Assembly: GCA_002448235.1 (NCBI GenBank) | Contig: DIXF01000001.1 | Coordinates: 137,136-201,135, forward strand | Length of the DNA: 64,000 nucleotides | Origin: Syntrophaceae bacterium UBA6087 | GTDB taxonomy: Bacteria > Desulfobacterota > Desulfomonilia > UBA1062 | Reading direction: 5' to 3' | Shown: in pieces, positions 1-64,000 of the stretch | Position numbering within the stretch: position 1 is the first letter of the stretch | Layout: each line of letters begins with the position of its first letter | Made by a program: the position numbers and the translations under genes | The notes under the pieces: generated by a model | The model's input: the letters and a program-made list of their open reading frames with translations, nothing else | What the model was told of the DNA's origin: nothing | The model's database searches: none

Positions 1-2063
1 ACGGCAAGGTTCTGCCTGATCTCGATCGTGGTCGGCAGCGAAGCACGCAGGAATTTGATGGCCTCATGTACAATGGTGACGATTTTCACCGGCTTCTTCT
101 CCTGCTCGGTTTGGCGGCTGAAGGTCAGGATCTGCCTGACAAGGTCTTTTGCCCGGTTCGCTGCCCTAAGAATCTGCTCCATGCCCTGCTGGACCTTTGG
201 CCGGTCCTGGACCTGGCTCTTGTACAGCTCGGTGAACCCGATGATCGCCCCGAGGATGTTGTTGAAGTCATGGGCAATGCCGCCGGCCAACGTACCGATG
301 GCCTCCATTTTCTGCGCCTGGGCAAGTTTTTCATGGAGTTTTCGCCGTTCGGTAACGTCGCGTGCGATACCGTGGAAGCCTACCTTTTTCCCTGTATCAT
401 CCCTGATCAGGGAATTTGATGTTTCGACAAAGCACAGGGAACCGTCCCTTCTGATCAGCTCCCAGTCGTAAATTCTGGCCGGCTGACCGGTTATATAGAC
501 TTCCTTGAATATGGAGAAAACCTTTTTGGCCTTTTCATTGTCGATGAAAGCCCGGTAGCTCTTTCCCGTCAGTTCCTCGGGGGCGTACCCGAGGATTCTG
601 GCAAGGACATCATTGAAGAAGACTAGGTTGCCTTTGAGATCCACCTCGAAATATCCGTCCTCGATCTCCTCCAGGAGCTCGCTATAGCGCCGCTCGCTTT
701 TGGCAAGGGCATCTTCCTTGCGCTTGAACTCCGTGATATCCCTCATCACCTCGATTGCGCCGCCGCGGTTTCCGTCCTTGTCGTACAAGGCCGTGGCCAC
801 AGCCCATATATGTGCCCCTCTGCCGCCGTAGACACTCGGCAGATAACATTCGGCAAAGATCTGCCCTTCTTTCCGGATTACATACTTGTACAAGGACTCG
901 ATGCTTTCGTCCGGCGTATCGAGGAGATCGACGAGGATAGGCCTTTTCTCGCCGTAAAAAGGCCTCGCATACTCATAGCCGCTTGAGTTCAGCATGGACT
1001 CTTTCTTCAAACCGGTCATATCCTCGGTGGCCCGGTTCCAGGCGATGACCTTCTTATCCTGGTCTATGACGAAGACTGCATCGGGGATAAACTCGATGAT
1101 ATCGTTGAGTCTCTGGGTCAGGGATATCAACTCTTTTTTTATCCGTGTCTGCTCGGTGACATCGGAGAAGAATCCTACGTTGCATCTCCTGCCGTCGATG
1201 GTCATGGCGGACGTACGGATATCGGCATAGAAGACAGTCCCGTCCTTGCGTTTACAGGGGACATCCATCGCTATTCTGCTATCCCCCTGTCCGGGGGCTT
1301 CGAATTGAGCCATGATGCCCGGAAGGTGCTCAGCCGGGCGAATATCGTTCACGGAAAGCTGCATCAATTCATCGACACTGTAGCCCAGCAAGGAGCAACT
1401 GGCGGGATTGGCATGGAGAAACTTCTTGGTTTCCATGTCTGCAATCAGGATGCCTTCCGCCGCATTTTCGAAGATGATGTGATACTTGTCCTCAACCAGT
1501 TGCAGGACGGCCTCGGCGTGAAGGCGCTTGATCTCCTCCCTGTTTTTCTCCAGAGTGACGTCCTGGAGACTTTTTCCAAGGTCTCGGAGTTGCTGCATCC
1601 GCTTCTCCATCTTCTGCAGCAGCCGTTCGTTGTGAGCCATGAGGTATTCCGAGTCGTCTTGAATCTGCGGCGCTGCTGAGCGGATCTTTCCTTCTTCGTG
1701 TCCCCGGATGACCTGCTCGACTTCTGCGAGGAAGACCTCCGGCTCCTCCGGCTTGATGATGAAGCGGGAGGCGCCGAGTTTGAGCGCCAGGTCCCTGTCC
1801 TTTTCCTCGGTATATGTCGCAGTATAGATGATGACGGGGATGTCCCGTAACGCCTCTCTTTTTTTCACTTCACGGCAGAGCTGGAATCCGTCCATGACGG
1901 GCATGAGGATATCGGTGATGATAAGGTCGAAGGGCTCCCGTTCGAGACGCTGCATGGCCTCCTGACCGTTAGTGACCGATGTGACTTCGTAGTTCCTGGT
2001 CTTCAGCAGGGCCTCTATGAGGTAGAGGTTGGACTGATTGTCGTCGGCGCTCAGGATCTTCAT
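1..2063 (-). CDS. Hybrid sensor histidine kinase, 3'-truncated by the window edge. Order of domains is N-terminal receiver, then PAS/PAC repeats, then HisKA. The start codon is the ATG at 2063.
   Basis: Manual translation of the minus strand from the ATG at 2063 gives MKILSADDNQSNLYLIEALLK...DLIITDILMPVMDGF, a CheY-like receiver. Further on are PAS-like segments and an H-box, EAIGTLAGGIAHDFNNIL. The reading frame stays open to position 1, so the protein is not complete in this window. The ORF track does not list it because there is no in-window stop. Confidence 0.8.
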   Translation of the reverse strand, partial: MKILSADDNQSNLYLIEALLKTRNYEVTSVTNGQEAMQRLEREPFDLIITDILMPVMDGFQLCREVKKREALRDIPVIIYTATYTEEKDRDLALKLGASRFIIKPEEPEVFLAEVEQVIRGHEEGKIRSAAPQIQDDSEYLMAHNERLLQKMEKRMQQLRDLGKSLQDVTLEKNREEIKRLHAEAVLQLVEDKYHIIFENAAEGILIADMETKKFLHANPASCSLLGYSVDELMQLSVNDIRPAEHLPGIMAQFEAPGQGDSRIAMDVPCKRKDGTVFYADIRTSAMTIDGRRCNVGFFSDVTEQTRIKKELISLTQRLNDIIEFIPDAVFVIDQDKKVIAWNRATEDMTGLKKESMLNSSGYEYARPFYGEKRPILVDLLDTPDESIESLYKYVIRKEGQIFAECYLPSVYGGRGAHIWAVATALYDKDGNRGGAIEVMRDITEFKRKEDALAKSERRYSELLEEIEDGYFEVDLKGNLVFFNDVLARILGYAPEELTGKSYRAFIDNEKAKKVFSIFKEVYITGQPARIYDWELIRRDGSLCFVETSNSLIRDDTGKKVGFHGIARDVTERRKLHEKLAQAQKMEAIGTLAGGIAHDFNNILGAIIGFTELYKSQVQDRPKVQQGMEQILRAANRAKDLVRQILTFSRQTEQEKKPVKIVTIVHEAIKFLRASLPTTIEIRQNLA

Positions 2064-2067
2064 GGCT

Positions 2068-2448
2068 TTACTCCTTCGGTAGTGAGGGGAGGTGCCGTTT
2101 AATCTGCCCGATGAACGTGTCGGGATCGATGGGTTTTTCTATATAATCGTTGGCGCCTACTTCGATGGCCTTTTCCCGGTCGCCGACCATGGCATAAGAG
2201 CTGACCGCGATGATGGGCGTTTTGTCGAATTCCCTGTTCCGCCGCAGTTCCTTTGCCACGGAGTAACCGTCCATCACGGGGAGCTGGATATCAAGGAGTA
2301 TGAGCTGCGGCTTTACCTTTTTCGCGGTTTCAATCCCGGTCCTTCCGTCTTTCGACTCGACCACGGTAAAACCATGCTTCTCCAGAAGAAAATGCATGAG
2401 ATAAAGGTTCTGTTCGTTGTCTTCGATGACGAGGACGACGGTCTTCAT
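2068..2448 (-). CDS. Single-domain response regulator (CheY-like receiver).
   Basis: The listed ORF is 2068..2505. The internal start MKTVVLVIEDNEQNLYLMHFLLEKHGF...LILLDIQLPVMDGY is a canonical receiver domain. That start overlaps the stop of the upstream kinase gene as ATGA. Confidence 0.85.
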   Translation of the reverse strand: MKTVVLVIEDNEQNLYLMHFLLEKHGFTVVESKDGRTGIETAKKVKPQLILLDIQLPVMDGYSVAKELRRNREFDKTPIIAVSSYAMVGDREKAIEVGANDYIEKPIDPDTFIGQIKRHLPSLPKE

Positions 2449-4439
2449 GATATCCCTCCCTTGCTTTGCGGAAGAGAAACGGTGAAGGTGCTTCCCTTGC
2501 CCCATTCGCTTTCCGCCCGGATGGCCCCTCCCATCATTTCCACAAGTTTTCTGGTGATGGTGAGACCGAGTCCCGTTCCCTCCTGTACTCTGGTAATGCC
2601 TATATCCACCTGGTGGAAAGGACTGAAGATAACCTCCATGTCTTCCGGTTTGATGCCCATGCCCGTATCCGTCACGGACAGGATGATAACATCGTTATCG
2701 GCATGACACTTGAGATCGATATCCCCTTGGTCGGTGAACTTGACGGCATTGCTGAGCAGGTTCATGATCACCTGCTCCATCCTCCGCTGGTCCCCGAGGA
2801 TGGTGTCGATTTCATCCCCGATACGGCAGCGGAGCTTGAGTCCCTTCTTTTCGGCAAGGGGCAGTACCATCTGCGCAACCTTTTCGATGGAGCCTTTTAA
2901 GTTGAATGCCCCGGACGATATGGAGAGCTGTCCGGCCTCGATCTTTGAGATATCAAGGATGTCGTTGATGAGCGCCAGGAGATGCCGGGCGCTGCTGCGG
3001 ACCATGCCCATCTGCTTGGTCTGTTCCTCGTTTAAGGGGCCGGCCAGGCCCTGGAGGATCATCCCCGTAAAGCCGATGATCGAGTTCAGAGGGGTCCTGA
3101 GCTCGTGGGACATTGTGGCCAGAAAGGCCGATTTGATCTTGTCGGCCGCTTCGGCGCGCTCCTTGGCAAGGGCCAGCTCATCGAGCGTTCTGACGCGCTC
3201 GGCTATCTCGACCGAAAGCTTTTCATTGGCCTCTTGAAGACTTGCCGTACGCTCATTCACCAGTTCTTCGAGATGATCCCTATGCCTGATGAGATCGCTC
3301 TCCGTATCTTTTAACGACAGGTATGTCCGGTTGAGGGTGTCCAGCATACGGTTGTAGGAATGGGCCAGCGATCCGATCTCATCGGCGGAACTGATATCGA
3401 TGCGGCGCTCGAGGTCCGATGTCTCCGCAATGTAGCGGGTACCCTCGATGAAGGTTGTAAGAGGCCTCACCACATATCTGGCGAGGCCCATATAGGTCAG
3501 GAAGCTCAGCAGTAATAGGCCCAAAGCCAAGCCGATAATGGTTATCAGGATTTGAGATTCAATCTGCTCTTTGATATTCCGGGACGGAATCATAACGACG
3601 ATCTTCCAGTCATAAGCGATGGCATTGCGGGAATAGACGTAAGCTTCGCTGCCTTGAACCTGTACGGGAATCAGAGCGTGCCGTGTGTCCGATAGCTTGT
3701 CCGCAAGGTCGCTTGAATAGTCCTTTATATTCTTAAAAAGCATCTCCTCGGAGAGCCCGGCCATTACCCGATTGTTCCTGTCGAGGAGAATGATGGCGCC
3801 CGGGGGATTGGTCTTAAAATTGGAGACATAGCTCGTGAGATTCATCAGTGTCACATCGGCGCCCACAACGCCGTAAAATTCACCTTTTTCGTCCACAAGG
3901 GCACTGACGACGCCGATGTTGATGTCCGGTGTGGTAAGTGCGGGGTACGCCGGAGTCATCGTTGCCGTTTCAGGGCTATTCTTGGCAAGAATATACCACG
4001 GTCTTTCCCGGGGGTCATAACGTGTGGGCCGCGCCCGCTTATGCGAACGGACTGAGCCGCCGTTCTCCCGTCCCATATAGACGGAGCTGACATAGGGATG
4101 GGTCGAGCGATAATTATTGAATATACCGATGATTTTCTGTTCCGTCTCCCCGATACGGTAGACGAAGGTTCTTTCGTCTGCGTTTAAAAAGCTGGTAAAG
4201 TCCCGGTCGTCCCTTGTTCGCACGAGGTCGTTTGCCGCCAGCTCGTTCACATCGTTTTTTACTTCGGTGAAGAACGAATCAAGAGCGAAATCGATATGCT
4301 GAAACTGGCTGGAGATGTCTGCCTGGATGGACAGCAGACGATCCTCCCAGAGGCGGGAGTAAAGGACGATGCCCAGGATGACCATGATAAGGCCCGTGGT
4401 GAGGAGATAAAGGACCAGCAGCTTGGCCTGAAGTTTCAT
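2445..4439 (-). CDS. Sensor histidine kinase with a periplasmic Cache-type domain, a HAMP linker, HisKA and HATPase_c domains.
   Basis: Translated ORF is 664 aa with an N-terminal transmembrane segment, a roughly 270-aa periplasmic region, a second transmembrane segment and a coiled coil. The H-box is ATMSHELRTPLNSIIGF. N, G1 and G2 boxes are present (NLLSNAVKFT, DTGMGI, GTGLGL). Confidence 0.85.
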   Translation of the reverse strand: MKLQAKLLVLYLLTTGLIMVILGIVLYSRLWEDRLLSIQADISSQFQHIDFALDSFFTEVKNDVNELAANDLVRTRDDRDFTSFLNADERTFVYRIGETEQKIIGIFNNYRSTHPYVSSVYMGRENGGSVRSHKRARPTRYDPRERPWYILAKNSPETATMTPAYPALTTPDINIGVVSALVDEKGEFYGVVGADVTLMNLTSYVSNFKTNPPGAIILLDRNNRVMAGLSEEMLFKNIKDYSSDLADKLSDTRHALIPVQVQGSEAYVYSRNAIAYDWKIVVMIPSRNIKEQIESQILITIIGLALGLLLLSFLTYMGLARYVVRPLTTFIEGTRYIAETSDLERRIDISSADEIGSLAHSYNRMLDTLNRTYLSLKDTESDLIRHRDHLEELVNERTASLQEANEKLSVEIAERVRTLDELALAKERAEAADKIKSAFLATMSHELRTPLNSIIGFTGMILQGLAGPLNEEQTKQMGMVRSSARHLLALINDILDISKIEAGQLSISSGAFNLKGSIEKVAQMVLPLAEKKGLKLRCRIGDEIDTILGDQRRMEQVIMNLLSNAVKFTDQGDIDLKCHADNDVIILSVTDTGMGIKPEDMEVIFSPFHQVDIGITRVQEGTGLGLTITRKLVEMMGGAIRAESEWGKGSTFTVSLPQSKGGIS

Positions 4440-4882
4440 CCCGCCCGCAGCTCCTTTCCCGCTGCGACCGCCGGTTTCCGGTCATGAAGAAACGAGTCTG
4501 CCGAACGCCTGTGAGCACAGAGGCAGAGACCGGAGCGGTAAAAAGAAAGAAGGAAGGCAATGGAGAGTGAAGCATCTTCGTCTGGTGGGAGCAATCCGTC
4601 CCCGCATTGCCGGAATAAAACCGGGTCTGTCGCCATGGAAAAGCACTATATAAGAAAGGGTGATCGTTCAGCAAGAAATATCCTGCTGAGATATCAGTTT
4701 CTTGCACAAGCGGATCGCTGAAGAAAGGGAATCGAGGCGAAGAGCTCTCATGCACCCGATCCTGCCGGCGGACAGGAGATGAGATATCATGGAAGGTCTT
4801 CTCCTGCAGGGGGGGAAGAAGCCATGATTCCGGGGGTAAAGGGGAAATCATTTTTCTAATAATCGTGAAATTCACTACATCC

Positions 4883-4911
4883 TTGACATTCCACATGCTC
4901 TTCTTATATAG
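4883..4911 (+). promoter_or_regulatory. Candidate sigma-70 promoter for the rpsU operon.
   Basis: TTGACA at 4883-4888, a 16-17-nt spacer, then a TATATA-like -10. This lies about 55 nt upstream of the rpsU RBS (GAGAGGGGG). Confidence 0.3.
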
Positions 4912-4964
4912 ATTCTATCTCTTGAATAAAAAGCTCCTAGAAGAGAGGGGGTGTACATAATCGA

Positions 4965-5168
4965 ATGCCTGGAATAAAGGTGAGAGAAACAGAGCCTTTT
5001 GAGGGCGCGCTCAAGCGCTTCAAGAAGCAGGTAGAGAAAGCAGGTGTTCTCTCTGAGGTCCGCAAGCGCGAATTCTATGAAAAGCCGAGCGTTAAGAAAA
5101 AGAAAAAGGCAATAGCGGCGCGCAAAAGGGTTTTAAAGAGAATGAATAAGGTTAGGTCATACTACTGA
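4965..5168 (+). CDS. rpsU: 30S ribosomal protein S21.
   Basis: 67-aa translation [48 protein letters not shown]... matches the conserved S21 sequence. Confidence 0.95.
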
Positions 5169-5605
5169 TGCTCGTTGATACGATCAAGTCTGACTTAGTA
5201 AAAGCAATGAAGGCAGGGGATAAAGATAAGATCTCCTGCCTTCGTTTGATATTGTCCGCGTTCAAGTACAAGCAGGTCGAATCGAAAAAAGAGCTCGACG
5301 ATGCGGAAGCGCTCCAGGTCTTGCGCACCCAGGTCAAACAGGTGACGGATTCCTACGAGCAGTACAAGCAGGGCGGCAGGGAAGACCTCGCAGCAAACGA
5401 GGAAAAGAACCTCGCCATCCTGAAATCATACCTTCCGCAGGAATTGAGCGATGAAGAGATCGGCGGGATCGTGAAACGGATAGTTGCAGAGACATCGGCT
5501 ACGAAAAAAGATTTCGGCATGGTCATGAAAAAGACCATGGCAGAGGTCTCGGGCCGGGCTGACGGGAAACGGGTAAGCGCTGTCGTATCCCAACTCCTGC
5601 ATTGA
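5168..5605 (+). CDS. GatB/YqeY-domain protein.
   Basis: 145-aa translation with the YqeY-like pattern (...ALKAGDK..., ...LKSYLP...). It immediately follows rpsU, which is the conserved position for this gene. Confidence 0.85.
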   Translation: MLVDTIKSDLVKAMKAGDKDKISCLRLILSAFKYKQVESKKELDDAEALQVLRTQVKQVTDSYEQYKQGGREDLAANEEKNLAILKSYLPQELSDEEIGGIVKRIVAETSATKKDFGMVMKKTMAEVSGRADGKRVSAVVSQLLH

Positions 5606-5659
5606 TTTCTTAAGAATTCTAAACGATAAGCCGGCCTCCGCCGGAATACCTGGACATTC

Positions 5660-7924
5660 ATGGGACAGGATCTGCTCGAATTTTCTTCGCTCAAGGGATA
5701 TATCCGGTCGTTTGTCGCGTCCGATGCAGGGCTGAATGCTCTTGCCGAGCTGCGCCCTTTCGATACCTGGGACGAGGCAGCTCAGCGCTGGGGCATGCTG
5801 CAGGAGATGATCTCGCTCGTTGCCTTAAGCGAACCGCTTGGGTTCTCCGCCCTGTCGGAGATCAGGGAACTCCTCAATTTCCGCGAAGGGGCCGTGTTCG
5901 AGGGCAAGGATATCGTGATGGTATCGGACGTCATCTTGGAAACGGCGCGGATCAAGCGTCTGCTGGGAAAACCGGGAGGCCCCCTTTCGAGCATAACGGC
6001 GGGGATCGAGCCTTTGGAGGGCCTGACCACAGAGATCAATGATCTTCTGCTGCCCACCGGAGAGATTTCCGATGAGGCAAATCCATTCTTAAGAAGGCTT
6101 CGCAAGCAGGCGAGGTCGCTTCGCAGCGTGGTACTGGAGAAGCTCCAGGGCATCCTCGATTTTCTGAAAACCAAGTCCATGGTCATGGAGGACCTCATCA
6201 CCGTCCGCAACGACCGCTACGTCATTCCCTTGAGGCACGACTACGGCAGCCACGTCAAGGGCATCACCCATGACTTCTCCCGCACGAACAAGACCGCGTT
6301 CGTGGAGCCTCTGGCCGTCGTGGAGGAGAACAACGAGCTGGGCCAGGTGCGCTCGGACATCAAGGAAGAAGAGAACAAGATCCTGCGCGATCTTACGGCT
6401 CAGATCCTCGTGCACGGAGTGAGTATCCGGAACAATCTTAAGCTCTACGGTCTTCTGGACCTTATCCATGCATGTGCGGCGTGGGCCGTGAAGCACAATG
6501 CAGTCGTTCCCTCACTGTCGAGCGACGGGATCGACCTCAGAGGTGCCCGGCACCCCATCCTGATCGAACGCCTGGGCAAGAGAACCGTCCCGCTTGATAT
6601 CGTCATGCCGGCGGGCAAGGACTGCCTTATCATCTCCGGACCCAACGCGGGCGGAAAGACCGTGGCGCTGAAAACCCTCGGGCTCCTCATGGTCATGGCA
6701 AAGAGCGGGCTCGCCATCCCGGCAAAGGAAGAGTCGAGGATCTTCCCGGTGAGATCCGTGCTCGTGGAGATGGATACGAGCCAGGACATCCAGCACGATC
6801 TCTCATCCTTTACCGCCCATGCCCTGACGCTGAAGCGCATATACGAGCAGGCAGGTCCTGGAGACCTTATCCTCCTCGACGAACCGGGCACCGGCACCGA
6901 GCCACAGCAGGGTGCGGCCATCGCGGTGAGCTGCATCGATGCCTTCCGGAAAAAGGGCGCACGGGTGGTAGTTACCTCTCATGCCGATCTAATCAAGCTC
7001 TACGGCCTCTCCAGCGAGGGCGTGGAGAACGCGGCGACCGCCTTCGACGATACGGGACTGAAGCCGCTCTTCAGTCTCCAGTACGGGGTGATCGGGCAGA
7101 GCAGGGCCTTCGATATCTTAAAGTCCGTAGACTTTCCGGCCGAGATCATCCGCGACGCGATAACGATCACCACCGGTGACGGGGGATCGGCTTTGGCAAA
7201 GGCAATGGAAGACATATCCCAGGCTTCGTCCATGAGGCTCAAAGCCGAAGAAGAGCTCGCCCGGGCAAGGGAGCTTACGCTGCAGGCAGAAGAAAAGGTC
7301 AAAGAGGTGCAGCGGGAAAAGGTCACCTTCGCGCTGCGGTACAAGCGCCTCATGGACAGGGTGGAAATACTTGCCGCCAAGCCGCAGCCAAGGGAAAAGG
7401 TGGAAGAGGTCAGGTCTTCGCAAGAGGCGCATGAGCTCGAAGAGATCCGGAAAGAAAACGAGCCGGCGTTAGCGCTCGCCGTGAGGAAGGGAGGACCGGT
7501 CGTGCTCAAGGGGACGAACACGACCGGCGAGGTCGTGGAGCTTTTGGGAGAGCATGCGGAGATCCTCATAGGACAGAAGCGGCTCAAGGTGAGCTTGGAC
7601 CAGATAGAGGCCGTTCAAGAGGAAGAAGACCGCAAACCCAAGCGCGTGGGCATGCGCGTCCGGGCAATCTCGGAGTATGTGCTGCCGATCAATGTCGTAG
7701 GGATGCGCGTGGACGAGGCCCTGCCGGTAATCGAGAAGGCGGTCGACCAGGCGCTTCTCTCGGGACAGAAGAGCATCGAGATCATCCACGGCGCAGGCAC
7801 AGGGAGATTAAAAGCCGCCATCCGGGAATACCTGAAAAGCCTCGACGCGGTGAAAGGATATTCCGACAGCACGATCAGGGAAGGCGGCGGGAACAAGACG
7901 ATCGTCATGTTCGAAAAGGGCTGA
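5660..7924 (+). CDS. mutS2: Endonuclease MutS2 (MutS-family ATPase with a C-terminal Smr domain).
   Basis: 754-aa translation. Walker A is GPNAGGKTVALKTLGLL. The C-terminal Smr region reads HGAGTGRLKAAIREYLK. The stop overlaps the dnaG start. Confidence 0.9.
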   Translation: MGQDLLEFSSLKGYIRSFVASDAGLNALAELRPFDTWDEAAQRWGMLQEMISLVALSEPLGFSALSEIRELLNFREGAVFEGKDIVMVSDVILETARIKRLLGKPGGPLSSITAGIEPLEGLTTEINDLLLPTGEISDEANPFLRRLRKQARSLRSVVLEKLQGILDFLKTKSMVMEDLITVRNDRYVIPLRHDYGSHVKGITHDFSRTNKTAFVEPLAVVEENNELGQVRSDIKEEENKILRDLTAQILVHGVSIRNNLKLYGLLDLIHACAAWAVKHNAVVPSLSSDGIDLRGARHPILIERLGKRTVPLDIVMPAGKDCLIISGPNAGGKTVALKTLGLLMVMAKSGLAIPAKEESRIFPVRSVLVEMDTSQDIQHDLSSFTAHALTLKRIYEQAGPGDLILLDEPGTGTEPQQGAAIAVSCIDAFRKKGARVVVTSHADLIKLYGLSSEGVENAATAFDDTGLKPLFSLQYGVIGQSRAFDILKSVDFPAEIIRDAITITTGDGGSALAKAMEDISQASSMRLKAEEELARARELTLQAEEKVKEVQREKVTFALRYKRLMDRVEILAAKPQPREKVEEVRSSQEAHELEEIRKENEPALALAVRKGGPVVLKGTNTTGEVVELLGEHAEILIGQKRLKVSLDQIEAVQEEEDRKPKRVGMRVRAISEYVLPINVVGMRVDEALPVIEKAVDQALLSGQKSIEIIHGAGTGRLKAAIREYLKSLDAVKGYSDSTIREGGGNKTIVMFEKG

Positions 7925-9653
7925 TGGAAAGAGACAACGTAGAAAAGGTCAGAAGCGCCATTGACATCGTCTCCGTCATTTCAGGGTACGTGAGCCTGAA
8001 GAAGAGGGGCAGGACACATGTCGGACTGTGCCCGTTCCACACGGAGAAGACGCCGTCGTTCCATGTGGACGCCGCCCGGCAGACGTACAAGTGCTTCGGG
8101 TGCGGCAAGGGGGGCGATGTCTTCAACTTCGTGATGGATAAGGATGGCTTGAGCTTCCCCGAGGTATTGAAAAAACTGGCTGACCAGGCAGGCATCACCA
8201 TAGAAATGCCGGCCAGGGGCAGGAGCTCTGAGAAGGCGGTGTTTTTCGAGGCCAACAAGTTCGCCCTGGAGTTCTACCGGAAGACGCTGCATTCCTCAAA
8301 AGGGGCGGATGCGATGGATTACCTCAGGAAAAGAGGCTTGAGCTCTGAGACCATCGGCGCTTTCGAGCTTGGATACGCACCCGACTCGTGGGAAGAGCTG
8401 GGACGCTTCCTGAAAACAAAGGGGGTGCCGCTGGAGGCGGCATGCAAATGCGGCCTTCTCGCAGAGCGAAAGACAAACGGGTACTACGATCGCTTTCGGA
8501 ACCGGGTGATCTTCCCGATAAGGGACATCACCTCGGACGTGATCGGCTTTGGCGGGAGGATTCTGGACAAGGGGGAGCCCAAGTACCTCAATACTCCCGA
8601 ATCGCCGGTCTTCAAAAAGCGGATGGTCCTGTACAATCTCTGCAGCGTCAAGGGGAACATCAGGGAAAAAGGCGTGGTGATCGTGGAAGGGTATATGGAT
8701 GTGGTCTCTTTGAGCAATGCAGGCTTCAAAGAAGCGGTTGCCACCCTGGGCACCGCCCTGGGCGAAGACCATGTTCGCCTCCTGAGCCGCTTCACGGATA
8801 AGATCAACCTGGTGTTCGACGGGGACAAGGCGGGACGCAACGCGATGGTCCGCTCGGTGGATCCCTTTCTCGCCTGCGACGTCATCCCCAAGGTCGTCCT
8901 GCTGCCCGATGGAAAAGACCCCGACGATGTCGCCAGGACAGACCCTGAATTGTGGAGGGATCTGCTCGGCATGGCTCCTTCCATATGGGATTTCATTTTT
9001 AATGAATCTTTTTCGACCAGAGATACATCAAAACTGGAAGATAAAAAGACTCTTATGAAGGAGCTCGTTCCCGTCATATCCCGGATAAAAGATCCGCTTG
9101 TCCGGGAGCTTTTAAGCCAGAGACTCGCTGTTCGGCTGAAGGTATCGGAGGAGGTGGTCACCCGGCAGATCACGAGCGAAAAGGCTGTTCCGGCCGGGGG
9201 CAACCAAGCGGCTTCCCGCGAGCACTTGCCCATGGATGAAATTGTCGCGCGGCTGATGCTCTTCGATGAATATGCAATCCGGGTGGTGAAAGGGCTTGAG
9301 ATCGCAGGCACCGTAAAGGACAGCGACCACTCCCGGCTGATCCGTTTTCTGGTGGAAAAAGGCAAGAGGGGCCTCGATGCCTACGACTGTCCGGATGATG
9401 TCAGAAGACTGGCTTCCAGGATCATGGCGGAAGGCGAGTTTCCCGGAGATGCAAAAAAAGCCTTGCTTGATATGGCTTGCCGGTTTAAGAGTCTTTCGAT
9501 CGAATCGGATATACAGCGGATACAGCGTGAATTATCTCAGGCTGAGGAAAGCGGAGACCGCGCACGAAGAAACGAACTGCTGAAAGCAAGACAGCAGAAG
9601 ATGGACGAGAGAAAGCACATACGAGAGTATGTGACGGAGGTGCTACAGAGCAT

Positions 9654-9657
<4 letters not shown>
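7924..9657 (+). CDS. dnaG: DNA primase.
   Basis: 577-aa translation. It has a CHC2 zinc finger ([13 protein letters not shown]...[11 protein letters not shown]) and a TOPRIM region (EGYMDVV, DGDKAG). Confidence 0.95.
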
Positions 9658-11372
<1,715 letters not shown>

Positions 11373-11409
11373 GCGGATAAGCAATAAAAGAATAATTTTG
11401 ATTCGGTAA

Positions 11410-11452
11410 GGGGCCGGAGACGGATGTTCATCTGTCTCCGGCCTTTTGTTTT
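11410..11452 (+). terminator. Rho-independent terminator after rpoD.
   Basis: Hairpin GGCCGGAGACGGATGTTCATCTGTCTCCGGCC followed by TTTTGTTTTT. Confidence 0.6.
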
Positions 11453-11558
11453 TATAAGACAAATCCTATCGGTCTCGACAGTTGAGAACTAATGAATGAT
11501 TCACCGCACTGAACGGCGGGGTGCTTTGTGTTGACTGGCAGGGAGAAATGAACAGGCG

Positions 11559-11595
11559 AAAAAAAAGCCCGCCTGTTGGCGGGCTTTTTTATTTG
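11559..11595. terminator. Bidirectional intrinsic terminator.
   Basis: AAAAAAAA-GCCCGCC-TGTT-GGCGGGC-TTTTTTATTT. An A-run precedes the GC stem and a T-run follows it, so it can terminate both the rpoD operon (+) and the convergent porin gene (-). Confidence 0.55.
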
Positions 11596-11609
11596 AACCT
11601 TAGACCTTC

Positions 11610-13022
11610 TTAGAAGGTGAACTCAAGAGCATTGGCCAGTATGTAAGCCGCATCAGGATCGTCTACGCCGTCAACGTCGTAGTTCATGTCTGCATAGGCT
11701 GCATAAGGCTTGTAGCTCAGGTTTTCGGTGATCTTGTAGTTTGCGCCAACGCCGAGTTCCCAGGCTGTTGCATCTTCATAGTCAGTGTCTTCCTGGTTGG
11801 ACATGACATAGGCTGCATAGGTGGAAATGGTCAGCGGAGCCATGCCTGTCTTGATGTTGTCCACATAGAACTTCAGCATGGTCATACCCTGGAGGTCGTC
11901 TCCGGGGCCGCCCCAGCAGAATTCATCGCCAAGGATGACGGTGGAGTTGAAGTCGTCATCGAAGTCGAATGCGGTGAACTGGGAAATTGTGTTAAGGCTG
12001 GTTGCGGCAGTTGTTGCTGATGCAGCGCCTGCCTGAAGTGCGGCGACCTGTGCTGCCTGGGCAGCGTTGTATGGAAGCGGAACTGCGGCAGCGGCAGCGG
12101 TAGCGGCAGCGGCCTGAGCAGTCAATGCAGCAGAAGTGCCAGCGAAAGAATTTCTGGCGTTCTTGTCAAACGAACCATAAGCAAATACGAAGCCGGGGGT
12201 CATGCTGTCCATTGCTTTCCAGAGGTTAAGGTAATATCCCCAGACCTTCCAGTGCTCTTTCACTGCTACGGTGTCCCATTTCAATTTGTAATCGTTGTAG
12301 TTCAACTCTGTCTCGAAGTTGATGCCGACATCGCCATTGAATGCCAGGGCGAAGTTTTCTCTCTTCAGGTAATCCTCACCGGGCAGAAGGCCGTCGGTGT
12401 CAACATGGAACCAAAGGGGTTTGATGAATACGTTTCCGACCTTACCAATGTAGAAGAGACCATAGTTATCGGAATCGTTATTCTCATCATCAGCATTCTG
12501 GCCAATTGCGCCGTTGTCAGTGATCTTCTCTAATACCTGGCCGAAAGCACCGAGCTTCGTGGTTTCGACGAACTTCACTCTCCAGCGGCCGGTCTTGTCG
12601 TCGCCGAACGTGGTGCCCCACTGGGTGCCGTCCTGGAGACCGACATCAACGGTGAGGACATCGTTGAATTTGTGTTTTACCCATGCGCGCTCGATGGCGA
12701 TGTTGTCGTCATTGGAAGCATCGTTTCCTTTGGTGTTCTCGTCGCCGTCAGCGGCTGCTGCGCCCCAGTAGATGTCGGTGATGGCGAGCTTGAAGTTCAA
12801 TGAGGTGTCTCCAGCCGTGATCTTCGGATAGAGGTTGATATCCTGCTCGTAGAAACCGAAGCTGCTGTCGTTGTAATTTGCATCGGTATCCGGAGCCGAA
12901 TTGTAATTGAACCAATACTTGCCCTCAGCCCAGAAATCACCCGTCATGCTGAATGTCGCCTGTGCATATGCCGAGCCTGCAAAAAGCAACACCAGCATCG
13001 TGGCTAATAAAACTTTCTTCAT
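11610..13022 (-). CDS. Outer-membrane beta-barrel protein (porin-like) with a signal peptide and a C-terminal Phe.
   Basis: Translation begins with a signal peptide, MKKVLLATMLVLLFAGSAYA, and ends ...ALEFTF. There is a low-complexity Ala-rich internal segment encoded by GCGGCAGCG-type hexanucleotide repeats at about 12085-12116. Confidence 0.6.
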   Translation of the reverse strand: MKKVLLATMLVLLFAGSAYAQATFSMTGDFWAEGKYWFNYNSAPDTDANYNDSSFGFYEQDINLYPKITAGDTSLNFKLAITDIYWGAAAADGDENTKGNDASNDDNIAIERAWVKHKFNDVLTVDVGLQDGTQWGTTFGDDKTGRWRVKFVETTKLGAFGQVLEKITDNGAIGQNADDENNDSDNYGLFYIGKVGNVFIKPLWFHVDTDGLLPGEDYLKRENFALAFNGDVGINFETELNYNDYKLKWDTVAVKEHWKVWGYYLNLWKAMDSMTPGFVFAYGSFDKNARNSFAGTSAALTAQAAAATAAAAAVPLPYNAAQAAQVAALQAGAASATTAATSLNTISQFTAFDFDDDFNSTVILGDEFCWGGPGDDLQGMTMLKFYVDNIKTGMAPLTISTYAAYVMSNQEDTDYEDATAWELGVGANYKITENLSYKPYAAYADMNYDVDGVDDPDAAYILANALEFTF

Positions 13023-13481
13023 TTAAAACCCTCCCTCTTATGATTTGTTTTTTTCATTTATCAGGCCCTTGCCCCAACGAGCGTCCCAACAACGACCGAA
13101 ATATAAGGGCCTGTGAAACACGTACGCAAAACTCCATCCGTACATGGTTATACAACTAGCATGCCAAGAAAAAAAGAATTAAAATATCAAGCGATTAAAA
13201 AGGACAGCCTGGCTCGTATGTTAAATTTGCAACACAAAGGACACCTATTGGTTGTAAAAATAATACATGAATTATCAGGAATTATGGCTTTTCAAGGCCC
13301 TGTCAAAAATAATGTGAACGGTGTCGGAATCCCGTCCATATCTTTTTCAAACGTAAAGGCAGTGAGCCCCGGCTCAGGGTTCGCCTTTACCTCAAGTGCA
13401 AAATGGTATAGGTAATTGACACGAGCCCTTTGCGAAGGGACAACCAAGACCTGCCGTGCACCAACACAGTCTGGAGGGGAA

Positions 13482-14840
13482 ATGAATCCGCAGGTGTTCA
13501 GGGAATACGACATAAGAGGCGTTGTAGAGAAGGATCTCGACGAGGAGTTCGTGCGGCATTTCGCTCAGGCGATGGGAGTGTACTGGTCCCGCCAGGGGGT
13601 GAAAAAGGTTTCTCTTGGCATGGACGCCCGGTTGAGCTCTCCCTGGTTCATGGAGATCCTGAAAAAGGGCATAGCGGGAAGCGGCATCGACGTGTTCGAC
13701 CTCGGGATGGTGCCCACGCCGGTGATGTATTTTTCCCTGTTCCGGCTCGACCTGGACGGCGGCATTCAGATCACGGGCTCACACAATCCTGCGGATAACA
13801 ACGGCTTCAAGATAGCCGTAGGCAAGAGCACCATCTACGGCAAGGATATCCTGGACGTCCGCACCGTCATGGAGCAGGGCTCCCGTGTGGAGGGGCAGGG
13901 CAGTATCCGGGAGTACGACATCCTGCCGGAGTATATCGATGATATCGTCTCCCGCATCGGCGAGTGCCCGAAGGCCCTCAAGGTGGTCATCGATCCGGGC
14001 AACGGCGTGGGCGGGGAGTCTGCCATGGAGGTTTGCCGTCGCCTGGGCATGGACGTGAAAGGGATCTGTCTCGAGCCCGACGGCAATTTCCCGAATCACC
14101 ATCCCGACCCGACAACGGTAAGCGGCATCGCCATGCTCCGGGAGGAAGTCCTCAGAAGCGGCGCAGATATCGGCATCGGGCTTGACGGGGATGCGGACCG
14201 CATCGGTGTGGTCGATGCAAAAGGCAATCCCGTGTACGGGGATATGATCACCTCGATCCTCGCCCGGGAGATCCTCAAGCGGCAGCCCGGCGCGAAGATC
14301 ATCGGCGAGGTGAAGTGTTCGAAGGTCTTTTATGACGAGGTGCGCGGGGCTGGGGGAATACCCATCATGGCCAAGGTCGGGCATTCGCCCATGAAGGCCC
14401 GCCTGCATCAGGAAAAGGCTGCCCTGGCAGGGGAGATGAGCGGCCATATATTCTTCCGGGACCGCTGGTACGGGTTCGACGATGCGGTGTATGCCATGGC
14501 CAGGCTCCTGGAGATCCTCTCGGCGGAGGAGAACCCCCAGGCGGTTTTCGACAGGATTCCCAAGATGCACAATACCCCCGAGATCAGGATCGACTGCCCG
14601 GACGAGATCAAGTTCCAGGCAGTGGAGGAATTCAAAGCCTATGCGAAAAGCATATCGACCGATTGTGTGGATATCGACGGGGTGAGGTTTACCCGGGACG
14701 ATTCGTGGGGGCTTGTCAGGCCGTCGAATACCCAGCCGGTGATCGTCTTGAGATTCGAGGCCGGGACAAAAGAAAAGCTCGATGAGATAGAAGGAAACAC
14801 AAAGGCTTACCTCGACGGGATCATCAGAAGGCTCATGTGA
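13482..14840 (+). CDS. Phosphomannomutase/phosphoglucomutase (alpha-D-phosphohexomutase family).
   Basis: The internal start MNPQVFREYDIRG is preceded by the RBS GGAGGGGA. The active-site serine loop reads ITGSHNPADNNGFK. The listed ORF begins earlier, at 13416. Confidence 0.85.
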   Translation: MNPQVFREYDIRGVVEKDLDEEFVRHFAQAMGVYWSRQGVKKVSLGMDARLSSPWFMEILKKGIAGSGIDVFDLGMVPTPVMYFSLFRLDLDGGIQITGSHNPADNNGFKIAVGKSTIYGKDILDVRTVMEQGSRVEGQGSIREYDILPEYIDDIVSRIGECPKALKVVIDPGNGVGGESAMEVCRRLGMDVKGICLEPDGNFPNHHPDPTTVSGIAMLREEVLRSGADIGIGLDGDADRIGVVDAKGNPVYGDMITSILAREILKRQPGAKIIGEVKCSKVFYDEVRGAGGIPIMAKVGHSPMKARLHQEKAALAGEMSGHIFFRDRWYGFDDAVYAMARLLEILSAEENPQAVFDRIPKMHNTPEIRIDCPDEIKFQAVEEFKAYAKSISTDCVDIDGVRFTRDDSWGLVRPSNTQPVIVLRFEAGTKEKLDEIEGNTKAYLDGIIRRLM

Positions 14841-14925
14841 GGATGTACGCGATGTTGCGTGGAGGTATGCTAATGGGATATGGTACATGCACAGTGTAAC
14901 GCAAGAAGGATTGTGAGGTTTAAGA

Positions 14926-15609
14926 ATGATGAATAGAGGAACGACTATTATTGCTGTGTCGGCATTGGTTCTGTTCATAATGCTGCCGGTGCAGATTCTG
15001 TATGCAGCAGGACTCTACGTGCGCGAAAGCTCGAACGCGGCCGTCCGGGAAGCGCCCTACAGCAATTCGAAGATGATCGGGGTAGCAGAGAGCAACGATT
15101 ATCTCGAAATTTTCGAAACGCAGGCCGACTGGTCGAGGATCAAAACCCCCAAGGGGGATGAAGGCTGGGTCCTCAACCGTCTCCTGACCAAGCAGATGCC
15201 CAAGGTCCTGGTGATCAACCAGCTCAATGAGAAGATCAAGGCGCTGACGCAGGAGAATATTACCTTACGGGAAGAGAACACCCAGCTTCAGAGAGACAGC
15301 AGGGAGCGCACGTTCAAAATGAGCGGGGCATCCAGGGAAATAGAAGACATCAAGAGGCAGTACGAGAATCTCAAGCTGGAATCCGGCCAGTATCTTCAGC
15401 TCAAAGACCGTTACACGGAACTCGACAAGCAGTATAAAGCTGCATCGGATACCCTGGTCAAGCTTACCCGGGAGAACTCCAAGCTGAAAACCTCCGAAAG
15501 ACTCATATTCACCCTTCTGGGAGGCGGCTTTATCGTTATCGGCCTCGTCATCGGATCGCTGCTCCAGATGTTCCGCGGAAAGCCGAAGAAGGGCGGGTAT
15601 AAACTCTAG
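14926..15609 (+). CDS. SH3b-domain protein with a coiled coil and a C-terminal membrane anchor (TIGR04211-like architecture).
   Basis: Signal/anchor sequence, an SH3-like segment (YVRESSNAAVREAPYSNSKMIGVAESNDYLEIFE...GWVL), a long coiled coil, and a C-terminal transmembrane segment LIFTLLGGGFIVIGLVIGSLL. Confidence 0.65.
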   Translation: MMNRGTTIIAVSALVLFIMLPVQILYAAGLYVRESSNAAVREAPYSNSKMIGVAESNDYLEIFETQADWSRIKTPKGDEGWVLNRLLTKQMPKVLVINQLNEKIKALTQENITLREENTQLQRDSRERTFKMSGASREIEDIKRQYENLKLESGQYLQLKDRYTELDKQYKAASDTLVKLTRENSKLKTSERLIFTLLGGGFIVIGLVIGSLLQMFRGKPKKGGYKL

Positions 15610-15627
15610 GCATTCAAAGGGGGTTGC

Positions 15628-16626
15628 ATGTTGAAGAAATATGAGAAGGCAAGCGAGCAGGTCTCCATCAAAGGAGTTTTAAAGGCACGGGAAGCCATTT
15701 CTCACTATATCCGGCAGACCAACCTCACGTACTACTCGGAGCTCAGCAGGCTGCTCGGCTGCGATGCCTTTGTCAAGCACGAGAATCACATGCCGACCGG
15801 CTCGTTCAAGATACGGGGCGCCATCAATTTCTTCCATACCATCCCCAAAGAGAAGGTTGAGAGCGGGGTCCTGGTCTCCACCCGGGGAAATCACGGCCTG
15901 GCCATGGCCTGGGCCGCACGGTGGTTCAATGTTCCCTGTACCGTTGTCGTCCCCGAGAACAACAACCCCGAGACCAACCGCATCATCGAAAGCTTCGGCT
16001 CGGAGCTCATCGAGCACGGCAAGGATTTTTACGACGCCCAGTTCTACTGCGACGAGCTTGTCGCCTCCGCAGGGTATTATTACGTGGAGCAGGGCAACGA
16101 GCCCGAGATGCTCAACGGGATCGGAACCATGGGGCTGGAGATCTTCGAAGAGCTGAGCGATGTTGATGTCATTATCTGCCCCATCGGAGGGGGCGCCGGG
16201 TGCGCATCGCTCCTCAAGGTGGCGAGTGCGATCAACCCGGGGGTAGAGATCATCGGGGTCCAGGCGGAAAAAGCACCGGCCTTCTCGCGATCGCTCCAGG
16301 AGGGAGACTGGGTCGTCATCGACAAGGCCGAAACCATAGCGGACGGGTTGGCCGCCCGGAGCGTTTTTCAGCTGCCGTACATGATCATGAAGGACCATAT
16401 CAAAGATGTCGTGCTGCTGACCGAAGACGAGATCCTCGAGGGGATAGGCCTCGCGCTTACAACGACGCATAATCTTGCCGAAGCGGCAGGGTCCGCCTCG
16501 ATCATGGCTGCAATGAAAAGGAAGGAAAAGCTCGCGGGCAAAAAAGTTGCACTGATCATGTCGGGAGGCAATCTCGACAGGAGCCATCTCGATCAGGCCC
16601 TGCAGTATTCGGCGGGCAAGCGGTAA
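15628..16626 (+). CDS. PLP-dependent threonine/serine dehydratase (tryptophan-synthase-beta fold).
   Basis: PLP lysine motif HMPTGSFKIRGAINF and a Gly-rich loop ICPIGGGAG. Length is 332 aa. Confidence 0.75.
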   Translation: MLKKYEKASEQVSIKGVLKAREAISHYIRQTNLTYYSELSRLLGCDAFVKHENHMPTGSFKIRGAINFFHTIPKEKVESGVLVSTRGNHGLAMAWAARWFNVPCTVVVPENNNPETNRIIESFGSELIEHGKDFYDAQFYCDELVASAGYYYVEQGNEPEMLNGIGTMGLEIFEELSDVDVIICPIGGGAGCASLLKVASAINPGVEIIGVQAEKAPAFSRSLQEGDWVVIDKAETIADGLAARSVFQLPYMIMKDHIKDVVLLTEDEILEGIGLALTTTHNLAEAAGSASIMAAMKRKEKLAGKKVALIMSGGNLDRSHLDQALQYSAGKR

Positions 16627-16628
16627 GG

Positions 16629-17549
16629 CTATTCTTCCGCTTCGAAATCGTCCAGGGAATCGAAGTAGGATTCCCACCGTGCGTTGATAAGCTTCTGGAC
16701 CCGTTCGATCTCTTCTTCGGGCACGAGGGTGAATCTGCCCTGCGACTTGAAATATTCCCGCACCGGCAGCAGCTTTCTCTTGTCCATGAGCTTGCGCGAC
16801 GCGCCGGTGTGGCGCAAACGGCCGTGTTCTCTTTCCCAGAGCTCGAACAGGCCTGTCTCCACGGCGAGCTTGCCTACCTTGACCGAATATCGCGGTTCGA
16901 ATCCCCATCCGGGCGGGCACGGGGTGTGAATATGGATGTATTTTACGCCCGAGAAGGTCAATGCCTTCCGGATCTTGTCATAGAGGTCCAGCGGATAGGC
17001 CGCCGAGGTGGTTGCGACATATTCGATCTCGTGGGCTGCCATGATGGCCGCCACGTCCTTCTTGGCCTGGAGCTTTCCTTTGATGGGCGTATTCGCCGTG
17101 ATCGCTCCCTTAGGCGTCGTGCCCGAGCGCTGGACGCCGGTGTTCATATACCCCTCGTTGTCGTAGCAGATATAAAGGAAGTCATCGCCCCGTTCGCACG
17201 CCCCAGAGAGCGCCTGAAGGCCGATGTCGCTCGTGCCGCCGTCTCCTGCCCATCCCACGACGTTGATCCCTTTCTTCCCCTGGGACCTCAAGGCAGCGAG
17301 CACGCCGGTGGATGCCGCGGCGGTGGAGGCAAAGGTGACGTTCAATGACGGGATCTTCGTTGCGGCAATGGGGTAGAGCCCCTGGAGCACGGTCAGGCAG
17401 CTCGGCGGCACCACGATGATCGTGTCGGCGCCGAGCGCCTTGAGCCCTATCCGGTAGGCGATGCCAAGGCCGCATCCTGCGCATGCCCTGTTGCCGGGGT
17501 GTACGAGTTCCTCTTCGGGAAGGCTCAAGATATTGGTTTTTACCTGCAT
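16629..17549 (-). CDS. 2-oxoacid:ferredoxin oxidoreductase, beta subunit (TPP-binding).
   Basis: The N-terminus ...HPGNRACAGCGLGIAY and a GDGG region are typical of the PorB/VorB TPP-binding subunit. Confidence 0.85.
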   Translation of the reverse strand: MQVKTNILSLPEEELVHPGNRACAGCGLGIAYRIGLKALGADTIIVVPPSCLTVLQGLYPIAATKIPSLNVTFASTAAASTGVLAALRSQGKKGINVVGWAGDGGTSDIGLQALSGACERGDDFLYICYDNEGYMNTGVQRSGTTPKGAITANTPIKGKLQAKKDVAAIMAAHEIEYVATTSAAYPLDLYDKIRKALTFSGVKYIHIHTPCPPGWGFEPRYSVKVGKLAVETGLFELWEREHGRLRHTGASRKLMDKRKLLPVREYFKSQGRFTLVPEEEIERVQKLINARWESYFDSLDDFEAEE

Positions 17550-17594
17550 CGTATGTAAGATCTCCTCTTTTTAGGGATCGAGTCTGTTTCGATA

Positions 17595-18800
17595 CTAAAA
17601 TTTAAGCCCGATCCATCTGGTTTCTTCGCCCTTCATGCCGTCCGGTGAGCATGATGACTTGAAGGCCTCGTAAAGATGATGCGTGGCGATCTCTCTTCCG
17701 CCGAGTCCGAGTATGTAGTTCACGATGGACGGACGGGCGCTGCTGTCTTGCGTGTGGCGGTACAGCGCCGACTTGATATCCGAGGTCAGTGCGCCCTGGT
17801 ACCCGTAGCTCAACGCCTTTTCGAATATGATGACGCCCCTGCAGGAGCTCAGAGCCTGTGCGATGATCTCCGCCGGGAAGGGCCGGTAGAGGTGCACGCT
17901 CATGACGCCGGCCTTTATCCCCTCGCCCCTGAGCATGTCCACCACATCGCGCAGGTGATAGGAGAGCGAGCCCAGGCTCACTGCGACATATTCGGCGTCT
18001 TCGCAGAGATACGGTTCGATGAAGGGAGCGCCGCCCCGTCCGAACACGGACGCGAACCGCTCGTCGATTTTTTTCAGCGCGGGTATGGCATCGAGCATGC
18101 TCTTGTGGAGCAGGTACCTGATCTCCATGTATCCGTGCGCCATATCTCCCCGGATATCCGGCCGGACATCGGGCAGGGTTACGGTGTTGAGGTTTGCAGG
18201 CCTCTTCGGATCGAGGCTGTAGGCCGGGTTGTAGGGAGGGAGGAACCTGTCCGTGAGCGAAGAGTCGGGTACATCGAAGGGCATGTACGTATGGGAGAGG
18301 AGGTATCCGTCATAGCAGACCATCACCGGAACCATGACCTCTTCGGCCAGCAGGAACGCCTTGAGCACGGTATCGATGATCTGCTGGTGGTCGTTCGCAT
18401 AAAGCTGAATCCACCCCGTGTCGCGCTGGGAGATGGAGTCCTGGTGGTCGTTCCAGACCGTCCAGGGGGCTCCGACGCCCCTGTTGACCACGCACATGAC
18501 AAGGGGGAGCCTGGCGCCGGCAGCCCAGTGGATCTGCTCGTGCATGTAGAGCAGCCCGTTGGCGGACGTTGCGGTAAAGGCCCTGGCGCCTGTGGAAGCG
18601 GCTGCTATGCATACGGCCAGCGCGCTGTGCTCGCTCTCAACAGGAATGTACTCCGCATCCATTTCTCCCGACTCGATATACTCCGAGAGCTTTTCCGTGA
18701 GCGGCGTCTGGGGCGTTATGGGGTATGCTGCAATGACTCTGGCCCTGGCAAGCTTTACCCCCAGCGCTGCGGCCACATTTCCGGATTCGATCACTTGCAT
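17595..18800 (-). CDS. 2-oxoacid:ferredoxin oxidoreductase, alpha subunit.
   Basis: 401-aa translation beginning MQVIESGNVAAALGVKLARARVIAAYPITPQT..., typical of PorA/VorA. Its stop overlaps the delta subunit gene. Confidence 0.85.
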   Translation of the reverse strand: MQVIESGNVAAALGVKLARARVIAAYPITPQTPLTEKLSEYIESGEMDAEYIPVESEHSALAVCIAAASTGARAFTATSANGLLYMHEQIHWAAGARLPLVMCVVNRGVGAPWTVWNDHQDSISQRDTGWIQLYANDHQQIIDTVLKAFLLAEEVMVPVMVCYDGYLLSHTYMPFDVPDSSLTDRFLPPYNPAYSLDPKRPANLNTVTLPDVRPDIRGDMAHGYMEIRYLLHKSMLDAIPALKKIDERFASVFGRGGAPFIEPYLCEDAEYVAVSLGSLSYHLRDVVDMLRGEGIKAGVMSVHLYRPFPAEIIAQALSSCRGVIIFEKALSYGYQGALTSDIKSALYRHTQDSSARPSIVNYILGLGGREIATHHLYEAFKSSCSPDGMKGEETRWIGLKF

Positions 18801-19114
18801 GGGTCTTCTTCAGCTCCTTCGAGGAAACTCGATTCATCCACCATGGTGATTGCCTTGGTGGGACATTCCTGGGCGCATATCCCGCAGCCCTTGCAGTATT
18901 CATAATCGATTTTCGGCGGAATCCCCCGGGTGATCACCCCGTCCGGGCAGTAGAGCCAGCAGATGTAGCAGGCCGGGGCGTTCCTCTTTCCGGGCGTGCA
19001 GATCTGCGGGTCGAGAACGGGCCGTGCGATCCTCCACGATCCGGTCTTTCCGGCGTCGCCCGGTCCGGCCTCGCTGAAGGAGATGTCTTTGCAGTAGTTT
19101 TTTTTGTCTTTCAA
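18791..19114 (-). CDS. 2-oxoacid:ferredoxin oxidoreductase, delta subunit (2x[4Fe-4S] ferredoxin).
   Basis: Two Cys clusters, CYICWLYCPDG and CKGCGICAQECP. Length is 107 aa. Confidence 0.8.
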   Translation of the reverse strand: MKDKKNYCKDISFSEAGPGDAGKTGSWRIARPVLDPQICTPGKRNAPACYICWLYCPDGVITRGIPPKIDYEYCKGCGICAQECPTKAITMVDESSFLEGAEEDPCK

Positions 19115-19677
19115 CGGGGGCCTCCGATGATGGTGTTCTCATAGCAGAGCAGGGCTGCACGGGCATTTTCCTTTGGCCTCCTGCCGCTGAATTCTTCTTC
19201 GATGGCACTGGTCAGGCCGTCCATCGCGACAAAGTGCGCGGCTTTCGCGAATGCCCCGATGATGCCGCTGTTGACCACCCCGGCAGGAAGGCCTGCCCTG
19301 ACCGACAGATCGGTCACATCGGCAACGGCAATTTTCCTCCCGTTAAAGGAATAATTTGCCGGTTGACGGGGGGAATTGATGACGATGAGGCCGTCCTTTT
19401 TGAGCCCCGAAGCTACATCGACCTCTTCAAGCAGAAGGTAGTCGAGGACCACCACGATGTCGGGCCTGGTCGTGGGCGAGAGGTCGAATATCTTGTCTTT
19501 CGACACCTTGAGAGAGGTGAAGACAGGAGCTCCCCTTCTCTCGGTGCCGAAGGTCGGGATCATTGCAACGCCGGTATAGCCTGCAGCGAACATCGCCTTT
19601 GCCACTATCTTTGCAGCGGTTATTGCTCCCTGTCCGCCTCTCCCGTGCCACCTTATCTCGATGCATTCTCTTTCCAT
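19111..19677 (-). CDS. 2-oxoacid:ferredoxin oxidoreductase, gamma subunit.
   Basis: [20 protein letters not shown]... is the conserved gamma-subunit N-terminus. The gene is ATGA-coupled to the delta subunit gene. Confidence 0.85.
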   Translation of the reverse strand: MERECIEIRWHGRGGQGAITAAKIVAKAMFAAGYTGVAMIPTFGTERRGAPVFTSLKVSKDKIFDLSPTTRPDIVVVLDYLLLEEVDVASGLKKDGLIVINSPRQPANYSFNGRKIAVADVTDLSVRAGLPAGVVNSGIIGAFAKAAHFVAMDGLTSAIEEEFSGRRPKENARAALLCYENTIIGGPR

Positions 19678-19910
19678 AGCTCACCTACCCGTGATTATCG
19701 GCAGCATACAGGAGGGACTCCCGCAGCATTCGAATCCGGCCGCGTAAAACTATACACTAGTTGCGGTATTTAATCAACGGAGGCGAATCAGGGCAGGGCA
19801 GTACCGGGTAGAACTCTTTGAGGAAGCGCCCGGCCCTGCCAAGGCACGCACCTTGCATAATTATCAGGCATGTTTACAGGGAAGAGGTTTTCACCAGAGG
19901 AGGAGATATC

Positions 19911-20891
19911 ATGATCAGCAGGGAAGCCAGAAGGGTCCGAAGCAAAGAAGGTTTTATCCCGGACGACCTGTCGCAGAACAGGTCGCTGGCGCTTTTCACC
20001 GAGAGCATCGTCTCTCTGCTGTCGAGTCCTTCCCTGAGCAGCGCCATGATCGATCTCGTATCCCTGATGGGGCAGACATTCCCACTGGCCGCGCCCGCGC
20101 TCTACATCAGCATGAATGGGTCCCAGGCACAGGCATATTCCGTGCTCGACCGAAACGGGGTCGGGCCGGGCGATGCCGGGAGGGTATTGGGGCACAACCG
20201 CTTCAACTATATCCCGGTCCCGGTGGGAGGCCATCCTCCGCTCATACAGCGCCGGGTCGATATGCTGCTCGTTGATACTCCTGTCACCAAGGTTGTCCTG
20301 TCGATAAACTCAGGAATCCATGACGGAATATTCCGCGAATGGGTCAAAATCTTGACGCCGGCCGTTTCCAAGCTCATGGACAATGAGGTGCTCCTCAAGA
20401 TGGCCTACCGGGACGGGCTTACGGGCCTGCTCAACTTTCGTGCATTCGAGGAGATGCTCTATGCGGAAGAGGATAGGGCGCGAAGATACCGGACGGCATT
20501 CTCCGTTATGATGGTAGATGTCGACTGGTTCAAGAAAATCAACGACAGCTACGGCCACCAGATAGGCGACGTGGTGCTGAAGTCGCTTTCAGACAGGCTT
20601 ATCCACTGCGTCCGGAAGAGCGACAGCGTATTCAGGTACGGAGGGGAGGAGTTTGCCGTTATACTTCCCCACACAGGCCTTCTCAAAGCCGTTAAGCTGG
20701 CAGAAAGGATCCGGTACATGGTCGAGAAGACGGATTTCATCGCCGGTCTGCATATCACCGTGAGCATCGGGATCAGCGAATATGAAGAGGGTCTGGAGAC
20801 CTGCGACCTGGTCAAGCAGGCCGACAAGGGCCTTTATCTGGCGAAGGAACGCGGGCGGAACCGTGTTGAGATGATGAAAGGCGTTTCATGA
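19911..20891 (+). CDS. Diguanylate cyclase (GGDEF domain) with an N-terminal sensory, GAF-like region.
   Basis: The ATG at 19911 follows the RBS GAGGAGGAG; the listed ORF starts upstream at a TTG. The GGDEF core reads RYGGEEFAVILP, with LTGLLNFRAFEE and DVDWFKKINDSYGHQIGD. Confidence 0.85.
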   Translation: MISREARRVRSKEGFIPDDLSQNRSLALFTESIVSLLSSPSLSSAMIDLVSLMGQTFPLAAPALYISMNGSQAQAYSVLDRNGVGPGDAGRVLGHNRFNYIPVPVGGHPPLIQRRVDMLLVDTPVTKVVLSINSGIHDGIFREWVKILTPAVSKLMDNEVLLKMAYRDGLTGLLNFRAFEEMLYAEEDRARRYRTAFSVMMVDVDWFKKINDSYGHQIGDVVLKSLSDRLIHCVRKSDSVFRYGGEEFAVILPHTGLLKAVKLAERIRYMVEKTDFIAGLHITVSIGISEYEEGLETCDLVKQADKGLYLAKERGRNRVEMMKGVS

Positions 20892-21715
20892 ACATAGACA
20901 GTCTGCTCAACTTGAAATTGGGCATCCATGCCCAGGCGTCCGGAGGGGGCAAAGTCCCGGGAGAGGTGGCAGAAATCCTCGACCAGGATCTGTTTGTCTT
21001 TGTACCGGAATCAGGCCTGGATGTTTCGGAGGGAACGCTCCTGAGGCTCTCGGACGGCCAGGATTCGATCCTTGCCAGGGTCAAGGAGATTACCGGAAAC
21101 GGCATCCTGATGACCATCGAGTGCTATGCGTCTCCCGGAAACGAGCGCCGGCAGGATGTCCGTATCTATGACAGGGTCTACTTCCACGCCAAATTTCTCT
21201 GCCGTTCCGACAAGAAATTCGAGGTCCTCCCCGAGGCAATGGAGAGGATAAAGGGCAACAAGCTCATCATCGAATCTTTTCTGAAAGGGAAATACGGTTA
21301 TGCCGGCTCCTACGAGCCGCCCTCCTCGCGGGAGCCTTCGTTCAACCAGTCGCTCTGGGAGCTGAACCGGAAGGTCGACCTGCTTATCCACATGTACCTG
21401 GCGGAAGACTTCATGACCCTGATGAAAACCTCGCCCAGGGACGTCAATATCAGCGCCTCGGGCATCAGGTTCATTACCAGGGAAAGTTTCCGTCCGGGCG
21501 ATCTCCTGGAGATCAGCCTCATTCTGCCCATGGCGCCGTTGCTCTTCATGAGGCTCGCGGCCGAGGTCATCCGCCTGAAACCCGTCACCTCTAACGAATC
21601 CGAGCGCTATGCGGTAGCGACCAGGTTCCTCCAGGTGGACTCCGAAACGAGGGAAGACATCATCCGCTATCTCTTCAGGCGGCAGCGGGAGTTTCTCAGG
21701 AAGAGGCAGGCCTGA
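20888..21715 (+). CDS. PilZ-domain c-di-GMP receptor with an N-terminal YcgR_N-like region.
   Basis: RxxxR motif (RRQDVR) and D-x-S-x-x-G motif (DVNISASGIRF). The start overlaps the GGDEF gene stop as ATGA. Confidence 0.75.
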   Translation: MNIDSLLNLKLGIHAQASGGGKVPGEVAEILDQDLFVFVPESGLDVSEGTLLRLSDGQDSILARVKEITGNGILMTIECYASPGNERRQDVRIYDRVYFHAKFLCRSDKKFEVLPEAMERIKGNKLIIESFLKGKYGYAGSYEPPSSREPSFNQSLWELNRKVDLLIHMYLAEDFMTLMKTSPRDVNISASGIRFITRESFRPGDLLEISLILPMAPLLFMRLAAEVIRLKPVTSNESERYAVATRFLQVDSETREDIIRYLFRRQREFLRKRQA

Positions 21716-21801
21716 GAAGGTCATAAGCGTAAAGAGCCTGATAAGCTTTAGCCACGATTGGGATTGACACTTACGGGCACTCACGCCTATAGTTTGCCAT
21801 C

Positions 21802-24084
21802 GTGAAAGGTGCTGTCCCATACCGTAAGGCAATCCGGGTATCCCTTGCAATCGTCGCTTTCGTCCTGGCTTCCGGAGTGCTTTATTTCAGCCTGGACGCC
21901 TACCGGGAAATTCAGAGGCTTAAAACGGGTTCTATCTGGCACTTGCCGTCAAAGGTCTACAGCCGTCCGTACCCGATCGAGGTGGGGAGCGATATCGTGC
22001 GAAGCGGCCTTATAGAAAGGCTTGGCCGTCTGGGATACCGGAAAGTGACAAAGGTGAGTGCTCCGGGCCAGTTTTCGCGGGACTCCAGGGGGATCACCCT
22101 TTACACCCGCCCCCATTCGTACATGGGAGAGCCGCGCGAGGCATGGAAAGTCAGGCTCGGGCTCGAAGGATCGAAGATAGGCAGCATCGTGCTCTCCGGG
22201 AAGAAACAGCCCGTCCGGAGCGTTCTGCTGGAACCCGAGTGCATTGCCGAGATCTTCGACGGCCGGAACGAGGACCGGACGCTCGTAGACCTCTCGGAAT
22301 GTCCGAAGAACCTCATCGATGCAATCATTACGACCGAAGACAAGCGGTTTTACCAGCACCGTGGCATTGACACGAGGTCGCTTTTCCGGGCCGTATTCAT
22401 CAACGTGAAGCACCGGAGCATCCAGGAGGGCGGGTCCACGATCACCCAGCAGCTCGTCAAGAACCTTTTCCTTACGAACAAGCGCACCTTTTCGCGGAAG
22501 ATCAAGGACATGTGGATGGCCGTCATCATGGAGACGGTTTATCCCAAGGACCGGATCTTGAGCATGTATGTCAACGAGATCTACATGGGAAGCTACGGCC
22601 ATGTCGGTATATGCGGCCTGGGAAGGGCATCGAAGGTGCTTTTCGACAAAGACATCTCCGAGCTGGAACTCCACGAGTCGGCGCTCCTGGCGGGGATGAT
22701 CAAGGCGCCCAATGCGTATTCCCCCTATGCCAATCCGGCAAAGGCCCTTGCCAGGAGAAACACCGTTATTGCCCTCATGCACGAGGAAGGCAGAATCACC
22801 CGCAGCGAATACGAGAAGGCCAGACGCATGCCCCTGAACGTGGTCGATCTGGTTCCCCGGAAGAGGCAGGCGCCGTACTTTATCGACTATGTCCTGTCTC
22901 TTACCAGGGACCAGTTCCCAGAGGCCCTGCTGGAAAAGGGCGGATACCGGATCTATACCACCCTCGACATGCATATGCAGAATACGGCCGAGCACTTCCT
23001 CGCCCACGGCCTGGCGAAAAAGGACAAGGAGATCGACGGGGCCGCGGTCATCATGGAGCCCGATACCGGAGAGATCCTGGCGCTGGTGGGCGGCAAAGGA
23101 TACGCAGTGTCGCAGTACAACCGTGCGGTAAAGATACGGCGGCATATCGGCTCGCTCGTGAAGCCTGTGATCTACTATACCGCCCTGCGGAGAGGCTATA
23201 CCCTTTCCTCCTATGTGGAGGACGCCCCCATCAGCATCCCCCTGCACGACGGCACCGTGTGGACGCCGGTGAACTATGACCGGATGTATCACGGCCGTGT
23301 CATGCTCAAGGACGCCCTTGCCCATTCCTACAATCTTGCCACCGTGAAACTCGGTATGGACCTCGGAGTGTCGAGCATTCTCATGGAGATCGGCAAAGTC
23401 CTTCCATCGGCCGGGAACAACACCAATCCTTCGGTCCTCCTCGGCGCCCTGGAGTGCTCCCCCCTTGAGGTGTCTGCATTCTACAGCGCATTCGCCAACA
23501 GCGGAAACCAGGTCAAACCTGTCGCGCTTAAGGGTATTGTGGACGCAAACGGCGTAATCATCAGAAAAGAAACGGAGCCTGCTCCCGCCCAGGTGCTGGA
23601 TCCGTCCATCGTATACCTGGTCAATGCGGCGCTGCAGGAAGCAGTGGTCGCCGGCACGGCCAGGGAATCCAGGATCTACGGTATGCCTGCCGGCGTCTGC
23701 GGGAAGACCGGCACCACGGATGACGCCAGAGATTCCTGGTTTGTCGGGTTCACCCCGCAGATGGTCGTAACCATATGGCTCGGGGCCGACAAATACCGGT
23801 CCATCGGGCACAGCGGCGCAACAGGAGCCATGCCGATCGCTTCCATGATCCTTGCACGCCTCACTCAGCCGGTGACGTGGCCCGTGCCCGAGGATGTCAT
23901 CGTCTGCTCCGTCGACGCCGGCAACGGAAAGCTCGCGGGTATGTGGACGCCTGACGTGGTGGATATCCCGTACATCCGCAATACACAGCCCGTGGAGATT
24001 TCGAATTCCGGCGCTCCTTCAATCCGTGATGTGCCCAAGGTATGGAACTATCTCAAATCGCTGTTGTGGAAGTCTTCCGAATAA
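21802..24084 (+). CDS. Class A penicillin-binding protein (GT51 transglycosylase plus transpeptidase).
   Basis: N-terminal transmembrane anchor. The GT51 motif reads IITTEDKRFYQHRGID. A transpeptidase region follows. Length is 760 aa. Confidence 0.85.
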   Translation: MKGAVPYRKAIRVSLAIVAFVLASGVLYFSLDAYREIQRLKTGSIWHLPSKVYSRPYPIEVGSDIVRSGLIERLGRLGYRKVTKVSAPGQFSRDSRGITLYTRPHSYMGEPREAWKVRLGLEGSKIGSIVLSGKKQPVRSVLLEPECIAEIFDGRNEDRTLVDLSECPKNLIDAIITTEDKRFYQHRGIDTRSLFRAVFINVKHRSIQEGGSTITQQLVKNLFLTNKRTFSRKIKDMWMAVIMETVYPKDRILSMYVNEIYMGSYGHVGICGLGRASKVLFDKDISELELHESALLAGMIKAPNAYSPYANPAKALARRNTVIALMHEEGRITRSEYEKARRMPLNVVDLVPRKRQAPYFIDYVLSLTRDQFPEALLEKGGYRIYTTLDMHMQNTAEHFLAHGLAKKDKEIDGAAVIMEPDTGEILALVGGKGYAVSQYNRAVKIRRHIGSLVKPVIYYTALRRGYTLSSYVEDAPISIPLHDGTVWTPVNYDRMYHGRVMLKDALAHSYNLATVKLGMDLGVSSILMEIGKVLPSAGNNTNPSVLLGALECSPLEVSAFYSAFANSGNQVKPVALKGIVDANGVIIRKETEPAPAQVLDPSIVYLVNAALQEAVVAGTARESRIYGMPAGVCGKTGTTDDARDSWFVGFTPQMVVTIWLGADKYRSIGHSGATGAMPIASMILARLTQPVTWPVPEDVIVCSVDAGNGKLAGMWTPDVVDIPYIRNTQPVEISNSGAPSIRDVPKVWNYLKSLLWKSSE

Positions 24085-24138
24085 GGCGGATTCTTTTCTC
24101 ATCTCACCTCCTTTGCCTGTAAAGACCTGTCCGACCGC

Positions 24139-25827
24139 ATGAAGGACCCGGCGGGCGCCCTTGCCGAAACCCGGTACGAGCCCGCTCCTGCAGGAATTTG
24201 CCTATTGCCCTTTAAAAAAACTCACAGTATGGTATGCGCCATGGATTTCAGAGGTGCTATGTGTGCGTGGTGCAGGCTGAGTAAAGGACCGGCCGAAGAC
24301 TGCATCCCATGCCCCCGCTTCCGCAAGTGCGAGCTCAAGGAAAACCTTGTGCTCGATTCCGAGATATTTTGCGGGATGTGCAAAAACAGAGACGACGCCG
24401 GGCTTCGCGTGTTCTGCGAGACCAACAGAAAACTCCAGAAAGATTCCGATGAGCCGTTCGACTGTTACCGGTACGATCCCGACATACAGCCCCCGAAAGA
24501 AAGCCAGGCACACGTCGTCACGGTATTTCCGACGCATCGCGGGAAAGTATGCCTCGTGCGCCGGAGCGGGAAGGTCGGAACATACCAAAGACGCTGGTCA
24601 GGGATCAGCGGGTACCTCGAAGGCGATCCGGGAGAGCACTACATGCAGGAACTGCGTGAAGAAACATCGCTGAAGCCGGGAGAATACGTACTCCTGCGGC
24701 GCTCCGAAACCGTGGTGGTTCAGGATGAGGAGCACGGCCGGATCTGGTGCGTGCATCCGTTTCTGTGCGAAGTTCACGACCCCTCCCGAGTTACCCTTGA
24801 CTGGGAGAATACCGAGCTCCGGTGGATAGACCCGGAGGAGATCAAAGAGCTCGACACGGTACCGGGCCTTTGGGAGGTGTACGAGCATGTATCGAGACTT
24901 CCTCTGGAACGCGAGCTCTCGGCCTTCCTGCAGGAACTGAGAGACGACCGCTACAGCGGGGCAAGGCAGCTCGCAGCCCAAGCGCTGGCTTTCCTCGGCC
25001 GGGTTGTCCGGTCATCCAATGCCGCGGGAACCGTAACGCTCCTGGACGATCTTTTTTATGCATGTCATGAAATAAGCCTGGCCCGCCCTTCCATGGGTAT
25101 CATTTCGACCTCGCTCGACCTGGTGATCCGGGACGCGAGGGCGTTCAGTCCTCTGGACATAGCGGAGGCGAGGCCACAGATCGCCTTCCTCGCAGCAAAA
25201 CACCTCAAGGAGATGGAATCCGCTCTGGACAAGGCAATTGAGCATCTCGACGCGATCGTGCCGGAGAGAGCGACCGTCCTGGTTCACTCGTACAGCTCTT
25301 CGCTGATTCATGCCCTGCCATTGCTGAAGAAGAAACGGTGCTCCCTGATCGTGACGGAATCGAGGCCCGGGTTCGAGGGAAGGACGACCGCGCATGTAGC
25401 GGCCGAGACGGGGATCAACGTCAGGCTTATCACCGATGCCTGCGCCGGTCACGAGCTTCTCTCCGCGGACGTTGTCCTCATGGGAACGGACAGCATTGAG
25501 CCCGACGGCTCGGTGATCAACAAGGCAGGGTCGTCCTTGATAGCCATGGCGGCGCATGCCTCGGGCGTCAAGGTATACTTTATCGGCGAGATCAGAAAAT
25601 TGAGCTTCAGGCAGGGAGGCGCTGCGCTTGAAGAATACGATCCGAGCGAGGTATGGGAGAACCCCCCGCACGGAGTCGGGGTGGGGAACCTCTATTTCGA
25701 CCGGACCGGCCCTGAGTTTATTAGCGGAATAATCCTCGAAAGGGGCGTCGTTGAACCGGGACGGATAAGGGAGATTGCCGAGTCTCTTTTTTCTCTGGAT
25801 GCCCACGGCGACCGCAAGACCTGTTGA
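24139..25827 (+). CDS. Fusion protein with three parts: a Cys-rich N-terminal region with several CxxC pairs, a NUDIX hydrolase domain, and a C-terminal eIF-2B/MtnA/ribose-1,5-bisphosphate-isomerase-family domain.
   Basis: Cys pairs CAWC, CIPC and CGMC. A Nudix-box-like sequence, GYLEGDPGEHYMQELREETSLKPGE. A C-terminal IF-2B family pattern, VLVHSYSSS...IVTESRPGFEGR...GINVRLITDAC...ADVVLMGTDSIEPDGSVINKAGS...AHASGVKVY. The start codon is uncertain; an alternative ATG lies at 24229. Confidence 0.6.
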   Translation: MKDPAGALAETRYEPAPAGICLLPFKKTHSMVCAMDFRGAMCAWCRLSKGPAEDCIPCPRFRKCELKENLVLDSEIFCGMCKNRDDAGLRVFCETNRKLQKDSDEPFDCYRYDPDIQPPKESQAHVVTVFPTHRGKVCLVRRSGKVGTYQRRWSGISGYLEGDPGEHYMQELREETSLKPGEYVLLRRSETVVVQDEEHGRIWCVHPFLCEVHDPSRVTLDWENTELRWIDPEEIKELDTVPGLWEVYEHVSRLPLERELSAFLQELRDDRYSGARQLAAQALAFLGRVVRSSNAAGTVTLLDDLFYACHEISLARPSMGIISTSLDLVIRDARAFSPLDIAEARPQIAFLAAKHLKEMESALDKAIEHLDAIVPERATVLVHSYSSSLIHALPLLKKKRCSLIVTESRPGFEGRTTAHVAAETGINVRLITDACAGHELLSADVVLMGTDSIEPDGSVINKAGSSLIAMAAHASGVKVYFIGEIRKLSFRQGGAALEEYDPSEVWENPPHGVGVGNLYFDRTGPEFISGIILERGVVEPGRIREIAESLFSLDAHGDRKTC

Positions 25828-25956
25828 ATGTTCTTCAGCGTAAGCCAGCTGCCGTGCATTCACGAAGAACGGATAAGGACAGTATACGGTAACAGCGGGT
25901 GCAGACATACGGAAGATTTCCCGTATCGATCATGATCAGTACCGGAAACAGGAGGT

Positions 25957-27444
25957 ATGATGAATATTTACCAATGGATAAAGGATCATGCGAAAGAAAG
26001 GCCGGAGAAGGTAGCCGTACGTTTCAGGGACATCAGCATTACGTACGCCGAGCTGTTTTCCTTGACGGGAAAGCTGGGGACAGCCCTGAGGGACTCGGGG
26101 ATAGGACGGGGCGACCACGTGACGATCGTACTCCCCAATTCGCCGGAATTCATTATCTCATACATGGCTGTCGTGAGCGTAGGGGGAATCGTGGTGCCGG
26201 TAAATCCTTCGTTCACCTCCCGGGAGCTTTCGCACATCCTGAAGGATTCCGACTCGAAGGCGGTTGTCATCGAAGAAAGCAATTCCGCCACATATGACGA
26301 TATCCGCGAACTGTGCCCGCTGGGGACGGTGATAACCACGGGCGAGGGAGGGAACTTCTCCCAGTGGACAAGCGGCAGCGACCGGGGCATCATCGAGGAA
26401 ATGGATAAGGATGACGTTGCATCCATGATCTACTCTTCGGGACTCACCGGGTATCCCATGGGGGCCATGCTCACCCACGGCAACCTGGATCATAATTCCG
26501 ACCTGATGAGGCGGTGCGCCGATGCCGACGATACGGACACCACACTCACCATTATCCCGTGCTTCCACTCGTTCAGCGCGAGCGTCAACATGCTTGCCAT
26601 GCTGCGGTACGGCGGGACGGTCTACATGGTCAAGAATCTGGACTTCAAAGAGCTCAACCATGTGCTCACCAATGGCGGGATCACCTGCATATGTGCCGTT
26701 CCGACGCTGTTTTACGGGCTCCTGCTCCATCCGGATGTCCAGAGCGTAGACTACACCAGGATGAAGATCCTGATAGCGGGCGGGTCCGCGCTCTCCATGG
26801 AGATCTATACCGGGTTCAAAGAGCGTTTCGGCGTCGATCTCAGGCAAGGCTACGGCCTTACCGAGGCGTCACCCGTGTGCGCGTACAACAGTCCCCACGT
26901 GAAGCTGAAGCCCGATTCCATCGGTCCCGCCGTGCCGGATGTTCAGGCAAGGATCGTCGATGAGCAGGGAAGGGTGCTTACGCCCGGAGAAAAGGGCGAA
27001 ATCCTGTTCAAGGGCCCCAACGTCATGAAGGGATATTACAAGAGAAAAGAAGAGACGCGGGAGATCATCAAAGACGGCTGGCTCTATACCGGCGACCTGG
27101 GATATATGGACGAAGAAGGCTATATCTATATCACCGGGTACAAAAAGGATATGATCATCACCTCGGGCTTCAACGTATACTGCAAGGAGGTGGAGAATGT
27201 CCTGAATTCGATCCCCGGGGTTCGGGATTCCGCCATCACGGGTATCCCCGATCTCATGAGGGGAGCCATCATCAAGGCATACGTGGTGGCGGACGGCTCC
27301 GACATCACCGAAAACGAAGTGAAGCGCCAGGCCCGCAGACTTCTGGCCTCCTATAAGACGCCGCGCAAGGTGGAGTTCGTACCCCAGATCTTCAGGGACA
27401 ACAACGGCAAGGCCCTTATCGAGGAGATCGAGCAGAAAAAATGA
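25957..27444 (+). CDS. AMP-forming acyl-CoA synthetase/ligase (adenylate-forming enzyme).
   Basis: AMP-binding motifs YSSGLTGYPMGAMLTHGN, GYGLTEASPV and YTGDLGYMDEEGYIYITGYKKDMI. Length is 495 aa. Confidence 0.85.
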   Translation: MMNIYQWIKDHAKERPEKVAVRFRDISITYAELFSLTGKLGTALRDSGIGRGDHVTIVLPNSPEFIISYMAVVSVGGIVVPVNPSFTSRELSHILKDSDSKAVVIEESNSATYDDIRELCPLGTVITTGEGGNFSQWTSGSDRGIIEEMDKDDVASMIYSSGLTGYPMGAMLTHGNLDHNSDLMRRCADADDTDTTLTIIPCFHSFSASVNMLAMLRYGGTVYMVKNLDFKELNHVLTNGGITCICAVPTLFYGLLLHPDVQSVDYTRMKILIAGGSALSMEIYTGFKERFGVDLRQGYGLTEASPVCAYNSPHVKLKPDSIGPAVPDVQARIVDEQGRVLTPGEKGEILFKGPNVMKGYYKRKEETREIIKDGWLYTGDLGYMDEEGYIYITGYKKDMIITSGFNVYCKEVENVLNSIPGVRDSAITGIPDLMRGAIIKAYVVADGSDITENEVKRQARRLLASYKTPRKVEFVPQIFRDNNGKALIEEIEQKK

Positions 27445-28343
27445 CGGGGTGCGTGCTGTGTCCGAGGCGCTGTCCGGCCGACAGATCAAGGGCTGAAGGC
27501 GCCTGCGGAGTCGGTGAGGACCTGCTCGTCGGCTCCATCGTCATCCACCGGGGCGAGGAGCCGCCTCTGGTAACGGGTGCGGGCTCCGGGGCGGTGTTCT
27601 TTTCCGGGTGCCCGCTCAAGTGCGCCTACTGCCAGAATAGCCGGATAAGCCACCAGGCCTTTGGAAAAACTGTTACCGAGTCAGAGCTTGCCTCTTTCAT
27701 GCTCCTTCTCCAGGATTGCGGGTGCTCCAACATCAACCTGGTGAGCCCGACCCACTTCGCCCCCGGGATCATTCGTTCCCTGACCCTTGCCCGCGAGCAG
27801 GGCCTCGACCTTCCCGTCATGCTCAATTCGAGCGGGTATGAGAGCATTGAATCTCTCGAAAGATGGGAGGGCCATGCGGACCTTTTCCTCATGGACCTGA
27901 AATACGGCGACAACGAAACAGGGAAGCTCCTGAGCCGCGTAGCCGATTACTGGGACCGGGCGCGCGAGGCCGTCGCATACCTCTGGGAAAAAGGGGGTGC
28001 GTTATGCGTCGATGAAAACGGCCGGGCCTTGTCCGGACTGATCGTACGGCACCTCGTGCTTCCGGGCATGCGCTCGAATCCTTTTGCCGTGCTTGAATTC
28101 CTGGCCGGACTCTCCCTGGATATCCCCGTCAGCATCATGTCCCAGTACAACCCTTCTTTCTACTCGGGGACTTTGGCCGAGATGAGCCGGACGGTGTCAC
28201 CCGGGGAATACGAAGTGGTTCTGGAGAAGGCCGTCGATTTCGGATTCGCCACGATATATGCCCAGGAAATGGACTCTATTGAAAACTATACGCCCGACTT
28301 TGCATCCGATACACCCTTTGGGGACGGCTTGAAAATATTTTGA
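27441..28343 (+). CDS. Radical SAM enzyme, PflA-like (activase) subfamily.
   Basis: Cx3Cx2C motif GCPLKCAYCQN. There is an additional N-terminal CVLCPRRC...ACGV motif, as seen in activase/AmmeMemoRadiSam-type radical SAM proteins. The start overlaps the ligase stop as ATGA. Confidence 0.75.
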   Translation: MTGCVLCPRRCPADRSRAEGACGVGEDLLVGSIVIHRGEEPPLVTGAGSGAVFFSGCPLKCAYCQNSRISHQAFGKTVTESELASFMLLLQDCGCSNINLVSPTHFAPGIIRSLTLAREQGLDLPVMLNSSGYESIESLERWEGHADLFLMDLKYGDNETGKLLSRVADYWDRAREAVAYLWEKGGALCVDENGRALSGLIVRHLVLPGMRSNPFAVLEFLAGLSLDIPVSIMSQYNPSFYSGTLAEMSRTVSPGEYEVVLEKAVDFGFATIYAQEMDSIENYTPDFASDTPFGDGLKIF

Positions 28344-28401
28344 CGGATTCGCTGCCGCCGTCTCCCCGGACACGTAAATCCATTAAATTTCTCTTTTTAG
28401 A

Positions 28402-30150
28402 GTGCCGATAGTGATAGATGGTATGCTATCAATTGAAGACGATTACGAACGCAGGTACAACGAAGAGACCGGGGATCTCTTATATCAGCGCGTGCTGGCT
28501 GTACTCCTGGTGGGCATTATCCTCATCCCGTTCTTCAGCGTCCTGGATTATGTGGTGGTCCGTGAGCACTTCGGCCTCTTCTTTTTCTACCGCATTACCT
28601 GTTCCGGATCGCTCCTGGCGCTTCTGCTTGTTTACTATTCAAGGTACGGCAAAGACTCTGCGTTTGCCCTGGTGACCGTCGCCTATATCATTGCGGCCTT
28701 CACCATCGCCATGATGTGCGTGAAAATGGGCGGGTACTCGTCATTTTACTACGTCGGACTCATCATGGTCCTCGTCACGATCGTCATCCTGCCCTTAAAC
28801 GCTCCGCAGGCATTCCTTTCCGGGCTCATGCTCTACCTGATCTATGCCCTGCCCATCATCTTGCTCAACAACCCCAGTCCGGACAGCCTGAAAGTATTTT
28901 TCAGCAACAGTTTCTTTTTTGCCTTTTTCATCGTGATAACCACGCTTCAGGCATATGAAGAGACAAAGATGCGCAAGAGGGAATGCAGGCTCAAAACAGA
29001 GATGGACGGTCTTGCAGAGCGTCTCTCCTATTACGCACACAACCTCGAGGCAGAGGTGGAGAAGCGCCTTATCGAGCTTGAGGAATCCGAGCTCCGCTAC
29101 CGGGAGCTCTATGAGAATATCATCGATATCGTCATCCTCGTGGACCGGAACTCAAAGATACTCATGGCGAATCCCAGGTTTTATGACACGATCGGCATTC
29201 CATCGGAGCAGAAGCTCGATTTCAGCTTTATGAAGCTCGTGAAGGGGCCGGATACCCTCCTCGTGGAGAGGATGTTCGACCGTCTGCCCACCGAGCAGAC
29301 GGTAAAGGATTTCCAGTTCAGGGTCGAAAACCGCCAGGGAAAGATCTTTGAGGTCGAATGCAATGCCAAGTGCATCTACAAAGAGGGCGAACTCGTCGGC
29401 TTCCAGATGGTAATAAGGGATATCACCGTACGCAAGAAGCTGGAAAACGACCTGCTGGAATCTTATAAAAAGGTCCAGAGCGCACGGAACGCGACGATCC
29501 TCGGCTTAGCGAAGCTGGCTGAATACCGTGACGCGGATACGGGCGCCCATCTGGAGCGCATACGGGAATACTCGAGGGTCATCGCCCAGGACCTGGCCAA
29601 GAGAGCGAAATTCGCCGAGTACATCACCCAGGATTATATTGATGATATCTACAATTCGTCCATTCTCCACGATATCGGAAAGGTGGGCATCCCGGACTCG
29701 ATCCTGCTGAAGCCGAGCCGTCTGACCAAGGACGAGTTCGAGGTGGTCAAGCGCCACTCATCCCTGGGCGGAGACGCCCTCAGGGCCGTGGAAACGAAGA
29801 TCGAAGGCCAGTCCTTCCTGAGCCTGGGAAAAGAGATCGCCTATTACCACCACGAGAAATGGGACGGCACCGGATATCCCAAAGGGCTCAAGGGTGAGCA
29901 GATCCCCTTGTCTGCAAGGATAGTCGCCCTTGCGGACGTCTATGATGCCCTTACCTCAAAGCGGGTCTACAAGGAGGCCTTTTCTCATGAAAAGGCCCTG
30001 GAGATCATTCTGGAGGACAGGGGCAAGCATTTCGATCCGGAAATCGTGGACGCATTCATGGACCACGAGGCGGACTTCCGCAGCATCCGGGAGGAAATGT
30101 TCAGAGACCACGCCGCAAATCAGCAGAAGCAGGCAACCACACCGTCATAA
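28402..30150 (+). CDS. Membrane-anchored PAS/HD-GYP c-di-GMP phosphodiesterase.
   Basis: About six N-terminal transmembrane segments, a coiled coil, and a PAS region. The HD-GYP signatures are ILHDIGKVGIPD and HHEKWDGTGYP. Confidence 0.85.
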   Translation: MPIVIDGMLSIEDDYERRYNEETGDLLYQRVLAVLLVGIILIPFFSVLDYVVVREHFGLFFFYRITCSGSLLALLLVYYSRYGKDSAFALVTVAYIIAAFTIAMMCVKMGGYSSFYYVGLIMVLVTIVILPLNAPQAFLSGLMLYLIYALPIILLNNPSPDSLKVFFSNSFFFAFFIVITTLQAYEETKMRKRECRLKTEMDGLAERLSYYAHNLEAEVEKRLIELEESELRYRELYENIIDIVILVDRNSKILMANPRFYDTIGIPSEQKLDFSFMKLVKGPDTLLVERMFDRLPTEQTVKDFQFRVENRQGKIFEVECNAKCIYKEGELVGFQMVIRDITVRKKLENDLLESYKKVQSARNATILGLAKLAEYRDADTGAHLERIREYSRVIAQDLAKRAKFAEYITQDYIDDIYNSSILHDIGKVGIPDSILLKPSRLTKDEFEVVKRHSSLGGDALRAVETKIEGQSFLSLGKEIAYYHHEKWDGTGYPKGLKGEQIPLSARIVALADVYDALTSKRVYKEAFSHEKALEIILEDRGKHFDPEIVDAFMDHEADFRSIREEMFRDHAANQQKQATTPS

Positions 30151-30284
30151 TTCCGTTACAGATAGTTTGCGAATACCGTCACTCGCACTCTGAAGCACTC
30201 AAGCTCTGGAATTACTCAACATAATCCGGTCAAAATTCGTGTAATTTTCAAACGATTGGTTTGGAGGGGATGTTGGTTCGGAGG

Positions 30285-30485
30285 AGAAGGGGAGGCAGGG
30301 GGCCTTAAGGGGCCGCGAAGGCGCTTTTTGATGCATCGGCGGTAAAACGAAAAAGGCTGACCCGTAAACTCGCTCCGCTATCGCTGCGCTCAGACAGTAC
30401 GGGTCAAAGATGCCTTTTTCGCTTTGCCGGGATGCATTGACAAAAAGCGCCAACGCGGCCCCTTAAGGCCCCCTGCCTCCCCTTC
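30285..30485. repeat. Roughly 200-bp imperfect giant palindrome in a convergent intergenic region, with inverted arms of about 95 nt.
   Basis: The left arm, GAAGGGGAGGCAGGGGGCCTTAAGGGGCCGCGAAGGCGCTTTTTGATGCATC..., is the reverse complement of the right arm, ...GATGCATTGACAAAAAGCGCCAACGCGGCCCCTTAAGGCCCCCTGCCTCCCCTTC. The outer roughly 45 nt are near-perfect, and the inner part is imperfect (GACCCGTA/TACGGGTC, AAAAAGGC/GCCTTTTT). Confidence 0.6.
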
Positions 30486-30544
30486 AGCACGTCCGGTGCC
30501 GGCTCCTTCGCCGTCCAACGCCCAAAGGCGTCACCCCCCAAATT

Positions 30545-31126
30545 TTACTGCTGCTGGGGCTGAACTCCAGGTGCGGCGGCGGTTGCCGGGGCCGGTTCCA
30601 ATGCTGCAGGCTCCGAGACCTGTCTTTTGCGGTTGCTCATGAGCCTCTTGGTTATTGCTGCTGCTTTCTGGGCGTCCATGTAGGAGAGGATGCCGCCTGC
30701 TATCTCGCCTTTCATGTTGAGGAAAACCTCTGTAGCGACCTCCAGGTCTATCTGGTTCATGAGATTGGCAGCCGCGTTCGGCTTCATGGAAGAATAGATT
30801 TTGACGAGATGCTTGATGCGGCCGTCGCTTAACTGTTTGTATGAGACGAGATCGATCTTGATGGATGCTTCGAGCTCCGAGAGACGCCTGAGCTTTTCAT
30901 CGATCCGTTTTTCGAGTTGATTAAGTTCGGCCTGCCTGATTCTTAAAAGGTCTTCCCGCTGCCTTAAGGAATCCCATGCTGCCCTGGTATCCTGCGCTGC
31001 CTCTTTTCTGGCAGGGGCTTGAGTCTGTTTCTCCTCGGCTGCGGAAAGGGGATTGATGGAAAAATATATTCCGAGAAAGAAAAGATTCACGATTAATGCG
31101 ATAAAAAGGAGCTTTTTTCCTTTCAT
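30545..31126 (-). CDS. Flagellar MotE/FlbB-like protein (MgtE_N-type domain).
   Basis: Signal/anchor, a coiled coil, and a C-terminal segment AANLMNQIDLEVATEVFLNMKGEIAGGILSYMDAQKAAAITKRL. The gene is overlap-coupled to fliJ. Confidence 0.5.
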   Translation of the reverse strand: MKGKKLLFIALIVNLFFLGIYFSINPLSAAEEKQTQAPARKEAAQDTRAAWDSLRQREDLLRIRQAELNQLEKRIDEKLRRLSELEASIKIDLVSYKQLSDGRIKHLVKIYSSMKPNAAANLMNQIDLEVATEVFLNMKGEIAGGILSYMDAQKAAAITKRLMSNRKRQVSEPAALEPAPATAAAPGVQPQQQ

Positions 31127-31563
31127 GATACTCTCCCATGCCGCTGTATTGCGATCTCATTGATGAAATTCATTTCCTGCCTTGCCTCTTCAGCCGAATA
31201 CCGCTCTTTATCGATTTCCTTCAGGCGCTCGATTGCTTTTGCTTCTTTTTTCTTCTTGAGCAGTTCCTGACGTTTTGTTTCAAGCATTTTCCGTGCCTTG
31301 GCGATCTGTTTTTCCACCTGGGTGATCCCGGATTCCAGATAAAATATATAATTGTTATACGAGATGATCTCCTGCGCCGTGATTCCCGAATCCATTTTCT
31401 CGGTGAGGTTCTGCCAGACAGAAGCTCTCCGGGAAAGAATGGCGGTTTTCAGGTTTTCCAGGTCCATGAGCACTTTCTGAGCCTTGGAGAATTCCTGCAG
31501 TGCCAGGTCTTCTCGAATCTTCCTGACTCGCGAAAGGGTCTCGAAACGGAAACGGAATCCCAT
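31123..31563 (-). CDS. fliJ: Flagellar export chaperone FliJ.
   Basis: 146-aa coiled-coil protein located directly downstream of fliI. Confidence 0.7.
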   Translation of the reverse strand: MGFRFRFETLSRVRKIREDLALQEFSKAQKVLMDLENLKTAILSRRASVWQNLTEKMDSGITAQEIISYNNYIFYLESGITQVEKQIAKARKMLETKRQELLKKKKEAKAIERLKEIDKERYSAEEARQEMNFINEIAIQRHGRVS

Positions 31564-31572
31564 GGTTATCCC

Positions 31573-32892
31573 CTACTTCGCTGCGGGCAGGATCTTTTTC
31601 ATCATGCCCAGAGCGTTTTCTATGCTCACCTTTGCATCGATATCCTGCTTCAGAAAGTCGTTTATGGCGTCGATATGTTTGATGGCGGTGTCTATCTGGG
31701 GGTTGTTCCCCGAGACATAGGCGCCGATGTTGATGAGATCGCGCGCCTCTTCATACACCGCCTTGTATTCGAGGATCTTTCGGGCCATGTTCATATGGTC
31801 CTTGCTCACGATATCGTTCATCACCCTGCTCACGCTTCTGAGGACATCCACCGCCGGGTAATGATTCCTCGCTGCAAGATCACGGGAAAGCACGATGTGG
31901 CCGTCAACGATCGAACGGACGCTGTCCGCAACCGGTTCGTTCATGTCGTCGCCTTCGACGAGGACGGTATAGAGGCCCGTGATGCTTCCCTGGGAAGCGG
32001 CATTCCCGGCCCGCTCCAGGAGCTTGGGAAGTCTGGCGAAACAGGAAGGTGTGTACCCTTTGGTTGTGGGAGGCTCGCCCACAGCGAGGCCGATTTCCCT
32101 CATAGACATGGCAAACCGGGTCACGGAATCCATCATGAGGAGCACGTCGAGCCCCTTATCCCTGAAGTATTCCGCAATGGCGGTAGCGAGGTATGCGCCC
32201 CGGATGCGGATGAGCGCAGGCTGGTCGGATACGGCCGCAACGACCACCGAGCGCTTCAGGCCTTCTTCTCCCAGGTCCCTTTCGATGAACTCCTTTACCT
32301 CTCTGCCGCGCTCGCCGATGAGCGCGATCACGTTTACATCGGCCTTGGTATGGCGGGCCATCATGCCCATGAGGACGCTCTTTCCAACGCCGGAGCCCGC
32401 CATGATCGCCATGCGCTGTCCCTTGCCGATGGTCAGAATGCCGTTGACCGCCGAGATCCCGAGGTCCAGCGGTTCGGTGATGCGTTTCTTTTTCAATGGG
32501 TTCATGGGATGGCCGTACAGGGGCGTTTCTTCCCCGAGGAGAAGCATTCCATGACCGTCCAGGGGGTTGCCCATGCCGTCTATCACCCTGCCGAGGAGCT
32601 CACGGCCGACCTTGACGGTCGGGTGGGATTTCCTCGCGATGATGGTGCTGCCCGGGCCGATGCCGCTTAGATCCCCGAGCGGCATGAGGAGGACCCGTTT
32701 GTCCCTGAATCCGACGACCTCCGCCATAATGGATGAGTTCATTTGCTTGGAGTATATCTCGCACATGCCGCCCATGGAGCTGCCCGGTCCGTGGCCTTCC
32801 ACCACCAGGCCCACGATGTTCGTGACCTTGCCGCGCACCTGGACGGGGTCGGTATCTTTGAGAATAGCGGCATATTTTGCGAGGCTAGTCAT
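31573..32892 (-). CDS. fliI: Flagellum-specific ATPase FliI.
   Basis: Walker A motif MAGSGVGKSVLMGMMAR. The Walker B and F1-like fold sequence reads LLMMDSVTRFAMSMREIGL. Confidence 0.95.
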   Translation of the reverse strand: MTSLAKYAAILKDTDPVQVRGKVTNIVGLVVEGHGPGSSMGGMCEIYSKQMNSSIMAEVVGFRDKRVLLMPLGDLSGIGPGSTIIARKSHPTVKVGRELLGRVIDGMGNPLDGHGMLLLGEETPLYGHPMNPLKKKRITEPLDLGISAVNGILTIGKGQRMAIMAGSGVGKSVLMGMMARHTKADVNVIALIGERGREVKEFIERDLGEEGLKRSVVVAAVSDQPALIRIRGAYLATAIAEYFRDKGLDVLLMMDSVTRFAMSMREIGLAVGEPPTTKGYTPSCFARLPKLLERAGNAASQGSITGLYTVLVEGDDMNEPVADSVRSIVDGHIVLSRDLAARNHYPAVDVLRSVSRVMNDIVSKDHMNMARKILEYKAVYEEARDLINIGAYVSGNNPQIDTAIKHIDAINDFLKQDIDAKVSIENALGMMKKILPAAK

Positions 32893-33556
32893 GATCGAGA
32901 ATCACTTCCTTCATATGTTCGATCTCCGACCGGACGGTTGCATCGATATCTCCGAACTCGGTCTCAATGATGACCCCGCCGCGTTCTATGGAGCTGTCGT
33001 CAACGACATGGACGGCGTTCTTTCCGGTGAGCTTCTTGGAAAGAATGGTTTCGATATCCCGGATATATTCGAAATCCGAAGGGTGGAGGCGAATGCGGAT
33101 CTCTTCCGTTTCGGTAAGGTGACTGGTCGCCGCGCGCACCGTATCCAGGATGATGTCGGGAGACAGGTGTATCTGGCGGTGTATGACTTTTTCTGCAATC
33201 AGGAATATTATCTCCAGGATCTGTTCATGATGCTTTTCGATTATGGACGATCTAAGCCCGGACAACTCTTCGATGGTGTTTTTCAGGGTATCGAACAGGG
33301 GTTCGATCTGTTTTATGGCCATCTTGCGGCCTTCTTCCTGGCCTTTGAGTATCCCCTCTTTGTAGGCCTCCATCTCGATGGATTCTTTCATCGCCCGTGC
33401 ATTCCTGATGATGTCATCGGCGTTTAGCGATGCCTCTTCCTTTTTCCCAGGCTTTGTCTTGGACTCCATCTCCTTGATGGTATAGGAGGTCACGGAAGAA
33501 TGCTTCTTGTCTCCTTTGAGTATCCTAGACGAGGACATCCTCACCACCCTTTCCAC
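32885..33556 (-). CDS. fliH: Flagellar assembly protein FliH.
   Basis: 223-aa protein between fliG and fliI, with the FliH C-terminal pattern GGVIIETEFGDIDATV. Confidence 0.75.
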   Translation of the reverse strand: MERVVRMSSSRILKGDKKHSSVTSYTIKEMESKTKPGKKEEASLNADDIIRNARAMKESIEMEAYKEGILKGQEEGRKMAIKQIEPLFDTLKNTIEELSGLRSSIIEKHHEQILEIIFLIAEKVIHRQIHLSPDIILDTVRAATSHLTETEEIRIRLHPSDFEYIRDIETILSKKLTGKNAVHVVDDSSIERGGVIIETEFGDIDATVRSEIEHMKEVILDHD

Positions 33557-34541
33557 CGATGACGATTTTGCCTCCCGCCTCGAGCTTTCTCACCACGCGG
33601 ACGATGGACTGCTGCGCGCTCTCTACATCGGAAAGCTTGACCGGTCCCATGGCTTCCATGTCGTCCAGGAGCATCTCGGAGGCTCGCGAGGACATGTTTT
33701 TCAGGATAAGGCTCTTCAGATTTTCGCTTGCCGTCTTCAGTGCAAGGGCGAGTTCCTCGTTCGTTATCTCCTTGAGGATGGTCTGGATGCCGCGGCTGTC
33801 GATGCCGACGATGTCTTCGAACACGAACATCTTCTGGCGGATGCCCTCGGCAAGGTCTGCATCCATTTCTTCGAGGAACGAGAAGATATTGTTCTCCGTA
33901 TTGTGGTCCATCTGGTTCATGATCTCGGCAACGGTCTCGACGCCGCCGAGCTTCTTGCTATCGGTGGAGCCCATGGCCTCGATCTCCTTGCGCAGGACCT
34001 GGTCGAGGTCTTCGATGACGCCTGCGGGCACCATGCCCAGGTTGGCCATCCGGAAGATGATCTCGGGCTGGAGCTTTTCGGGCAGTTCCTTGATGATCTG
34101 GGCCGCCTTGGCATAGTCGAGATGGGCAAGCACCAGGGCCACGGTCTGCGGATGCTCACCTTTGAGATAATCCACGAGGATCAGCGGGTCCACCCCTTTC
34201 AGCGATGAAAAGGCCGTGGTATCGGTAGCCATGGAAATGGATTCCAGGATCGGTTTTGCCTTATCCGCACCCAGGGCCGAGACAAGGGCGTCTTTGAGAT
34301 AGTTCATACCCTTGCCGGTTACTCCGCTGACCTGGGAGCTCAATGTCGCATATTCGTCCATGACGGTCTGCACAACATCCACGGGGATGGTAGCGTCTTC
34401 GAGGCTTGCCAGCCGTTTCCCCAGCAACTTGATCTCGTACTCCGTCAAACCTTTGAACACGTTGCGGGTAAATTCGTCGCCCATGGCCATGAGGAAGATG
34501 GCCGCCTTCTGGGGGCCGTCGATTTTCTTCAACTTCATCAT
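33525..34541 (-). CDS. fliG: Flagellar motor switch protein FliG.
   Basis: N-terminal GPQKAAIFLMAMGDE; 338 aa. The start overlaps the fliF stop. Confidence 0.9.
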   Translation of the reverse strand: MMKLKKIDGPQKAAIFLMAMGDEFTRNVFKGLTEYEIKLLGKRLASLEDATIPVDVVQTVMDEYATLSSQVSGVTGKGMNYLKDALVSALGADKAKPILESISMATDTTAFSSLKGVDPLILVDYLKGEHPQTVALVLAHLDYAKAAQIIKELPEKLQPEIIFRMANLGMVPAGVIEDLDQVLRKEIEAMGSTDSKKLGGVETVAEIMNQMDHNTENNIFSFLEEMDADLAEGIRQKMFVFEDIVGIDSRGIQTILKEITNEELALALKTASENLKSLILKNMSSRASEMLLDDMEAMGPVKLSDVESAQQSIVRVVRKLEAGGKIVIGGKGGEDVLV

Positions 34542-36157
34542 CAGACGTTCTCCTGCAACCAGGATTTCACAACCGCGGTGGCAGTGTTCATATCATCCTT
34601 GCTGGACTTTTCGATCACCTTGCGCTTGCCCTGAACCATATGCTTCAATTCCTCGCTTCTCGTGAGGGCCTCGATCTGGGGCAGCTCCTCGCCCGTTATT
34701 TCTGGCAGATCCTCTGATGAGGGCAGGGATCTTCTCTTGTCCGCGCCCCGTTCGATGACCTTGAAAGATTTTACGAGCCACCGCATGAGAGGACGCACCA
34801 CGAACAAAAGGATAAGCAGCGTGGTTACGAGAAAGACGGCCGGCTTTATGAGCGAAGCCAGGAGCTCGTTCTTTTTCGCCTTATCCGCCAGGGCGGCCAT
34901 CTCGGGTCCTTCCTGTATAAAGGGCATGCAGGAGATGGAGAACGTATCCTCGCGGTCGGCGCTGAAGCCCACGGTCTGCTTCACCGCATCTTCGATGCGT
35001 TTGAGCTCGTCCGCAGTCCTTGTGGTGAATGCGTTGTTCCCCTTCGCATCGGTCTTGTAGGTGCCGTCAACAACAACGGATACACTTAAGCGGGTGACGT
35101 TTCCCGGCGATTTGACCCGTTCGGTCTGGTTCCGGGCGATCTCATAGTTGCGGATGACATTTGACCGGCCTGCCGCTGCGTTGTCAGAGAAGGAGCCCGG
35201 TCCCCCCCTGCCCGTGGGCAGGTTTGACTGGGTCCCCGCGATGCCGCCGCTGACGGCATCGTCGCCGGTATAGGCGTTCTTCAGCTCTTCGCTCCTCACC
35301 ACATGGATCTCGGGGTCATAATTGTCTTCGACGCTCTTGACCATGTCCATGTCGATGTCGGCGCTTACCTTCACCACCGCGGTGGCAGGCCCCAGGATCT
35401 TTTCCAGGAGGTCCTGGGCGCGGCCCTGGAGGGTATTTTCGATGGTATGCTTGACATCGAGGTAGTTGTTGGCAAGGGATATGGATGCGGCATCCTTTTT
35501 GCCTTCATAGAGCACCTTGCCCCGGATATCCACGATGCTGATATTCTCGGGATCGAGGCCCCGTACGCTCTTTGCCACCAGGTACACGATTCCCTGCACC
35601 TGACCCTGGGGGATGGTGAGCCCCTGCTTCGGCTTCACGACGATGGAGGCCTTTGCGGGCTTTTCGTCCTCGATAAAGACGCTCTCTTTGGGAAGCGCGA
35701 TATGGACCCTGGCGTAATCCACTTCCTCCAGGGCCATGATGGTATTGGCCAGCTCGTTCTGGAGGGCGCGCTGATAGTTGATCTTCTGGACGAACTCGGA
35801 TGTGGAGAATCCCGTATCGTCAAACAACGCAAACCCTTCACCCGTGCCGCCCTTGGGCAGGCCTTTGGAAGCCAGGTCCAGCCGGGTCTCGTACACGCTC
35901 TTTTCCGGGATCATGACCGCTGTTCCCGCCTTGGTCAGCTTGTAGGGGACGCGGTTTTCCTTCAGGTGCTGGACGATCATCGATGCATCCGACTCGGCAA
36001 GGTTGGTGAACAGATACTGGTACTTGGGTTCGAACGCCCACATCAGTGACACGATGATGACGGCTGCCGCCAGACCGAACATCCCGAAAACGGTGAGTTT
36101 CTGGCCGGTGCTCGTACGGGAGAACCATGCCTTTAAGTTGGAGAGAATGTCGTTCAT
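34541..36157 (-). CDS. fliF: Flagellar M-ring protein FliF.
   Basis: 538-aa protein with two transmembrane segments and the conserved FliF periplasmic region. Confidence 0.9.
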   Translation of the reverse strand: MNDILSNLKAWFSRTSTGQKLTVFGMFGLAAAVIIVSLMWAFEPKYQYLFTNLAESDASMIVQHLKENRVPYKLTKAGTAVMIPEKSVYETRLDLASKGLPKGGTGEGFALFDDTGFSTSEFVQKINYQRALQNELANTIMALEEVDYARVHIALPKESVFIEDEKPAKASIVVKPKQGLTIPQGQVQGIVYLVAKSVRGLDPENISIVDIRGKVLYEGKKDAASISLANNYLDVKHTIENTLQGRAQDLLEKILGPATAVVKVSADIDMDMVKSVEDNYDPEIHVVRSEELKNAYTGDDAVSGGIAGTQSNLPTGRGGPGSFSDNAAAGRSNVIRNYEIARNQTERVKSPGNVTRLSVSVVVDGTYKTDAKGNNAFTTRTADELKRIEDAVKQTVGFSADREDTFSISCMPFIQEGPEMAALADKAKKNELLASLIKPAVFLVTTLLILLFVVRPLMRWLVKSFKVIERGADKRRSLPSSEDLPEITGEELPQIEALTRSEELKHMVQGKRKVIEKSSKDDMNTATAVVKSWLQENV

Positions 36158-36161
36158 ATGC

Positions 36162-36452
36162 CTATCTCAGTTGTGTAAGCTGGTTGTAGCCTTCAATGAG
36201 CTTGTTGGCCGTCGTGACCAGGAGGCGGAGGTTGATGTCGGCCTTCTGCATGGCGATCATGGTCTCGTGTATGTTTCCGCTCTCTCCCCTGGCAAGATCC
36301 AGCATCGATTGTTCGGCGTCCTTGGCCTGCTTGTTCGTGGTTTCGACCGCCTGCTTCAATGCATCGACAAAGCTTTCCCTCGGCGATTTCGTCTGACCGC
36401 GTTCGCCCTGGTCAATAGTCAAGCGTGGAAAATCCGACAGTTCTATACGCAT
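36162..36452 (-). CDS. fliE: Flagellar hook-basal body protein FliE.
   Basis: 96-aa protein with the FliE C-terminal sequence MIAMQKADINLRLLVTTANKLIEGYNQL. Confidence 0.8.
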   Translation of the reverse strand: MRIELSDFPRLTIDQGERGQTKSPRESFVDALKQAVETTNKQAKDAEQSMLDLARGESGNIHETMIAMQKADINLRLLVTTANKLIEGYNQLTQLR

Positions 36453-36856
36453 TATTGCCTCCCTATGCCGAGCGCCTTCAAGGCCATGTCTTTCTCGGCC
36501 TTGACCGCGGTGGTGTTTGCCTCGAAGGCCTGCGATGCGCCCATCATATTGACCATTTCCTCCATGAGGTTGACATTGGGCAGCGTCACGTATCCTTCTC
36601 CGTCCGCATCGGGATTGCTCGGATCATAGATGCGCTTGCCGGGAGTGGGGTCGCTGGTGATTGCCTCCACCTCTACGCTGCTGAGCTGATTCTCGAAGGT
36701 GTTCTCCTTGAAGATCACGTCCCTGCGCTGATAGGGACCCCCCTTGTCCGTCCTGGTGGTATGGGCGTTGGCGATGTTCGACGAGATCACGTTCAGACGG
36801 GTTCTCTGAGCTCTCATGCCGCTTGCGCTGATATCCATCGAAGTGAAAAGGTCCAT
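36452..36856 (-). CDS. flgC: Flagellar basal-body rod protein FlgC.
   Basis: MDLFTSMDISASGMRAQRTRLNVISSNIANAHTT is the conserved FlgC N-terminus. Confidence 0.9.
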   Translation of the reverse strand: MDLFTSMDISASGMRAQRTRLNVISSNIANAHTTRTDKGGPYQRRDVIFKENTFENQLSSVEVEAITSDPTPGKRIYDPSNPDADGEGYVTLPNVNLMEEMVNMMGASQAFEANTTAVKAEKDMALKALGIGRQ

Positions 36857-37245
36857 TATCTTATCCCTCGTATCGCTTCTTTCAAAGCGTTGATCTTTCC
36901 CTGCACAGCCTGTGCGGACGCTTCATAGAGCAGCTGGTTCTGGCTGAGCTTCATCATTTCCCGATCTAAATCCACGGTGTTGGAGTCGTTTCCGATTCGG
37001 GAATACGGGTCTTCCGCGATGCGGAAAGACACTTCCCCGGGGGCGTTGGAAGACGGGATGTGCTCCGGTGTGGTGGTGCTCATCTGCAGGCGGGATGTAA
37101 GCTCTTCATCGAAGGTTGCTTCCTTTGCCTTGTAGCCCGGGGTGTCGATATTAGCGACGTTACTGGAAATGACCCCCTGGCGGAACAGGCGGTAGTTCAT
37201 GGCCGAGGCGAGTTCCGAAAGTCCGTTTCCAAAGATTCCTGGCAT
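36856..37245 (-). CDS. flgB: Flagellar basal-body rod protein FlgB.
   Basis: The N-terminal sequence LSELASAMNYRLFRQGVISSNVANIDTPGYKAKE matches the FlgB pattern. Confidence 0.85.
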   Translation of the reverse strand: MPGIFGNGLSELASAMNYRLFRQGVISSNVANIDTPGYKAKEATFDEELTSRLQMSTTTPEHIPSSNAPGEVSFRIAEDPYSRIGNDSNTVDLDREMMKLSQNQLLYEASAQAVQGKINALKEAIRGIR

Positions 37246-37272
37246 AATTCCCTCCTCTCTTCAAAAGAAATA

Positions 37273-37289
37273 AGCAATACTCGTACCAA
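37273..37289 (-). promoter_or_regulatory. Sigma-54 (-24/-12) promoter upstream of flgB.
   Basis: The minus strand reads TTGGTAC-GAGTA-TTGCTT, that is GG-N10-GC with TGGYAC-N5-TTGC geometry. It lies about 30 nt upstream of the flgB ATG. Confidence 0.5.
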
Positions 37290-37315
37290 GGGGAAAAAAG
37301 GGCTTTTTATGCCGA

Positions 37316-38647
37316 TCAGGGGTGCTCGATGTCTGCGGAATTGACCGATTCTGCGTCGGAAAATTGACCATTGCCCGAATACTCGTTGAGTTTGTTGCGC
37401 AGGGTACGGATGCTGATGCCCAGGAGCGATGCAGCCTTTGTCCGGTTTCCTTCCACGCTCTGCAAGGTAGTCATGATGAGGCTCTTTTCCATGGCATGGA
37501 TCGTGGTGCCCGCCTCGACAGACTGTCGGGAGGTCTCCTCGCAGCCTTCCATGCCAAGGGTAACGGTGTCGGGATATATTTCCGGACCGTCGGTCAGGAT
37601 CATGGACCGCTCGATCACATTTTCAAGCTCCCGGACGTTGCCCGGCCAGGAATAACTCAGGAGGGCATCTTTTGCCTGGGGCGTCAAATTCTTCTCGCTC
37701 ATCCCTTCGCGACCTGCAATTTTTGTAATGAAGTGCGCGGCAAGGGGGAGGATATCGTCCTTCCTGGACCGAAGCGGCGGCACTTTTATGGGGATAACGT
37801 TGAGCCGGAAATAAAGGTCTCTGCGGAACCTGCCTTCTTTCACGTCGATCTCGATGTCGCGGTTTGTGGTGGCGATCACCCGGAAGTCCACGTTGATGGG
37901 TGCCTTGGACCCGACCCGGTCGATCTGTTTCTCCTGAAGCACCCGTAAGAGCTTTGCCTGGAGGCCGATGCCGACCTCGGTGATTTCATCGAGGAGTATG
38001 GTGCCTTCGTGGGCGAGCTCGAACTTTCCCACCCTCGTGGCATAGGCGCCGGTGAACGCCCCTTTTTCGTATCCGAACAGTTCGCTCTCCAGCAGGGTAT
38101 CGGGGATGGCGGCAAGGTTTATCCCCACGTATGGGCCTGTCTTACGTTTGCTGAGTCTGTGGATGTAGCGCGCAATGACTTCCTTGCCCGTTCCGGATTC
38201 TCCCTGAATGAGCACCGGGGCCTGGGTGGGGGCCACTTTCTCGAGCATCTCGATAATCTTCTTCATGCCTTTGTCATGTGCGATGAACGATCCGGCCTGT
38301 GGCGATCCCTTGGTTTTCCCCGCATGGAGGAGGATATTGATGACCTGGCGGAATTCATCGGCAAGGAAGGGCTTCTTCAGATAATGCGCGGCCCCTGCCT
38401 GGAGCGCGAGGTCACAGAAAAGCGTGCCGGTGGCTACGATCTCTATGTCCTGATATACCTGCTTGGTGCCCTCGACCACGTCAAGAAAGTCGTCCGATAT
38501 GATGGCAATGGAATGGGATTTCGGGTTGATGGCGCCCAGAAACTTGTCCTTGTCCGTGAAGGGACACGGCGTTTCGCCCATTTCGTCAATAAGCTCTGCG
38601 AGTATGGTGACGGTGGACTTGTCAGGATCGAGGATCGCGATTGACAT
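37316..38647 (-). CDS. Sigma-54-dependent transcriptional activator of the FleQ/FlrA type (receiver-like N-terminal domain, AAA+ domain, Fis-type HTH).
   Basis: AAA+ sigma-54 activator motifs GESGTGKEVIARYIH, GAFTGA and ESELFGYEKGAFTGA. There is a C-terminal HTH. Confidence 0.8.
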   Translation of the reverse strand: MSIAILDPDKSTVTILAELIDEMGETPCPFTDKDKFLGAINPKSHSIAIISDDFLDVVEGTKQVYQDIEIVATGTLFCDLALQAGAAHYLKKPFLADEFRQVINILLHAGKTKGSPQAGSFIAHDKGMKKIIEMLEKVAPTQAPVLIQGESGTGKEVIARYIHRLSKRKTGPYVGINLAAIPDTLLESELFGYEKGAFTGAYATRVGKFELAHEGTILLDEITEVGIGLQAKLLRVLQEKQIDRVGSKAPINVDFRVIATTNRDIEIDVKEGRFRRDLYFRLNVIPIKVPPLRSRKDDILPLAAHFITKIAGREGMSEKNLTPQAKDALLSYSWPGNVRELENVIERSMILTDGPEIYPDTVTLGMEGCEETSRQSVEAGTTIHAMEKSLIMTTLQSVEGNRTKAASLLGISIRTLRNKLNEYSGNGQFSDAESVNSADIEHP

Positions 38648-38655
38648 GGCGGCTG

Positions 38656-41331
38656 CTATTTCCTTCCAAAGAGGTCTTTGAATCTCGTATATTCGCTTAT
38701 CTCGTTGTCGAGAGCCACTTCGCGAAGAGAGTTGTTCGCAAGATTTTGCAGCGTCTTATCTTTTGTCTGCTGAAGCACTTGGGTCAGGAGCTTTGTCGCC
38801 TCTTCGTCGTTGCCTTCGCCATGGTGTACCTGGGCAAGGTGGTAGAGTGCCCATTCCCTGATGGGCGTCTGCGGATAGGTATTGAGCAGCTTTGTGTAGA
38901 GCGCTCGCGCCCTTGCCGGTGTTTCCGTCTGTCTGAGCTCGTTGGCCCGGGCATAGAGGGCCTCTTCTATGACGGGAGATTTCATGGAATCGGCGTAGGC
39001 GACGATCCGGTCGAGAGCTGCAGCCTCGCCCGCCTTGTTGCCGAGCTTGCGATGGGTTTTTGCCAGATACAGGAGATCGAAAAGCGCCCTCTCGCCGCCC
39101 TGGCGTATGGAATGCTCAAGGAAGGGCACGGCCTCGGCGAAGTGGTTCGTCCGGTAGAGGATTTCACCCCGGATTGCCTGCATCTTTACATAGTCTTTTC
39201 CCTGGGGGTATCCCTTCAGATATCTCGTGTTCCATACAAGTGCTCCGGCGTAGTTCCCTTTCCGGTAGTCGACGGAGAACAGGATGGACAAAGCACGGTC
39301 GGTTCTGTCGGACGGATACTTGATGCAGGCCCGAAGCATTGCGTGCGCCTGGTCCAGATAGCCCAGCTCGTTCATGGCCCTGCCGAGGGCGAACAGCGCT
39401 TCCGGGCTCTTCAGGTCCCGCATGAAGCTGTCCTGAAAGAGGAGATAGAGGTCCCAGACCCGGTCATGCTTTCCCAGGGTGTCGAGGTTTCCGAGATGGA
39501 CGGCCAGCGCTTTCTCCGCTTCTCCCTGGGCATATTTGTGGATGGGATCGTTTTTCTTCGTGCTCAGCCATGCAAGCTGGTATGCATCCAGCGCATTGTC
39601 CCATTCGCTGCGCTTCGCATAGGTCTGGGCGAGGCGTATCTTGATGATCGACCCCAGCGGTCCTTCCTCGTACTCCTTTGTCGACTTGAGATCTTCGTAG
39701 ATATACACCATCTGGTGGAACGCCTTGTCGGAGAGCTTGCCGTCATTCTTCTCCAGATCCTTTTCCTCGATCATCCGGGCTGTCTTGAGCTTGGCAATGA
39801 CGTCGCTCTGGCTGTCGGGCGACATGTTCTCCACCTCGGACAGGACCCCCATCGCCTTCCCGGTCTGCCCAAGCTGGTAGAGGCAATCGCCGAGCGATAT
39901 GAGGTACGGCGCCTTGTCTTCCTTGCGGCTTACGTTGATGGCGAGAAGGAGATAGTCTTTTGCCGTGGCGTAATCGCGCGAATAGTAGGCCGCCTCTCCC
40001 ATCCTGGCATAAAGCCCCGGATCGGCGATAAAGAGTCCGGGGTCTGCCGCAAGGGCGTTCCGGTAGAGCTTCATGGCCCGGGAATGGGCATTGAGGCCGA
40101 GATACGTATCGGCGAGGATTGAATGGTAATATGCCGTGAGCTTCGGGGGGATGCCTTCTTCCTCGAATACGCTCAGCATGCGCCTGTTCTCGACAAAAGC
40201 ATCCTGGAACATCTTCTTGTTGTTCAGGATATCGATCTCGATGAGGTGCGTCTCTGCGGAGATTTCCGTATCGATGGAATCCTTGAGGAACTTTACAAAC
40301 TTCTCCGCTTCGGTGAACATCCTGGAGCGGTTGAGCATTCTTAAATATTCGAGCATGACCGACTCCCGAACAATCCCGGGGGTCATGCCCTGGATGCCTG
40401 AGCTCATGTGCTTCAGGGCTTTCATCGAGTATGCTTCCATATAGTAGGGGTATGCGATCTTCCAGTAGGCCTTGCCGAGAAGGATGCTCTCCTGGGGGGT
40501 GAGTGAATCCTTGTAGTGCTCAAGCGCGTGAATCGCCGATGCGGTATCGTTCTGCTCCAATGATTTTTCTGCAAGCGCCAGGGTGTTCGCCCGGCTCATC
40601 CGGCCGGAAGTGTTGATGTCGAGGATTATCCTGCTCTCTTTTTGGAGAGTCTTTATCTCCACGTCCACCTGCGGGTCGGTGATGCTTATGGCCAGAGCAG
40701 TGCCGCCAAGCATCCTGATAGGCTCTTCGAGGCTCAGCGAAGGAACCCTTGAGATCTTGTCGCCGATGTTCGCGCAGGTTACGTCTCCTTTGAAGATGAG
40801 GAACACACGGCGGTTTTTCGCGTACCGCACCTCGGGCCACATGCCGTTCTGCACAAAGATCTCCACGTTGATTCCGGTATTGTTGGGTTTTGCCTGAATA
40901 TCCCCGATCGGGCAGATTGCCTCCCTGCCTTTCTTCTCGACGATATCGATCACATACCGGGCAGGCTTCTCGGTAAAGCTGGTGGAGAATTCGAAAGACT
41001 GCTTCATGGATATCTTGGCGGTCTTGCCGTCAAAGGCGAGGTCCTGGATCATGAAACTGTCCGTTATCGAGACAGGATCTCCGATAGTGTCCGGAAAATT
41101 GACGATCAGCGACTGGTCTTCCTGTATGATTCTCGGGATAACAAGCTCCTGAAGGTAGAAGACCAGACGCGACTGGCCCGGCCGCCCGCCCGCCTGGATA
41201 ACGTCTTTAGCCGCCGTCAGCGGTGACGGGAGGCATATGGCCGCGAGCAGTGCCCATAGGGCAGAGACGCAAAAGGCGCTGATCGGATGTTTTCCTCGTT
41301 TTTTCACTCCCTCAAGAAATACAACTTTCAT
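38656..41331 (-). CDS. Large secreted tetratricopeptide-repeat (TPR) protein.
   Basis: 891 aa with an N-terminal signal/anchor and many TPR-like repeats (...AYYSRDYATAKDYLLLAINV..., ...ALFALGRAMNELGYLDQAHAML...). It sits directly upstream of the FleQ-like gene with an 8-nt gap. Confidence 0.7.
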   Translation of the reverse strand: MKVVFLEGVKKRGKHPISAFCVSALWALLAAICLPSPLTAAKDVIQAGGRPGQSRLVFYLQELVIPRIIQEDQSLIVNFPDTIGDPVSITDSFMIQDLAFDGKTAKISMKQSFEFSTSFTEKPARYVIDIVEKKGREAICPIGDIQAKPNNTGINVEIFVQNGMWPEVRYAKNRRVFLIFKGDVTCANIGDKISRVPSLSLEEPIRMLGGTALAISITDPQVDVEIKTLQKESRIILDINTSGRMSRANTLALAEKSLEQNDTASAIHALEHYKDSLTPQESILLGKAYWKIAYPYYMEAYSMKALKHMSSGIQGMTPGIVRESVMLEYLRMLNRSRMFTEAEKFVKFLKDSIDTEISAETHLIEIDILNNKKMFQDAFVENRRMLSVFEEEGIPPKLTAYYHSILADTYLGLNAHSRAMKLYRNALAADPGLFIADPGLYARMGEAAYYSRDYATAKDYLLLAINVSRKEDKAPYLISLGDCLYQLGQTGKAMGVLSEVENMSPDSQSDVIAKLKTARMIEEKDLEKNDGKLSDKAFHQMVYIYEDLKSTKEYEEGPLGSIIKIRLAQTYAKRSEWDNALDAYQLAWLSTKKNDPIHKYAQGEAEKALAVHLGNLDTLGKHDRVWDLYLLFQDSFMRDLKSPEALFALGRAMNELGYLDQAHAMLRACIKYPSDRTDRALSILFSVDYRKGNYAGALVWNTRYLKGYPQGKDYVKMQAIRGEILYRTNHFAEAVPFLEHSIRQGGERALFDLLYLAKTHRKLGNKAGEAAALDRIVAYADSMKSPVIEEALYARANELRQTETPARARALYTKLLNTYPQTPIREWALYHLAQVHHGEGNDEEATKLLTQVLQQTKDKTLQNLANNSLREVALDNEISEYTRFKDLFGRK

Positions 41332-41371
41332 GCCAATGGGAAAAAAGAGGTGATGATATTGGACCGGTACG

Positions 41372-41411
41372 CTAAAAAAAGGCCTTTGCCTCCCGGCTCC
41401 GGCAAAGGGGG
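41372..41411 (-). terminator. Rho-independent terminator downstream of the NtrC-family regulator gene.
   Basis: The minus strand reads CCTTTGCCGGAGCCGGGAGGCAAAGG followed by CCTTTTTTTAGC. Confidence 0.5.
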
Positions 41412-41414
41412 AAG

Positions 41415-42818
41415 CTAATCCAGCTTTACTTCTGCGGGTTTTTCAAGCTTCTGCTTCTTGATCTTTTCGACCAGGGTGGTCCGGTTTACGTGCAGGAGTT
41501 TTGCCGCGCGGTTTTTGACCCAGTTGCTCTTGGTGAGGGCCTGCATGATGATGCTTTTCTCAAACTCGCTCACTGCCGTGGAAAGATCTATCCCTGACTC
41601 GGGCAGGTCCAGCCGGGGTACGGTCGATGAAGACCCGGCAGCGCATATCAGAAGCTTTTCGGGGAGGTCGTTTACGTCTACTTCCGTGCCTTCGCATAAG
41701 ACCAGCACGCGCTCCACGAGATTCTCCAGCTCGCGGACATTCCCCGGCCATCGGTACTGCATGAGCACATTCATGGCCCTTTTGGTGAAGCCGGTCACCG
41801 CACTGTTCTTTTCTTTGCCGTACTTGCTCATGAAATGCTTTACGAGCAGAGGAATGTCCTCTTTCCTGTCTCTTAAGGGCGGCAGATTCAGAGGTATGAC
41901 ATTGAGCCGGTAGTAGAGGTCTTCGCGGAACCTGCCTTCGGCAACCTCTTCTTCGAGGTCTTTATTGGTGGCCGCGATAATCCGGACATCGGTCTTGATC
42001 GACTTGACTCCTCCGACCCTCTCGAACTCCCTTTCCTGCAGGACGCGAAGCAGTTTGACCTGGAGGTTCGGGCTCATTTCCGATACCTCGTCAAGGAAGA
42101 TGCTCCCGCTGTGGGCGAGTTCGAAGCGGCCGATCCTGGTCCGGAATGCGCTCGTAAAGGCTCCCTTCTCATGTCCGAACAGCTCGCTCTCGAGCAGCTC
42201 TTCGGGGATTGCCCCGCAGTTGACGGGGACAAAGGGATTCTGCGCCCTCGGGGAATTGTAGTGCAGGGCACGGGCAACGAGCTCTTTGCCTGTTCCCGAC
42301 TCGCCGAGGACCAGCACGGTCGAATCCGTGGACGATACCTTGTCGATGAGGCTGAAGACCTTCTGCATCCTGTCAGAGGTCCCGATGATGTTCTCGAACT
42401 TGTACTTCGCCTTGAGCTGCTGCTTGAGGTATGTATTCTCTTCCTGCAGGGCGAGATGGTCCAGGGCCTTCTTCACTACGACCTTGATCTCGTCGGCCTT
42501 GAAAGGCTTGGTGATGTAATCGAAGGCGCCGAGCTTCATGGCATCGACTGCCGTCTTGACGGAGCCGTACCCCGTGAAGATGATCCCGATGCAGTTCAGC
42601 TTGTTCTCCACGAGGTAGCGGATGACGCCAAGCCCGTCGAGCTCGGGCATCTGGAGGTCGGTCAGCACGACGTGAAACTGGTCCTGTGAAAGCTGGGAGA
42701 TAGCATCCTTGCCGTTGGAGGACGAGCTTACGTTATAGTCTTCCTGAGAAAGTATCTCAGTGAGATAATCCCTGTTCTGCCCTTCGTCATCGACAATAAG
42801 TATATTATATGCGCCCAT
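41415..42818 (-). CDS. Sigma-54-dependent two-component response regulator (NtrC/FlrC family).
   Basis: Receiver domain (ILIVDDEGQNR...VVLTDLQMPELDGL), an AAA+ domain (GESGTGKELVARALH, GAFTSA) and a C-terminal HTH. Confidence 0.85.
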   Translation of the reverse strand: MGAYNILIVDDEGQNRDYLTEILSQEDYNVSSSSNGKDAISQLSQDQFHVVLTDLQMPELDGLGVIRYLVENKLNCIGIIFTGYGSVKTAVDAMKLGAFDYITKPFKADEIKVVVKKALDHLALQEENTYLKQQLKAKYKFENIIGTSDRMQKVFSLIDKVSSTDSTVLVLGESGTGKELVARALHYNSPRAQNPFVPVNCGAIPEELLESELFGHEKGAFTSAFRTRIGRFELAHSGSIFLDEVSEMSPNLQVKLLRVLQEREFERVGGVKSIKTDVRIIAATNKDLEEEVAEGRFREDLYYRLNVIPLNLPPLRDRKEDIPLLVKHFMSKYGKEKNSAVTGFTKRAMNVLMQYRWPGNVRELENLVERVLVLCEGTEVDVNDLPEKLLICAAGSSSTVPRLDLPESGIDLSTAVSEFEKSIIMQALTKSNWVKNRAAKLLHVNRTTLVEKIKKQKLEKPAEVKLD

Positions 42819-42920
42819 ACATGGAATCCTAAGCAGATGCTATAGCACATCCCTCATGGTGCGTCAATATCTAGACGCTCAAGGGAAAACAAAAAAGAAG
42901 AGGCGGTTGCGTAAGGGCGT

Positions 42921-43205
42921 CTAACTCTTGCTCTCGTTTACGCGATCTCTCATGTCCTTGCCGGATTTGAAGAAGGGGAGCGTCTTTTCTTTGACCTGTA
43001 TCTTCTCTCCGCTCTTCGGGTTCCTGCCGATGTAGGGCTTATAGTCTCTCATTACGAAGCTGCCGAATCCGCGAATCTCTACCCGGCGGCTGTTTTTCAT
43101 TGCATCGACCATGGAATTCAGTATTGTATTTACCATTGCTTCGGCTTTCTTGGGATGGATAGCCATACGCATTGACAGCTCTTCTATCAGTTCGGATTTA
43201 TTCAT
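42921..43205 (-). CDS. ihfB: Integration host factor, beta subunit.
   Basis: MNKSELIEEL...RRVEIRGFGSF...GRNPKSGEKIQV...PFFKSGKDMRDRVN matches the IHF-beta/HU-fold consensus. The internal start MNKSEL is preferred over the listed start at 43217. Confidence 0.8.
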   Translation of the reverse strand: MNKSELIEELSMRMAIHPKKAEAMVNTILNSMVDAMKNSRRVEIRGFGSFVMRDYKPYIGRNPKSGEKIQVKEKTLPFFKSGKDMRDRVNESKS

Positions 43206-43275
43206 CTGTACCTCCACACATTAGGTTACATAATTAAATATAGGGGGTTGTGGAACTATGTCAAGGTTTTTTATG

Positions 43276-43992
43276 CTATTTTAATGTCTTATGAAGTTTT
43301 TCGATTTCGGGTTTCGACAGTTTTCTTACCTCGCCGGGTGCCATTCCTCCCACGGTAATGGGACCCACCGAAACGCGTTTGATGGAAACCACCTCTAAAC
43401 CTACTGCTTTAGCCATTCTCTTGATCTGGTTCTTGAGCCCCTGGCGCAAGGTGATCTTTATCAGGGAACCGTTGTCCCGATGCCTTAAAAGATCTATTTG
43501 TGCGGGCCGCGTCTTTTTCCCGTCAAGGGTGACGCCCTCGGACATCATATCAAGCTGTTCGGGCGTTGCCTTGGGTAAAAGTGAAACGATATAGGTCTTG
43601 GGTACATTGTGGGAAGGGTGGTGCAGGGTATGCGCCAAATGACCGTCATTCGTCAGGAGGAGCAGCCCCTCGGCGTCAAAATCGAGCCTTCCGATCGGGA
43701 AGACCCCGTCATACTGTATCGGGATGAGATCCTTGATGCACTGCCTGCCTTCTGGGTCGTGCAGCGTGGTGACGACATTCCTGGGCTTGTACGCGGCCAG
43801 ATATACAAGCTCCTGGGGCCTTACCTCACGGCCGTCTATGGTTATCGTGTCGCGGTCGGGATCGACGGTGCCTCCCAGCAAGGCCGTGCGGCCGTTCAGG
43901 CCGACCCGGCCGTCGCGGAGGAGCTCATCGGCCTTCCTGCGGGATATGGCCCCGGTAGAGGCGATATATCTGTTGATGCGTACCTTTGACAT
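43276..43992 (-). CDS. rRNA pseudouridine synthase (RsuA/RluB family) with an N-terminal S4 domain.
   Basis: S4 domain (INRYIASTGAISRRKADELLRDGRV) and catalytic motif GRLDFDAEGLLLLTNDG. Confidence 0.85.
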   Translation of the reverse strand: MSKVRINRYIASTGAISRRKADELLRDGRVGLNGRTALLGGTVDPDRDTITIDGREVRPQELVYLAAYKPRNVVTTLHDPEGRQCIKDLIPIQYDGVFPIGRLDFDAEGLLLLTNDGHLAHTLHHPSHNVPKTYIVSLLPKATPEQLDMMSEGVTLDGKKTRPAQIDLLRHRDNGSLIKITLRQGLKNQIKRMAKAVGLEVVSIKRVSVGPITVGGMAPGEVRKLSKPEIEKLHKTLK

Positions 43993-44120
43993 AGAAAGCT
44001 ACTATATACAGGTTTTTGTCTCCGTGTCTAATGCTGCTGTATCCGGGATATCCGTGTATAGCCCCATGTCGGCGGGTGAGATGAACGGCGGGCCGGGAGG
44101 AAAGGGTTTGGGGAAGGCGA

Positions 44121-44600
44121 TCAGTCGAGCTGCTCTTTGCACAGCTCGCATCGCTCGAAACAAAACGGCTCGGTGTCGTCGTATACAATGAGACCTACTT
44201 CATTCTGCACCCCGTATTCGAGGATGCATCTGCTGCAGAAAAGACGGCCCAGGGTATCGACATATCCGATGATGTTGCGGTCTTTGGTATCTTTTGTGAC
44301 GCTCGAATATTTATATTCGCTGATGATTCCCAGAGATCCGCACTCCGGGCATTCGTATCCCTGTTCGGAATCCCAGAAGGTTTCTTTACAGGACGTGTTC
44401 GGGCAGTAATAAGTCGCTACCCGCTTCCTGCTTTTTTCGAACATCCCCTGGATGATTTCTTTATAGAGCCCGGGAAGCTTTGTCTTATGTGTACGAAAGT
44501 CCTGAATCGCATTCTGAACGGTTTCAGAAGGTGTATATTCCTCAACGCCCTCTTCATGCCGGACTTCAAATTCCGGCTTTCCATTAGTCTTTTTCGTCAT
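44121..44600 (-). CDS. Hypothetical Cys-rich protein with paired zinc-ribbon-like CxxC motifs.
   Basis: 159-aa ORF with CPNTSC...CPECG and CSRC...CELC pairs. No further family was recognised. Confidence 0.45.
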   Translation of the reverse strand: MTKKTNGKPEFEVRHEEGVEEYTPSETVQNAIQDFRTHKTKLPGLYKEIIQGMFEKSRKRVATYYCPNTSCKETFWDSEQGYECPECGSLGIISEYKYSSVTKDTKDRNIIGYVDTLGRLFCSRCILEYGVQNEVGLIVYDDTEPFCFERCELCKEQLD

Positions 44601-44689
44601 ATACTCACTCCCTTCCCCCTAAATCCTTGAATAAGGTCGGCATGGCCCGATTTCAATTCCTGCCTGGCCGGGTCCACGGCCGAGTGGCT

Positions 44690-45403
44690 TCAGGCCAGCG
44701 ACAGGGGAACGCGGCAGCCCATCGCCATGCCGGAGGCAGTGATGGAGGTGGAGTATATCAGGACCTCGATACCGCCGGCATATGCCTTTCTCAGCTCACT
44801 GCCCCATCGGGGATCGATATGATCCGCGGGCCGGAACTGGTGTGCATCCATGCGCTGGATCAGGATCAAAAGGACCGAGCGGCAGCCCTGAGCGAGCACC
44901 TCCTGGAGATCCACAAGATGCTTCAGACCTCTTGAACTTACGGCATCCGGAAACATGGCGGTCCCGTCCTGGACATAGGTGCAGCTCTTGACCTCTACGA
45001 AACACTTCTGAACGCCCTCACCACTCAGGAGAAGATCAAGTCGGGATTTCTTGCCCCAGGGGACTTCCTTCCTGACTTCCGAATATCCGGCGAGCTCCGG
45101 GATCAGCCCTTTGCGAACGGCAGAGCTTGCAGCCTCGTTGGCCCTCAGGGTATTCACGACGACAGGGCTTGAGGGCATCTCGATAATTTCCCAGGTATGG
45201 ATAAGCTTTCTTGCAGGGTTGGACGAGCGCGACATCAGGACCCTGCATCCGGGCTGAGAGCATTCCAGCATCCGTCCGGAATTGGGGCAGTGCACGGTGA
45301 TGGTCCCTCCTGAAGGAAGCTCGATATCGGCCAGAAAGCGCTTGTATCGTCTGATGAGGGTGCCGGATTCGAGCTCCGGCCACTGGATGATAGTATCCGG
45401 CAT
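44690..45403 (-). CDS. sfsA: Sugar fermentation stimulation protein SfsA (DNA-binding nuclease-like fold).
   Basis: GTLIRRYKRFLADIEL... is the SfsA N-terminal signature. The internal start MPDTIIQW is preferred. Confidence 0.8.
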   Translation of the reverse strand: MPDTIIQWPELESGTLIRRYKRFLADIELPSGGTITVHCPNSGRMLECSQPGCRVLMSRSSNPARKLIHTWEIIEMPSSPVVVNTLRANEAASSAVRKGLIPELAGYSEVRKEVPWGKKSRLDLLLSGEGVQKCFVEVKSCTYVQDGTAMFPDAVSSRGLKHLVDLQEVLAQGCRSVLLILIQRMDAHQFRPADHIDPRWGSELRKAYAGGIEVLIYSTSITASGMAMGCRVPLSLA

Positions 45404-45476
45404 CCGTTGTTTTTTCACCGCGGAGCTCCTCACTCCCTACTCCTTTCCGACCGGGAGTATGCTAAAACGCCCTTTT

Positions 45477-46754
45477 TTAGAGAACCTCGTTCAGACGTTT
45501 GATGGCGCAGAATTTGCCGCACATGGTGCATACATCGTCCTTGCCGATCTCGCTGGACTCTCTCAAACTTTTTGCCTTGTCGGGATCGAGGCAGCACTTT
45601 ATCTGGCTTTCCCAGTCCAGTTTCTTTCGCGCGTTTGCCATCTCGCATTCCTTTTCCTGTGCGTACTTCATGCCCTTGGCAAGGTCTGCTGCATGGGCGG
45701 CGATCCGGGAAGCGACCACGCCCTCGATGACGTGCTCCACGGTGGGAAGCCTCAAGTGCTCGGCCGGGGTGACATAGCAGAGGAAATCCGCGCCGAAGTA
45801 TGCCGCGAGCGCCCCGCCGATAGCGCCTGCAATATGGTCGTATCCTGCCGCGCAGTCGGTCACGAGGGGTCCGAGCACGTAGAAGGGAGCCCCCTTGCAC
45901 AGGGACTTCTGAATGCGGATGTTCTCCTGGACCATATGGAGAGGCACATGCCCCGGGCCTTCGATGAGCACCTGGACGCCCTTGTCCCAGGCGCGCTGGG
46001 CGAGCTCGGCAAGGGTGACCAGTTCGGTTATCTGCGCGCGGTCGGTTGCGTCGCCCGTTGCGCCGGGGCGCATCCCGTCGCCGAGCGAGATGGTGATGTC
46101 GTACTCCGCCATGATGTCCAGAATCTCGTCGTAATGCTCGAACAAAGGCGATTCCTTGCCGTTCTTCTTCATCCACGACACGAGGAAGGACCCGCCCCGG
46201 CTCACCACATTGAGCAGGCGCTTCTGCGATTCGAGGGCCCTAAGGGCCTGCAGGTTGACGCCCGAGTGGATGGTCATGAAGTCGACGCCTTCTTCCGCCT
46301 GGTTCCGGACGGTTCTGAGAAAATCATCGATGGTCATGTCCGTGATGTCTCTGCAATTGGAGCTGAGCTCGAAGGCCGTCTGGTAGATCGGCACCGTGCC
46401 GATCATCACGGGGGATTCCCTGACGATCTCCCTGCGTATAGAGATGAGCTCGGCGCCGAGCGAAAGGTCCATCACCGCATCTGCGCCGTAGTGAACCGCT
46501 GCGCGGAGCTTCTCGATCTCTTCTGCGGTGTCCATGTGGTAGGGTGACGAGCCGATGTTTGCGTTGATCTTGGTGCGGAGCCCTTTCCCGATGCCCCGCA
46601 CGTTCGGGAAGGATCTCCCCGAGTTTTTCGGTATGGCGATGGTCCCTTCGGCAACACCCGACCGGATAATCTCCGGGTCGAGCCCCTCGTACAGGGCAAC
46701 GGCTTCCATTTCCGGGGTGATCGTTCCGTTCAGAGCGTCTTGTCGCTGCGTCAT
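45477..46754 (-). CDS. thiC: Phosphomethylpyrimidine synthase ThiC.
   Basis: ITPEMEAVALYEGLDPEIIRSGVAEGTIAIPKN...GIGKGLRTKINANIGSS is conserved ThiC sequence. There is a C-terminal Cys motif, CTMCGKFCAIK. The internal start MTQRQD is ATGA-coupled to the thiE stop. Confidence 0.95.
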   Translation of the reverse strand: MTQRQDALNGTITPEMEAVALYEGLDPEIIRSGVAEGTIAIPKNSGRSFPNVRGIGKGLRTKINANIGSSPYHMDTAEEIEKLRAAVHYGADAVMDLSLGAELISIRREIVRESPVMIGTVPIYQTAFELSSNCRDITDMTIDDFLRTVRNQAEEGVDFMTIHSGVNLQALRALESQKRLLNVVSRGGSFLVSWMKKNGKESPLFEHYDEILDIMAEYDITISLGDGMRPGATGDATDRAQITELVTLAELAQRAWDKGVQVLIEGPGHVPLHMVQENIRIQKSLCKGAPFYVLGPLVTDCAAGYDHIAGAIGGALAAYFGADFLCYVTPAEHLRLPTVEHVIEGVVASRIAAHAADLAKGMKYAQEKECEMANARKKLDWESQIKCCLDPDKAKSLRESSEIGKDDVCTMCGKFCAIKRLNEVL

Positions 46755-47800
46755 AATATCTCTCCAATCCTTGTGTGTATGGCTCTCATTTCTGCTGAAG
46801 GGTCCGGGGACATGGCGACGGCCCCGATGCATGCGACATTCCGGCACGGAATACCGGCGAACCCCTCGATCCGTTCGCGGGTGATCCCTCCTATGGCCAC
46901 GACCGGGTGTTTCGACCGGCCGACCGCCGCCCGAAGAGTCTCCACCCCGGTGACCGGGTCCGGATCCTCCTTCGAGAAGGGGGTGAACACCGGGCCGAAC
47001 CCGATGTAATCGACCGGCTCGGACCCTGCCTGCTCGACCTGGTCGAGGGTGTGGGTGGACAGGCCGATCAGCAGCCGGCCGCCTGCAAGCCTGCGCGCCT
47101 CCTTAGGCGGTATGTCGCCCTGTCCGAGGTGGACGCCGTCGGCATGCGCCAGGAGCGCGATGTCCACGCGGTCATTAACGATGAACAGGGTTTCGGATCC
47201 CTTCGTGATCTCCCGGAGCGTGCACGCAAGCTCCAGAAATATTTTTGAATCGGTGCCCTTATACCGGAGCTGCAGGGCCGGTATCTTCTCCGCAACGGCC
47301 ATCTCGGCCATCCTCCCGTACCCGGAAGGCGGATCGGTCAGAATGAGATAAAGGCCTTTGGGCAGAGTCTTTTTCCCCATGAGCTCCATATCGCGCTCGA
47401 TCTGGTAGCAGGCGTACCGTATCTCTTTCATGATGCGGGAAGCGGCGAGAGAATGGAGCTTCATCATTTCCTCCAGGACGCGCAGTGCCTCCTGAACCCG
47501 CTTCATGTTCGATCTGAAGATATCCTTCAGAGACGATCTCTTGTCTTCAAGCGCGCCCTTCGCATCGAACCCCACATCGGCCGATGCATCCCGGGAGGCT
47601 ATGAAAGGGCCGGAATCCACAGCGGAGGCGAGCCGGTGCCGCATGCTTTTCAGCTTCTGCTGCATGCGGGAATCATCGAGGCCGTACCGGAAGATATCCT
47701 CTACTACGCGCAACCCTTCGGTTGCACGGTTGAGGTTGGCATCAATGATTCTTTCACTGTCTCTGTCCATAGTATGAGCGTTTATTCCTGAGTGATGCAT
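46751..47800 (-). CDS. thiE: Thiamine-phosphate synthase ThiE with an N-terminal extension of about 130-140 aa.
   Basis: The C-terminal half carries ThiE motifs: LYLILTDPP, ADGVHLGQGD, IGLSTHT, DYIGFGPVF and VVAIGGI. The N-terminal region is unassigned. The listed ORF start at 47896 is impossible because it lies upstream of the riboswitch terminator. Candidate starts are 47800 or 47770. Confidence 0.8.
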   Translation of the reverse strand: MHHSGINAHTMDRDSERIIDANLNRATEGLRVVEDIFRYGLDDSRMQQKLKSMRHRLASAVDSGPFIASRDASADVGFDAKGALEDKRSSLKDIFRSNMKRVQEALRVLEEMMKLHSLAASRIMKEIRYACYQIERDMELMGKKTLPKGLYLILTDPPSGYGRMAEMAVAEKIPALQLRYKGTDSKIFLELACTLREITKGSETLFIVNDRVDIALLAHADGVHLGQGDIPPKEARRLAGGRLLIGLSTHTLDQVEQAGSEPVDYIGFGPVFTPFSKEDPDPVTGVETLRAAVGRSKHPVVAIGGITRERIEGFAGIPCRNVACIGAVAMSPDPSAEMRAIHTRIGEIL

Positions 47801-47840
47801 CACGGGATAAAAAGGAGCTCCCTTTGCCTTGCCATCCTTT

Positions 47841-47998
47841 GCAAAAAGAGCCGTCCCTTTTATGCAAAGGAGACGGCTCTTTGAAGTTCCTTTCAAACGA
47901 CTCGTGAATGCACCTTCTGTCTCCCTTCGCCGGCATTATCCGGATCAGGTTCGATGGGTATGATCTCAGGCTCTTCAAAATGAACCACCCCATATAAA
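47841..47998 (-). ncRNA. TPP (THI-box) riboswitch with an intrinsic-terminator expression platform, in the leader of thiE-thiC.
   Basis: The minus strand reads GGGGUGGUUC...GCCUGAGAUCAUACCCAUCGAACCUGAUCCGGAUAAUGCCGGCGAAGGGAGA, matching the THI-box consensus (CUGAGA, UACCC, ACCUGAUCYGGAUAAUGCCRGCG.AGGGA). A terminator hairpin AGAGCCGUCUCC...GGGACGGCUCU plus a U-run follows. Confidence 0.85.
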
Positions 47999-48165
47999 AG
48001 AGCCCTGTTTTTATATACCAGCACCCGGGGGCAGTCAAGGAACAATCAGGTTATCCGTCAGCTGCCGAAGAGCGGTACAAAAAAAAGAATTATGGTTAAA
48101 AAGGGACCAGACGTCTGCGGTAAAATTTTGACACCGCCGCAGCCATGCGGTATAAGGCGCGCATA

Positions 48166-48780
48166 ATGAATACATACATTCAACAACTCATCCTCCTCAT
48201 CGTGCCGGTGCTCTTTTCCATCACCGTTCATGAGGTCAGCCACGGATATGTCGCCTACCGGTTGGGTGACCCCACAGCAAAGAACGCGGGAAGGCTTACG
48301 CTCAATCCCATCAAGCACATCGATATCGTAGGGCTCCTTGTCCTTGTTATCACCCGGATGATCGGCTGGGCCAAGCCGGTGCCGGTAGATCACCGGTATT
48401 TCAAGAACCCGAGAAAGGACATGATGCTGGTTTCCCTGGCAGGACCTGCCTCAAACCTTATGCTCGCAGTAGCCTTCGCCCTCGCGTACAAGGTGTTCGG
48501 CGGCATGCTCATGACGGCGTACCTCTACCCCCTGAGCCTCATGCTCCAGATCATGATCAGCATCAATGTGGGGCTGGCGATCTTCAATCTTATCCCCATC
48601 CCGCCCCTTGACGGGAGCCATATCATGGAAGGGCTTCTCCCTCCTGAGATGGCACGGGAGTATTCCAAGATAGCGCCGTACGGGTTCATGATCCTGCTGA
48701 TCCTGATATTCACCCGGGTCGTAGATTTCGTGATCTTCCCGATCATCAGGGTAATAGCCAATCTTTTATTAAGTTTATAG
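48166..48780 (+). CDS. Site-2 protease family (peptidase M50-like) membrane zinc metalloprotease.
   Basis: HExxH motif (VHEVSHGYVA) in a transmembrane helix, a second conserved Asp motif (LIPIPPLDGSH), and multiple transmembrane segments. Confidence 0.75.
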   Translation: MNTYIQQLILLIVPVLFSITVHEVSHGYVAYRLGDPTAKNAGRLTLNPIKHIDIVGLLVLVITRMIGWAKPVPVDHRYFKNPRKDMMLVSLAGPASNLMLAVAFALAYKVFGGMLMTAYLYPLSLMLQIMISINVGLAIFNLIPIPPLDGSHIMEGLLPPEMAREYSKIAPYGFMILLILIFTRVVDFVIFPIIRVIANLLLSL

Positions 48781-48791
48781 CGAGGAATCCT

Positions 48792-49784
48792 ATGGAGAGG
48801 AAGCGCATCGTATCCGGCATCAGACCGACAGGAGATCTTCATGTCGGGCATTACCTAGGCGTATTGAAAAACTGGGTGGAACTCCAGAAAGAGTATACGT
48901 GCTTCTACTTTATTGCAGACTGGCACGCCCTGACCACTGAATACCGTGACCCGTCCATTATCCGGGACAGCGCCCGCGATGTGGTCGCCATATGGCTGAG
49001 CGTGGGCATCGACCCGAATGAATCGGTGATATTCAGGCAGTCGGACATCAGGAACCACGCAGAGCTTTTCGTCCTTCTGTCCATGATCACGCCGCTGTCC
49101 TGGCTGGAGAGGAACCCTACCTACAAGGAATTGAAAGAGGAGCTCAAAGAGAAGGACTTGAGCAATTTCGGGTTCCTGGGATACCCCGTGCTCCAGGCGG
49201 CGGACATTGTCATGTACCATGCGGACAGAGTGCCTGTCGGCGAAGACCAGCTTCCTCATCTGGAGCTCACCCGGGAGATCGTGAGGAGGTTCAATTTCAT
49301 CTATGGGGGCGAAATCCTCAAGGAGCCGAAGGAGATCCTCACCGAGGCGGCCAGGGTCTTAGGCATCGACGGCAGGAAGATGTCCAAGTCGTACAACAAC
49401 GCCATCTTCGTCTATGAAACAAAAGAGAGCCTTAAATCAAAGGTCATGCAGATGCTCACGGATGCAAAGCGCATGCGGAAGAAAGACCCCGGCGAGCCGG
49501 GCGACTGCAACCTCTACCCCCTGCACGAATACTTCACGGATGAGGAGAAGCGGTCCGAGATCCGCACAGGGTGCCGGAGCGCCGGACTCGGGTGCGTCGA
49601 GTGCAAGCAGATCCTGATGGAGAATCTGATAAAAGAATTTGAACCCATCTGGGAAAAGATAGCATATTATCGAGGAAACATGTCGCTGATCGACGAGGTC
49701 TTGCGCGAAGGCAACCTCAAGGCCGCCCGCGAGTCGGAAGAGACCATGGAAAAGGTCCGGTCGGTTATGAAGCTGGCGCATTAG
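48792..49784 (+). CDS. trpS: Tryptophanyl-tRNA synthetase.
   Basis: HIGH motif (TGDLHVGHYLG), KMSKS motif and a class I Rossmann fold. Length is 330 aa. Confidence 0.95.
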   Translation: MERKRIVSGIRPTGDLHVGHYLGVLKNWVELQKEYTCFYFIADWHALTTEYRDPSIIRDSARDVVAIWLSVGIDPNESVIFRQSDIRNHAELFVLLSMITPLSWLERNPTYKELKEELKEKDLSNFGFLGYPVLQAADIVMYHADRVPVGEDQLPHLELTREIVRRFNFIYGGEILKEPKEILTEAARVLGIDGRKMSKSYNNAIFVYETKESLKSKVMQMLTDAKRMRKKDPGEPGDCNLYPLHEYFTDEEKRSEIRTGCRSAGLGCVECKQILMENLIKEFEPIWEKIAYYRGNMSLIDEVLREGNLKAARESEETMEKVRSVMKLAH

Positions 49785-49792
49785 GAGAGCAG

Positions 49793-50503
49793 GTGCAGGC
49801 AGTCCAGAAAAACTTCGAAACTCATTTCGTGCTTCGTCTCCCCACGTTTGAGGGGCCGCTCGACCTCCTGCTTTATCTCATCGAAAAGAACCGTTTCACA
49901 CTGGAGAACCTCGAAGTCTACCCCATCATCGAGCAGTACCTGCACTATATCGAGCAGGCGAAATCTCTGGATGTAGCGCTGGCGGGGGAATTTCTGGACA
50001 TGGCTTCGTACCTCATCTGGCTCAAATCCTGCCTGCTGCTTCCCTCCTCGAAAGAAGAAGCAGGAGAAGTGGGGCACAATCCTGCACAGGATCTCAAAGA
50101 AATGCTCATCGCTTACCGGGCCATCAGGATGGCGTCTTCGGACCTTTCTTCACGGCCCATGCTGTTCAGGGATAAGTTCCCAAAGGGGCTCTCGCAGGAA
50201 GATCGCGACCTCTCTTCCCTGGGCGTCGGCGTGCTGCTTCAGGCAATCGATGCAATAAAGTCCCGCACGAAGAAGCACATCCTGAACATCGCCTATAAGC
50301 GGTTCAACATCCAGGGCATGATCGACAGGATCGAGGCGTTGCTGAAAAAGAAGGAAAGGGTTGCCCTGTTCGATGTGGCCGAGGGGAGGGACCGCATGGA
50401 GATTATCGGGGCGTTCCTTGCCGCGCTCGAGCTCTCCAAGAGATCGATCGCCCGCATCATACAGCTCAAACTTTTCTCGACGATTTATATCGCAAGGCGG
50501 TAA
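49793..50503 (+). CDS. scpA: Segregation and condensation protein A.
   Basis: FEGPLDLLLYLIEKNRFTLENLEVYPIIEQYL is the ScpA N-terminal signature. Confidence 0.85.
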   Translation: MQAVQKNFETHFVLRLPTFEGPLDLLLYLIEKNRFTLENLEVYPIIEQYLHYIEQAKSLDVALAGEFLDMASYLIWLKSCLLLPSSKEEAGEVGHNPAQDLKEMLIAYRAIRMASSDLSSRPMLFRDKFPKGLSQEDRDLSSLGVGVLLQAIDAIKSRTKKHILNIAYKRFNIQGMIDRIEALLKKKERVALFDVAEGRDRMEIIGAFLAALELSKRSIARIIQLKLFSTIYIARR

Positions 50504-50558
50504 GCTGGATGAAGAATGGGGCTTTGCATGCTGACACCGGCGGAGGCCGTGAAGACCG

Positions 50559-51089
50559 ATGAATAAGAGAGAGATCATCGAGGCGCTCGTCTTTTCGGCG
50601 AGCGGCGCGCTTGGCGTCCGGGACATACTCAAGGCAGTCCCTGAGACAAGCTTGGAGGAGGTGGAATCCTGTGTGGCGGACCTCAACAGGCATTACGAGG
50701 AAACGGGCAGGAGCTTCCGCATCGATCGGGCCAGTGCAGGCTACCTCTTCGTAACCAGGGAGGAATACGCCCCATACCTCAAATCCCTTCATACCCCGGC
50801 CAGACTCTCTCCGGCATCTCTCGAAGCTCTTGCCGTGATCGCGTACAAGGGGCCCTGCTCAAAGCAGGCCATCGATTCCATCCGGGGGGTCGATTCATCG
50901 TCCTCGCTGAAGAGCCTGCTCAAGCACCAGCTCATCGATATCAAGAACGGAAAGCCTTTGACCTATTTCACAACGGGGAGGTTCCTGGAGGTCTTCGGCC
51001 TGGACTCGCTCTCCGACCTGCCGGATTTAAGGCAGTTCGAAGAGGTTTTCCGCGAAGAGATAAAGGAAGGCGTACGGGAAGAAGGCTAG
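50559..51089 (+). CDS. scpB: Segregation and condensation protein B.
   Basis: EIIEALVFSASGALGVRDI..., IAYKGPCSKQAIDSIRGV and winged-helix repeats, downstream of scpA. Confidence 0.85.
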   Translation: MNKREIIEALVFSASGALGVRDILKAVPETSLEEVESCVADLNRHYEETGRSFRIDRASAGYLFVTREEYAPYLKSLHTPARLSPASLEALAVIAYKGPCSKQAIDSIRGVDSSSSLKSLLKHQLIDIKNGKPLTYFTTGRFLEVFGLDSLSDLPDLRQFEEVFREEIKEGVREEG

Positions 51090-51111
51090 GGCCTCTCCTT
51101 TCCCGTCTTTT

Positions 51112-53868
51112 TCAGTTCTCCAGCGCCCGCCTGATCACTTCCTTGAGCTCTCTGGTGCCGGCCGGCTTCATGAGCAGCTCCCGGATGCCCAGGCTCTTGA
51201 TCTCGCACTCGTCGATGGTATCGCTGAATCCGGTACACAGTATGACGGGGATGTTCGGGCGGATGTCCGTAATCCTCGAAGAAAGCTCCAGGCCGTTCAT
51301 CTGCGGCATAGTGAGGTCGGTAATGACCAGATCGAAGGCGTGAGACGATTGCGCGAACAGCTGAAGGGCTTCTACGCTGCTCTTTATGGGATGAACGTCA
51401 TAGCCGAGCTTGTCCAGCGCCTTGCTCACGCTGGAGAGGATGATATCTTCATCGTCGATGAGCAGGATCTTCCCCTTTCCACTGCCCGGCAACGCCGCTT
51501 TTCCGTCCGCTGCCCGGTCATGCGCCCGCTCATTCGTCAGAGGGAGGTATGCGATGAACCGGGACCCTTTCCCGGATGTGCTCTCAACAGTGATGGTGCC
51601 GCCGTGGTCCTTGAGGATGCCGTGGACGACGGCAAGCCCCATGCCGCTGCCTTTGCCCACATCCTTGGTGGTAAAGAACGGTTCGAAGATATGCGGGAGT
51701 ATCTCAGGATCCATGCCGCAGCCTGAATCTTCAACCGAAAGCTGGAGATAGTTGCCCGGTTTAATGTCCAGGCCGTGATCCGCCGAGTCCAGAAGGGTAT
51801 TGAGAAGGCTCACTTCTATGACGCCTTTCTTCGAATCGATCGAATCAGCGGCATTTTTACACAGGTTCATAATGATCTGCTGGATCTGTGTCGGATCTGC
51901 CAGGATCGAGTCGTCTGTCGCGTTGAAGTTGTGGCGGATCTCTATGATGCTCGGGAGCGACGACCGCAGGAGGACGAGCGTTTCCTCTATCAGCGGGGTG
52001 ACCTCTGTCGGTGAGAACTGTTTTTCCTTACGCCTGCTGAACGAGAGGATCTGCTTGATCAGATCTCTCTGCCGGTACGCTGCCTGGAGCATCTGCTCCA
52101 GCGTCTTATGCAGAGGGGTGTCCTGCCCCGTTTCCTCCATGAGCATCTCGGTGTTGATAATGATCGGGTAGAGGATATTGTTCAGGTCGTGGGCTATGCC
52201 GCCTGCAAACCTGCCCAGAGCCTCCATTTTCTGGGCTTGTATGAGCTGGTTTTCGAGATCTTTCTTCTCTTTCTCCGCACGCCTGCGCTCGGCGACTTCA
52301 TCCTCGAGCTGCTTGTTTCTCGTTTCCAGCTCGATCGTCCGTTCTTTTACCAGCTCTTCCAGATGGTCACGATGCCTGCGCAGCTCTTCCTCGGCTTTTT
52401 TCCGTCCGGTGATGTCCACGAACGACCCTACGCAGCCGCGGACCTGTCCCTCCGCATCCAGGAGAGGGCTGGCATTGCCCAGGATCGTGATCGTTTTTCC
52501 GCTCGGCAGCAGGACATCCATCTCGGAGTCCAGGATGTCCTTGCACTTGGCTGCGGCCTCCTGCATCGGGAGCTTTTCGGGGCGCAGTTCGATGCCTCCC
52601 CGGAAAAAGCGCCTGGTCGTGTCGTGAACGTCCGGATCAGGTCCGGCAGAGACGTTTTCGTTTTCATAGGACTCATAGAAACGATTCGCTGCAGTATTGC
52701 CGGTAATGGTGTGGCAGTGCGGATCGCGGGACACCCAGATTGCCGTGGGGGCGAGGTTCATGAGCTTTTCCACTTCCTCGGCGCGCTGACGGGCTGTCTC
52801 TTCGCTCTCCCGCAATGCCCGCTGCATCCGGATGGTCTGGAGTGCGTTGCCGCATTGGGCGGCCACCCACTCGGCCAGACGGAAGTGGTGATCGCTCCAT
52901 TCCTGCGTGTGCCTGCAGTAGATCGTTATGGCACCAATAGATTTGCTTTCGCTATGCATCGGGGAACAAAGGACAGACCGGAACGCATCCGCTTCCGGGA
53001 CTTTCAGAGTCCACAGGTCGGGCCTGAGCGAAGTGTCGTGCAGGCATGCAGTGCGGTTTTCGCGGATCGTGAGATCCATGAAGGAGCTCTCCAGCGGCCA
53101 TGGTCCGGAAATCTGGGTATCCAGGCCTGTTTGCGCCAGGGCCGACAGCAGGCCGGCCTGAATTTCATAAATCACGACTGCCGATGCTGCATCGCCGAAT
53201 AATCTTGTGGCATCGATGCAGAGGTCTGTTATCACTGTCTGCTCGGAGCTGACGAGACGAGACGAATCCAGCAGTTTCTGCAGCATCTCTTCACGCCCGC
53301 TCAGCTCGACATTCAGCGTCTGGATATCTTCCGACTGAACCTGAAGCTCTTCGGACTGCGCCTGAAGCTCCTCATTCTGCTGGGAGAGCTCTTCTGACTG
53401 CTGGGCCAGCTCCTCGTTCTGCATCGAGAGCTCTTCCGTCTGCTGGGCGAGCTCGTCGTTCTGCTGGCGGACTTGCGCATTGATCTGCGCCAGGTCGTCA
53501 AAGGCTTTTTCCAGGCGGGCCAGCAGGAGAATGATCAGGTGAACTGCTGCAACACCGACAGAAATATTGATCAGGGTGGGCAGAAGAAGATGCAGGGTCG
53601 GGTCTTGCGGAGCCGACCCTGAAGGCAGTAACAACTCGAACTTCACGACGGCCATGAAGGCAAATATTCCTGCCATTATCCACAGCAGCCTCTTCCTCCG
53701 CGTCCAGATGCAGATCAGCAGAGGCAGGGTATAGGTGAGGGGGAACGCGGCGTCACTGAAAATGAACATCCGGATGATCCCCCAGAGAACTACGGTACCC
53801 ATGGCAACAGCCCAGGCAACAAAAGTCGAGGGTTTCCGCCGTAAGAAAACAGGGAGTTCGTTCATCAT
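51112..53868 (-). CDS. Hybrid sensor histidine kinase. It has a 4-TM membrane module, then a Q/E-rich heptad coiled coil, then GAF, PAS, HisKA, HATPase_c and a C-terminal receiver.
   Basis: The coiled coil reads QQNDELAQQTEELSMQNEELAQQSEELSQQNEELQAQSEELQVQSEDIQ. The H-box reads LGRFAGGIAHDLNNIL. HATPase motifs are DSGCGM and GSGMGLAV. The receiver reads ILLIDDEDI...LVITDLTMPQMNGLEL. The start at MMNELP overlaps the cheR stop as ATGA. Confidence 0.85.
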   Translation of the reverse strand: MMNELPVFLRRKPSTFVAWAVAMGTVVLWGIIRMFIFSDAAFPLTYTLPLLICIWTRRKRLLWIMAGIFAFMAVVKFELLLPSGSAPQDPTLHLLLPTLINISVGVAAVHLIILLLARLEKAFDDLAQINAQVRQQNDELAQQTEELSMQNEELAQQSEELSQQNEELQAQSEELQVQSEDIQTLNVELSGREEMLQKLLDSSRLVSSEQTVITDLCIDATRLFGDAASAVVIYEIQAGLLSALAQTGLDTQISGPWPLESSFMDLTIRENRTACLHDTSLRPDLWTLKVPEADAFRSVLCSPMHSESKSIGAITIYCRHTQEWSDHHFRLAEWVAAQCGNALQTIRMQRALRESEETARQRAEEVEKLMNLAPTAIWVSRDPHCHTITGNTAANRFYESYENENVSAGPDPDVHDTTRRFFRGGIELRPEKLPMQEAAAKCKDILDSEMDVLLPSGKTITILGNASPLLDAEGQVRGCVGSFVDITGRKKAEEELRRHRDHLEELVKERTIELETRNKQLEDEVAERRRAEKEKKDLENQLIQAQKMEALGRFAGGIAHDLNNILYPIIINTEMLMEETGQDTPLHKTLEQMLQAAYRQRDLIKQILSFSRRKEKQFSPTEVTPLIEETLVLLRSSLPSIIEIRHNFNATDDSILADPTQIQQIIMNLCKNAADSIDSKKGVIEVSLLNTLLDSADHGLDIKPGNYLQLSVEDSGCGMDPEILPHIFEPFFTTKDVGKGSGMGLAVVHGILKDHGGTITVESTSGKGSRFIAYLPLTNERAHDRAADGKAALPGSGKGKILLIDDEDIILSSVSKALDKLGYDVHPIKSSVEALQLFAQSSHAFDLVITDLTMPQMNGLELSSRITDIRPNIPVILCTGFSDTIDECEIKSLGIRELLMKPAGTRELKEVIRRALEN

Positions 53869-54767
53869 CGGTACTTCTCCTTGGTGTGGTACAGGCATCT
53901 GCTCATGCCTGTGCAATAAACATCGGCCGGCGGCCGTTCGGCCTTTCCGGACACAAGAATTCCTCCCGGCGCAAGGATCGGAGCCAGATCACGCCATACC
54001 GAGGCAGCGGCAGTCGGGTTGAGATAAATGGCGGCATTCCGCCACAGAATGATATCCCATGGGCCTTGCTCCGGGCCGTTCAGCACATCGGCAACCTTCC
54101 AGACAGTCTTGGCGCGAAGGGCCCGGACGGGCCTGAACATCCCTGCCTGAGCAGTGAAGTACGCACGCCGGAGTGCGGGGGGGAGAAGAGAAAGCTCCTC
54201 TGTATCGTAGAGCCCTTCCCGGGCCTGCTCGATTGCATCCTCACGGCAGTCCGTACCGAGGAGGAAGCTTTCCTCCAGCAGGCCGGCCTCGGAGAGAAGG
54301 ATCGCCATGCTGTACAGCTCGGCGCCGGATGAGCAGGCAACGCTCCATACCCGCAGGCCTTTTCTCCGGACAGCAAGCTCGGGCAGGACATGCGTTCGGA
54401 TTGATTCAAAAACGAACGGGTCGCGGAAGAACTCGGTAACACCGATCAGAAGCGCGCTGACCGCAGTCGCGAGCAGATGGGGCTGGTGCTCGATGAGTAT
54501 TCGTGCAGCAAGGGGCGAGGGGGCTTTCAATGCCCGCAGGCATGCAGGAATCCTCCGGTGCAGGGGCTGTACCCGATAGGACCGGGAGTTCAGTCCCGCC
54601 CTGCAGAGAACCCATGCAACGAACTCGTCCATGGGCGTCTCTTGATGCTTTGTTATAGACCCGCTGGAAGCCTTTTTCTGAGATCCGGCCGTCAGGCTCC
54701 GGCGAGGGAGCATACCCGGCTTGCCTTCAAAGGATATGTGGCGCAGGTCGGCCGTACGACTGTTCAT
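53865..54767 (-). CDS. cheR: CheR-type protein-glutamate O-methyltransferase.
   Basis: TEFFRDPFVFESI is the CheR signature. The SAM-binding motif reads LRVWSVACSSGAELYSMAILL, and RNAAIYL is also present. The N-terminal start is uncertain. Confidence 0.8.
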   Translation of the reverse strand: MNSRTADLRHISFEGKPGMLPRRSLTAGSQKKASSGSITKHQETPMDEFVAWVLCRAGLNSRSYRVQPLHRRIPACLRALKAPSPLAARILIEHQPHLLATAVSALLIGVTEFFRDPFVFESIRTHVLPELAVRRKGLRVWSVACSSGAELYSMAILLSEAGLLEESFLLGTDCREDAIEQAREGLYDTEELSLLPPALRRAYFTAQAGMFRPVRALRAKTVWKVADVLNGPEQGPWDIILWRNAAIYLNPTAAASVWRDLAPILAPGGILVSGKAERPPADVYCTGMSRCLYHTKEKYR

Positions 54768-55387
54768 CAGCTGCTTCCTTGGCCGGGCAGGGACAGGCGC
54801 GGACCCGAAAGTACCGGAACATCATTGACGATCAGGGACGATATACTGCTGATTTTAATGTAATATATCATACGTTGTATTCAGAAAAACACACCACTGA
54901 GCAACAAAGCACGAGTGCAAAATGCATGACATAGTTATTCGAGAAAGCAACCTTACATGGTGCAGATTTTTTTCGCAAGACGAATATTATAGTATCTTGA
55001 GGAATGTAATAGTATGACACTGCTTACTTTTTCATTCAAGCGTTCATCTATTGAAAGCAGCTTCCCGCAGGATCTTTATCCGTCACGATCCGCCCCTTTA
55101 AGGCGTATGGGTGTGTCCCATCTCATCCATGGGATGTCGGGTCAACGGTTTTGTATCTTGACGCACCATATCAATTATGGCACAAAGGCTCAACTTGAAG
55201 GCGGGTCCGGGAATGTGCCTTCGATTGAGATGGTCGGGCCGTCATCCGCTGATGAGACTGCGGCTTTTCTTTTTCTCAAGGCATCGTCGGGATCCGGCAA
55301 GGCCGGTCTTCACGTCATCGAAATATTGAAGCATGAGCGATAAAAACAAGCTGGGGCATATCCCAGGAACTCTCGCGGAGGTGATGT

Positions 55388-55939
55388 ATGATGAAAAAAA
55401 GAATTGGCATAACCGTCTTATGCATAATAGGATTGGCGCTTTTTATCGGCGGCTGTGCGCAGAAGAAGCCTGCGCAGGAGATCGAGTCTTCCACCCAGCA
55501 GGAAATGGAGATGGCGAAGCCGGGCGGCATTCAGCCGAGCGGAGAGGTGGGAGAGACCCCCGCACGTGCCAATACGGCAGGTCTTGAGGCCAGGATCGCA
55601 GAATTCGAGAATACGTACGTCTATTTTGACTATGACAGCTACACGCTGGATTCCCGGGCACAAGAGATCCTCAAGGCAAAGGCCGCATTCCTGAAGGAAC
55701 GTTCCGACCTGGCGCTGCGGATTCAGGGAAACTGCGATGAGCGCGGTACGAGCGAGTATAACATGGCCCTGGGCGAGCGGAGGGCAAAGGCTGCACAGGA
55801 TTATCTCGTGTCGCTGGGCATTTCAAAGGGGCGTATCACCACGGTCAGTTACGGCGAGGAAAGGCCAGTTGCCCCTGGTCACGATGAAGAAGCCTGGGCC
55901 AAGAACAGAAACGCCCAGTTCATCATCGCCAATAAGTAG
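55388..55939 (+). CDS. pal: Peptidoglycan-associated lipoprotein (OmpA-family C-terminal domain).
   Basis: Lipobox LFIGGC. The OmpA_C region reads VYFDYDSYTLDSRAQEILKAKAAFLKE...LRIQGNCDERGTSEYNMALGERRAKAAQDYLVSLGI. Confidence 0.85.
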   Translation: MMKKRIGITVLCIIGLALFIGGCAQKKPAQEIESSTQQEMEMAKPGGIQPSGEVGETPARANTAGLEARIAEFENTYVYFDYDSYTLDSRAQEILKAKAAFLKERSDLALRIQGNCDERGTSEYNMALGERRAKAAQDYLVSLGISKGRITTVSYGEERPVAPGHDEEAWAKNRNAQFIIANK

Positions 55940-56017
55940 ATTTGCTCTGACAAGGAGAGGATTGTACAGAACCCTCGGATTATTCGACCGTTAAAGCTTT
56001 TTTATAGCTTCAAGTGG

Positions 56018-56050
56018 AGCCGGGCTGCGTGGCAGCCCGGCTTCTTCCCG
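56018..56050 (+). terminator. Rho-independent terminator after pal.
   Basis: AGCCGGGCTGC-GTG-GCAGCCCGGCT followed by TCTTCCCGTTT. Confidence 0.5.
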
Positions 56051-56117
56051 TTTCATGAGGAGGCGTTTTTTTCGTTGCCGGATGTCCGCGACCGGAAGCC
56101 GGTCTGTCCGGCGAAGG

Positions 56118-57578
56118 TCAAGGTTTTCCTGACGGCTTGGTGATGTTGAGGAAAAGATTGACGCCTTCAGCTTCCTTCTCGACAACGACTGTCACATCCT
56201 CGGGCAGACCCGAGGCAAGGCTCTTGAGTTCTTCTTCGCTCCTGTGAATCAGGAACCATTCCGAACCGTATTCCATCTTGAATCTCTGTGGGTTGTAGAC
56301 CCCGAAATTTCCGATGATCAGTTTCCCGCCTGGTTTCAGGTGACGGTACAGTTCGAGGATGAGCCGGCTGACGGCGTTGGGGGACAGGTAGTCGCACAGG
56401 CCTGCGGTATAAATGAGATCGGCATGGGAATAACGTGCCTTTTCCTTGTTCCTCCCCAGGATGAGGTGTTTGATATTATCCTCGGCGAAGTCCATATGGA
56501 CACCGGAGAGCGTTTTAGCTATGGGAACGAGTCTCTGTTTTGCGTTTTCAAGCGCATGCGTATCCTGATCCATGGCAAGGAGCTCCAGTTTCACCGGCTT
56601 GGGCTCATCGCTGATCGCGGTGAGAAAGTCATGAATCTCGACGCAGGGGCCGCAGGCGACGCTGACGATCTTGCAGGTGCTGCCTTCGGGGAGTGAATCG
56701 TACAGAGAGGTTATCTTTCTGCACAGATATTCGCGCCGGTTCCTGACGGCCTTTGCAGCTGACCCTTCGCAGTCTACCTTGTTCATGACCTGGGAGAAGA
56801 TATCCTCTCCTTCGAAGCCGTTCCGGTATGTGATGTTCATCATTTCATAATCTCCGGCGTACCCCAGCGGTTTTGTGTATGCCCTGCGGAATAACGCCGA
56901 GGCCGTGAAGAATTCGTTGAGCATCTTCTGGAAGTATTCCCGGTGTATGAAATGCTGCTTGGAATCCGTAAATTTCCCGACTATTTTTGTAAACTGGTCG
57001 CAGTATTTCAACGTTACGTCGTTGATGACGGTAAAGGTCAGAGAGCGCAGCGCTTCATAGAGCTCTTTTTTAACGAGCTCTTCCTCCCTGCTGACTTTCT
57101 CCTCCTCTTCCTTTAGCCTGTTTCTGAAGTTCGTGAGGAGGTAGTGGAGGTGGGAGGTAAGGTGAACGAATTCTTCATCGAGATTATCTTCCACAGCCAG
57201 AGACTGGATAAAGTCGAGGTAGTCGTGTCTGAGGCGTGTGAGCTTGTCGCCCTTAATGATCGTGGAGATGTCCATGACATTCTCCAGGCGGCAGCCGATC
57301 CGGGAGATAACCTTGCCGTCCTGGTAGTCATCCTGGATATGGACGATCGTAGCCGTATCGGAGTGCACTTCCTTGTTGTGCGAGATAAAGCAGAGCCCGG
57401 AGATCATGTCGCCGATGCGGAAGACAAGGCTGCCATCCTGCAGGAGGAAAGACAGGCCTGTCCGTGAGAAGTCCCTGACTTCACAGGTGCGCTCGATCCC
57501 CTGAAAATCGTTGAACCTGACCGTTTTGCCCGATTCGCCTGGCTCAGTCAGATAACGCGGATCTCTTCTCAGCCTCAA
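56118..57578 (-). CDS. Fusion of an N-terminal PilZ domain with a C-terminal class I SAM-dependent methyltransferase.
   Basis: PilZ motifs RRDPRY (RxxxR) and RDFSRTGLSF (DxSxxG). Methyltransferase motif I reads KIVSVACGPCVE. The post-motif II/III region reads HADLIYTAGLCDYL...LKPGGKLIIGNF. Confidence 0.7.
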   Translation of the reverse strand: MRLRRDPRYLTEPGESGKTVRFNDFQGIERTCEVRDFSRTGLSFLLQDGSLVFRIGDMISGLCFISHNKEVHSDTATIVHIQDDYQDGKVISRIGCRLENVMDISTIIKGDKLTRLRHDYLDFIQSLAVEDNLDEEFVHLTSHLHYLLTNFRNRLKEEEEKVSREEELVKKELYEALRSLTFTVINDVTLKYCDQFTKIVGKFTDSKQHFIHREYFQKMLNEFFTASALFRRAYTKPLGYAGDYEMMNITYRNGFEGEDIFSQVMNKVDCEGSAAKAVRNRREYLCRKITSLYDSLPEGSTCKIVSVACGPCVEIHDFLTAISDEPKPVKLELLAMDQDTHALENAKQRLVPIAKTLSGVHMDFAEDNIKHLILGRNKEKARYSHADLIYTAGLCDYLSPNAVSRLILELYRHLKPGGKLIIGNFGVYNPQRFKMEYGSEWFLIHRSEEELKSLASGLPEDVTVVVEKEAEGVNLFLNITKPSGKP

Positions 57579-57665
57579 CGCAATCCTCCAGAAAAGGAAA
57601 TGGTATGTACATCCGGATCGGTAAGGGCTGTTGATTTCTTTAATCTTCCGGGGGTGTCACGTCCT

Positions 57666-58154
57666 TTAGGAGGCGCAGTCGCTCATATCGCCGCCGAGCT
57701 TGGACAGGGCATGCGTCAATGCAGGCGCAACGCTCTCCAGGCACTCGGTCGCCCCTTTCGGACTGCCCGGGAGGTTGATGATCAGGGTTCTCTTCCTGAC
57801 TCCCACAACCGCCCTCGAAATCATGGCATGAGGCGTTTTCTGAAGGCTTACGCTCCGCATGACTTCTTCCATGCCGGGAACGCGCTTATCGATGACGGAC
57901 AACGTGGCCTCAGGGGTGACGTCCCTGTCGGAGAGGCCGGTGCCCCCCGTTGTAATGATAAGATCGAGACAGATCTCGTCGGTCCAGGAGACGAGCATGC
58001 TCCTGATGAGCTCGGTCTCGTCCGGGATGATCTCGTAGCGCTCGACTGAGATACCCAAACCTTTGAGAATGGCCTGGACGAGCTCGCCGCTCTTGTCTTC
58101 GCGCTGTCCTCTGGATCCTTTATCGCTTAAGGTGAGCACACCTGCTTTTTTCAT
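57666..58154 (-). CDS. moaB: Molybdenum cofactor biosynthesis protein MoaB/MogA family.
   Basis: The internal start MKKAGVLTLSDKGSRGQREDKSGE is followed by LDLIITTGGTGLSDRDVTPEA. It is ATGA-coupled to the upstream hypothetical gene. Confidence 0.8.
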   Translation of the reverse strand: MKKAGVLTLSDKGSRGQREDKSGELVQAILKGLGISVERYEIIPDETELIRSMLVSWTDEICLDLIITTGGTGLSDRDVTPEATLSVIDKRVPGMEEVMRSVSLQKTPHAMISRAVVGVRKRTLIINLPGSPKGATECLESVAPALTHALSKLGGDMSDCAS

Positions 58155-58585
58155 TTCTTCACCTGTTTGAGCCGCTGCTGGGCAAGGACAACCAATGCCC
58201 TGGGAACGCCTTTTGACTTTGCCAGGCTCGCAAGCTCCCGCTGTTTGAGAAACGCCACCTGCTTCATCGCCTCCGGCAAAGGGGTCTTGGGGTTGTTCGC
58301 CAGGGCAACCCTGATCTGGTAGTTCCTCAGCCATTCGCGGTTGACCGTAATGTGCTTGAGCACTTCCTCATTGACCTGCCTGTTGTTTGCAACCATCAGG
58401 ACCTCGCCTTCCGTGATCTTCGGCGACTGGATGACCGCAAGCTGAACGAGCTTGTTCGAATCGCGCATGAGGATGGTCCTTGCTTCTTTGCTGCCCTTAT
58501 GCGCGAGATCCATCTTCTCGGCCACGCTCATGGCCTGTATGGTCTGGAACAGATTCTTGGTGCCGTCTGTTTCGTTATTTTCCAT
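58151..58585 (-). CDS. Hypothetical protein of unknown function, possibly an alpha-helical repeat protein.
   Basis: 144-aa ORF lying between the EF-G paralog gene and moaB, overlapping both. No motif was recognised. The start codon is uncertain. Confidence 0.4.
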   Translation of the reverse strand: MENNETDGTKNLFQTIQAMSVAEKMDLAHKGSKEARTILMRDSNKLVQLAVIQSPKITEGEVLMVANNRQVNEEVLKHITVNREWLRNYQIRVALANNPKTPLPEAMKQVAFLKQRELASLAKSKGVPRALVVLAQQRLKQVKK

Positions 58586-60659
58586 CTTTCTCCGCGTTCA
58601 CCTCTGCCACGACCTTTTCCTGGATGCTGTACGGGACAGGCTCCATGTGGGAAAAGCTCATGGTGTACGTGCCTCTGCCCGAGGTCAGGGAGGTGAGGTT
58701 CGGGGCATAGGTGAGCACTTCCGCGAGCGGCACCTGGGCCTTCAGCTCCTGGTACTTTCCGCGGGCGTTCATGCCCTCTATCTTTGCCCGTCTGGTGTTG
58801 AGGTCGCCCATGATGTCACCCATGGTTTCCTCGGGGATCACGACCGTAATGTTCATGATGGGTTCCAGCAGGATGGGGCGGCATTCCTCCATGGCCTTTT
58901 TGAAAGCCAGAGATCCGGCGATCTTGAACGCCATTTCCGAGGAGTCCACTTCATGGTAGGAGCCGAAGTCCAGAGTCACCCGTATGTCCACAACCGGGTT
59001 TCCGGTCAGCGGGCCGTGCTGCATGGATTCGATCACGCCTTTTTCCACGGCGGGGATGTAGGTCTTGGGAATGACGCCGCCGACGATGGCGTTTACGAAC
59101 TCAAATCCCTTTCCCCTCTCCTGGGGCTCGACCTTTATCCAGCAGTCGCCGTACTGGCCGTGGCCGCCGGTCTGTTTCTTATGCTTGCCCTGGACCCTGC
59201 AGGTCCCGGTGATGGTCTCTTTGTACGGAACTTTCGGCGTTTTCAGCTCCACTTCGACGCCGAACCTTCTCTTCAGCCTGTCCACGGCGATCTCGATGTG
59301 GAGCTGGCCCAAGCCGGAAAGGATAAATTCGCCGGTCTGCTCGTCACGGTATACCGTGAGCACCGGGTCTTCATCCATGAGCTTATGCATGGCGGGCATG
59401 ATCTTCTCCACATCCGCCTTGGTCTTGGGGTTCACGGCCATGTTCATGATGGTTTCCGGGAACTCGGGCGAGGGCAGCACAAAGTTCACCGAGTCGCTCA
59501 GGAGGGTATCTCCGGTCTTGGTTTCTTTCAGCTTTGCGATGGCGAAGATGTCTCCGGGTCCGATTTCCTCAAGAGGCTTCTGCGCCTTGCCTTCCAGGAG
59601 CATCAACGTTCCGATCCTCTCCTTTACGCCACGTGAGGAGTTGAACACGGAAGAGTCAGGAGTCAGTTTCCCGGAATAGCAGCGGATGATGCTCAGCGTG
59701 CCCGTATAGGGATCGCTCATGGTCTTGAAAACGTATCCGCAGAACATCTGATCTTCGCTTGGCTTAAGCTCCTTCTTTTCACCCTGCTTGTTCGTCAGTT
59801 CGGGCAATTTGCCGTTCAGAGGGCTTAAGCCCGAGTTGTTGATGAAGTCCATCAGGGGCTGCACACCGATGTTCAACAGGGCCGAGCCGGCGAACACCGG
59901 GAGGAACACACCGCCTGCCAGGCCTGCAGAGAGGGCCGAGGCGAGCTCTTCCGTGGTCAGTTCGCTGCCTTCGAGGTATTTTTCCATCAGGGCATCGTCT
60001 ACCTCTGCGAGGTCTTCCACCACCCTTCCGTATACTTCTTCGGCCTTGTCCTTCAGGTCGGCCGGGATATCCGTCTCGCTGAACTTGCCCGAGCCGTCTT
60101 TTTCAAAGATGAGCGCCTTTTTTCTCAGCACGTCGATCACGCCTTTGAAGTTATCTTCCGCGCCGATGGGCATCGTCAGGATCAGGGGCTTTATTTCGAA
60201 TACTTCCTGGATATCGGCTAGGACCTGATCGAAATCGGCACGCTCGCGGTCGATCTTGTTGATGAAACAGAAAGCCGCGAGGCCTTCTTTTTTCACGAGA
60301 TTCCACAGGTTCTCGGAGTGCGGTTTGATGGAGTCTATGGCATCGATGACAAAGAGCGCGTTGTCGGATGATTTCAGTCCGAGGATAGACTCCGAAGAAA
60401 AGTTCGAATCGCCGGGGGTGTCGAGAATGGTCACTCCGATGTTCTTCCATTTATAATTATGAAGTGCGCTGAAAATGGATGACTGCCGTTTCTGCTCTTC
60501 GGGTTCGAAATCCAGTATGGAGTTGCCTTCCAGTACCTTACCCAGACGTGTAGTCGCCTTCGCATTAAACAGGAGAGCTTCACCCAAAGAAGTCTTGCCC
60601 GATCCCGAATGAGATAGAATGACTACATCCCTTACATTTTCAGTCCGATATCTCCTCAT
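58575..60659 (-). CDS. Elongation factor G-family translational GTPase, a divergent paralog of EF-G2 type.
   Basis: Five-domain EF-G architecture with domain IV/V patterns (HEVDSSEMAFKIAGSLAFKKAMEE). The G1 motif is atypical, ILSHSGSGKTSL, where AHxDAGKTT would be expected. The internal start MRRYRT is preferred. Confidence 0.85.
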   Translation of the reverse strand: MRRYRTENVRDVVILSHSGSGKTSLGEALLFNAKATTRLGKVLEGNSILDFEPEEQKRQSSIFSALHNYKWKNIGVTILDTPGDSNFSSESILGLKSSDNALFVIDAIDSIKPHSENLWNLVKKEGLAAFCFINKIDRERADFDQVLADIQEVFEIKPLILTMPIGAEDNFKGVIDVLRKKALIFEKDGSGKFSETDIPADLKDKAEEVYGRVVEDLAEVDDALMEKYLEGSELTTEELASALSAGLAGGVFLPVFAGSALLNIGVQPLMDFINNSGLSPLNGKLPELTNKQGEKKELKPSEDQMFCGYVFKTMSDPYTGTLSIIRCYSGKLTPDSSVFNSSRGVKERIGTLMLLEGKAQKPLEEIGPGDIFAIAKLKETKTGDTLLSDSVNFVLPSPEFPETIMNMAVNPKTKADVEKIMPAMHKLMDEDPVLTVYRDEQTGEFILSGLGQLHIEIAVDRLKRRFGVEVELKTPKVPYKETITGTCRVQGKHKKQTGGHGQYGDCWIKVEPQERGKGFEFVNAIVGGVIPKTYIPAVEKGVIESMQHGPLTGNPVVDIRVTLDFGSYHEVDSSEMAFKIAGSLAFKKAMEECRPILLEPIMNITVVIPEETMGDIMGDLNTRRAKIEGMNARGKYQELKAQVPLAEVLTYAPNLTSLTSGRGTYTMSFSHMEPVPYSIQEKVVAEVNAEKDGK

Positions 60660-60775
60660 CTGTTCTCCCTTCCATGACCAATATAGAGCATAGGCTATTA
60701 TCCGAAAACATGTAGGCAAGTCAAGCCGGACGAGGGGATTGCTTTGGATTGCGGGCTTGATATATGATAAACGCC

Positions 60776-61705
60776 ATGTGGAAAGATATCATCGGCTGCG
60801 AAAGCCAGATCGAAGAGCTCAAAGGCTATATCAAGACCGGCAAGCTGCCCCATGCATTCCTTTTTGCAGGTATGGCGGGACTCGGGAAAACAAAAACGGC
60901 CCGGGAATTTTTTAAGGCGGTCAATTGCTCCGGCAGTACGGGAGACGGTTGCGACTCCTGCCGCACCTGCCTCAAGGTCCTGAACGGGTCTCACCCCGAC
61001 CTTGTCTCGGTTAGCCCGTCGAACGGCTGGATAGTGGTCGAGGACATCCGCACGATGATCTCGGAGGTGGGCTTGAAGCCTTTCGAGGCCAGGACGAGGT
61101 TTATCATTATCGAACCCGCCGAACGGATGAACAAGGCAAGCTCCAATGCCCTGCTCAAAACGCTCGAAGAGCCTCCGGACGGCTCCCTCATCATCCTCAT
61201 CAGCCACAAGCCCGCCCTGTTGCTTCCTACCATCGTCTCTCGCTGCCAGATAATACGGTTTGCGCCGCTCGATGCGTCCGCCGCTGAGAAGAGCGCTATC
61301 GATCCCGTGCTGCTGCGCCTGACGTCAGGGACCATGGGAGGGTTGCCCTCGGGGGACGCAGAATACCTGCTCGAAGTACGGGAGGCGGTCTTGGATTCGA
61401 TCCGGGACGGCGACCCGGCAGGGCTGGTCAACAAGTATTTTTCGGATGCGGAACAGGGGCCGGAAACGCTCTCGGTCTTTCTCCTCGTGGCAGAGTCGAT
61501 CCTGAGGGACCTCCTCGTGCTTTCACACGGGGGGGGGAGCATCATCAACGAAGAATTGCGGGAGGCCGTACGGCGCGGCATCGGCAGCCAGGGAGCGGAA
61601 GAGATAGCGCTCTGCATCCGGGACATCCGCAGAGGAGTGAACGAGAACATCAACCAGCGTGTCGCAATGAGCGACCTGCTTTTCAGGCTGAAGGGGATCG
61701 TTTGA
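60776..61705 (+). CDS. holB: DNA polymerase III delta-prime subunit.
   Basis: GKLPHAFLFAGMAGLGKTKTAREF... is a Walker-A-like motif. A zinc module reads CSGSTGDGCDSCRTC, followed by HPDL. Length is about 310 aa. Confidence 0.8.
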   Translation: MWKDIIGCESQIEELKGYIKTGKLPHAFLFAGMAGLGKTKTAREFFKAVNCSGSTGDGCDSCRTCLKVLNGSHPDLVSVSPSNGWIVVEDIRTMISEVGLKPFEARTRFIIIEPAERMNKASSNALLKTLEEPPDGSLIILISHKPALLLPTIVSRCQIIRFAPLDASAAEKSAIDPVLLRLTSGTMGGLPSGDAEYLLEVREAVLDSIRDGDPAGLVNKYFSDAEQGPETLSVFLLVAESILRDLLVLSHGGGSIINEELREAVRRGIGSQGAEEIALCIRDIRRGVNENINQRVAMSDLLFRLKGIV

Positions 61706-61724
61706 AGGGCCTTACCCCCTGATC

Positions 61725-62417
61725 CTATAACGGCCGCTTGAAGGTGGACTTTTTCGGCCGTCTTTTCAGCAGCACATAAAGAGCCCCGGTCCCTCCGTCG
61801 CAGGGTCTGGCCGAGCAGAACGCCAGGACCAGATGCGAGAGGCTGCCGGTCGTGAGCCGCCTGACGAGATATTCTTTCAGCACGGGGCCTCCGCTCGACT
61901 TGAGCCCCCTGCCGTGAATGATGAGCACGAGCCGGTAGCCCAGGGCATGGCCGTTAGCGATGAACGACTGCAGCGCCTGTTCCGCCGCCGGCTTTGTATG
62001 GCCATGCAGATCGAGATGCGCCTGTATGGTGAATTCCCCGGCTTTGAGCTTTCGCATGGTGTTCGGGTCGACCGGAACGGCATGGCCTTCCAGATATTCG
62101 CCGGTACAGGTGATATCGAATCGTGTGGTACCGCTGACGAGCCCGTGGAGGATATCGATGACCTCCTGATCCTGCCGTTTCAGGTTTTCCCGGATCGAAC
62201 CAACCGTTTTTTTCGGGTCTGCCGGCTCCGGTGCGACGAGATCGTTGTCCATGGGGGCAACCCCCTTCATGGCCAGCGTGAACAAGTCTTTGTCATCGGG
62301 GTCGCGCTTGCAGGGAGCGGCTTTCTTTTCCCCGGGAGGCGACGTCTTCTTGGACGGAATTTTTACCCCTTTGAGTTTTTTGAAGGGGCCGTGGAAGGGT
62401 TCCTCTTTTTTTGCCAT
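61725..62417 (-). CDS. Smr-domain protein (MutS2 C-terminal-like nicking-endonuclease domain) with a basic, disordered N-terminus.
   Basis: The C-terminal sequence LDLHGHTKPAAEQALQSFIANGHALGYRLVLIIHGRG is the Smr signature. Confidence 0.75.
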   Translation of the reverse strand: MAKKEEPFHGPFKKLKGVKIPSKKTSPPGEKKAAPCKRDPDDKDLFTLAMKGVAPMDNDLVAPEPADPKKTVGSIRENLKRQDQEVIDILHGLVSGTTRFDITCTGEYLEGHAVPVDPNTMRKLKAGEFTIQAHLDLHGHTKPAAEQALQSFIANGHALGYRLVLIIHGRGLKSSGGPVLKEYLVRRLTTGSLSHLVLAFCSARPCDGGTGALYVLLKRRPKKSTFKRPL

Positions 62418-62430
62418 GTATCATTCCTTA

Positions 62431-62551
62431 GCAAAAAAAAAAGGCCCACTCAATCAAGAGGTGGTAGTGGGCCCAAAAAGGAGGTCTATAGCCCTTGAAA
62501 GAAATGCTATAGGCTAGTGCCCACATATAACGCCTATTTTATCTGTGTCAA
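62431..62551 (-). ncRNA. Candidate small RNA or leader-attenuator. A sigma-70-like promoter, two hairpins and a strong intrinsic terminator lie immediately upstream of the Smr gene RBS.
   Basis: On the minus strand: TTGACA (62551-62546), a 16-nt spacer, then TATATG (62529-62524). Next a hairpin GCCTATAGC...GCTATAG. Then GGCCCACT-ACCACCTCTTGATTG-AGTGGGCC followed by T10 (62474-62431). The Smr ATG lies 14 nt downstream. Confidence 0.3.
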
Positions 62552-62605
62552 ATACAATTATCTTATGATATACTTAAAGAAAAGTAAATCCGATGCGGGG
62601 AGTAG

Positions 62606-63520
62606 ATGAACATCCACCAGGTTCATATTTTCAATATTGCGGCAAAAACCTTGAGCATCACGAAGACTGCCAAAAAGATGCACCTCTCGCAGCCTTCCGT
62701 GAGCATTCAGATCAAGGACCTGGAAGATTCCCTGAACGTAAAGCTCTTCGAGCGGATCAACCGGAAAATTACGCTGACCGATGCCGGCAAGGTGTTCTAT
62801 TCCTATTCCGAAAAGCTCCTGAACCTCATCGACGAGGTCAACGCCGTGATGAACCAGTTCAGCTCCGGTGACGTGGGCAAGCTCATTTTAGGCACCTCCA
62901 ACACGGTCGGCATATACGTGCTGCCGCAGTTCTTAGGCGAGTTCAAGGAATTGTTCCCCAAGGCAGCCATATCGATGACGATCCTCAACCGGCAGGAGGC
63001 CCTTGAGCAGTGCATCTCGGGCGAGCTGGACTTTGCCTTCCTCCAGGACCCCCCGAAGCACCCCGACCTGCATGCGGAGTTTTTCATGAAGGACGAGCTC
63101 GTGATCGTGTGTTCGCCGAAGCACCGCTGGGCCAAGAGGGACCACCTTACCCTGAAGATGCTCACCTCTGAGCCCGAGCCGATCATCCTCAGAGAAGAGG
63201 GTTCCGGCACCCGGGGCTTGATCGAATATGTGCTCAAACGCTATGGGATCGAGCGGAACGTCACCATGGAGATGAGCTCTTCGGAGGGTATCAAGCGGGC
63301 CGTGGAAGCGAACTTGGGCGTGGCCGTCCTTTCCAGGAACGTCATCAGGAATGAAGAGAAAAACGGCAGCCTTGTCGCGCTGGACATCAAGGATCTCAAT
63401 ACAAAGAGAGATTTCTATATACTTTATAATAAAAAGCGCAAGTTCATGCCGTTGATGGAAAAATTCCACGACTTCATTATCAAGAAGCGGGCGCTGATCG
63501 ATCCTGCCCTGAGAAATTAA
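62606..63520 (+). CDS. LysR-family transcriptional regulator.
   Basis: The N-terminal HTH reads IHQVHIFNIAAKTLSITKTAKKMHLSQPSVSIQIKDLE. A LysR substrate-binding fold follows. Length is 304 aa. Confidence 0.9.
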   Translation: MNIHQVHIFNIAAKTLSITKTAKKMHLSQPSVSIQIKDLEDSLNVKLFERINRKITLTDAGKVFYSYSEKLLNLIDEVNAVMNQFSSGDVGKLILGTSNTVGIYVLPQFLGEFKELFPKAAISMTILNRQEALEQCISGELDFAFLQDPPKHPDLHAEFFMKDELVIVCSPKHRWAKRDHLTLKMLTSEPEPIILREEGSGTRGLIEYVLKRYGIERNVTMEMSSSEGIKRAVEANLGVAVLSRNVIRNEEKNGSLVALDIKDLNTKRDFYILYNKKRKFMPLMEKFHDFIIKKRALIDPALRN

Positions 63521-63889
63521 ACCCCGAGCCCCGCATACATACCCCGCTTCGAAAGATGAATTTTTACGGGCAACGTTCATTTTCCCTGCTCCGTCCCTCG
63601 TGCCGGAGGTGGAGAAACACGCATGCATGGACCGGATTTCCCCTGAATCCTTCTCCGGGGGGGAGCATCTAAAAGAGCAATGAACGTGGTGGCCGTATTG
63701 TCTGTCAATATGTCTCGTATCGATTAAGGAAGCCGTGAATTCCCCAAGTACGATATAAATTTGCCAAGGGTCCGGCACCGTCGGAAGTGGAAAAAAACGA
63801 GTCACACTGGGGAGAAAGCATCATCTTTTCTTGACACTTTACAAACAGGGATGATATGAATCACCATTCAGAAATTTGCAAGGAGACGG

Positions 63890-64000
63890 TATGCTAGAGA
63901 TCAGATTCCATGGGAGAGGCGGACAGGGAGCTGTCACCTCGGCGGAGCTCATCGCCATTGCAGCGATCAACAAAGGCAATTTCGCTCAAGCATTCCCCAG
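63890..64000 (+). CDS. 2-oxoacid:ferredoxin oxidoreductase gamma subunit (second paralogous locus). It is 5'-partial and continues beyond the window.
   Basis: [36 protein letters not shown] matches the gamma-subunit N-terminus (compare [20 protein letters not shown] at 19111-19677). The RBS is AAGGAGA. Confidence 0.7.

Follow-up and report, generated by a model that had tools for sequence, protein, structure and literature searches.

An orphan eight-cysteine module, a NUDIX domain and a Ser/Glu-type IF-2B domain fused in one protein of a conserved deltaproteobacterial cassette

Introduction

The 64,000-nucleotide stretch of contig DIXF01000001.1 of Syntrophaceae bacterium UBA6087 analysed here (the window) contains an uninterrupted 562-codon ORF, 24139..25827 on the forward strand, in which a Cys-rich N-terminus is followed by a NUDIX hydrolase domain and an IF-2B-family domain. 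This locus raises the question of what an IF-2B domain does when joined to a NUDIX enzyme. The first-pass annotation considered the architecture unusual and proposed that an e2b2/MtnA-type isomerase domain takes ribose 1,5-bisphosphate (R15P) from the NUDIX step and converts it to ribulose 1,5-bisphosphate (RuBP).

The combination of NUDIX and IF-2B domains is not new. It is annotated in HVO_1934 of Haloferax volcanii and catalogued as "subfamily B" in a listing of fungal NUDIX proteins, so that its rarity had been overstated. HVO_1934 first carried the annotation of an aIF2B subunit. Its deletion, as well as the double deletion with HVO_2706, gave no phenotype, and in the initiation-factor network the tagged protein was linked to no more than one or two partners. 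Besides this NUDIX-IF-2B protein, H. volcanii possesses a separate bona fide R15P isomerase, HVO_0966. No biochemistry on any NUDIX-IF-2B member was found in the literature. The new parts of the locus are the orphan eight-Cys module and the conserved cassette formed with genes for an acyl-CoA ligase, a radical SAM enzyme and an HD-GYP protein.

Results

Reading frame and fusion

The start site was assessed by aligning the upstream DNA of 14 loci, namely the window and 13 relatives. A TTGCCCTTT...ACAGTATGGTA block is kept across all of them and is followed by an indel-bearing spacer and then by the invariant ATGGATTTC, which encodes M35-D-F. In this block, which carries a sigma-70-like promoter element (Table 1), the nucleotides themselves are conserved; the spacer that separates it from the ATG varies by indels that are not multiples of three and break the frame. 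The first 34 codons are judged to be most likely untranslated, and the start at 24139 almost certainly mis-set, because the relatives show no conservation 5' of the promoter block, the indels disrupt the frame, AlphaFold2 (AF2) assigns these residues low pLDDT values, and the gene call for the identical locus in JGI is 528 aa long. The upstream alignment and the JGI call thus argue against a start at 24139 and place it at M35, giving a protein of 528 aa (the coordinates of the probable CDS in Table 1 count the stop codon). M41 was also rejected as the start, since relatives have no Met there. Residue numbers below are those of the 562-codon ORF.

The promoter-like element ends 7 nt 5' of the ATG at 24241, implying a very short or absent leader. 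A generic promoter scan omitted it because the -10 hexamer is non-consensus. Inside the cassette, a consensus scan for promoters and terminators performed no better than on shuffled sequence.

More than 10 species-level genomes encode the three-module fusion as one open frame (fused loci: the window, L001-3, L011-17, L020, L024, and L025). Split loci, with an ATGA overlap, are L004-6, L018, L019, L021-23, L027-30, and L035; in these more divergent relatives the Cys-rich module is a separate gene of 80-86 aa. The repeated in-frame fusion and the clean ATGA junction of the split form rule out a frameshift or assembly artefact. To judge by the loci compared, the three-module form is a fusion with a formerly separate small gene.

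Table 1. Features of the fusion gene and its cassette (positions in the window; residues numbered from the first codon of the 562-codon ORF)
Feature	Position	Strand	Evidence or remark
First 34 codons of the 562-codon ORF	24139..24240	+	Holds promoter element; AF2 pLDDT 26-37; relatives' DNA unconserved 5' of promoter block
Sigma-70-like promoter element, conserved	24205..24233	+	TTGCCC 24205-24210, 17-nt spacer, TATGGT 24228-24233
Three-module protein, probable CDS	24241..25827	+	14-locus upstream alignment; JGI call
Orphan Cys-rich module, residues 35-120	24241..24498	+	Eight conserved Cys
NUDIX hydrolase domain, small MutT-like type, residues 121-253	24499..24897	+	Pfam PF00293 at 127-250
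Nudix box, slightly compressed	24601..24672	+	G158-x4-D163-x6-Q170-E171-L-R-E174-E175-T-S-L; HMM alignment to NudI
IF-2B-family domain, Ser/Glu subtype, residues 254-562	24898..25824	+	Pfam PF01008; PDB sequence and fold matches; residue mapping
H383-S384-Y385-S386	25285..25296	+	S384 at catalytic-Cys position of R15P isomerase/MtnA; S386 = Ser137 (5-phosphate ligand) of PH0208
E407-S-R-P-G-F-E413-G	25357..25380	+	E413 in place of 1-phosphate-binding Gln166 of R15P isomerase
G449-T-D451-S ... N461-K462	25483..25524	+	Sugar-binding Asp204, Asn214, and Lys215 of PH0208 retained
K487	25597-25599	+	Equivalent of 5-phosphate Lys240
Class I AMP-forming acyl-CoA synthetase	25957..27444	+	Pfam AMP-binding, AMP-binding_C
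Radical SAM protein, 300 aa	27441..28343	+	Pfam Radical_SAM, Fer4_12
PAS-HD-GYP protein, membrane-anchored, putative c-di-GMP phosphodiesterase	28402..30150	+	Pfam HD_5, HD, PAS

Cys-rich module

The Cys motifs reported in the first-pass annotation are indeed present, and the eight-Cys N-terminus stands in front of NUDIX and IF-2B domains that both score above the Pfam cutoffs. After correction of the start, the module measures about 86 aa instead of 120, and the CxxxxC pair is unconserved, C64 being Tyr in most relatives. The Cys residues are spaced as C42xxC45-x9-C55xxC58-x19-C78xxC81-x11-C93-x15-C109. All eight (C42, C45, C55, C58, C78, C81, C93, and C109) are invariant in the 12 aligned modules, and the stand-alone versions have them too. 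Further conserved motifs are MDFR, CPRFR, FCETNRxLQ, and EPFDCY.

No Pfam family matched the module, even at E <= 10; a sub-threshold match to DUF5879 was obtained for a single homologue. A profile search of 1.84 billion protein representatives returned 14 matches: two fused to NUDIX, 11 short proteins of 51-164 aa, and one marginal, repeated match in a 3,553-aa protein. The marginal match aside, every match was thus either a NUDIX fusion or a short protein, and at every genomic locus examined the module lies directly 5' of the NUDIX gene. Its fold was not confidently predicted (AF2 pLDDT 60-75 in context and 56 alone), and the prediction is helical, not a ribbon.

NudC-type NADH pyrophosphatases carry a zinc-ribbon N-terminal to the NUDIX domain (Pfam PF09297). 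The likeness is that of a Cys-based, here putative, metal site preceding a NUDIX catalytic domain. Unlike the zinc-ribbon, the module has eight Cys instead of four, is predicted to be helical and also occurs as a separate gene, and the two share no sequence similarity. Because the fold could not be modelled, it is the Cys pattern by itself that points to metal binding. A metal-binding or regulatory role, as proposed earlier, is reasonable, and the module is probably a lineage-restricted, metal-binding adaptor.

NUDIX domain

The NUDIX domain was recognized by Pfam PF00293 (33.5 bits; gathering score 21.1) and was modelled by AF2 with a pLDDT of about 97. The best matches in a profile search of the PDB were NudI (1.3e-8) and 3ees (4e-7), an uncharacterised "probable pyrophosphohydrolase", followed by a CoA pyrophosphatase (1e-6) and NudG (1.5e-6).

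Compared with the consensus GX5EX7REUXEEXGU, the Nudix box has two one-residue deletions. The Arg of REUxEE is Gln in the query and V, T, or R in relatives, usually Val or Thr. The box nevertheless does not look dead: among the 76 aligned family members over which residue conservation was counted, E171 and E175 are kept in 76 and E174 in 75. The domain is accordingly predicted to be an active hydrolase.

The neighbours that sequence and profile searches returned are weak and mixed, and do not single out a substrate class. Specificity motifs described for NUDIX enzymes include a Pro in ADPRases, a Tyr in Ap(n)A-cleaving enzymes, the SQPWPFPxS of NADH pyrophosphatases, and the "NuCoA" motif of CoA-cleaving enzymes. 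Compared by eye, these motifs are absent from the domain or only partly matched. NUDIX enzymes of the diphosphoinositol-polyphosphate (DIPP) type make R15P from PRPP; none of this type was present among the 60 PDB profile matches listed for the domain.

IF-2B domain

Pfam PF01008 matched residues 273-540 over profile positions 3-280 of 280 with 136.6 bits (gathering score 22.4). The AF2 model (pLDDT about 97) has the helical N-lobe and Rossmann-like C-lobe of the IF-2B superfamily. It matches R15P isomerase and PH0440 with TM 0.84-0.88, and eIF2B subunits also match. The R15P isomerases (Tk-R15Pi TK0185 and PH0208; TIGR00511) are the best match in both sequence and fold (E = 3e-25; TM 0.84-0.86), in the PDB as well as among NCBIfam families. 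The scores for the two isomerase families are far below the respective cutoffs, namely 100.4 bits versus an equivalog cutoff of 314.1 for e2b2 (TIGR00511) and 57.1 bits versus 279 for MtnA (TIGR00512).

A residue-by-residue comparison with R15P isomerase revealed the same two-lobed fold and a largely retained pocket. The catalytic and sugar-binding Asp (Asp202/Asp204; D451 here) and the 5-phosphate Lys240 (K487) are each kept in 76 of the 76 members, Asn214 (N461) in 75, Ser137 (S386) in 74, Lys215 (K462) in 73, and Arg65 (R316) in 72. The differences concern the catalytic Cys and two of the four 1-phosphate ligands (Arg22, Arg65, Gln166, and Lys215). The Cys of the isomerase motif THCHS (Cys133 in the Thermococcus enzyme Tk-R15Pi, Cys135 in PH0208), which is also that of THCNT in MtnA, is Ser384 in 76/76, and Gln166, the Gln of the "...QG" motif in MtnA, is Glu413 in 76/76. 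Arg22 corresponds to Ser273 in the query (S in 47, H in 17, and R in 4 of the 76). The AMP-activator site of R15P isomerase (Arg124, Arg190, Lys194, Arg229, Trp231, and Asp290) is not conserved either. The C135S mutant of the Pyrococcus horikoshii isomerase PH0208 is catalytically inactive and still binds R15P (PMC5789824).

The two substitutions co-vary. When 31 homologues were scanned by regex, ...QG was present in each of the nine Cys-site proteins whose motifs were recovered; the Ser-site proteins, five from the scan plus the HSYS-type P0081 and P0085 added by eye, have ...EG. The IF-2B domain is thus unlikely to be an R15P or methylthioribose-1-phosphate isomerase, and its residues point to a distinct "Ser/Glu" subfamily.

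In eIF2B-alpha, too, the catalytic Cys is gone and the pocket for the sugar and the 5-phosphate persists, and a Tyr follows the Cys position (HAYS versus HSYS here; Y385 = Y130 of human eIF2B-alpha). P0085, a true eIF2B-alpha orthologue (E = 2.5e-50 to human), has both HSYS and ESRPECEG. It aligns with the query and with human eIF2B-alpha such that S384 = A129, Y385 = Y130, S386 = S131, G449 = G196, D451 = E198, N461 = N208, and K487 = K234. These human positions are residues of the F6P pocket (PMC8187479). The eIF2B-alpha pocket binds AMP and GMP with low micromolar affinity, R5P weakly and RuBP not at all (PMC4787765). The human (EIF2B1) and C. thermophilum proteins are precedents for a catalytically inert pocket of the IF-2B fold with a sensing role for AMP, GMP, or sugar phosphates. 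In contrast to the NUDIX-IF-2B family, eIF2B-alpha has Glu where Asp451 is kept, is not fused to NUDIX and acts as part of a decameric GEF complex together with eIF2, a factor absent from bacteria; the query scores lower with the human protein (59 bits) than with R15P isomerase (92 bits). By this analogy, the pocket of the IF-2B domain looks like a non-isomerase site predicted to bind a 5-phosphosugar or NMP.

The invariance of Ser384 and Glu413 across bacteria and archaea exceeds what simple loss of function would lead one to expect and could mark a different catalytic chemistry.

Distribution of the family

Both Pfam domains are present in about 80 of the 85 clusters that the homologue search returned, the Haloferax proteins among them. 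The query belongs to the same two-domain family as the HVO_1934-type and fungal subfamily B proteins, in which NUDIX precedes IF-2B and both domains can be aligned. Members P0075-P0077 of the Haloferax cluster, which we infer from name, size, and genus to be HVO_1934 orthologues, align over both domains in the same order with 31-33% identity. They have in common with the query the Ser at the Cys site, the Glu at the Gln site, the Asp/Asn/Lys pocket, and the Nudix glutamates. [quoted passage not shown]

In other phyla, NUDIX-IF-2B proteins occur without the Cys-rich module; it is missing from archaeal, fungal, and other bacterial members, which are not encoded beside ligase and radical SAM genes either. 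The modules also occur in other arrangements. At L073, an orthologous NUDIX protein and a Ser/Glu IF-2B protein are both stand-alone and encoded 2 kb apart. L035 has the Cys-rich module, NUDIX, ligase, and radical SAM genes without IF-2B. Among 42 loci, no neighbour was conserved outside the deltaproteobacterial clade, and the cassette consequently says nothing about the core role of the family.

Conserved cassette

The fusion gene heads a block with the genes for an adenylate-forming ligase and a radical SAM enzyme, as described in the first-pass annotation, and this block is kept as a cassette even where the flanking genes differ. The ligase, an acyl-CoA synthetase, is encoded 129 nt past the fusion gene, behind a GGAGG ribosome-binding site. 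It scored 412 bits against NCBIfam PRK06187 (cutoff 476), and its best PDB match was a feruloyl/fatty-acyl-CoA synthetase (3e-79). It adjoins the NUDIX gene in 24 of the 29 clade loci; the remaining five contigs stop before the ligase. The ATG of the radical SAM gene overlaps the ligase stop codon (ATGA), which implies translational coupling. The radical SAM protein, for which the sources give the label "putative pyruvate formate lyase activating enzyme", has only remote matches to PFL activase; its family is large and uncharacterised, and no literature on it was found. The PAS-HD-GYP gene is part of the cassette at most loci; no match was obtained in L035, L028, or L003 and L015, and the contigs of the last two end before its place.

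PADLOC gave no defence-system match for any of the four cassette proteins, and Rfam detected neither a riboswitch nor any further known RNA within the cassette. The sole Rfam match was a TPP riboswitch at 47.9 kb.

Genes for RuBisCO, phosphoribulokinase (PRK), AMP phosphorylase, and MTA salvage, whose presence would have fitted the proposed pathway, were absent from the 37 window ORFs scanned. RuBisCO, PRK, and AMP phosphorylase were likewise missing among the gene calls listed for 13 related loci.

Discussion

We tentatively favour, at somewhat under an even chance, an active NUDIX hydrolase with a fused nucleotide- or phosphosugar-binding domain and a Cys-rich accessory module. By analogy with the catalytically inert eIF2B-alpha, the C-terminal domain would most likely bind a 5-phosphoribosyl compound, either an NMP such as AMP or GMP or a sugar 5-phosphate. 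Such compounds are generic products of NUDIX cleavage, and AMP would also be released by the neighbouring AMP-forming ligase. Ligand binding could tune the activity or assembly of the hydrolase, or help to hold its substrate or product. The eight-Cys module began as a separate, translationally coupled small protein and may tie the NUDIX enzyme, by physical or regulatory coupling, to the operon with the acyl-CoA synthetase and the radical SAM enzyme.

The model of the first-pass annotation, in which NUDIX makes R15P from PRPP or an ADP-ribose derivative and an e2b2-type domain turns it into RuBP for a RuBisCO-linked or non-carboxylating pentose-bisphosphate pathway, draws on the best PDB and NCBIfam matches, on the retained 1-phosphate ligand Arg316, and on the JGI label of several members. 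The route is unlikely because the domain lacks the catalytic Cys of sugar-bisphosphate isomerases, a replacement that inactivates PH0208. The changes at Gln166 and Arg22 would disfavour a 1-phosphate, and the unconserved activator site, the low e2b2 score, the separate isomerase HVO_0966, the NudI/NudG-type profile of the NUDIX domain, and the lack of partner genes among the window ORFs and related loci scanned all count against the model, which we regard as highly improbable. A working enzyme with altered chemistry is a better candidate, though still rather unlikely. Glu413 would then take over the role of base from the lost Cys, with a 5-phosphopentose that has no 1-phosphate as the substrate, and NUDIX and IF-2B would catalyse consecutive steps, for example on ribose 5-phosphate to ribulose 5-phosphate or on the ribose of ADP-ribose or a related NDP-sugar. 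An acidic residue instead of the 1-phosphate-binding Gln suits such a substrate, Ser384 and Glu413 are invariant and co-vary, the catalytic Asp and the sugar and 5-phosphate ligands are all retained, and fusion, like the gene proximity at L073, is typical of consecutive enzymes. However, Ser is a poor general base, no Ser/Glu enzyme of the IF-2B fold was found in the PDB or the literature consulted, the non-enzymatic eIF2B-alpha orthologue P0085 has the same HSYS and EG motifs, and L035 keeps the cassette without the IF-2B domain.

The fold, the eIF2B-alpha-like pocket, and the first annotation of HVO_1934 could also suggest an archaeal-type (aIF2B-like) translation factor subunit. Since the family is common in Bacteria, which have no e/aIF2, and HVO_1934 has neither a deletion phenotype nor more than one or two partners in the initiation-factor network, this is scarcely credible. 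The eIF2B beta/delta and eIF2 partners are absent from bacteria, which excludes membership in the translation-factor sense. As for the Cys-rich module, it might be a peptide of ribosomal origin that serves the radical SAM enzyme as substrate, or else a dedicated redox or Fe-S partner for that enzyme, with the fusion being incidental to the NUDIX function. It is Cys-rich like SCIFF-type precursors, is found in the cassette at every genomic locus examined, and can be a separate small gene in the operon of the radical SAM enzyme. This is nonetheless improbable: the module always directly precedes the NUDIX gene, to which it is coupled or fused, rather than the radical SAM gene; the 300-aa radical SAM protein comprises the core without a further Pfam domain, such as the SPASM-type auxiliary-cluster domain of a maturase; the cassette encodes no peptidase or exporter; and the stable N-terminal attachment to an enzyme, seen in more than 10 species, speaks against a cleaved product. 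The module may still serve as an Fe-S redox partner.

A bolder proposal, to which we give a small chance, is that the Ser/Glu IF-2B subfamily, stand-alone or NUDIX-fused, is either an enzyme class that has so far escaped recognition or a prokaryotic sensor of NMPs or phosphosugars older than eIF2B-alpha. Together with the eight-Cys module, it would in the deltaproteobacterial clade be part of a new pathway that acts on a nucleotide-linked metabolite and depends on the radical SAM enzyme and the acyl-CoA ligase. THI4 is spread similarly across fungi, archaea, and anaerobic bacteria. Because of this similar distribution, the missing NUDIX step for ADP-thiazole in THI4-type thiamine synthesis is raised as one candidate role.

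Given the invariant Cys-to-Ser and Gln-to-Glu replacements, the isomerase and translation-factor labels of family members are probably wrong, and reconstructions of pentose-bisphosphate or RuBisCO-linked pathways that rest on a NUDIX-IF-2B gene would be misled. The Cys/Gln versus Ser/Glu rule separates the isomerases from a second, uncharacterised IF-2B branch that occurs in bacteria, archaea, and eukaryotes. This branch shares its pocket with the metabolite-sensing eIF2B-alpha and may offer a simple bacterial system for the conversion of an isomerase pocket into a ligand sensor. The eight-Cys module, in one operon with the ligase and the radical SAM enzyme, constitutes well-defined, testable biochemistry that is confined to one uncultured clade.

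Gene structure and translational start

The query ORF, which also sets the residue numbering used here, is uninterrupted over 562 codons. In Pfam, residues 127-250 matched NUDIX with 33.5 bits, against a gathering score of 21.1. Residues 273-540 gave a full-length match to IF-2B with 136.6 bits, covering positions 3-280 of the 280 in the profile. In an AlphaFold2 model built on a 76-sequence alignment, residues 121-555 reached a pLDDT of about 97, while residues 1-49 remained below 50. [quoted passage not shown] Both modules, as well as the Cys motifs of the N-terminal stretch, were thus correctly recognized in the first-pass annotation.

The start assigned there was too far upstream, as revealed by aligning the upstream DNA of 14 loci. 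A block running from TTGCCCTTT to ACAGTATGGTA is conserved at the nucleotide level upstream of the start. The promoter-like element TTGCCC-N17-TATGGT is separated from the start codon by 7 nt. Its DNA sequence is kept in 13 related loci, also where the Cys module is a gene of its own. Since this block is conserved as DNA, the 'LPFxxTHSMV' amino-acid conservation apparent in some gene calls reflects the promoter, not the protein. The spacer between block and start is short and varies in length by numbers that are not multiples of three, so that it cannot be coding. It is followed by an invariant ATGGATTTC, encoding Met-Asp-Phe, which corresponds to M35.

The identical locus was called by JGI as 528 aa, exactly from M35. 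NCBI/ENA called the identical protein as 522 aa from M41; a Shine-Dalgarno-like AGAGG lies ahead of this codon, and most relatives have no Met at this position. The DNA alignment and the JGI call place the start at M35, which is most likely the true one, and the Cys-rich N-terminus, previously given as 120 aa, shrinks to about 86 residues. A putative promoter this close to the start codon implies a leaderless or near-leaderless mRNA. The intergenic region between the PBP and fusion genes also contains CACCTCCTTTG, which reads as the reverse complement of a strong Shine-Dalgarno sequence. It is not followed by a convincing gene on the minus strand, and the match is probably due to chance.

Coordinates of features in the window and in related loci
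Locus	Feature	Position	Strand	Remark
Window	Query ORF	24139..25827	+	562 codons
Window	Gene, most likely extent	24241..25827	+	begins at M35 (nt 24241)
Window	Promoter-like element, TTGCCC	24205-24210	+	resembles sigma-70 promoter
Window	Promoter-like element, TATGGT	24228-24233	+	spacer to TTGCCC 17 nt
Window	AGAGG	24249-24253		Shine-Dalgarno-like
Window	M41	24259		NCBI/ENA start
Window	CACCTCCTTTG	24105-24115	-	probably chance
Window	c-di-GMP genes, one side of cassette	19818-21715
Window	c-di-GMP genes, other side of cassette	28402-30150
Window	ORF, 470 aa	11610-13022	-	no Pfam match
Window	ORF, 413 aa	15679-16920	-	no Pfam match
Window	TPP riboswitch RF00059	47905-48002	-	67.8 bits
Window	ThiD2/ThiE fusion	46751-47896
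Window	ThiC	45477-46847
L035	Cassette lacking IF-2B	7980-11154
L073	Stand-alone IF-2B and NUDIX genes	6001-9354
L009	NUDIX-IF-2B neighbourhood	6570-13493		Haloferax

Cys-rich module and origin of the fusion

About 80 of the 85 protein clusters recovered in the homologue search carry NUDIX plus IF-2B. Their members fall into two length classes, approximately 522-558 aa and 410-470 aa. Where short-class proteins belong to the deltaproteobacterial clade of the query, an independent ORF of 80-86 aa directly upstream encodes the Cys-rich module, and the stop of this ORF overlaps the NUDIX start (ATGA). This split arrangement is seen in L004-6, L018, L019, L021-23, L027-30 and L035, whereas the window, L001-3, L011-17, L020, L024 and L025 have the in-frame fusion. 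The fused loci represent more than 10 species-level genomes (58-78% identity), which excludes a frameshift artefact of two genes, a possibility raised in the first-pass annotation. Judged from these gene arrangements, a small, translationally coupled gene has fused to its downstream partner.

No Pfam family matched the Cys module. Its profile hit only 14 proteins among 1.84 billion representatives: 13 were NUDIX fusions or short proteins (51-164 aa), and the last was a marginal, repeated match in a 3,553-aa protein. AlphaFold2 gave no confident fold for the module. Its eight invariant cysteines (CxxC-x9-CxxC-x19-CxxC-x11-C-x15-C) suggest metal binding, as two Zn or as Fe-S.

NUDIX domain

The Nudix box is complete, although slightly compressed (G158-x4-D163-x6-Q170-E171-L-R-E174-E175-T-S-L in the HMM alignment to NudI). 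Glutamates E171 and E175 are present in 76 of 76 family members and E174 in 75; the Arg position of 'REUxEE' is mostly Val or Thr. The closest characterized relatives by profile are small MutT-like enzymes, namely NudI (1.3e-8), CoA pyrophosphatase and NudG. The uncharacterized 'probable pyrophosphohydrolase' 3ees was matched as well, and the match to ADP-ribose pyrophosphatase was weaker (1.5e-4). No NCBIfam equivalog was matched. Several phyla have stand-alone orthologues (about 50% identity). The domain is probably active.

IF-2B domain

The catalytic and ligand residues of the P. horikoshii R15P isomerase PH0208, defined by crystallography and mutagenesis (PMC5789824), were mapped onto the query via a HMMER alignment, and their states were counted in 76 family members.

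Residues of PH0208 and their equivalents in the query family
PH0208	Role	Query	State in family
Cys135	catalytic	Ser384	Ser 76/76
Asp204	catalytic, sugar	Asp451	76/76
Ser137	5-phosphate	Ser386	74/76
Lys240	5-phosphate	Lys487	76/76
Asn214	sugar	Asn461	75/76
Lys215	sugar, 1-phosphate	Lys462	73/76
Arg65	1-phosphate	Arg316	72/76
Gln166	1-phosphate	Glu413	Glu 76/76
Arg22	1-phosphate	Ser273	variable: S 47, H 17, R 4 of 76

The domain had been read as an e2b2/MtnA-type isomerase, a reading that loss of the catalytic Cys/Asp was to overturn. The Asp is kept in every member; the Cys is replaced by Ser throughout, and on this residue the isomerase reading is refuted. The scores also remain far below every NCBIfam equivalog cutoff, including those for e2b2 (100 versus 314) and MtnA (57 versus 279). 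Unlike in R15P isomerase, the AMP-activator site (Arg124, Arg190, Lys194, Arg229, Trp231, Asp290) is not conserved in the query.

A motif regex scan covered 31 homologues, 30 of them stand-alone IF-2B proteins. All nine Cys-site homologues (THCHS, THCNS, THCNT) carry Gln (...QG), and all five Ser-site homologues recovered (THSLS, THSVS, THSMS, THSHS, THSSS) carry Glu (...EG). Two HSYS-type homologues, P0081 and P0085, also have Glu, as read by eye. This pairing indicates that the substitutions are coupled and define a subfamily, which occurs both stand-alone (290-321 aa) and fused to NUDIX.

By its similarity to the human protein (E = 2.5e-50), P0085 is a bona fide eIF2B-alpha orthologue. It carries the motifs 'IHSYSH', 'ESRPECEG' and 'GAEAV..NK', and its alignment with both the query and human eIF2B-alpha gives the equivalences S384=A129, Y385=Y130, S386=S131, G449=G196, D451=E198, N461=N208 and K487=K234. 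These human residues hold fructose-6-phosphate (PMC8187479). Tyr385 is Tyr in 57 of 76 members, whereas isomerases have His or Asn. The pocket of the catalytically inert eIF2B-alpha binds AMP and GMP at low-micromolar affinity and R5P, CMP and G6P more weakly, but not RuBP, ATP or GTP (PMC4787765). Given the shared residues and this ligand profile, the query pocket resembles an NMP/5-phosphosugar sensor more than an isomerase active site.

Genomic context

The cassette has the order Cys module, NUDIX-IF-2B, acyl-CoA synthetase ('ligase'), radical SAM protein and PAS-HD-GYP protein. It is kept in 24 of 29 clade loci, including L005, L013, L023 and L027, whose flanks differ; the other five contigs end before the ligase. 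The stop codon of the ligase gene and the start codon of the radical SAM gene overlap (ATGA); in L011, the ligase match begins at 9590 and so overlaps the stop of the fusion ORF at 9593. By sequence, the ligase is an acyl-CoA synthetase of generic class I type, and the radical SAM protein is one of a large uncharacterized family labelled 'putative pyruvate formate lyase activating enzyme' in sources.

Locus L035, from a Desulfomonilia MAG, contains the Cys ORF (83 aa), a stand-alone NUDIX gene (139 aa), the ligase and the radical SAM gene, without the IF-2B domain or the HD-GYP gene. Within the cassette, NUDIX is thus the constant partner and IF-2B is dispensable. On the 4.3-Mb contig of L073, a stand-alone Ser/Glu IF-2B gene lies 2 kb from a stand-alone NUDIX orthologue (45% identity to the query NUDIX, E = 5e-32), which supports a functional link between the two domains independent of fusion. 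A distantly related AMP-binding ligase (29% identity) is located 5 kb upstream.

The cassette is bracketed by genes for c-di-GMP signalling: GGDEF and PilZ lie upstream of the PBP gene, and the final cassette gene encodes the membrane PAS-HD-GYP protein. This HD-GYP gene moves with the cassette despite a different upstream flank (L005, L027).

The window is otherwise an ordinary bacterial chromosome (DnaG, RpoD, MutS2, class A PBP, flagellar genes, ThiC/ThiE), with closest relatives among uncultured Desulfomonilia/Syntrophaceae-type Deltaproteobacteria. An ordinary TPP riboswitch lies upstream of ThiD2/ThiE and ThiC, about 20 kb from the query gene. Two minus-strand ORFs had no Pfam match at E <= 1e-5; at least the shorter may be spurious antisense over the 2-oxoacid:ferredoxin oxidoreductase/PALP region of syntenic loci.

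Distribution of the NUDIX-IF-2B architecture

The two-domain architecture, regarded as unusual in the first-pass annotation, is not new: it is already catalogued, uncharacterized, in Haloferax and fungi. Haloferax volcanii mutants lacking HVO_1934, alone or together with HVO_2706, showed no phenotype in any of 12 conditions (PMC3828320), and the HVO_1934 product had only one or two partners in an initiation-factor interactome. HVO_0966 is a distinct R15P isomerase of H. volcanii. In a 2025 survey of NUDIX proteins in fungi (PMC12210691), most members of 'subfamily B' (84% from fungi, 10% from archaea, 6% from bacteria) carry an IF-2B (PF01008) domain; the subfamily was studied by docking only. 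Our species-genome scan added Chromatiales/Sedimenticola-type Gammaproteobacteria, the Firmicutes Sporotomaculum and Desulfoscipio, and the archaeal Bathyarchaeia and Thermoplasmata. Outside the deltaproteobacterial clade, no conserved neighbour genes were found. New variants, restricted to a single uncultured clade, are the cassette, the orphan Cys module and the protein form with three modules.

In the Haloferax locus L009, the NUDIX-IF-2B gene lies beside genes for a metallophosphoesterase, a CofE-like F420 ligase and a luciferase-like oxidoreductase, with a 5-formyl-THF cyclo-ligase-family gene 3.5 kb downstream. The literature links one paralogue class of the latter family to thiamine metabolism. 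Conservation of this neighbourhood was not observed in other loci.

Possible function

We tentatively propose an active NUDIX enzyme combined with a ligand-binding IF-2B domain and a metal-binding Cys adaptor. The NUDIX domain would cleave a nucleoside-diphosphate-linked or triphosphate substrate to NMP and a phosphorylated product. The Ser/Glu IF-2B domain would bind, rather than turn over, a 5-phosphoribosyl ligand, either the NMP/sugar-phosphate product or AMP from the neighbouring ligase. Such binding would serve to regulate the enzyme or to assemble it, much like eIF2B-alpha in eukaryotes. The module with eight Cys would be an adaptor dedicated to the operon of the ligase and the radical SAM enzyme, coupling the protein to the cassette enzymes. 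The data show the architecture, the start site, how the fusion arose, the residue states with their covariation, and the synteny; NUDIX catalysis, binding without turnover, metal binding and the coupling are inferred from them.

The main rival takes the invariance of Glu413 as a sign that this residue is a new catalytic base and that the domain isomerizes a pentose 5-phosphate without a 1-phosphate; we consider it unlikely. The channelling of R15P to RuBP, proposed in the first-pass annotation, is highly improbable, because all 76 members have Ser in place of the catalytic Cys and the C135S variant of PH0208 is inactive, although it still binds R15P (PMC5789824).

The protein is a solid, testable case of unexplained biochemistry, though its kind is not surprising and no open question of long standing depends on it. 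For the IF-2B family, isomerases can be told apart from a second branch by the Cys/Gln versus Ser/Glu rule, and misleading labels such as 'ribose 1,5-bisphosphate isomerase', 'methylthioribose-1-phosphate isomerase' and 'eIF-2B subunit' can be corrected.

Follow-up and report, generated by a model that had tools for sequence, protein, structure and literature searches.

The ligase and radical SAM genes that overlap at an ATGA junction in the 64,000-nucleotide stretch of DNA analyzed here (the window) belong, in the reading that we tentatively favor, to a genuine operon specific to one lineage, in which the radical SAM enzyme carries out a family-wide chemistry independent of the ligase. We rate this reading at slightly below an even chance. 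An earlier note on this DNA had suggested a pathway in which a carboxylate is activated by the ligase and then undergoes radical chemistry; such a pathway is less likely than co-expression without substrate hand-over, and, since the radical SAM family stands alone elsewhere, no new pathway can yet be read from the pairing.

The gene pair and its ATGA junction

The features of the region are listed in Table 1. Both open reading frames described in the earlier note are present, and their 4-nt overlap can be read directly at the junction, ...aaaaaATGAcgggg, where the ligase stop codon TGA occupies positions 27442-27444 and the radical SAM start codon ATG positions 27441-27443. An AGGAGG sequence lies 5' of the ligase start at 25950-25955, and the length of 494 aa in public gene calls suggests the second ATG, at 25960, as the true start of the ligase. 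Identical proteins were found on five public contigs, and homologue clusters under the E-value limits numbered 5154 for the radical SAM protein and 7570 for the ligase (8000 candidates scored per search); the genes are therefore real and not chance ORFs. As also described previously, the pair lies 3' of a NUDIX-IF-2B fusion, the upstream ORF (24139/24241..25827) matching both domains in Pfam.

No terminator signal above chance was found between the module genes, in a scan that was uninformative, its promoter and terminator counts being at the level of shuffled sequence. No riboswitch or leader RNA was detected near the module in the window and six relatives, the only Rfam match being a distant TPP riboswitch, and the module proteins had no PADLOC anti-phage defence matches.

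Table 1. Positions of the module features within the window
Feature	Coordinates	Strand	Description
8-Cys domain of ~85 aa (MDFRGAMCAWC...FDCYRY)	24241..24498	+	N-terminus of the NUDIX-IF-2B ORF
NUDIX hydrolase domain	24499..24903	+	Pfam PF00293, 2e-09; optional module part
IF-2B-like domain, related to ribose-1,5-bisphosphate isomerase	24904..25827	+	Pfam PF01008, 2.2e-40; optional
ANL-superfamily adenylate-forming ligase	25957..27444	+	495 aa (494 aa if start at 25960); Pfam AMP-binding and AMP-binding_C
Atypical ligase P-loop (A3), YSSGLTGYPMGA	26431..26466	+	canonical TSGTTGxPKG; Lys to Met, Thr to Leu
Atypical ligase A8/hinge motif, ITGYKKDM	27130..27153	+	canonical (D/G)RxKD; Arg to Tyr
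ATGA stop/start overlap of ligase and radical SAM gene	27441..27444	+	
PFL-AE-like radical SAM gene	27441..28343	+	300 aa; Pfam Radical_SAM PF04055
N-terminal four-Cys motif C4-x2-C7-P-x2-C11-x2-D-R-x4-G-x-C22	27450..27506	+	putative auxiliary metal or Fe-S site
Radical SAM cluster motif C57-P-L-K-C61-A-Y-C64	27609..27632	+	preceded by Gly-rich loop GAGSGAVFFSG
MASE8-PAS-HD_5 (HD-GYP-type) protein	28402..30150	+	Pfam PAS, HD_5; MASE8 from precomputed matches

Conservation of the operon within one lineage

The adjacency of ligase and radical SAM genes is conserved in related genomes, the pair being intact in 16 of 18 module-bearing loci and in at least five different flanking contexts, with the NUDIX/IF-2B gene in the same block. 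All carriers belong to one uncultured Thermodesulfobacteriota (Desulfomonilia-labelled) group, relatives of sulfate reducers, to which the ligase orthogroup and the Cys-rich protein are restricted. The 4-nt overlap was verified in at least 12 clade loci; the two genes share a single nucleotide in L088 and lie 4 nt apart in L083 and L085, and L172 shows stop/start coupling throughout, from the Cys/NUDIX/IF2B ORF over the ligase to the radical SAM gene. The intact loci diverge down to 56% identity in the radical SAM protein and 60% in the ligase, and the survival of adjacency through repeated flank rearrangement at such divergence is a classical signature of functional linkage.

The 8-Cys protein or domain lies 5' of the ligase in 17 of the 18 module loci, and between the two stand NUDIX with or without the IF-2B-like domain and/or DUF47, in varying combinations. 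NUDIX was found in the window and in L001, L002, L004, L008, L085, L090, L092 and L172, and is absent from L003, L005, L006, L007, L083, L086, L088 and L175. Twelve of the 18 loci have a PAS-HD-GYP gene next, behind the ligase in L090 and behind the radical SAM gene in the others; it is thus not an obligatory neighbour.

Four loci of the ligase orthogroup lack an intact radical SAM gene. L090 (GCA_942491525.1) reads CysRich-NUDIX/IF2B-DUF47-LIG, followed after a 125-nt gap by PAS/HD, and L093 retains only the first 12 radical SAM codons; in both, a copy elsewhere in the genome or an assembly artefact might explain the absence. L091 and L174 are ligase paralogues nested in the clade, in other contexts with neither the radical SAM gene nor the Cys-rich protein. 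In a rough NJ tree, L090 is basal, which is consistent with a ligase module that came first and took in the radical SAM gene afterwards. A metagenome scan anchored on the ligase used peptide patterns that were too generic: 2 of 80 loci (L092 and L093) fell in the orthogroup, the others being ANL enzymes at ≤40% identity.

Classification of the radical SAM protein

The 300-aa protein matches Pfam Radical_SAM with an E-value of 1.4e-09. It carries the N-terminal CxLCPxxC motif pointed out earlier, in the form MTGC4VLC7PRRC11...C22, and a cluster motif that aligns with the CX3CX2C region of PFL-AE; both motifs are invariant in 20 close homologues (alignment A1) and in 66-67 of 67 distant ones. 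The four N-terminal Cys, which lie in a region of low AlphaFold confidence (pLDDT about 50), presumably form an auxiliary site that may hold a metal or an Fe-S cluster. The model as a whole has a pLDDT of 87, and its top Foldseek matches in the PDB are E. coli PFL-AE (8fo0, 3c8f; TM 0.71-0.75, 17-19% identity). Like E. coli PflA (3c8f, 3cb8, 8fo0), the protein is a partial TIM-barrel, and it has in common with glycyl-radical enzyme activases an N-proximal CX3CX2C, a Gly-rich loop and a small single-domain size; unlike PflA, it has the extra N-terminal C-x2-C-P-x2-C...C and about 55 more residues.

An HMM comparison of TIGR04337, PflA and NrdG, proposed in the earlier note, gave a clean match to none. 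The protein scored 31.1 bits against a cut-off of 231.75 for PFLA (TIGR02493), 32.3 against 131.15 for NrdG2 (NrdG, TIGR02495/02491) and 26.1 against 174.35 for PFLE_PFLC (TIGR02494). For TIGR04337, the AmmeMemoRadiSam family, the values were 9.7 bits against 220 (E = 0.34), and the best E-value among the 20 clade members was 3e-07, still far under the cut-off. No NCBIfam family reached its cut-off, with the same pattern in all 20 clade members, and on these scores the protein is neither PflA, NrdG nor AmmeMemoRadiSam. The AmmeMemoRadiSam radical SAM enzyme is likewise PflA-like and also has an N-terminal Cys-rich stretch. No NCBIfam family named for RaSEA, the archaeosine radical SAM enzyme, was among the matches listed at E ≤1, papers on RaSEA supply no family identifier, and no ArcS-like neighbour was seen. 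JGI names the protein 'putative pyruvate formate lyase activating enzyme', and its family probably corresponds to COG1313/PflX; a literature search on the COG1313/PflX-type family and AmmeMemoRadiSam found nothing relevant.

Distribution of the radical SAM family outside the lineage

By sequence, the protein is an orthologue of a large, uncharacterised, phylum-spanning PFL-AE-like family. Homologues at 72 non-clade loci from Clostridia, Coriobacteriia, Bacteroidales and others share 38-46% identity with it over residues 1-290, and an alignment of 67 of them with the clade contains about 40 residues that are invariant across phyla. These include C4, C7, P8, C11, R15, G20, C22, H36, E39, E40, G48-S-G50, C57, C61 and C64, as well as Q65, N66, N129, D152, K154, R203, Q235, Y257, Q275 and others, and such family-wide invariants imply the same chemistry across phyla.

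At the 72 non-clade loci, flanks of about 6 kb contain no ANL ligase, and no neighbour recurs among them, the largest neighbour cluster covering 7 of 72; the neighbours include a histidine kinase, NAPRTase, MraY-like GT4, NlpC/P60, ThrRS, YgiQ and Glf. A 4-nt overlap also occurs at 12 of these loci, where the genes upstream of the radical SAM gene are unrelated ones. Such overlaps therefore come with the gene itself and do not signal a pathway, and the ATGA junction, which the earlier note had taken as support for a pathway, is weak evidence for one.

The distribution also bears on the missing partner. The earlier note saw neither a glycyl-radical nor an AmmeMemoRadiSam partner, and the scans made here turned up none: no PFL-like or Gly_radical domain was found in 10 further window ORFs of ≥450 aa or in the flanking genes, and AMMECR1 gave E ≥0.26 by tblastn in the window and no match in clade loci L001-L008 and L081-L089. 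The absence is not the anomaly that it was thought to be, however; it is normal, because the family is solitary in all 72 other loci. More broadly, no glycyl-radical enzyme adjoins the radical SAM gene in 80+ loci, and there is no recurrent large neighbour. The sole AMMECR1 seen is in L093, adjoining the ligase whose radical SAM gene is truncated.

Within the clade, the radical SAM proteins carry invariant changes of their own, W38 to G and A95 to C, together with clade-specific and invariant G156, N158, W171, P214 and G243. These changes could represent adaptation to a lineage-specific partner or substrate.

An adenylate-forming ligase with atypical motifs

Both Pfam domains of the ligase score above the gathering threshold (AMP-binding PF00501, 296.7 bits, 2.9e-88; AMP-binding_C PF13193, 57.8 bits, 2.1e-15), which places it in the ANL superfamily. 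This complete domain pair is common to acyl-CoA synthetases such as NF004837/PRK06187, MatB (4fuq) and 4-coumarate-CoA ligases, and the best PDB matches are 8wev/8weu (feruloyl/fatty-acyl-CoA synthetase) and MatB. The ligase nevertheless differs from canonical acyl-CoA synthetases in falling below every NCBIfam cut-off, with 412.8 bits against 476 for the best match, NF004837, and 316.9 against 884 for FadD (NF006523). Its orthogroup is ≥55% identical, and the next homologues follow after a gap at ≤40%.

The differences extend to two conserved motifs. The P-loop of the window protein (SSGLTGYPMG, within YSSGLTGYPMG) aligns to TSGSTGRPKG in 8wev and TSGTTGRSKG in MatB. The atypical form is kept across the orthogroup (alignment A3), and Lys/Arg is missing from it in the window protein and most orthologues; among the outgroup ligases (≤40% identity), L096 and L098 retain PKG and L094 has PLG. 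At A8, where GYKKD replaces (D/G)RxKD, 19 of 20 orthogroup loci have Tyr and one has Phe, while 8wev (DRLKDM), MatB (GRGKDL) and the outgroup ligases that have PKG retain Arg. The A5 (GYGxTE) and A7 (TGD) motifs are retained, as is the A10 Lys (NNGK) in the window ligase, replaced by Arg in L002 and L005. The possibility that the ligase is a generic FadD, which would have undercut the earlier proposal, is not borne out: judged from its scores and motifs, it is no generic FadD, and its ATP site appears remodelled. That the P-loop and A8 are distinctive, conserved and non-canonical suggests a specialised role.

A small 8-Cys domain

The ORF upstream of the ligase begins with a domain absent from the earlier note, which is previously undescribed. 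Its Cys are spaced CxxC-x9-CxxC and then CxxC-x11-C-x15-C, and all eight are invariant or nearly so (alignments A2, A4). In most relatives the 8-Cys protein is a separate gene of 83-100 aa; where it is fused, it is fused only to NUDIX (with or without IF-2B). No Pfam family matches the domain, zinc-ribbon families included, and a mediocre model (pLDDT 68) found no PDB match for its fold. The domain is rare: a search of 5.8 billion proteins gave only 35 clusters with it, and one of 1.84 billion gave 14 representatives. NudC has a Cys-rich Zn-ribbon module ahead of its NUDIX domain, an arrangement like that of the upstream ORF, but the lack of a Pfam zinc-ribbon match sets the 8-Cys domain apart from the NudC type.

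Interpretation of the module

What follows is the chemistry that we infer for genes whose reality, family assignments, conservation patterns and motif deviations are observed. In the lineage-specific operon that we favor, the order would be [8-Cys small protein/domain] - [NUDIX ± IF-2B-like and/or DUF47] - [atypical ANL ligase] - [PFL-AE-like radical SAM] - often [PAS-HD-GYP], the genes being co-transcribed and confined to the uncultured Desulfomonilia-labelled lineage. The CX3CX2C [4Fe-4S] cluster of the radical SAM protein would cleave SAM to yield a 5'-deoxyadenosyl radical, its four N-terminal Cys would bind a second metal or cluster, and the radical would take hydrogen from a substrate common to many anaerobes, independently of the ligase. 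Judging by the activase-like fold and Gly-rich loop, this substrate would probably be a protein or else some ubiquitous molecule of the cell. The ligase would adenylate a carboxylate, possibly an aryl-type acid, and work mainly with the Cys-rich/NUDIX part, so that the ATGA junction would serve to co-express the two proteins in coupled stoichiometry, and substrate need not be handed over. The term ligase-independent is drawn from the distribution of the family.

Consecutive pathway steps, in which the ligase adenylates or thioesterifies a carboxylate and a neofunctionalised radical SAM enzyme acts on the activated acid, are conceivable but rather doubtful; the Cys-rich protein would then be an electron donor or scaffold, and NUDIX, the IF-2B-like domain and DUF47 accessory. 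The frequency of the intact pair and its overlap across flanking contexts argues for such steps, as do the clade-specific substitutions in the radical SAM proteins, the non-canonical ligase motifs and the full coupling in L172. They are difficult to reconcile with the roughly 40 residues invariant across a family that needs no ligase in its other loci, with L090 and L093, which have no intact radical SAM gene, with the nested paralogues L091 and L174 and with the basal position of L090. A bolder version, in which the 8-Cys protein, the 'PMG' ligase and the radical SAM enzyme form a new radical-SAM-dependent system whose physiological substrate is a ligase-activated acid, free or tethered to the Cys-rich metalloprotein, seems to us improbable.

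Less probable again is a protein-directed activase or maturase that places a radical or modification on the Cys-rich protein or the ligase, or modifies a group acylated by the ligase onto the Cys-rich protein. The best fold match of the radical SAM protein, PFL-AE, is a protein-directed activase, its Gly-rich loop is of the activase type, and the strictly co-occurring Cys-rich protein has no other known role. Yet that protein is missing outside the lineage, where the radical SAM family is widespread; it is never fused to the radical SAM protein or the ligase, and L090 retains it without a radical SAM gene. Two tetra-Cys metal sites, moreover, could take up all eight of its Cys, and no conserved thiol or Gly would then be left over. 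Finally, a conventional activase whose glycyl-radical enzyme lies elsewhere in the genome, with incidental ligase adjacency, is very improbable: the weak NCBIfam similarities all point to activases of glycyl-radical enzymes or NrdD and the fold matches PFL-AE, but every activase cut-off is 5-20 times higher than the score obtained, no glycyl-radical enzyme adjoins the gene or is encoded by the large window ORFs scanned, and the N-terminal Cys4 motif and additional residues set the protein apart from PflA.

The radical SAM family has no assigned function, although a single search retrieved over 5000 of its clusters (90% identity), and it spans Clostridia, Coriobacteriia, Bacteroidales and Thermodesulfobacteriota with a gene context that is uninformative almost everywhere. 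Of all the contexts sampled, only those in this lineage give it stable partners. A functional linkage would thus be the only genomic clue to the substrate of the family, and a trio acting together would open a first route to the function of a very large orphan family found throughout anaerobes; should the linkage be only co-expression, the module amounts to an ordinary operon of uncharacterised enzymes, specific to one lineage.

NUDIX and IF-2B-like domains of the upstream ORF

Two specific roles for the optional domains were considered. A CoA pyrophosphatase role for NUDIX was set aside, as inspection of the sequence by eye revealed no convincing NuCoA-type motif. The IF-2B-like domain scores 100 bits against a cut-off of 314 for TIGR00511, and it shares its fold with ribose-1,5-bisphosphate isomerase (PDB match 1e-25) and MtnA, but it has Ser for the catalytic Cys, reading HSYSS where the wild-type R15P isomerase of P. 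horikoshii reads THCHS. Because of this Ser, and because the domain is missing from about half of the modules, a 5-deoxyribose-1-P isomerase that clears 5'-deoxyadenosine was rejected as the main explanation. The best PDB match of the domain is an R15P isomerase variant that itself reads THSHS.

Gene pair and surrounding features of the window

The earlier note had described an ANL (AMP-binding) ligase coupled through an ATGA overlap to a radical SAM gene, and this description proved correct in every particular: both ORFs carry the corresponding Pfam domains, and within the junction, aaaaaATGAcgggg, the radical SAM gene opens with ATG at 27441-27443 and the ligase ends with TGA at 27442-27444, so that the two codons overlap. 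Two observations point to the second ATG, 25960, as the ligase start: the AGGAGG at 25950-25955 and the length of 494 aa in public gene calls. Translation of the radical SAM N-terminus (MTGC4VLC7PRRC11PADRSRAEGAC22) bears out the noted Cys motif (C4, C7, P8, C11), and C57PLKC61AYC64 is preceded by a Gly-rich loop. The fusion reported just upstream was also recovered, as Pfam NUDIX and IF-2B domains on the upstream ORF. The other large window ORFs that were scanned include no glycyl-radical enzyme, AMMECR1 is absent from the window, PADLOC returned zero matches, the neighbourhood of the module is free of Rfam elements, and promoter and terminator counts are at chance level.

Features of the module and its surroundings in the window
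Feature	Coordinates	Strand	Description
2-oxoacid:ferredoxin oxidoreductase subunits	17595-19677	-	upstream of the module
c-di-GMP genes, upstream side	19818-21715		GGDEF cyclase, PilZ protein, then PBP1B
Cys-rich domain	24241-24498	+	~85 aa; N-terminus of ORF 24139/24241..25827
IF-2B-like domain	24904-25827	+	best alignment ribose-1,5-bisphosphate isomerase
Ligase	25957..27444	+	495-aa ORF; Pfam AMP-binding 2.9e-88, plus AMP-binding_C
Radical SAM protein	27441..28343	+	300-aa ORF; Pfam Radical_SAM 1.4e-09
c-di-GMP gene, downstream side	28402-30150		MASE8-PAS-HD-GYP-type phosphodiesterase
Flagellar export/basal-body cluster	30545-37000	-	FliJ, FliI, FliH, FliG, FliF, FliE, rod proteins; downstream of the module
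TPP riboswitch RF00059	47905-48002	-	67.8 bits (gathering score 54.3)

Conservation of the radical SAM neighbourhood

Scanning GTDB with one genome per species for the radical SAM protein gave 577 confirmed loci, and the best 80, L001 to L080, split sharply into two sets. In all eight of L001-L008 (57-72% identity; MAGs labelled Desulfomonilia, Deltaproteobacteria, Syntrophaceae or Thermodesulfobacteriota), the ligase lies directly upstream with a 4-nt stop/start overlap, whereas no ANL ligase of any type occurs in the flanks of the 72 loci L009-L080 (38-46% identity; Clostridia, Atopobiaceae/Collinsella, Bacteroidales and one Desulfovibrio). The adjacency, whose conservation the earlier note had asked to be checked, is kept in the first set and absent from the second. 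All-against-all clustering of 822 ORFs from L009-L080 revealed no recurrent neighbour, the largest cluster covering 7 of the 72 loci; adjoining genes encode a sensor kinase, NAPRTase, MraY-like GT4, NlpC/P60, ThrRS, a YgiQ-type radical SAM protein and UDP-galactopyranose mutase. The radical SAM gene shares exactly 4 nt with the end of an unrelated upstream gene at 12 of these loci, so the ATGA overlap alone says little about function.

The window protein and 20 close homologues fall below every NCBIfam cut-off. None of the classes proposed for it applies: NrdG2 scores 32 bits (cut-off 131), PFLA 31 (232), PFLE_PFLC 26 (174) and the AmmeMemoRadiSam model TIGR04337 9.7 (220). The AlphaFold model, for which 20 homologues were used, is confident (pLDDT 87) and matches E. 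coli PFL-AE best (TM 0.71-0.75, at only 17-19% identity), followed by lipoyl synthase, SuiB and viperin, and a profile search of PDB sequences retrieved PFL-AE only (5e-06). The protein thus has a PFL-AE-like fold and stands outside every characterised activase family. Its own family, which we take to be COG1313/PflX, comprises at least 5154 clusters at E ≤ 1e-10 in one search, many labelled 'putative pyruvate formate lyase activating enzyme' by JGI; a literature search found nothing on it, and it is known so far only as an orphan. Some 40 invariant residues are common to the proteins from outside the clade, including the four N-terminal Cys, P8, R15, G20, the radical SAM Cys triad, H36, E39, E40, N129, D152, K154, R203, Q235, Y257 and Q275, a pattern that almost certainly reflects one conserved chemistry across phyla.

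Layout of the module in the clade

Across all loci of the clade, an uncultured lineage of Thermodesulfobacteriota, tblastn recovered one invariant order: Cys-rich gene, variable insert, ligase, radical SAM. The insert is NUDIX, with or without IF-2B, in the window, L001, L002, L004, L008, L085, L092 and L172, and DUF47/PhoU_div in L003, L007, L086, L088 and L175; L090 carries both, L006 and L083 neither. A MASE8-PAS-HD_5 (HD-GYP-type) gene comes next in 12 of the 18 module loci. The outer flanks of L004/L008/L092, L083, L085, L086/L088 and L175 are wholly unlike those of the window. The block has therefore stayed whole in five or more rearrangements, evidence in favour of a real operon.

Sixteen module loci are intact, one lacks the radical SAM gene and one has a truncated copy. 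In L090 (GCA_942491525.1), the region at 6001-7613 shows the synteny of the window minus the radical SAM gene (GGDEF-PilZ-PBP1B-CysRich-NUDIX/IF2B-DUF47-ligase, 125 nt, PAS/HD, fli genes); its ligase is basal in a rough NJ tree, a position consistent with a later arrival of the radical SAM gene in the module. At L093 (2675-5446), AMMECR1 lies directly upstream of the ligase orthologue (64% identity), which is followed by the first 12 radical SAM codons, 'METCGLCPRSCN', a stop and AT-rich sequence; this remnant may reflect a deletion, an insertion or an error of assembly.

The Cys-rich and IF-2B-like domains

Translation of the regions upstream of the relatives' ligases revealed a small Cys-rich ORF of 83-100 aa whose homologous stretch in the window covers residues ~35-115 of the NUDIX-IF-2B ORF. 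The window protein is thus a fusion in three parts, Cys-rich, NUDIX and IF-2B-like. Its true start is probably M35 (MDFRG..., 24241), as in a public annotation that gives it 528 aa. The domain is a small gene of its own in most relatives, and NUDIX(+IF-2B) is its sole fusion partner. Its Cys residues, eight of them invariant or nearly so (CxxC-x9-CxxC and CxxC-x11-C-x15-C), presumably form two tetra-Cys metal sites. Pfam holds no family for it, a mediocre model (pLDDT 68) found no structural match in the PDB, and homologues amount to 35 clusters in 5.8 billion proteins and 14 representatives in 1.84 billion; the domain is lineage-restricted and undescribed. A frameshift splits the gene in L088 (5327-5591), which may indicate a pseudogene or a sequencing error.

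Compared with ribose-1,5-bisphosphate isomerase, the IF-2B-like domain has Ser for the catalytic Cys (HSYSS vs THCHS). HSYSSS recurs in the L001, L004 and L008 orthologues, and the top PDB match is a variant reading THSHS. This substitution, and the lack of the domain in about half of the modules, speak against an essential isomerase step; the domain may bind a ligand rather than catalyse.

The ligase

The ligase is a full-length ANL enzyme under every NCBIfam cut-off (best, NF004837, 413 bits vs 476), with feruloyl/fatty-acyl-CoA synthetase (8wev/8weu), MatB and 4-coumarate-CoA ligases as closest solved relatives. Its orthogroup (≥55% identity, the next sequences at ≤40%) replaces the reference P-loop TSG(S/T)TGxPKG with YSSGLTGYPMG (Lys to Met, Thr to Leu) and A8 (D/G)RxKD with TGYKKD (Arg to Tyr); at A10 the window protein retains Lys, where L002 and L005 have Arg. 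The three outgroup ligases all keep the A8 Arg, with PKG in L096 and L098 and PLG in L094. By these motifs and the FadD score (317 vs 884), the enzyme is not the generic FadD that would have undercut the earlier note.

Two paralogues nested in the orthogroup lie in aromatic-catabolism-like settings, L091 beside DUF169, alpha/beta hydrolases and 4-OT tautomerase, and L174 beside LigB, Pirin, HpaB and an acyltransferase, with neither radical SAM gene nor Cys-rich protein at the locus. Both share the unusual A8 GYKK; the P-loop reads PMG in L174 and PLG in L091. These contexts show that a ligase of this kind works without the radical SAM enzyme, and give a weak hint of aryl-type acids as substrates.

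Possible roles of the module

Two facts oppose each other: the linkage kept through rearrangements in the clade, and the existence of both a ligase-free family and a module without the radical SAM gene. Throughout, we infer the chemistry of the module proteins. Our tentative preference is for an operon that is real and confined to one lineage, in which the radical SAM member would perform its family-wide, activase-like job independently of the ligase, while the ligase would work mainly with the Cys-rich/NUDIX part. The pathway proposed in the earlier note, in which a carboxylate is adenylated or thioesterified and then undergoes radical chemistry, gains from the tight coupling of the pair and the Cys-rich gene through rearrangements within the lineage, the usual mark of functional linkage; it is nevertheless doubtful, as orthologues in a strongly conserved family need no such ligase elsewhere in the sample and a ligase module with no radical SAM gene also occurs. 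If the ligase product were the radical SAM substrate, a very large orphan family would be de-orphaned, and the value of the system would rise sharply. Action of the radical SAM enzyme on a protein target inside the operon is improbable, and a classical glycyl-radical enzyme activase serving a distant gene, PFL-AE-like fold aside, is more improbable still; a small share of the probability is assigned to none of these readings. The individual superfamilies of the module are known; the literature consulted describes neither the operon nor the eight-Cys domain nor the altered ligase motifs.

Further genomic context

At one of 78 generic ligase loci (L165), an ANL ligase (6001-7491, 31% identity) lies ~4 kb downstream of a radical SAM protein of the family (1188-2036, 38%), probably by coincidence. 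Cell-envelope genes often stand beside the radical SAM gene in L009-L080, namely MraY-like GT4 (7 loci), NlpC/P60 with PG-binding domains and UDP-galactopyranose mutase, as does PBP1B in the clade. The c-di-GMP genes that flank the module on both sides are syntenic in several relatives, and in close relatives both the flagellar cluster and the 2-oxoacid:ferredoxin oxidoreductase genes are syntenic.

Follow-up and report, generated by a model that had tools for sequence, protein, structure and literature searches.

The window, the whole 64-kb stretch of DNA analysed here, contained on its reverse strand a gene for a CheR-like protein-glutamate methyltransferase (53865–54767; 300 aa; PF01739, E=4e-36) and, downstream of it, a gene for a hybrid sensor histidine kinase (51112–53868; 918 aa; Pfam domains and public gene call). 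An earlier note on this DNA had claimed that the cheR stop overlaps the kinase start as ATGA, and direct reading agreed (53865–53868, reverse strand). On that strand cheR ended in ...AAG GAG AAG TAC CGA TGA and the kinase gene began with ATG ATG AAC..., so that the kinase ATG (53868–53866) and the cheR TGA (53867–53865) form a joint ATGA. The public gene calls gave the identical kinase start, a length of 918 aa and the same 4-nt overlap with cheR. The sequence AAGGAG within the 3' end of cheR (53877–53882, reverse strand) was a strong Shine-Dalgarno sequence for the kinase, 8 nt 5' of its ATG. The start of the CheR-like gene differed among databases: JGI called 300 aa, and NCBI and ENA called 255 aa. 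Alignment of homologues identified an N-terminal motif, DLRHISFEGK (54720–54749, reverse strand), which occurred as DL[SR]H[IV]xF[EV]G[KR] in most of the 30 aligned CheR homologues, and its conservation favoured the 300-aa start.

Pfam scans of the window genes detected no MCP, CheA, CheW or CheB gene in the 64 kb, and in phmmer searches with the E. coli proteins Tar, Tap, CheW, CheA and CheB the matches were confined to REC domains and the CheR-like gene. A CheB profile, which detected E. coli CheB at 2.5e-36, matched nothing in the window and found no CheB within 5–10 kb in 21 related loci. The claim that these four genes are missing nearby was therefore correct for the whole window. The absence of MCP, CheA and CheW left no alternative substrate for CheR in the 64 kb. 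Since adaptation requires a demethylating enzyme, the lack of CheB in the window and in the 21 loci indicated that the neighbourhood does not encode a complete adaptation cycle. The flagellar genes fliF, fliG, and fliH lay about 15 kb from the pair in the same window; a canonical chemotaxis system with MCPs is therefore probably encoded elsewhere in the genome.

The solved CheR structures 5FTW (2.8e-23) and 1AF7/1BC5 could be aligned with the CheR-like protein in both the N-terminal and the methyltransferase domain. Although the Pfam scan gave no match to the CheR N-terminal domain PF03705, residues 56–108 aligned with the N-domain of 1AF7/1BC5. The residues R53, R59, R98, E129, D154, R230/N231, and Y235 (E. 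coli numbering) were kept, and they were invariant in 30 family members. In the basic substrate-recognition helix, in which R53 sits, R53 and R59 were retained, and R56 and R57 were replaced by invariant Ala and Cys in the CheR-like family. The catalytic residues of CheR are R98 and Y235 (PMC3447774), which correspond to R115 and Y248 in the numbering of the present protein; these, together with the SAM-binding residues, were invariant in all three CheR clades of our tree. This invariance argues for selection on catalysis, and the CheR-like enzyme looks active as judged from its residues. With the NCBIfam CheR equivalog model NF007902 the protein scored 69.5 bits against a cut-off of 435, which is below the level of a canonical orthologue, and its similarity to E. 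coli CheR was E=1.5e-19, compared with 40–72% identity inside its own clade. The clade of this protein was defined in the tree by gene arrangement. The earlier note had considered that the protein might cluster with canonical MCP-specific CheRs; in addition to its low equivalog score, it stood apart in the tree from E. coli CheR, the sole canonical CheR included and the outgroup.

The kinase began with a membrane anchor of four predicted TM helices without a periplasmic domain (residues 15–119; 53512–53826, reverse strand, as are all kinase features below). The AlphaFold2 model placed the anchor helices at residues 15–36, 43–56, 59–80, and 90–119 with a mean pLDDT of 88, the last of them being the start of a long helix, and DUF4118 occupies the anchor position in relatives of the kinase. 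A GAF domain (residues 208–344; 52837–53247; PF13185, 2e-07; PF01590, 6.6e-07) directly followed the heptad helix described below. Weak matches pointed to a PAS domain at residues 374–490 (52399–52749; PF08448, E=2.3e-4; PF13426, E=6.5e-3), the PF08448 match of 21.8 bits being under the cut-off of 23.1. The transmitter consisted of HisKA (551–614) and HATPase_c (658–778) (51535–52218; PF00512, 2.8e-10; PF02518, 5.3e-26), and the protein ended in a receiver domain, REC (801–912; 51133–51468; PF00072, 1.9e-22). The sensor and output parts (HisKA, HATPase_c and REC) were thus in one polypeptide with the heptad run. In Verrucomicrobial relatives, a gene of its own, immediately downstream of the kinase gene, encoded the receiver.

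The earlier note had drawn attention to a Q/E-rich heptad run after the membrane anchor, and the sequence, a profile of the fused class and the model together located it as a MAC-type run of nine heptads at residues 130–192 (53293–53481): NAQVRQQ, NDELAQQ, TEELSMQ, NEELAQQ, SEELSQQ, NEELQAQ, SEELQVQ, SEDIQTL, and NVELSGR. Positions 2–3 were Glu-Glu, Asp-Glu or Glu-Asp in seven of the nine heptads, and position 4 was Leu or Ile in eight; the underlying DNA had a 21/42-bp periodicity. In the six frames of the window, the kinase was the only ORF that matched the heptad pattern. No Pfam or NCBIfam family covered this region of the kinase. A profile of the heptad region from fused CheB-CheR proteins matched the kinase with E=6e-8 as the sole ORF in the window. 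The motif was present in CheB-CheR-PAS-kinase fusion proteins, as the earlier note had stated. The heptads were predicted by AlphaFold2 to be part of one continuous helix at residues 90–204 (pLDDT 85–96). Across three architecture classes, Glu was present at position 2 in 82–96% and at position 3 in 95–96% of heptads, which was comparable to the core Leu (81–89%) and unusual for positions beside a coiled-coil core.

We compared the heptads with the methylation sites of MCPs, for which the consensus [ASTG][ASTG]xx[EQ][EQ]xx[ASTG][ASTG] reportedly comes from Alexander and Zhulin in 2007. It recovered four sites of Tar (295, 302, 309, and 491) and matched none of the 121 heptads of the kinase clade, including those of the window's kinase. 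The proposed MCP-like register was therefore partly right: the Glu-Glu pairs recurred every seven residues as at Tar 295/302/309, but the strict consensus did not apply. The kinase had no MCPsignal (PF00015) match in the Pfam scan and no Tar or Tap match by phmmer. In MCPs, CheR acts on an antiparallel hairpin four-helix bundle, which also binds CheW and CheA, whereas the kinase was modelled as a single continuous helix. Lacking the domain, the matches and a predicted hairpin, the kinase was ruled out as an MCP. The pair nevertheless shares with the canonical E. coli system of Tar, CheR, and CheB a SAM-dependent glutamate methyltransferase of CheR fold with identical catalytic residues, and acceptor-like Glu pairs seven residues apart on a long helix beside the membrane. 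It differs from that system in lacking CheW/CheA coupling and CheB, and in carrying the output kinase in the same polypeptide.

Conservation of the gene pair was examined among CheRs of this clade with 40–59% identity, which came from Planctomycetota, Verrucomicrobiota, Acidobacteriota, Nitrospirota, and Binatia. A kinase with TM helices, heptads, and GAF was the next gene in 21 of 22 loci, often with an ATGA or GTGA overlap, and a heptad-bearing gene lay on the same strand 3' of cheR in 17 of 18 genome loci. Such overlaps were present in eight further loci, six with ATGA (L001, L002, L004, L006, L011, and, at its junction, L007) and two with GTGA (L016, L018); the remaining loci had short gaps or overlaps. 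All ten partner kinases scanned had the order [CHASE3]-DUF4118-heptads-GAF-...-HisKA-HATPase. A reverse search from the kinase N-terminus found cheR directly upstream of three of four Verrucomicrobial kinases of this type. Of the 80 CheRs in the genome collection that were most similar to this one, nearly all were joined to the heptad motif. CheRs at a greater distance (about 30% identity) were either fused with heptads, in the order CheB_methylest-CheR_N-CheR-heptads-PAS_10-kinase, or located beside a heptad-bearing kinase. The exceptions were L005, with CheR and no heptad protein; L085, with the kinase and no cheR; and L086, in which an MCP-hemerythrin gene was directly upstream of cheR. An MCP was also found at the edge of L004. 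Conservation of the pair, which the earlier note had left to be checked, thus extended across phyla, and on this gene order the pairing is not due to chance. Because the pair is conserved across phyla and often translationally coupled, the data support a functional coupling of CheR and the kinase.

A chemoreceptor-free arrangement termed the "methyl-accepting coiled-coil" (MAC) was, according to the literature, predicted from genomes in 2010, and by the account of a 2022 preprint MAC proteins still lacked characterisation of any kind; our literature search found no later experimental work on them. The idea of a CheR-methylated kinase coiled coil is thus not new, and the pair in the window is an ordinary member of the known MAC class. 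As in that class, CheR is fused or adjacent to a coiled-coil protein (here by a 4-nt overlap and in 21 of 22 loci), the coiled coil resembles those of other MAC proteins (nine xEEL heptads of fused-like composition, E=6e-8), and a single protein combines receptor and kinase, the 64 kb containing neither MCP nor CheA nor CheW. The locus adds no new principle to the published prediction.

We consider it probable that the pair is a MAC-type two-gene module translated together, with the heptad helix as the target of CheR. The last TM helix would continue as an unbroken helix of about 85 residues, carrying the nine xEEL heptads, into GAF, PAS, HisKA/HATPase, and REC. In the kinase dimer this helix would pair with its partner as a marginally stable parallel coiled coil. 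Its core would have Leu at one position and Asn or Ser at the other, and every turn-pair would expose a Glu-Glu pair on the surface. Using SAM, the CheR-like enzyme expressed with the kinase may then place a methyl ester on one Glu of several pairs; neutralisation of the charge would alter helix packing and dynamics and so set the on/off bias that reaches the kinase core and the phosphorelay. We infer how the dimer is built, that the heptad Glu residues accept the methyl groups, and that kinase activity responds. The kinase itself, instead of an MCP, would in this way carry a covalent setting of gain or memory. As there is no CheB nearby, methylation would be slowly reversible, by spontaneous hydrolysis or protein turnover, or an esterase from another part of the genome would reverse it in trans. 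If CheR methylates the kinase helix, covalent sensory adaptation would extend beyond chemoreceptor arrays to direct tuning of two-component kinases, and this clade would be a minimal test case with two coupled genes, a small CheR, one helix, and five to eight candidate sites.

The fusion relatives, CheR and MAC proteins in one polypeptide, provide Rosetta-stone support for an action of CheR on the heptad kinase, and they leave room for a different role of the helix. It might serve as a docking or tether site for CheR, with methylation elsewhere, for example at acidic pairs in GAF, the DHp helices or REC. [quoted passage not shown] We nevertheless regard docking as unlikely, because the Glu-Glu pair is the most conserved surface feature common to the three architecture classes, and the flanking domain varies with the class, being GAF in this clade but PAS_10 in the fusion proteins and HisKA in the third class, so that the heptads are the sole element common to all CheR partners. 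An assignment of the enzyme to chemotaxis, acting on MCPs encoded elsewhere with the kinase merely a co-regulated neighbour, would agree with fliF, fliG, and fliH about 15 kb away, with the MCP gene immediately upstream of cheR in L086 and the one at the L004 edge, and with catalytic residues that are all those of canonical CheR. It is made improbable by the CheR clade, which tracks the heptad-kinase partner over five phyla with translational coupling and is close in identity within itself but distant from E. coli CheR, by the equivalog score far under its cut-off, and by the attachment of nearly all of the best 80 relatives to the heptad motif.

A chiefly regulatory role of the CheR-like protein, for instance as a SAM/SAH-sensing subunit on the acidic helix whose catalysis is not the signal, seems very improbable: R98, Y235, and the SAM-binding residues are invariant in the 30 family members and in all three clades, whereas this proposal could draw on the lack of an esterase nearby and on the overlapping genes, which might help to produce the two proteins together as parts of a complex. 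Methylation of the heptad helix by CheR remained the preferred reading. Signalling helices (S-helix) link the membrane, or a HAMP domain, to cytoplasmic sensor domains in histidine kinases; they are parallel coiled-coil connectors with a polar core that relay the signal from TM helices to GAF or PAS domains. They are ordinarily short, are not built of one repeated heptad and have no linked modifying enzyme. The kinase helix resembles them in being continuous from TM to GAF in the model, and differs in its length, its repeated heptads, and its linked CheR. In the PhoP case (PMC8546571), CheR is reported to modify acidic pairs in a two-component protein that lies outside chemotaxis, which sets a precedent; the enzyme there is an ordinary chemotaxis CheR with a second task on a response regulator, whereas the CheR lineage here is a dedicated one, tied genetically to a kinase.

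Within the MAC class, we compared the pair with MAC1 and MAC2 by description, the MiST profiles MAC1, MAC2, cher-MAC1, and cher-MAC2 being outside Pfam. The 2022 survey reports MAC1 components from about 29% of its proteomes and MAC2 components from about 19%, and it describes the CheB-CheR coupling of MAC2 as the strongest in that data set. The pair shares with MAC1 the NEEL-type heptads with Glu-Glu in each, the sensor and histidine-kinase domains after them, a CheR of related lineage, and a cluster without MCP, CheA or CheW. In MAC1, however, CheB and CheR domains are inside the polypeptide, PAS_10 follows the heptads, and heptad positions 5–7 are Ser/Thr-rich; here the heptads begin at the membrane, lead into GAF, and are Gln-rich at these positions. 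Membership in MAC1 was rejected, as CheR is a separate coupled gene without a CheB domain and belongs to another clade than the fused CheRs. In MAC2 (cher-MAC2 and cheb-MAC2 in MiST 3), a separate CheR gene likewise adjoins a coiled-coil kinase, but CheB and CheR co-occur, whereas CheB was absent here from the window and from 5–10 kb in the 21 loci. The MAC2-like loci that we found had the order kinase, cheR, cheB, with only three heptads, between GAF and HisKA, and their CheRs formed a different clade in the tree.

We tentatively propose that the window pair might represent a third, CheB-less MAC lineage with cheR first, which is not explicitly described, although it may be covered in the 2010 paper. 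Its possible features are translational coupling, its own CheR clade, and heptads that run on directly from the final TM helix of an anchor of DUF4118 type into GAF. If so, methylation would set a transmembrane kinase covalently, in one direction or with slow decay, and would not be a reversible adaptation cycle; alternatively, an unknown or distant esterase would be needed. Such a lineage fits the tree, the lack of CheB in the 22 loci, and the strong CheB-CheR coupling reported for MAC2.

The CheR-like methyltransferase gene and the hybrid sensor histidine kinase gene formed an operon of only two genes on the minus strand (51112–54767). The CheR-like ORF, read from the sequence as 300 aa, extended from 54767 to 53865, and the kinase (918 aa) from an ATG at 53868 to 51112, with the same start in public gene calls. 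As the earlier note had described, the cheR stop codon and the kinase start codon shared the tetranucleotide ATGA (junction ...TAC CGA TGA / ATG ATG AAC), and a consensus AAGGAG was located inside cheR, 8 nt 5' of the kinase ATG. The start of cheR differed between callers, giving 255 aa in NCBI and ENA versus 300 aa in JGI. Because the 45-residue N-terminal extension bears DLRHISFEGK (within 54720–54767, minus strand), a motif whose pattern DL[SR]H[IV]xF[EV]G[KR] is kept by most of the homologues aligned, we took the 300-aa form as real. The motif could be a docking peptide. In Pfam, CheR contained the SAM-binding domain PF01739 (E=4e-36), and the kinase contained GAF (residues 208–344), a weak PAS (374–490), HisKA (551–614), HATPase_c (658–778), and REC (801–912) domains, with no curated Pfam family at residues 120–205. 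Pfam matches of UPF0242, ATG14, and HmpF to the heptad repeats of the kinase were far under their cut-offs and were rejected as reflecting coiled-coil composition only. An NCBIfam scan gave only a sub-threshold match to canonical CheR and generic kinase matches. For the phosphorelay, neither an Hpt nor an output domain came to light in the window.

A Pfam scan of the predicted genes detected no MCPsignal, CheW, CheA, or CheB_methylest domain in the 64-kb window, and phmmer searches with E. coli Tar, Tap, CheW, CheA, CheB, and CheR (from the E. coli comparison locus, L083) had no matches there other than the CheR-like gene and REC domains. A CheB profile derived from fusion proteins, which detected E. 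coli CheB at 2.5e-36, gave no match in the window and none within 5–10 kb at 21 related loci. These searches bore out the claim that MCP, CheA, CheW, and CheB genes are missing nearby.

Searching with the window CheR returned 792 database homologues; among the best 120 of these 792, the proteins were stand-alone, with roughly 250–400 aa, and the named sources included Planctomycetota, Thermodesulfovibrionales, and Syntrophorhabdales. A CheR scan of genomes, limited to one per species, yielded 80 loci. Eighteen of them (L001–L018) had a CheR of 40–59% identity, and in 17 of these 18 cheR was followed directly, in the same orientation, by a gene with a run of xEEL heptads; the one true exception was L005, where CheR was present without a heptad-bearing next gene. 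The ATGA junction was found in L001, L002, L004, L006, and L011, and was also present in L007; L016 and L018 had GTGA, and at the remaining junctions the genes overlapped slightly or lay 4–42 nt apart. In two long-read MAGs, L007 (7749–8700) and L014 (7001–8751), cheR or the kinase gene was split into overlapping ORFs in different frames, most likely by assembly indels rather than as real pseudogenes. All ten partner kinases scanned had the architecture [CHASE3]-DUF4118-heptads-GAF-[PAS]n-HisKA-HATPase-[REC][Hpt], with the heptads between the last TM helix and GAF. In the reverse direction, the N-terminal 350 residues of the kinase matched TM-heptad-GAF kinases of about 600 aa, mostly from Verrucomicrobiota, and three of the four looked up were directly preceded by cheR, with REC as a separate gene downstream. 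The REC domain, fused to the kinase in the window, was a stand-alone third gene of the operon in L084, L086, and L087 (Verrucomicrobiota). L085 (Opitutus sp. ER46) had a TM-heptad-GAF kinase but no cheR; the upstream position was taken by a 183-aa gene (4165–4716) that matched no Pfam family, and tblastn detected no CheR remnant. When both search directions were pooled, a kinase partner was present at 21 of the 22 loci with a CheR of the window clade, indicating that the pairing is conserved in relatives. In L086, a gene encoding MCPsignal and hemerythrin domains (1912–3819) was situated directly upstream of cheR, and one CheR might serve both MCP and kinase in that genome.

The kinase had nine heptads at residues 130–192 (NAQVRQQ, NDELAQQ, TEELSMQ, NEELAQQ, SEELSQQ, NEELQAQ, SEELQVQ, SEDIQTL, and NVELSGR). 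In the DNA (53327–53467, minus strand), they appeared as a 21-bp repeat, for which a super-period of 42 bp fitted better (81% matches) and reflects the alternation of N- and S-type heptads. Relatives had between 4 and 9 heptads, suggesting that the run expands and contracts by repeat slippage. A profile of 121 heptads from the window kinase clade showed N/S/A/T at position 1, E at positions 2 (82%) and 3 (95%), L/I at position 4 (95%), and Q at position 7 (71%). The kinase-then-cheR and fused classes had the same E-E-L core (E 89–96%, L 89%) and differed at positions 5–7. The fused-class heptad profile matched a single ORF of the window, the kinase (E=6e-8), as well as every partner kinase of the clade. 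An AlphaFold2 monomer model of the kinase (51-sequence alignment, mean pLDDT 88) predicted TM helices at residues 15–36, 43–56, and 59–80, and an uninterrupted helix at residues 90–204 (pLDDT 85–96) made up of TM4 plus the heptad run and leading into the GAF fold. An MCP-like hairpin was considered for the heptad region, but the model, which describes a single chain and not the oligomer, shows a continuous helix with no hairpin; the predicted geometry thus resembles a signalling helix of a kinase and not the four-helix bundle of an MCP. How the helices are arranged in the dimer is our inference, as is their a/d register, since from the sequence Leu could be at position a or d.

In the rest of the 80-locus scan, CheR was about 25–38% identical to that of the window and occurred in two arrangements. 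One was a single polypeptide, CheB_methylest-CheR_N-CheR-...-heptads-PAS_10-PAS-kinase (e.g., L056 and L019), in agreement with the earlier note, which had ascribed the heptad motif to CheB-CheR-PAS-kinase fusions too. In the other (8 loci), a CHASE3-GAF-(3 heptads)-HisKA-HATPase-REC kinase was immediately followed by cheR, and cheB followed cheR in three of the eight (L026, L048, and L064). In a neighbour-joining tree of CheR domains rooted with E. coli CheR, the three clades coincided with the three gene arrangements; the window CheR fell in the clade with cheR followed by a heptad kinase and no CheB, and did not group with the single canonical CheR included, that of E. coli. These relationships bear on whether CheR instead serves MCPs encoded elsewhere in a flagellated organism. 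The window contained a flagellar block with fliF, fliG, and fliH (Pfam scan; 32885–36157, minus strand), and the organism is probably motile, so its genome would be expected to carry a canonical che system at another site. The closest solved structures to the window CheR were canonical CheRs (E=1e-18 to 1e-23). The window CheR scored 69.5 bits against the 435-bit cut-off of the NCBI canonical CheR equivalog (NCBIfam), and given this score, the tree, and the conserved kinase partner, we regard service to distant MCPs as quite unlikely.

It is very improbable that CheR is a non-catalytic or SAM-sensing partner of the kinase. All 30 family members aligned carried R98, Y235, E129, D154, R230/N231, R53, and R59 (E. 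coli CheR numbering) without variation, and each of the three clades retained them; R98 and Y235 have been named catalytic residues of CheR (PMC3447774). R53 and R59 are N-terminal helix positions, where R56 and R57 were replaced by invariant Ala and Cys; therefore, the sequence of the window CheR suggests an active glutamate methyltransferase whose recognition surface is modified. We favour, with moderate confidence, a model in which CheR would be co-produced with the kinase and would methyl-esterify glutamates in the heptad helix; with charge lost, the TM-to-GAF signalling helix would pack differently and bias the kinase output, and reversal of methylation would be slow or supplied in trans. 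Alternatively, the heptad helix may be a tether, with the methylation sites elsewhere in the kinase. The heptads did not fit the strict description of MCP methylation sites: the consensus [ASTG][ASTG]xx[EQ][EQ]xx[ASTG][ASTG], which recovers Tar sites 295, 302, 309, and 491, had no match in the heptads of the clade and was ruled out as their description. Glu at heptad positions 2–3 equalled the core Leu in conservation, which suggests that the Glu pair is constrained by more than helix packing. We consider the tether unlikely.

Methylation of the heptad helix by CheR would place the locus within a class already in the literature, so the hypothesis of the earlier note was an independent rediscovery. 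A secondary source credits Wuichet and Zhulin (2010) for the methyl-accepting coiled-coil (MAC) class, notes that Pfam has no profile for it, and reports the addition of profiles for MAC1 and MAC2. A 2022 preprint states that MAC proteins contain a receptor function as well as a kinase function; its supplements list the components cheb.MAC1/2 and cher.MAC1/2, with MAC1 in 29% and MAC2 in 19% of proteomes, and the strongest coupling of its data set was cheb-MAC2/cher-MAC2. We found no later papers using the term apart from one incidental mention, and a full-text literature search gave nothing relevant on the heptad peptide (NEELQS-like) or CheB-CheR fusions. The locus has the testable defining features of a MAC system: CheR is adjacent, the coiled coil is MAC-like, the protein that bears it is itself the kinase, and the 64 kb contain no MCP, CheA, or CheW. 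The definitions of MAC1 and MAC2 used here were drawn from the two secondary sources. MAC1 is fused, whereas nothing is fused in this locus, which is therefore not MAC1. How well it fits MAC2, compared by description, is uncertain: descriptions of MAC2 include a CheB that co-occurs, whereas no cheB was found in the 64 kb here or within 5–10 kb at the 21 related loci, and the kinase-then-cheR-then-cheB loci have a CheR of a different clade. Possibly, though we hold this only tentatively, the CheB-less, cheR-first, TM-proximal arrangement is a subtype lacking explicit description so far. The observation in the earlier note was confirmed and its interpretation partly supported; that interpretation had been published as an untested genomic prediction, and the locus is not a new kind of system. 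It represents, in clean and minimal form, a class that is widespread yet experimentally unexplored.

The operon was flanked by housekeeping genes encoding ScpA/B, TrpRS, EF-G, the DNA polymerase III delta' subunit, thiamine synthesis, primase, and RpoD. The scpB gene was convergent with the kinase gene, with 22 nt between its end and the kinase stop, and an OmpA-family gene was upstream of the operon on the opposite strand. A second methyltransferase gene (486 aa; 56118–57578, minus strand) was 1.3 kb upstream of cheR. The N-terminal part of its product matched PilZ at borderline strength (22.6 bits; cut-off 22.5), and the C-terminal part is a class I SAM methyltransferase domain that just reached the Pfam CheR cut-off (28.5 versus 27 bits); the protein was unmatched by E. 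coli CheR in phmmer and had no NCBIfam family. It might be a c-di-GMP-binding methyltransferase. This gene, the OmpA gene, and a 109-aa ORF between them had no tblastn match in the related loci and were treated as unrelated neighbours. The heptad motif was absent from the window's other signalling genes, which encoded REC-PAS-HisKA (cut by the window edge), stand-alone REC, dCache-HAMP kinase, GGDEF, and PAS-HD_5 (HD-GYP-like) proteins (3–4439, minus strand; 19818–20891 and 28402–30150, plus strand). After the flagellar block came two sigma-54 activators, one with REC, on either side of an 891-aa TPR protein (37316–42818, minus strand). A 510-aa ORF with no Pfam match (31138–32670), on the strand opposite to the flagellar block, may be spurious, a shadow ORF lying over some flagellar gene downstream.
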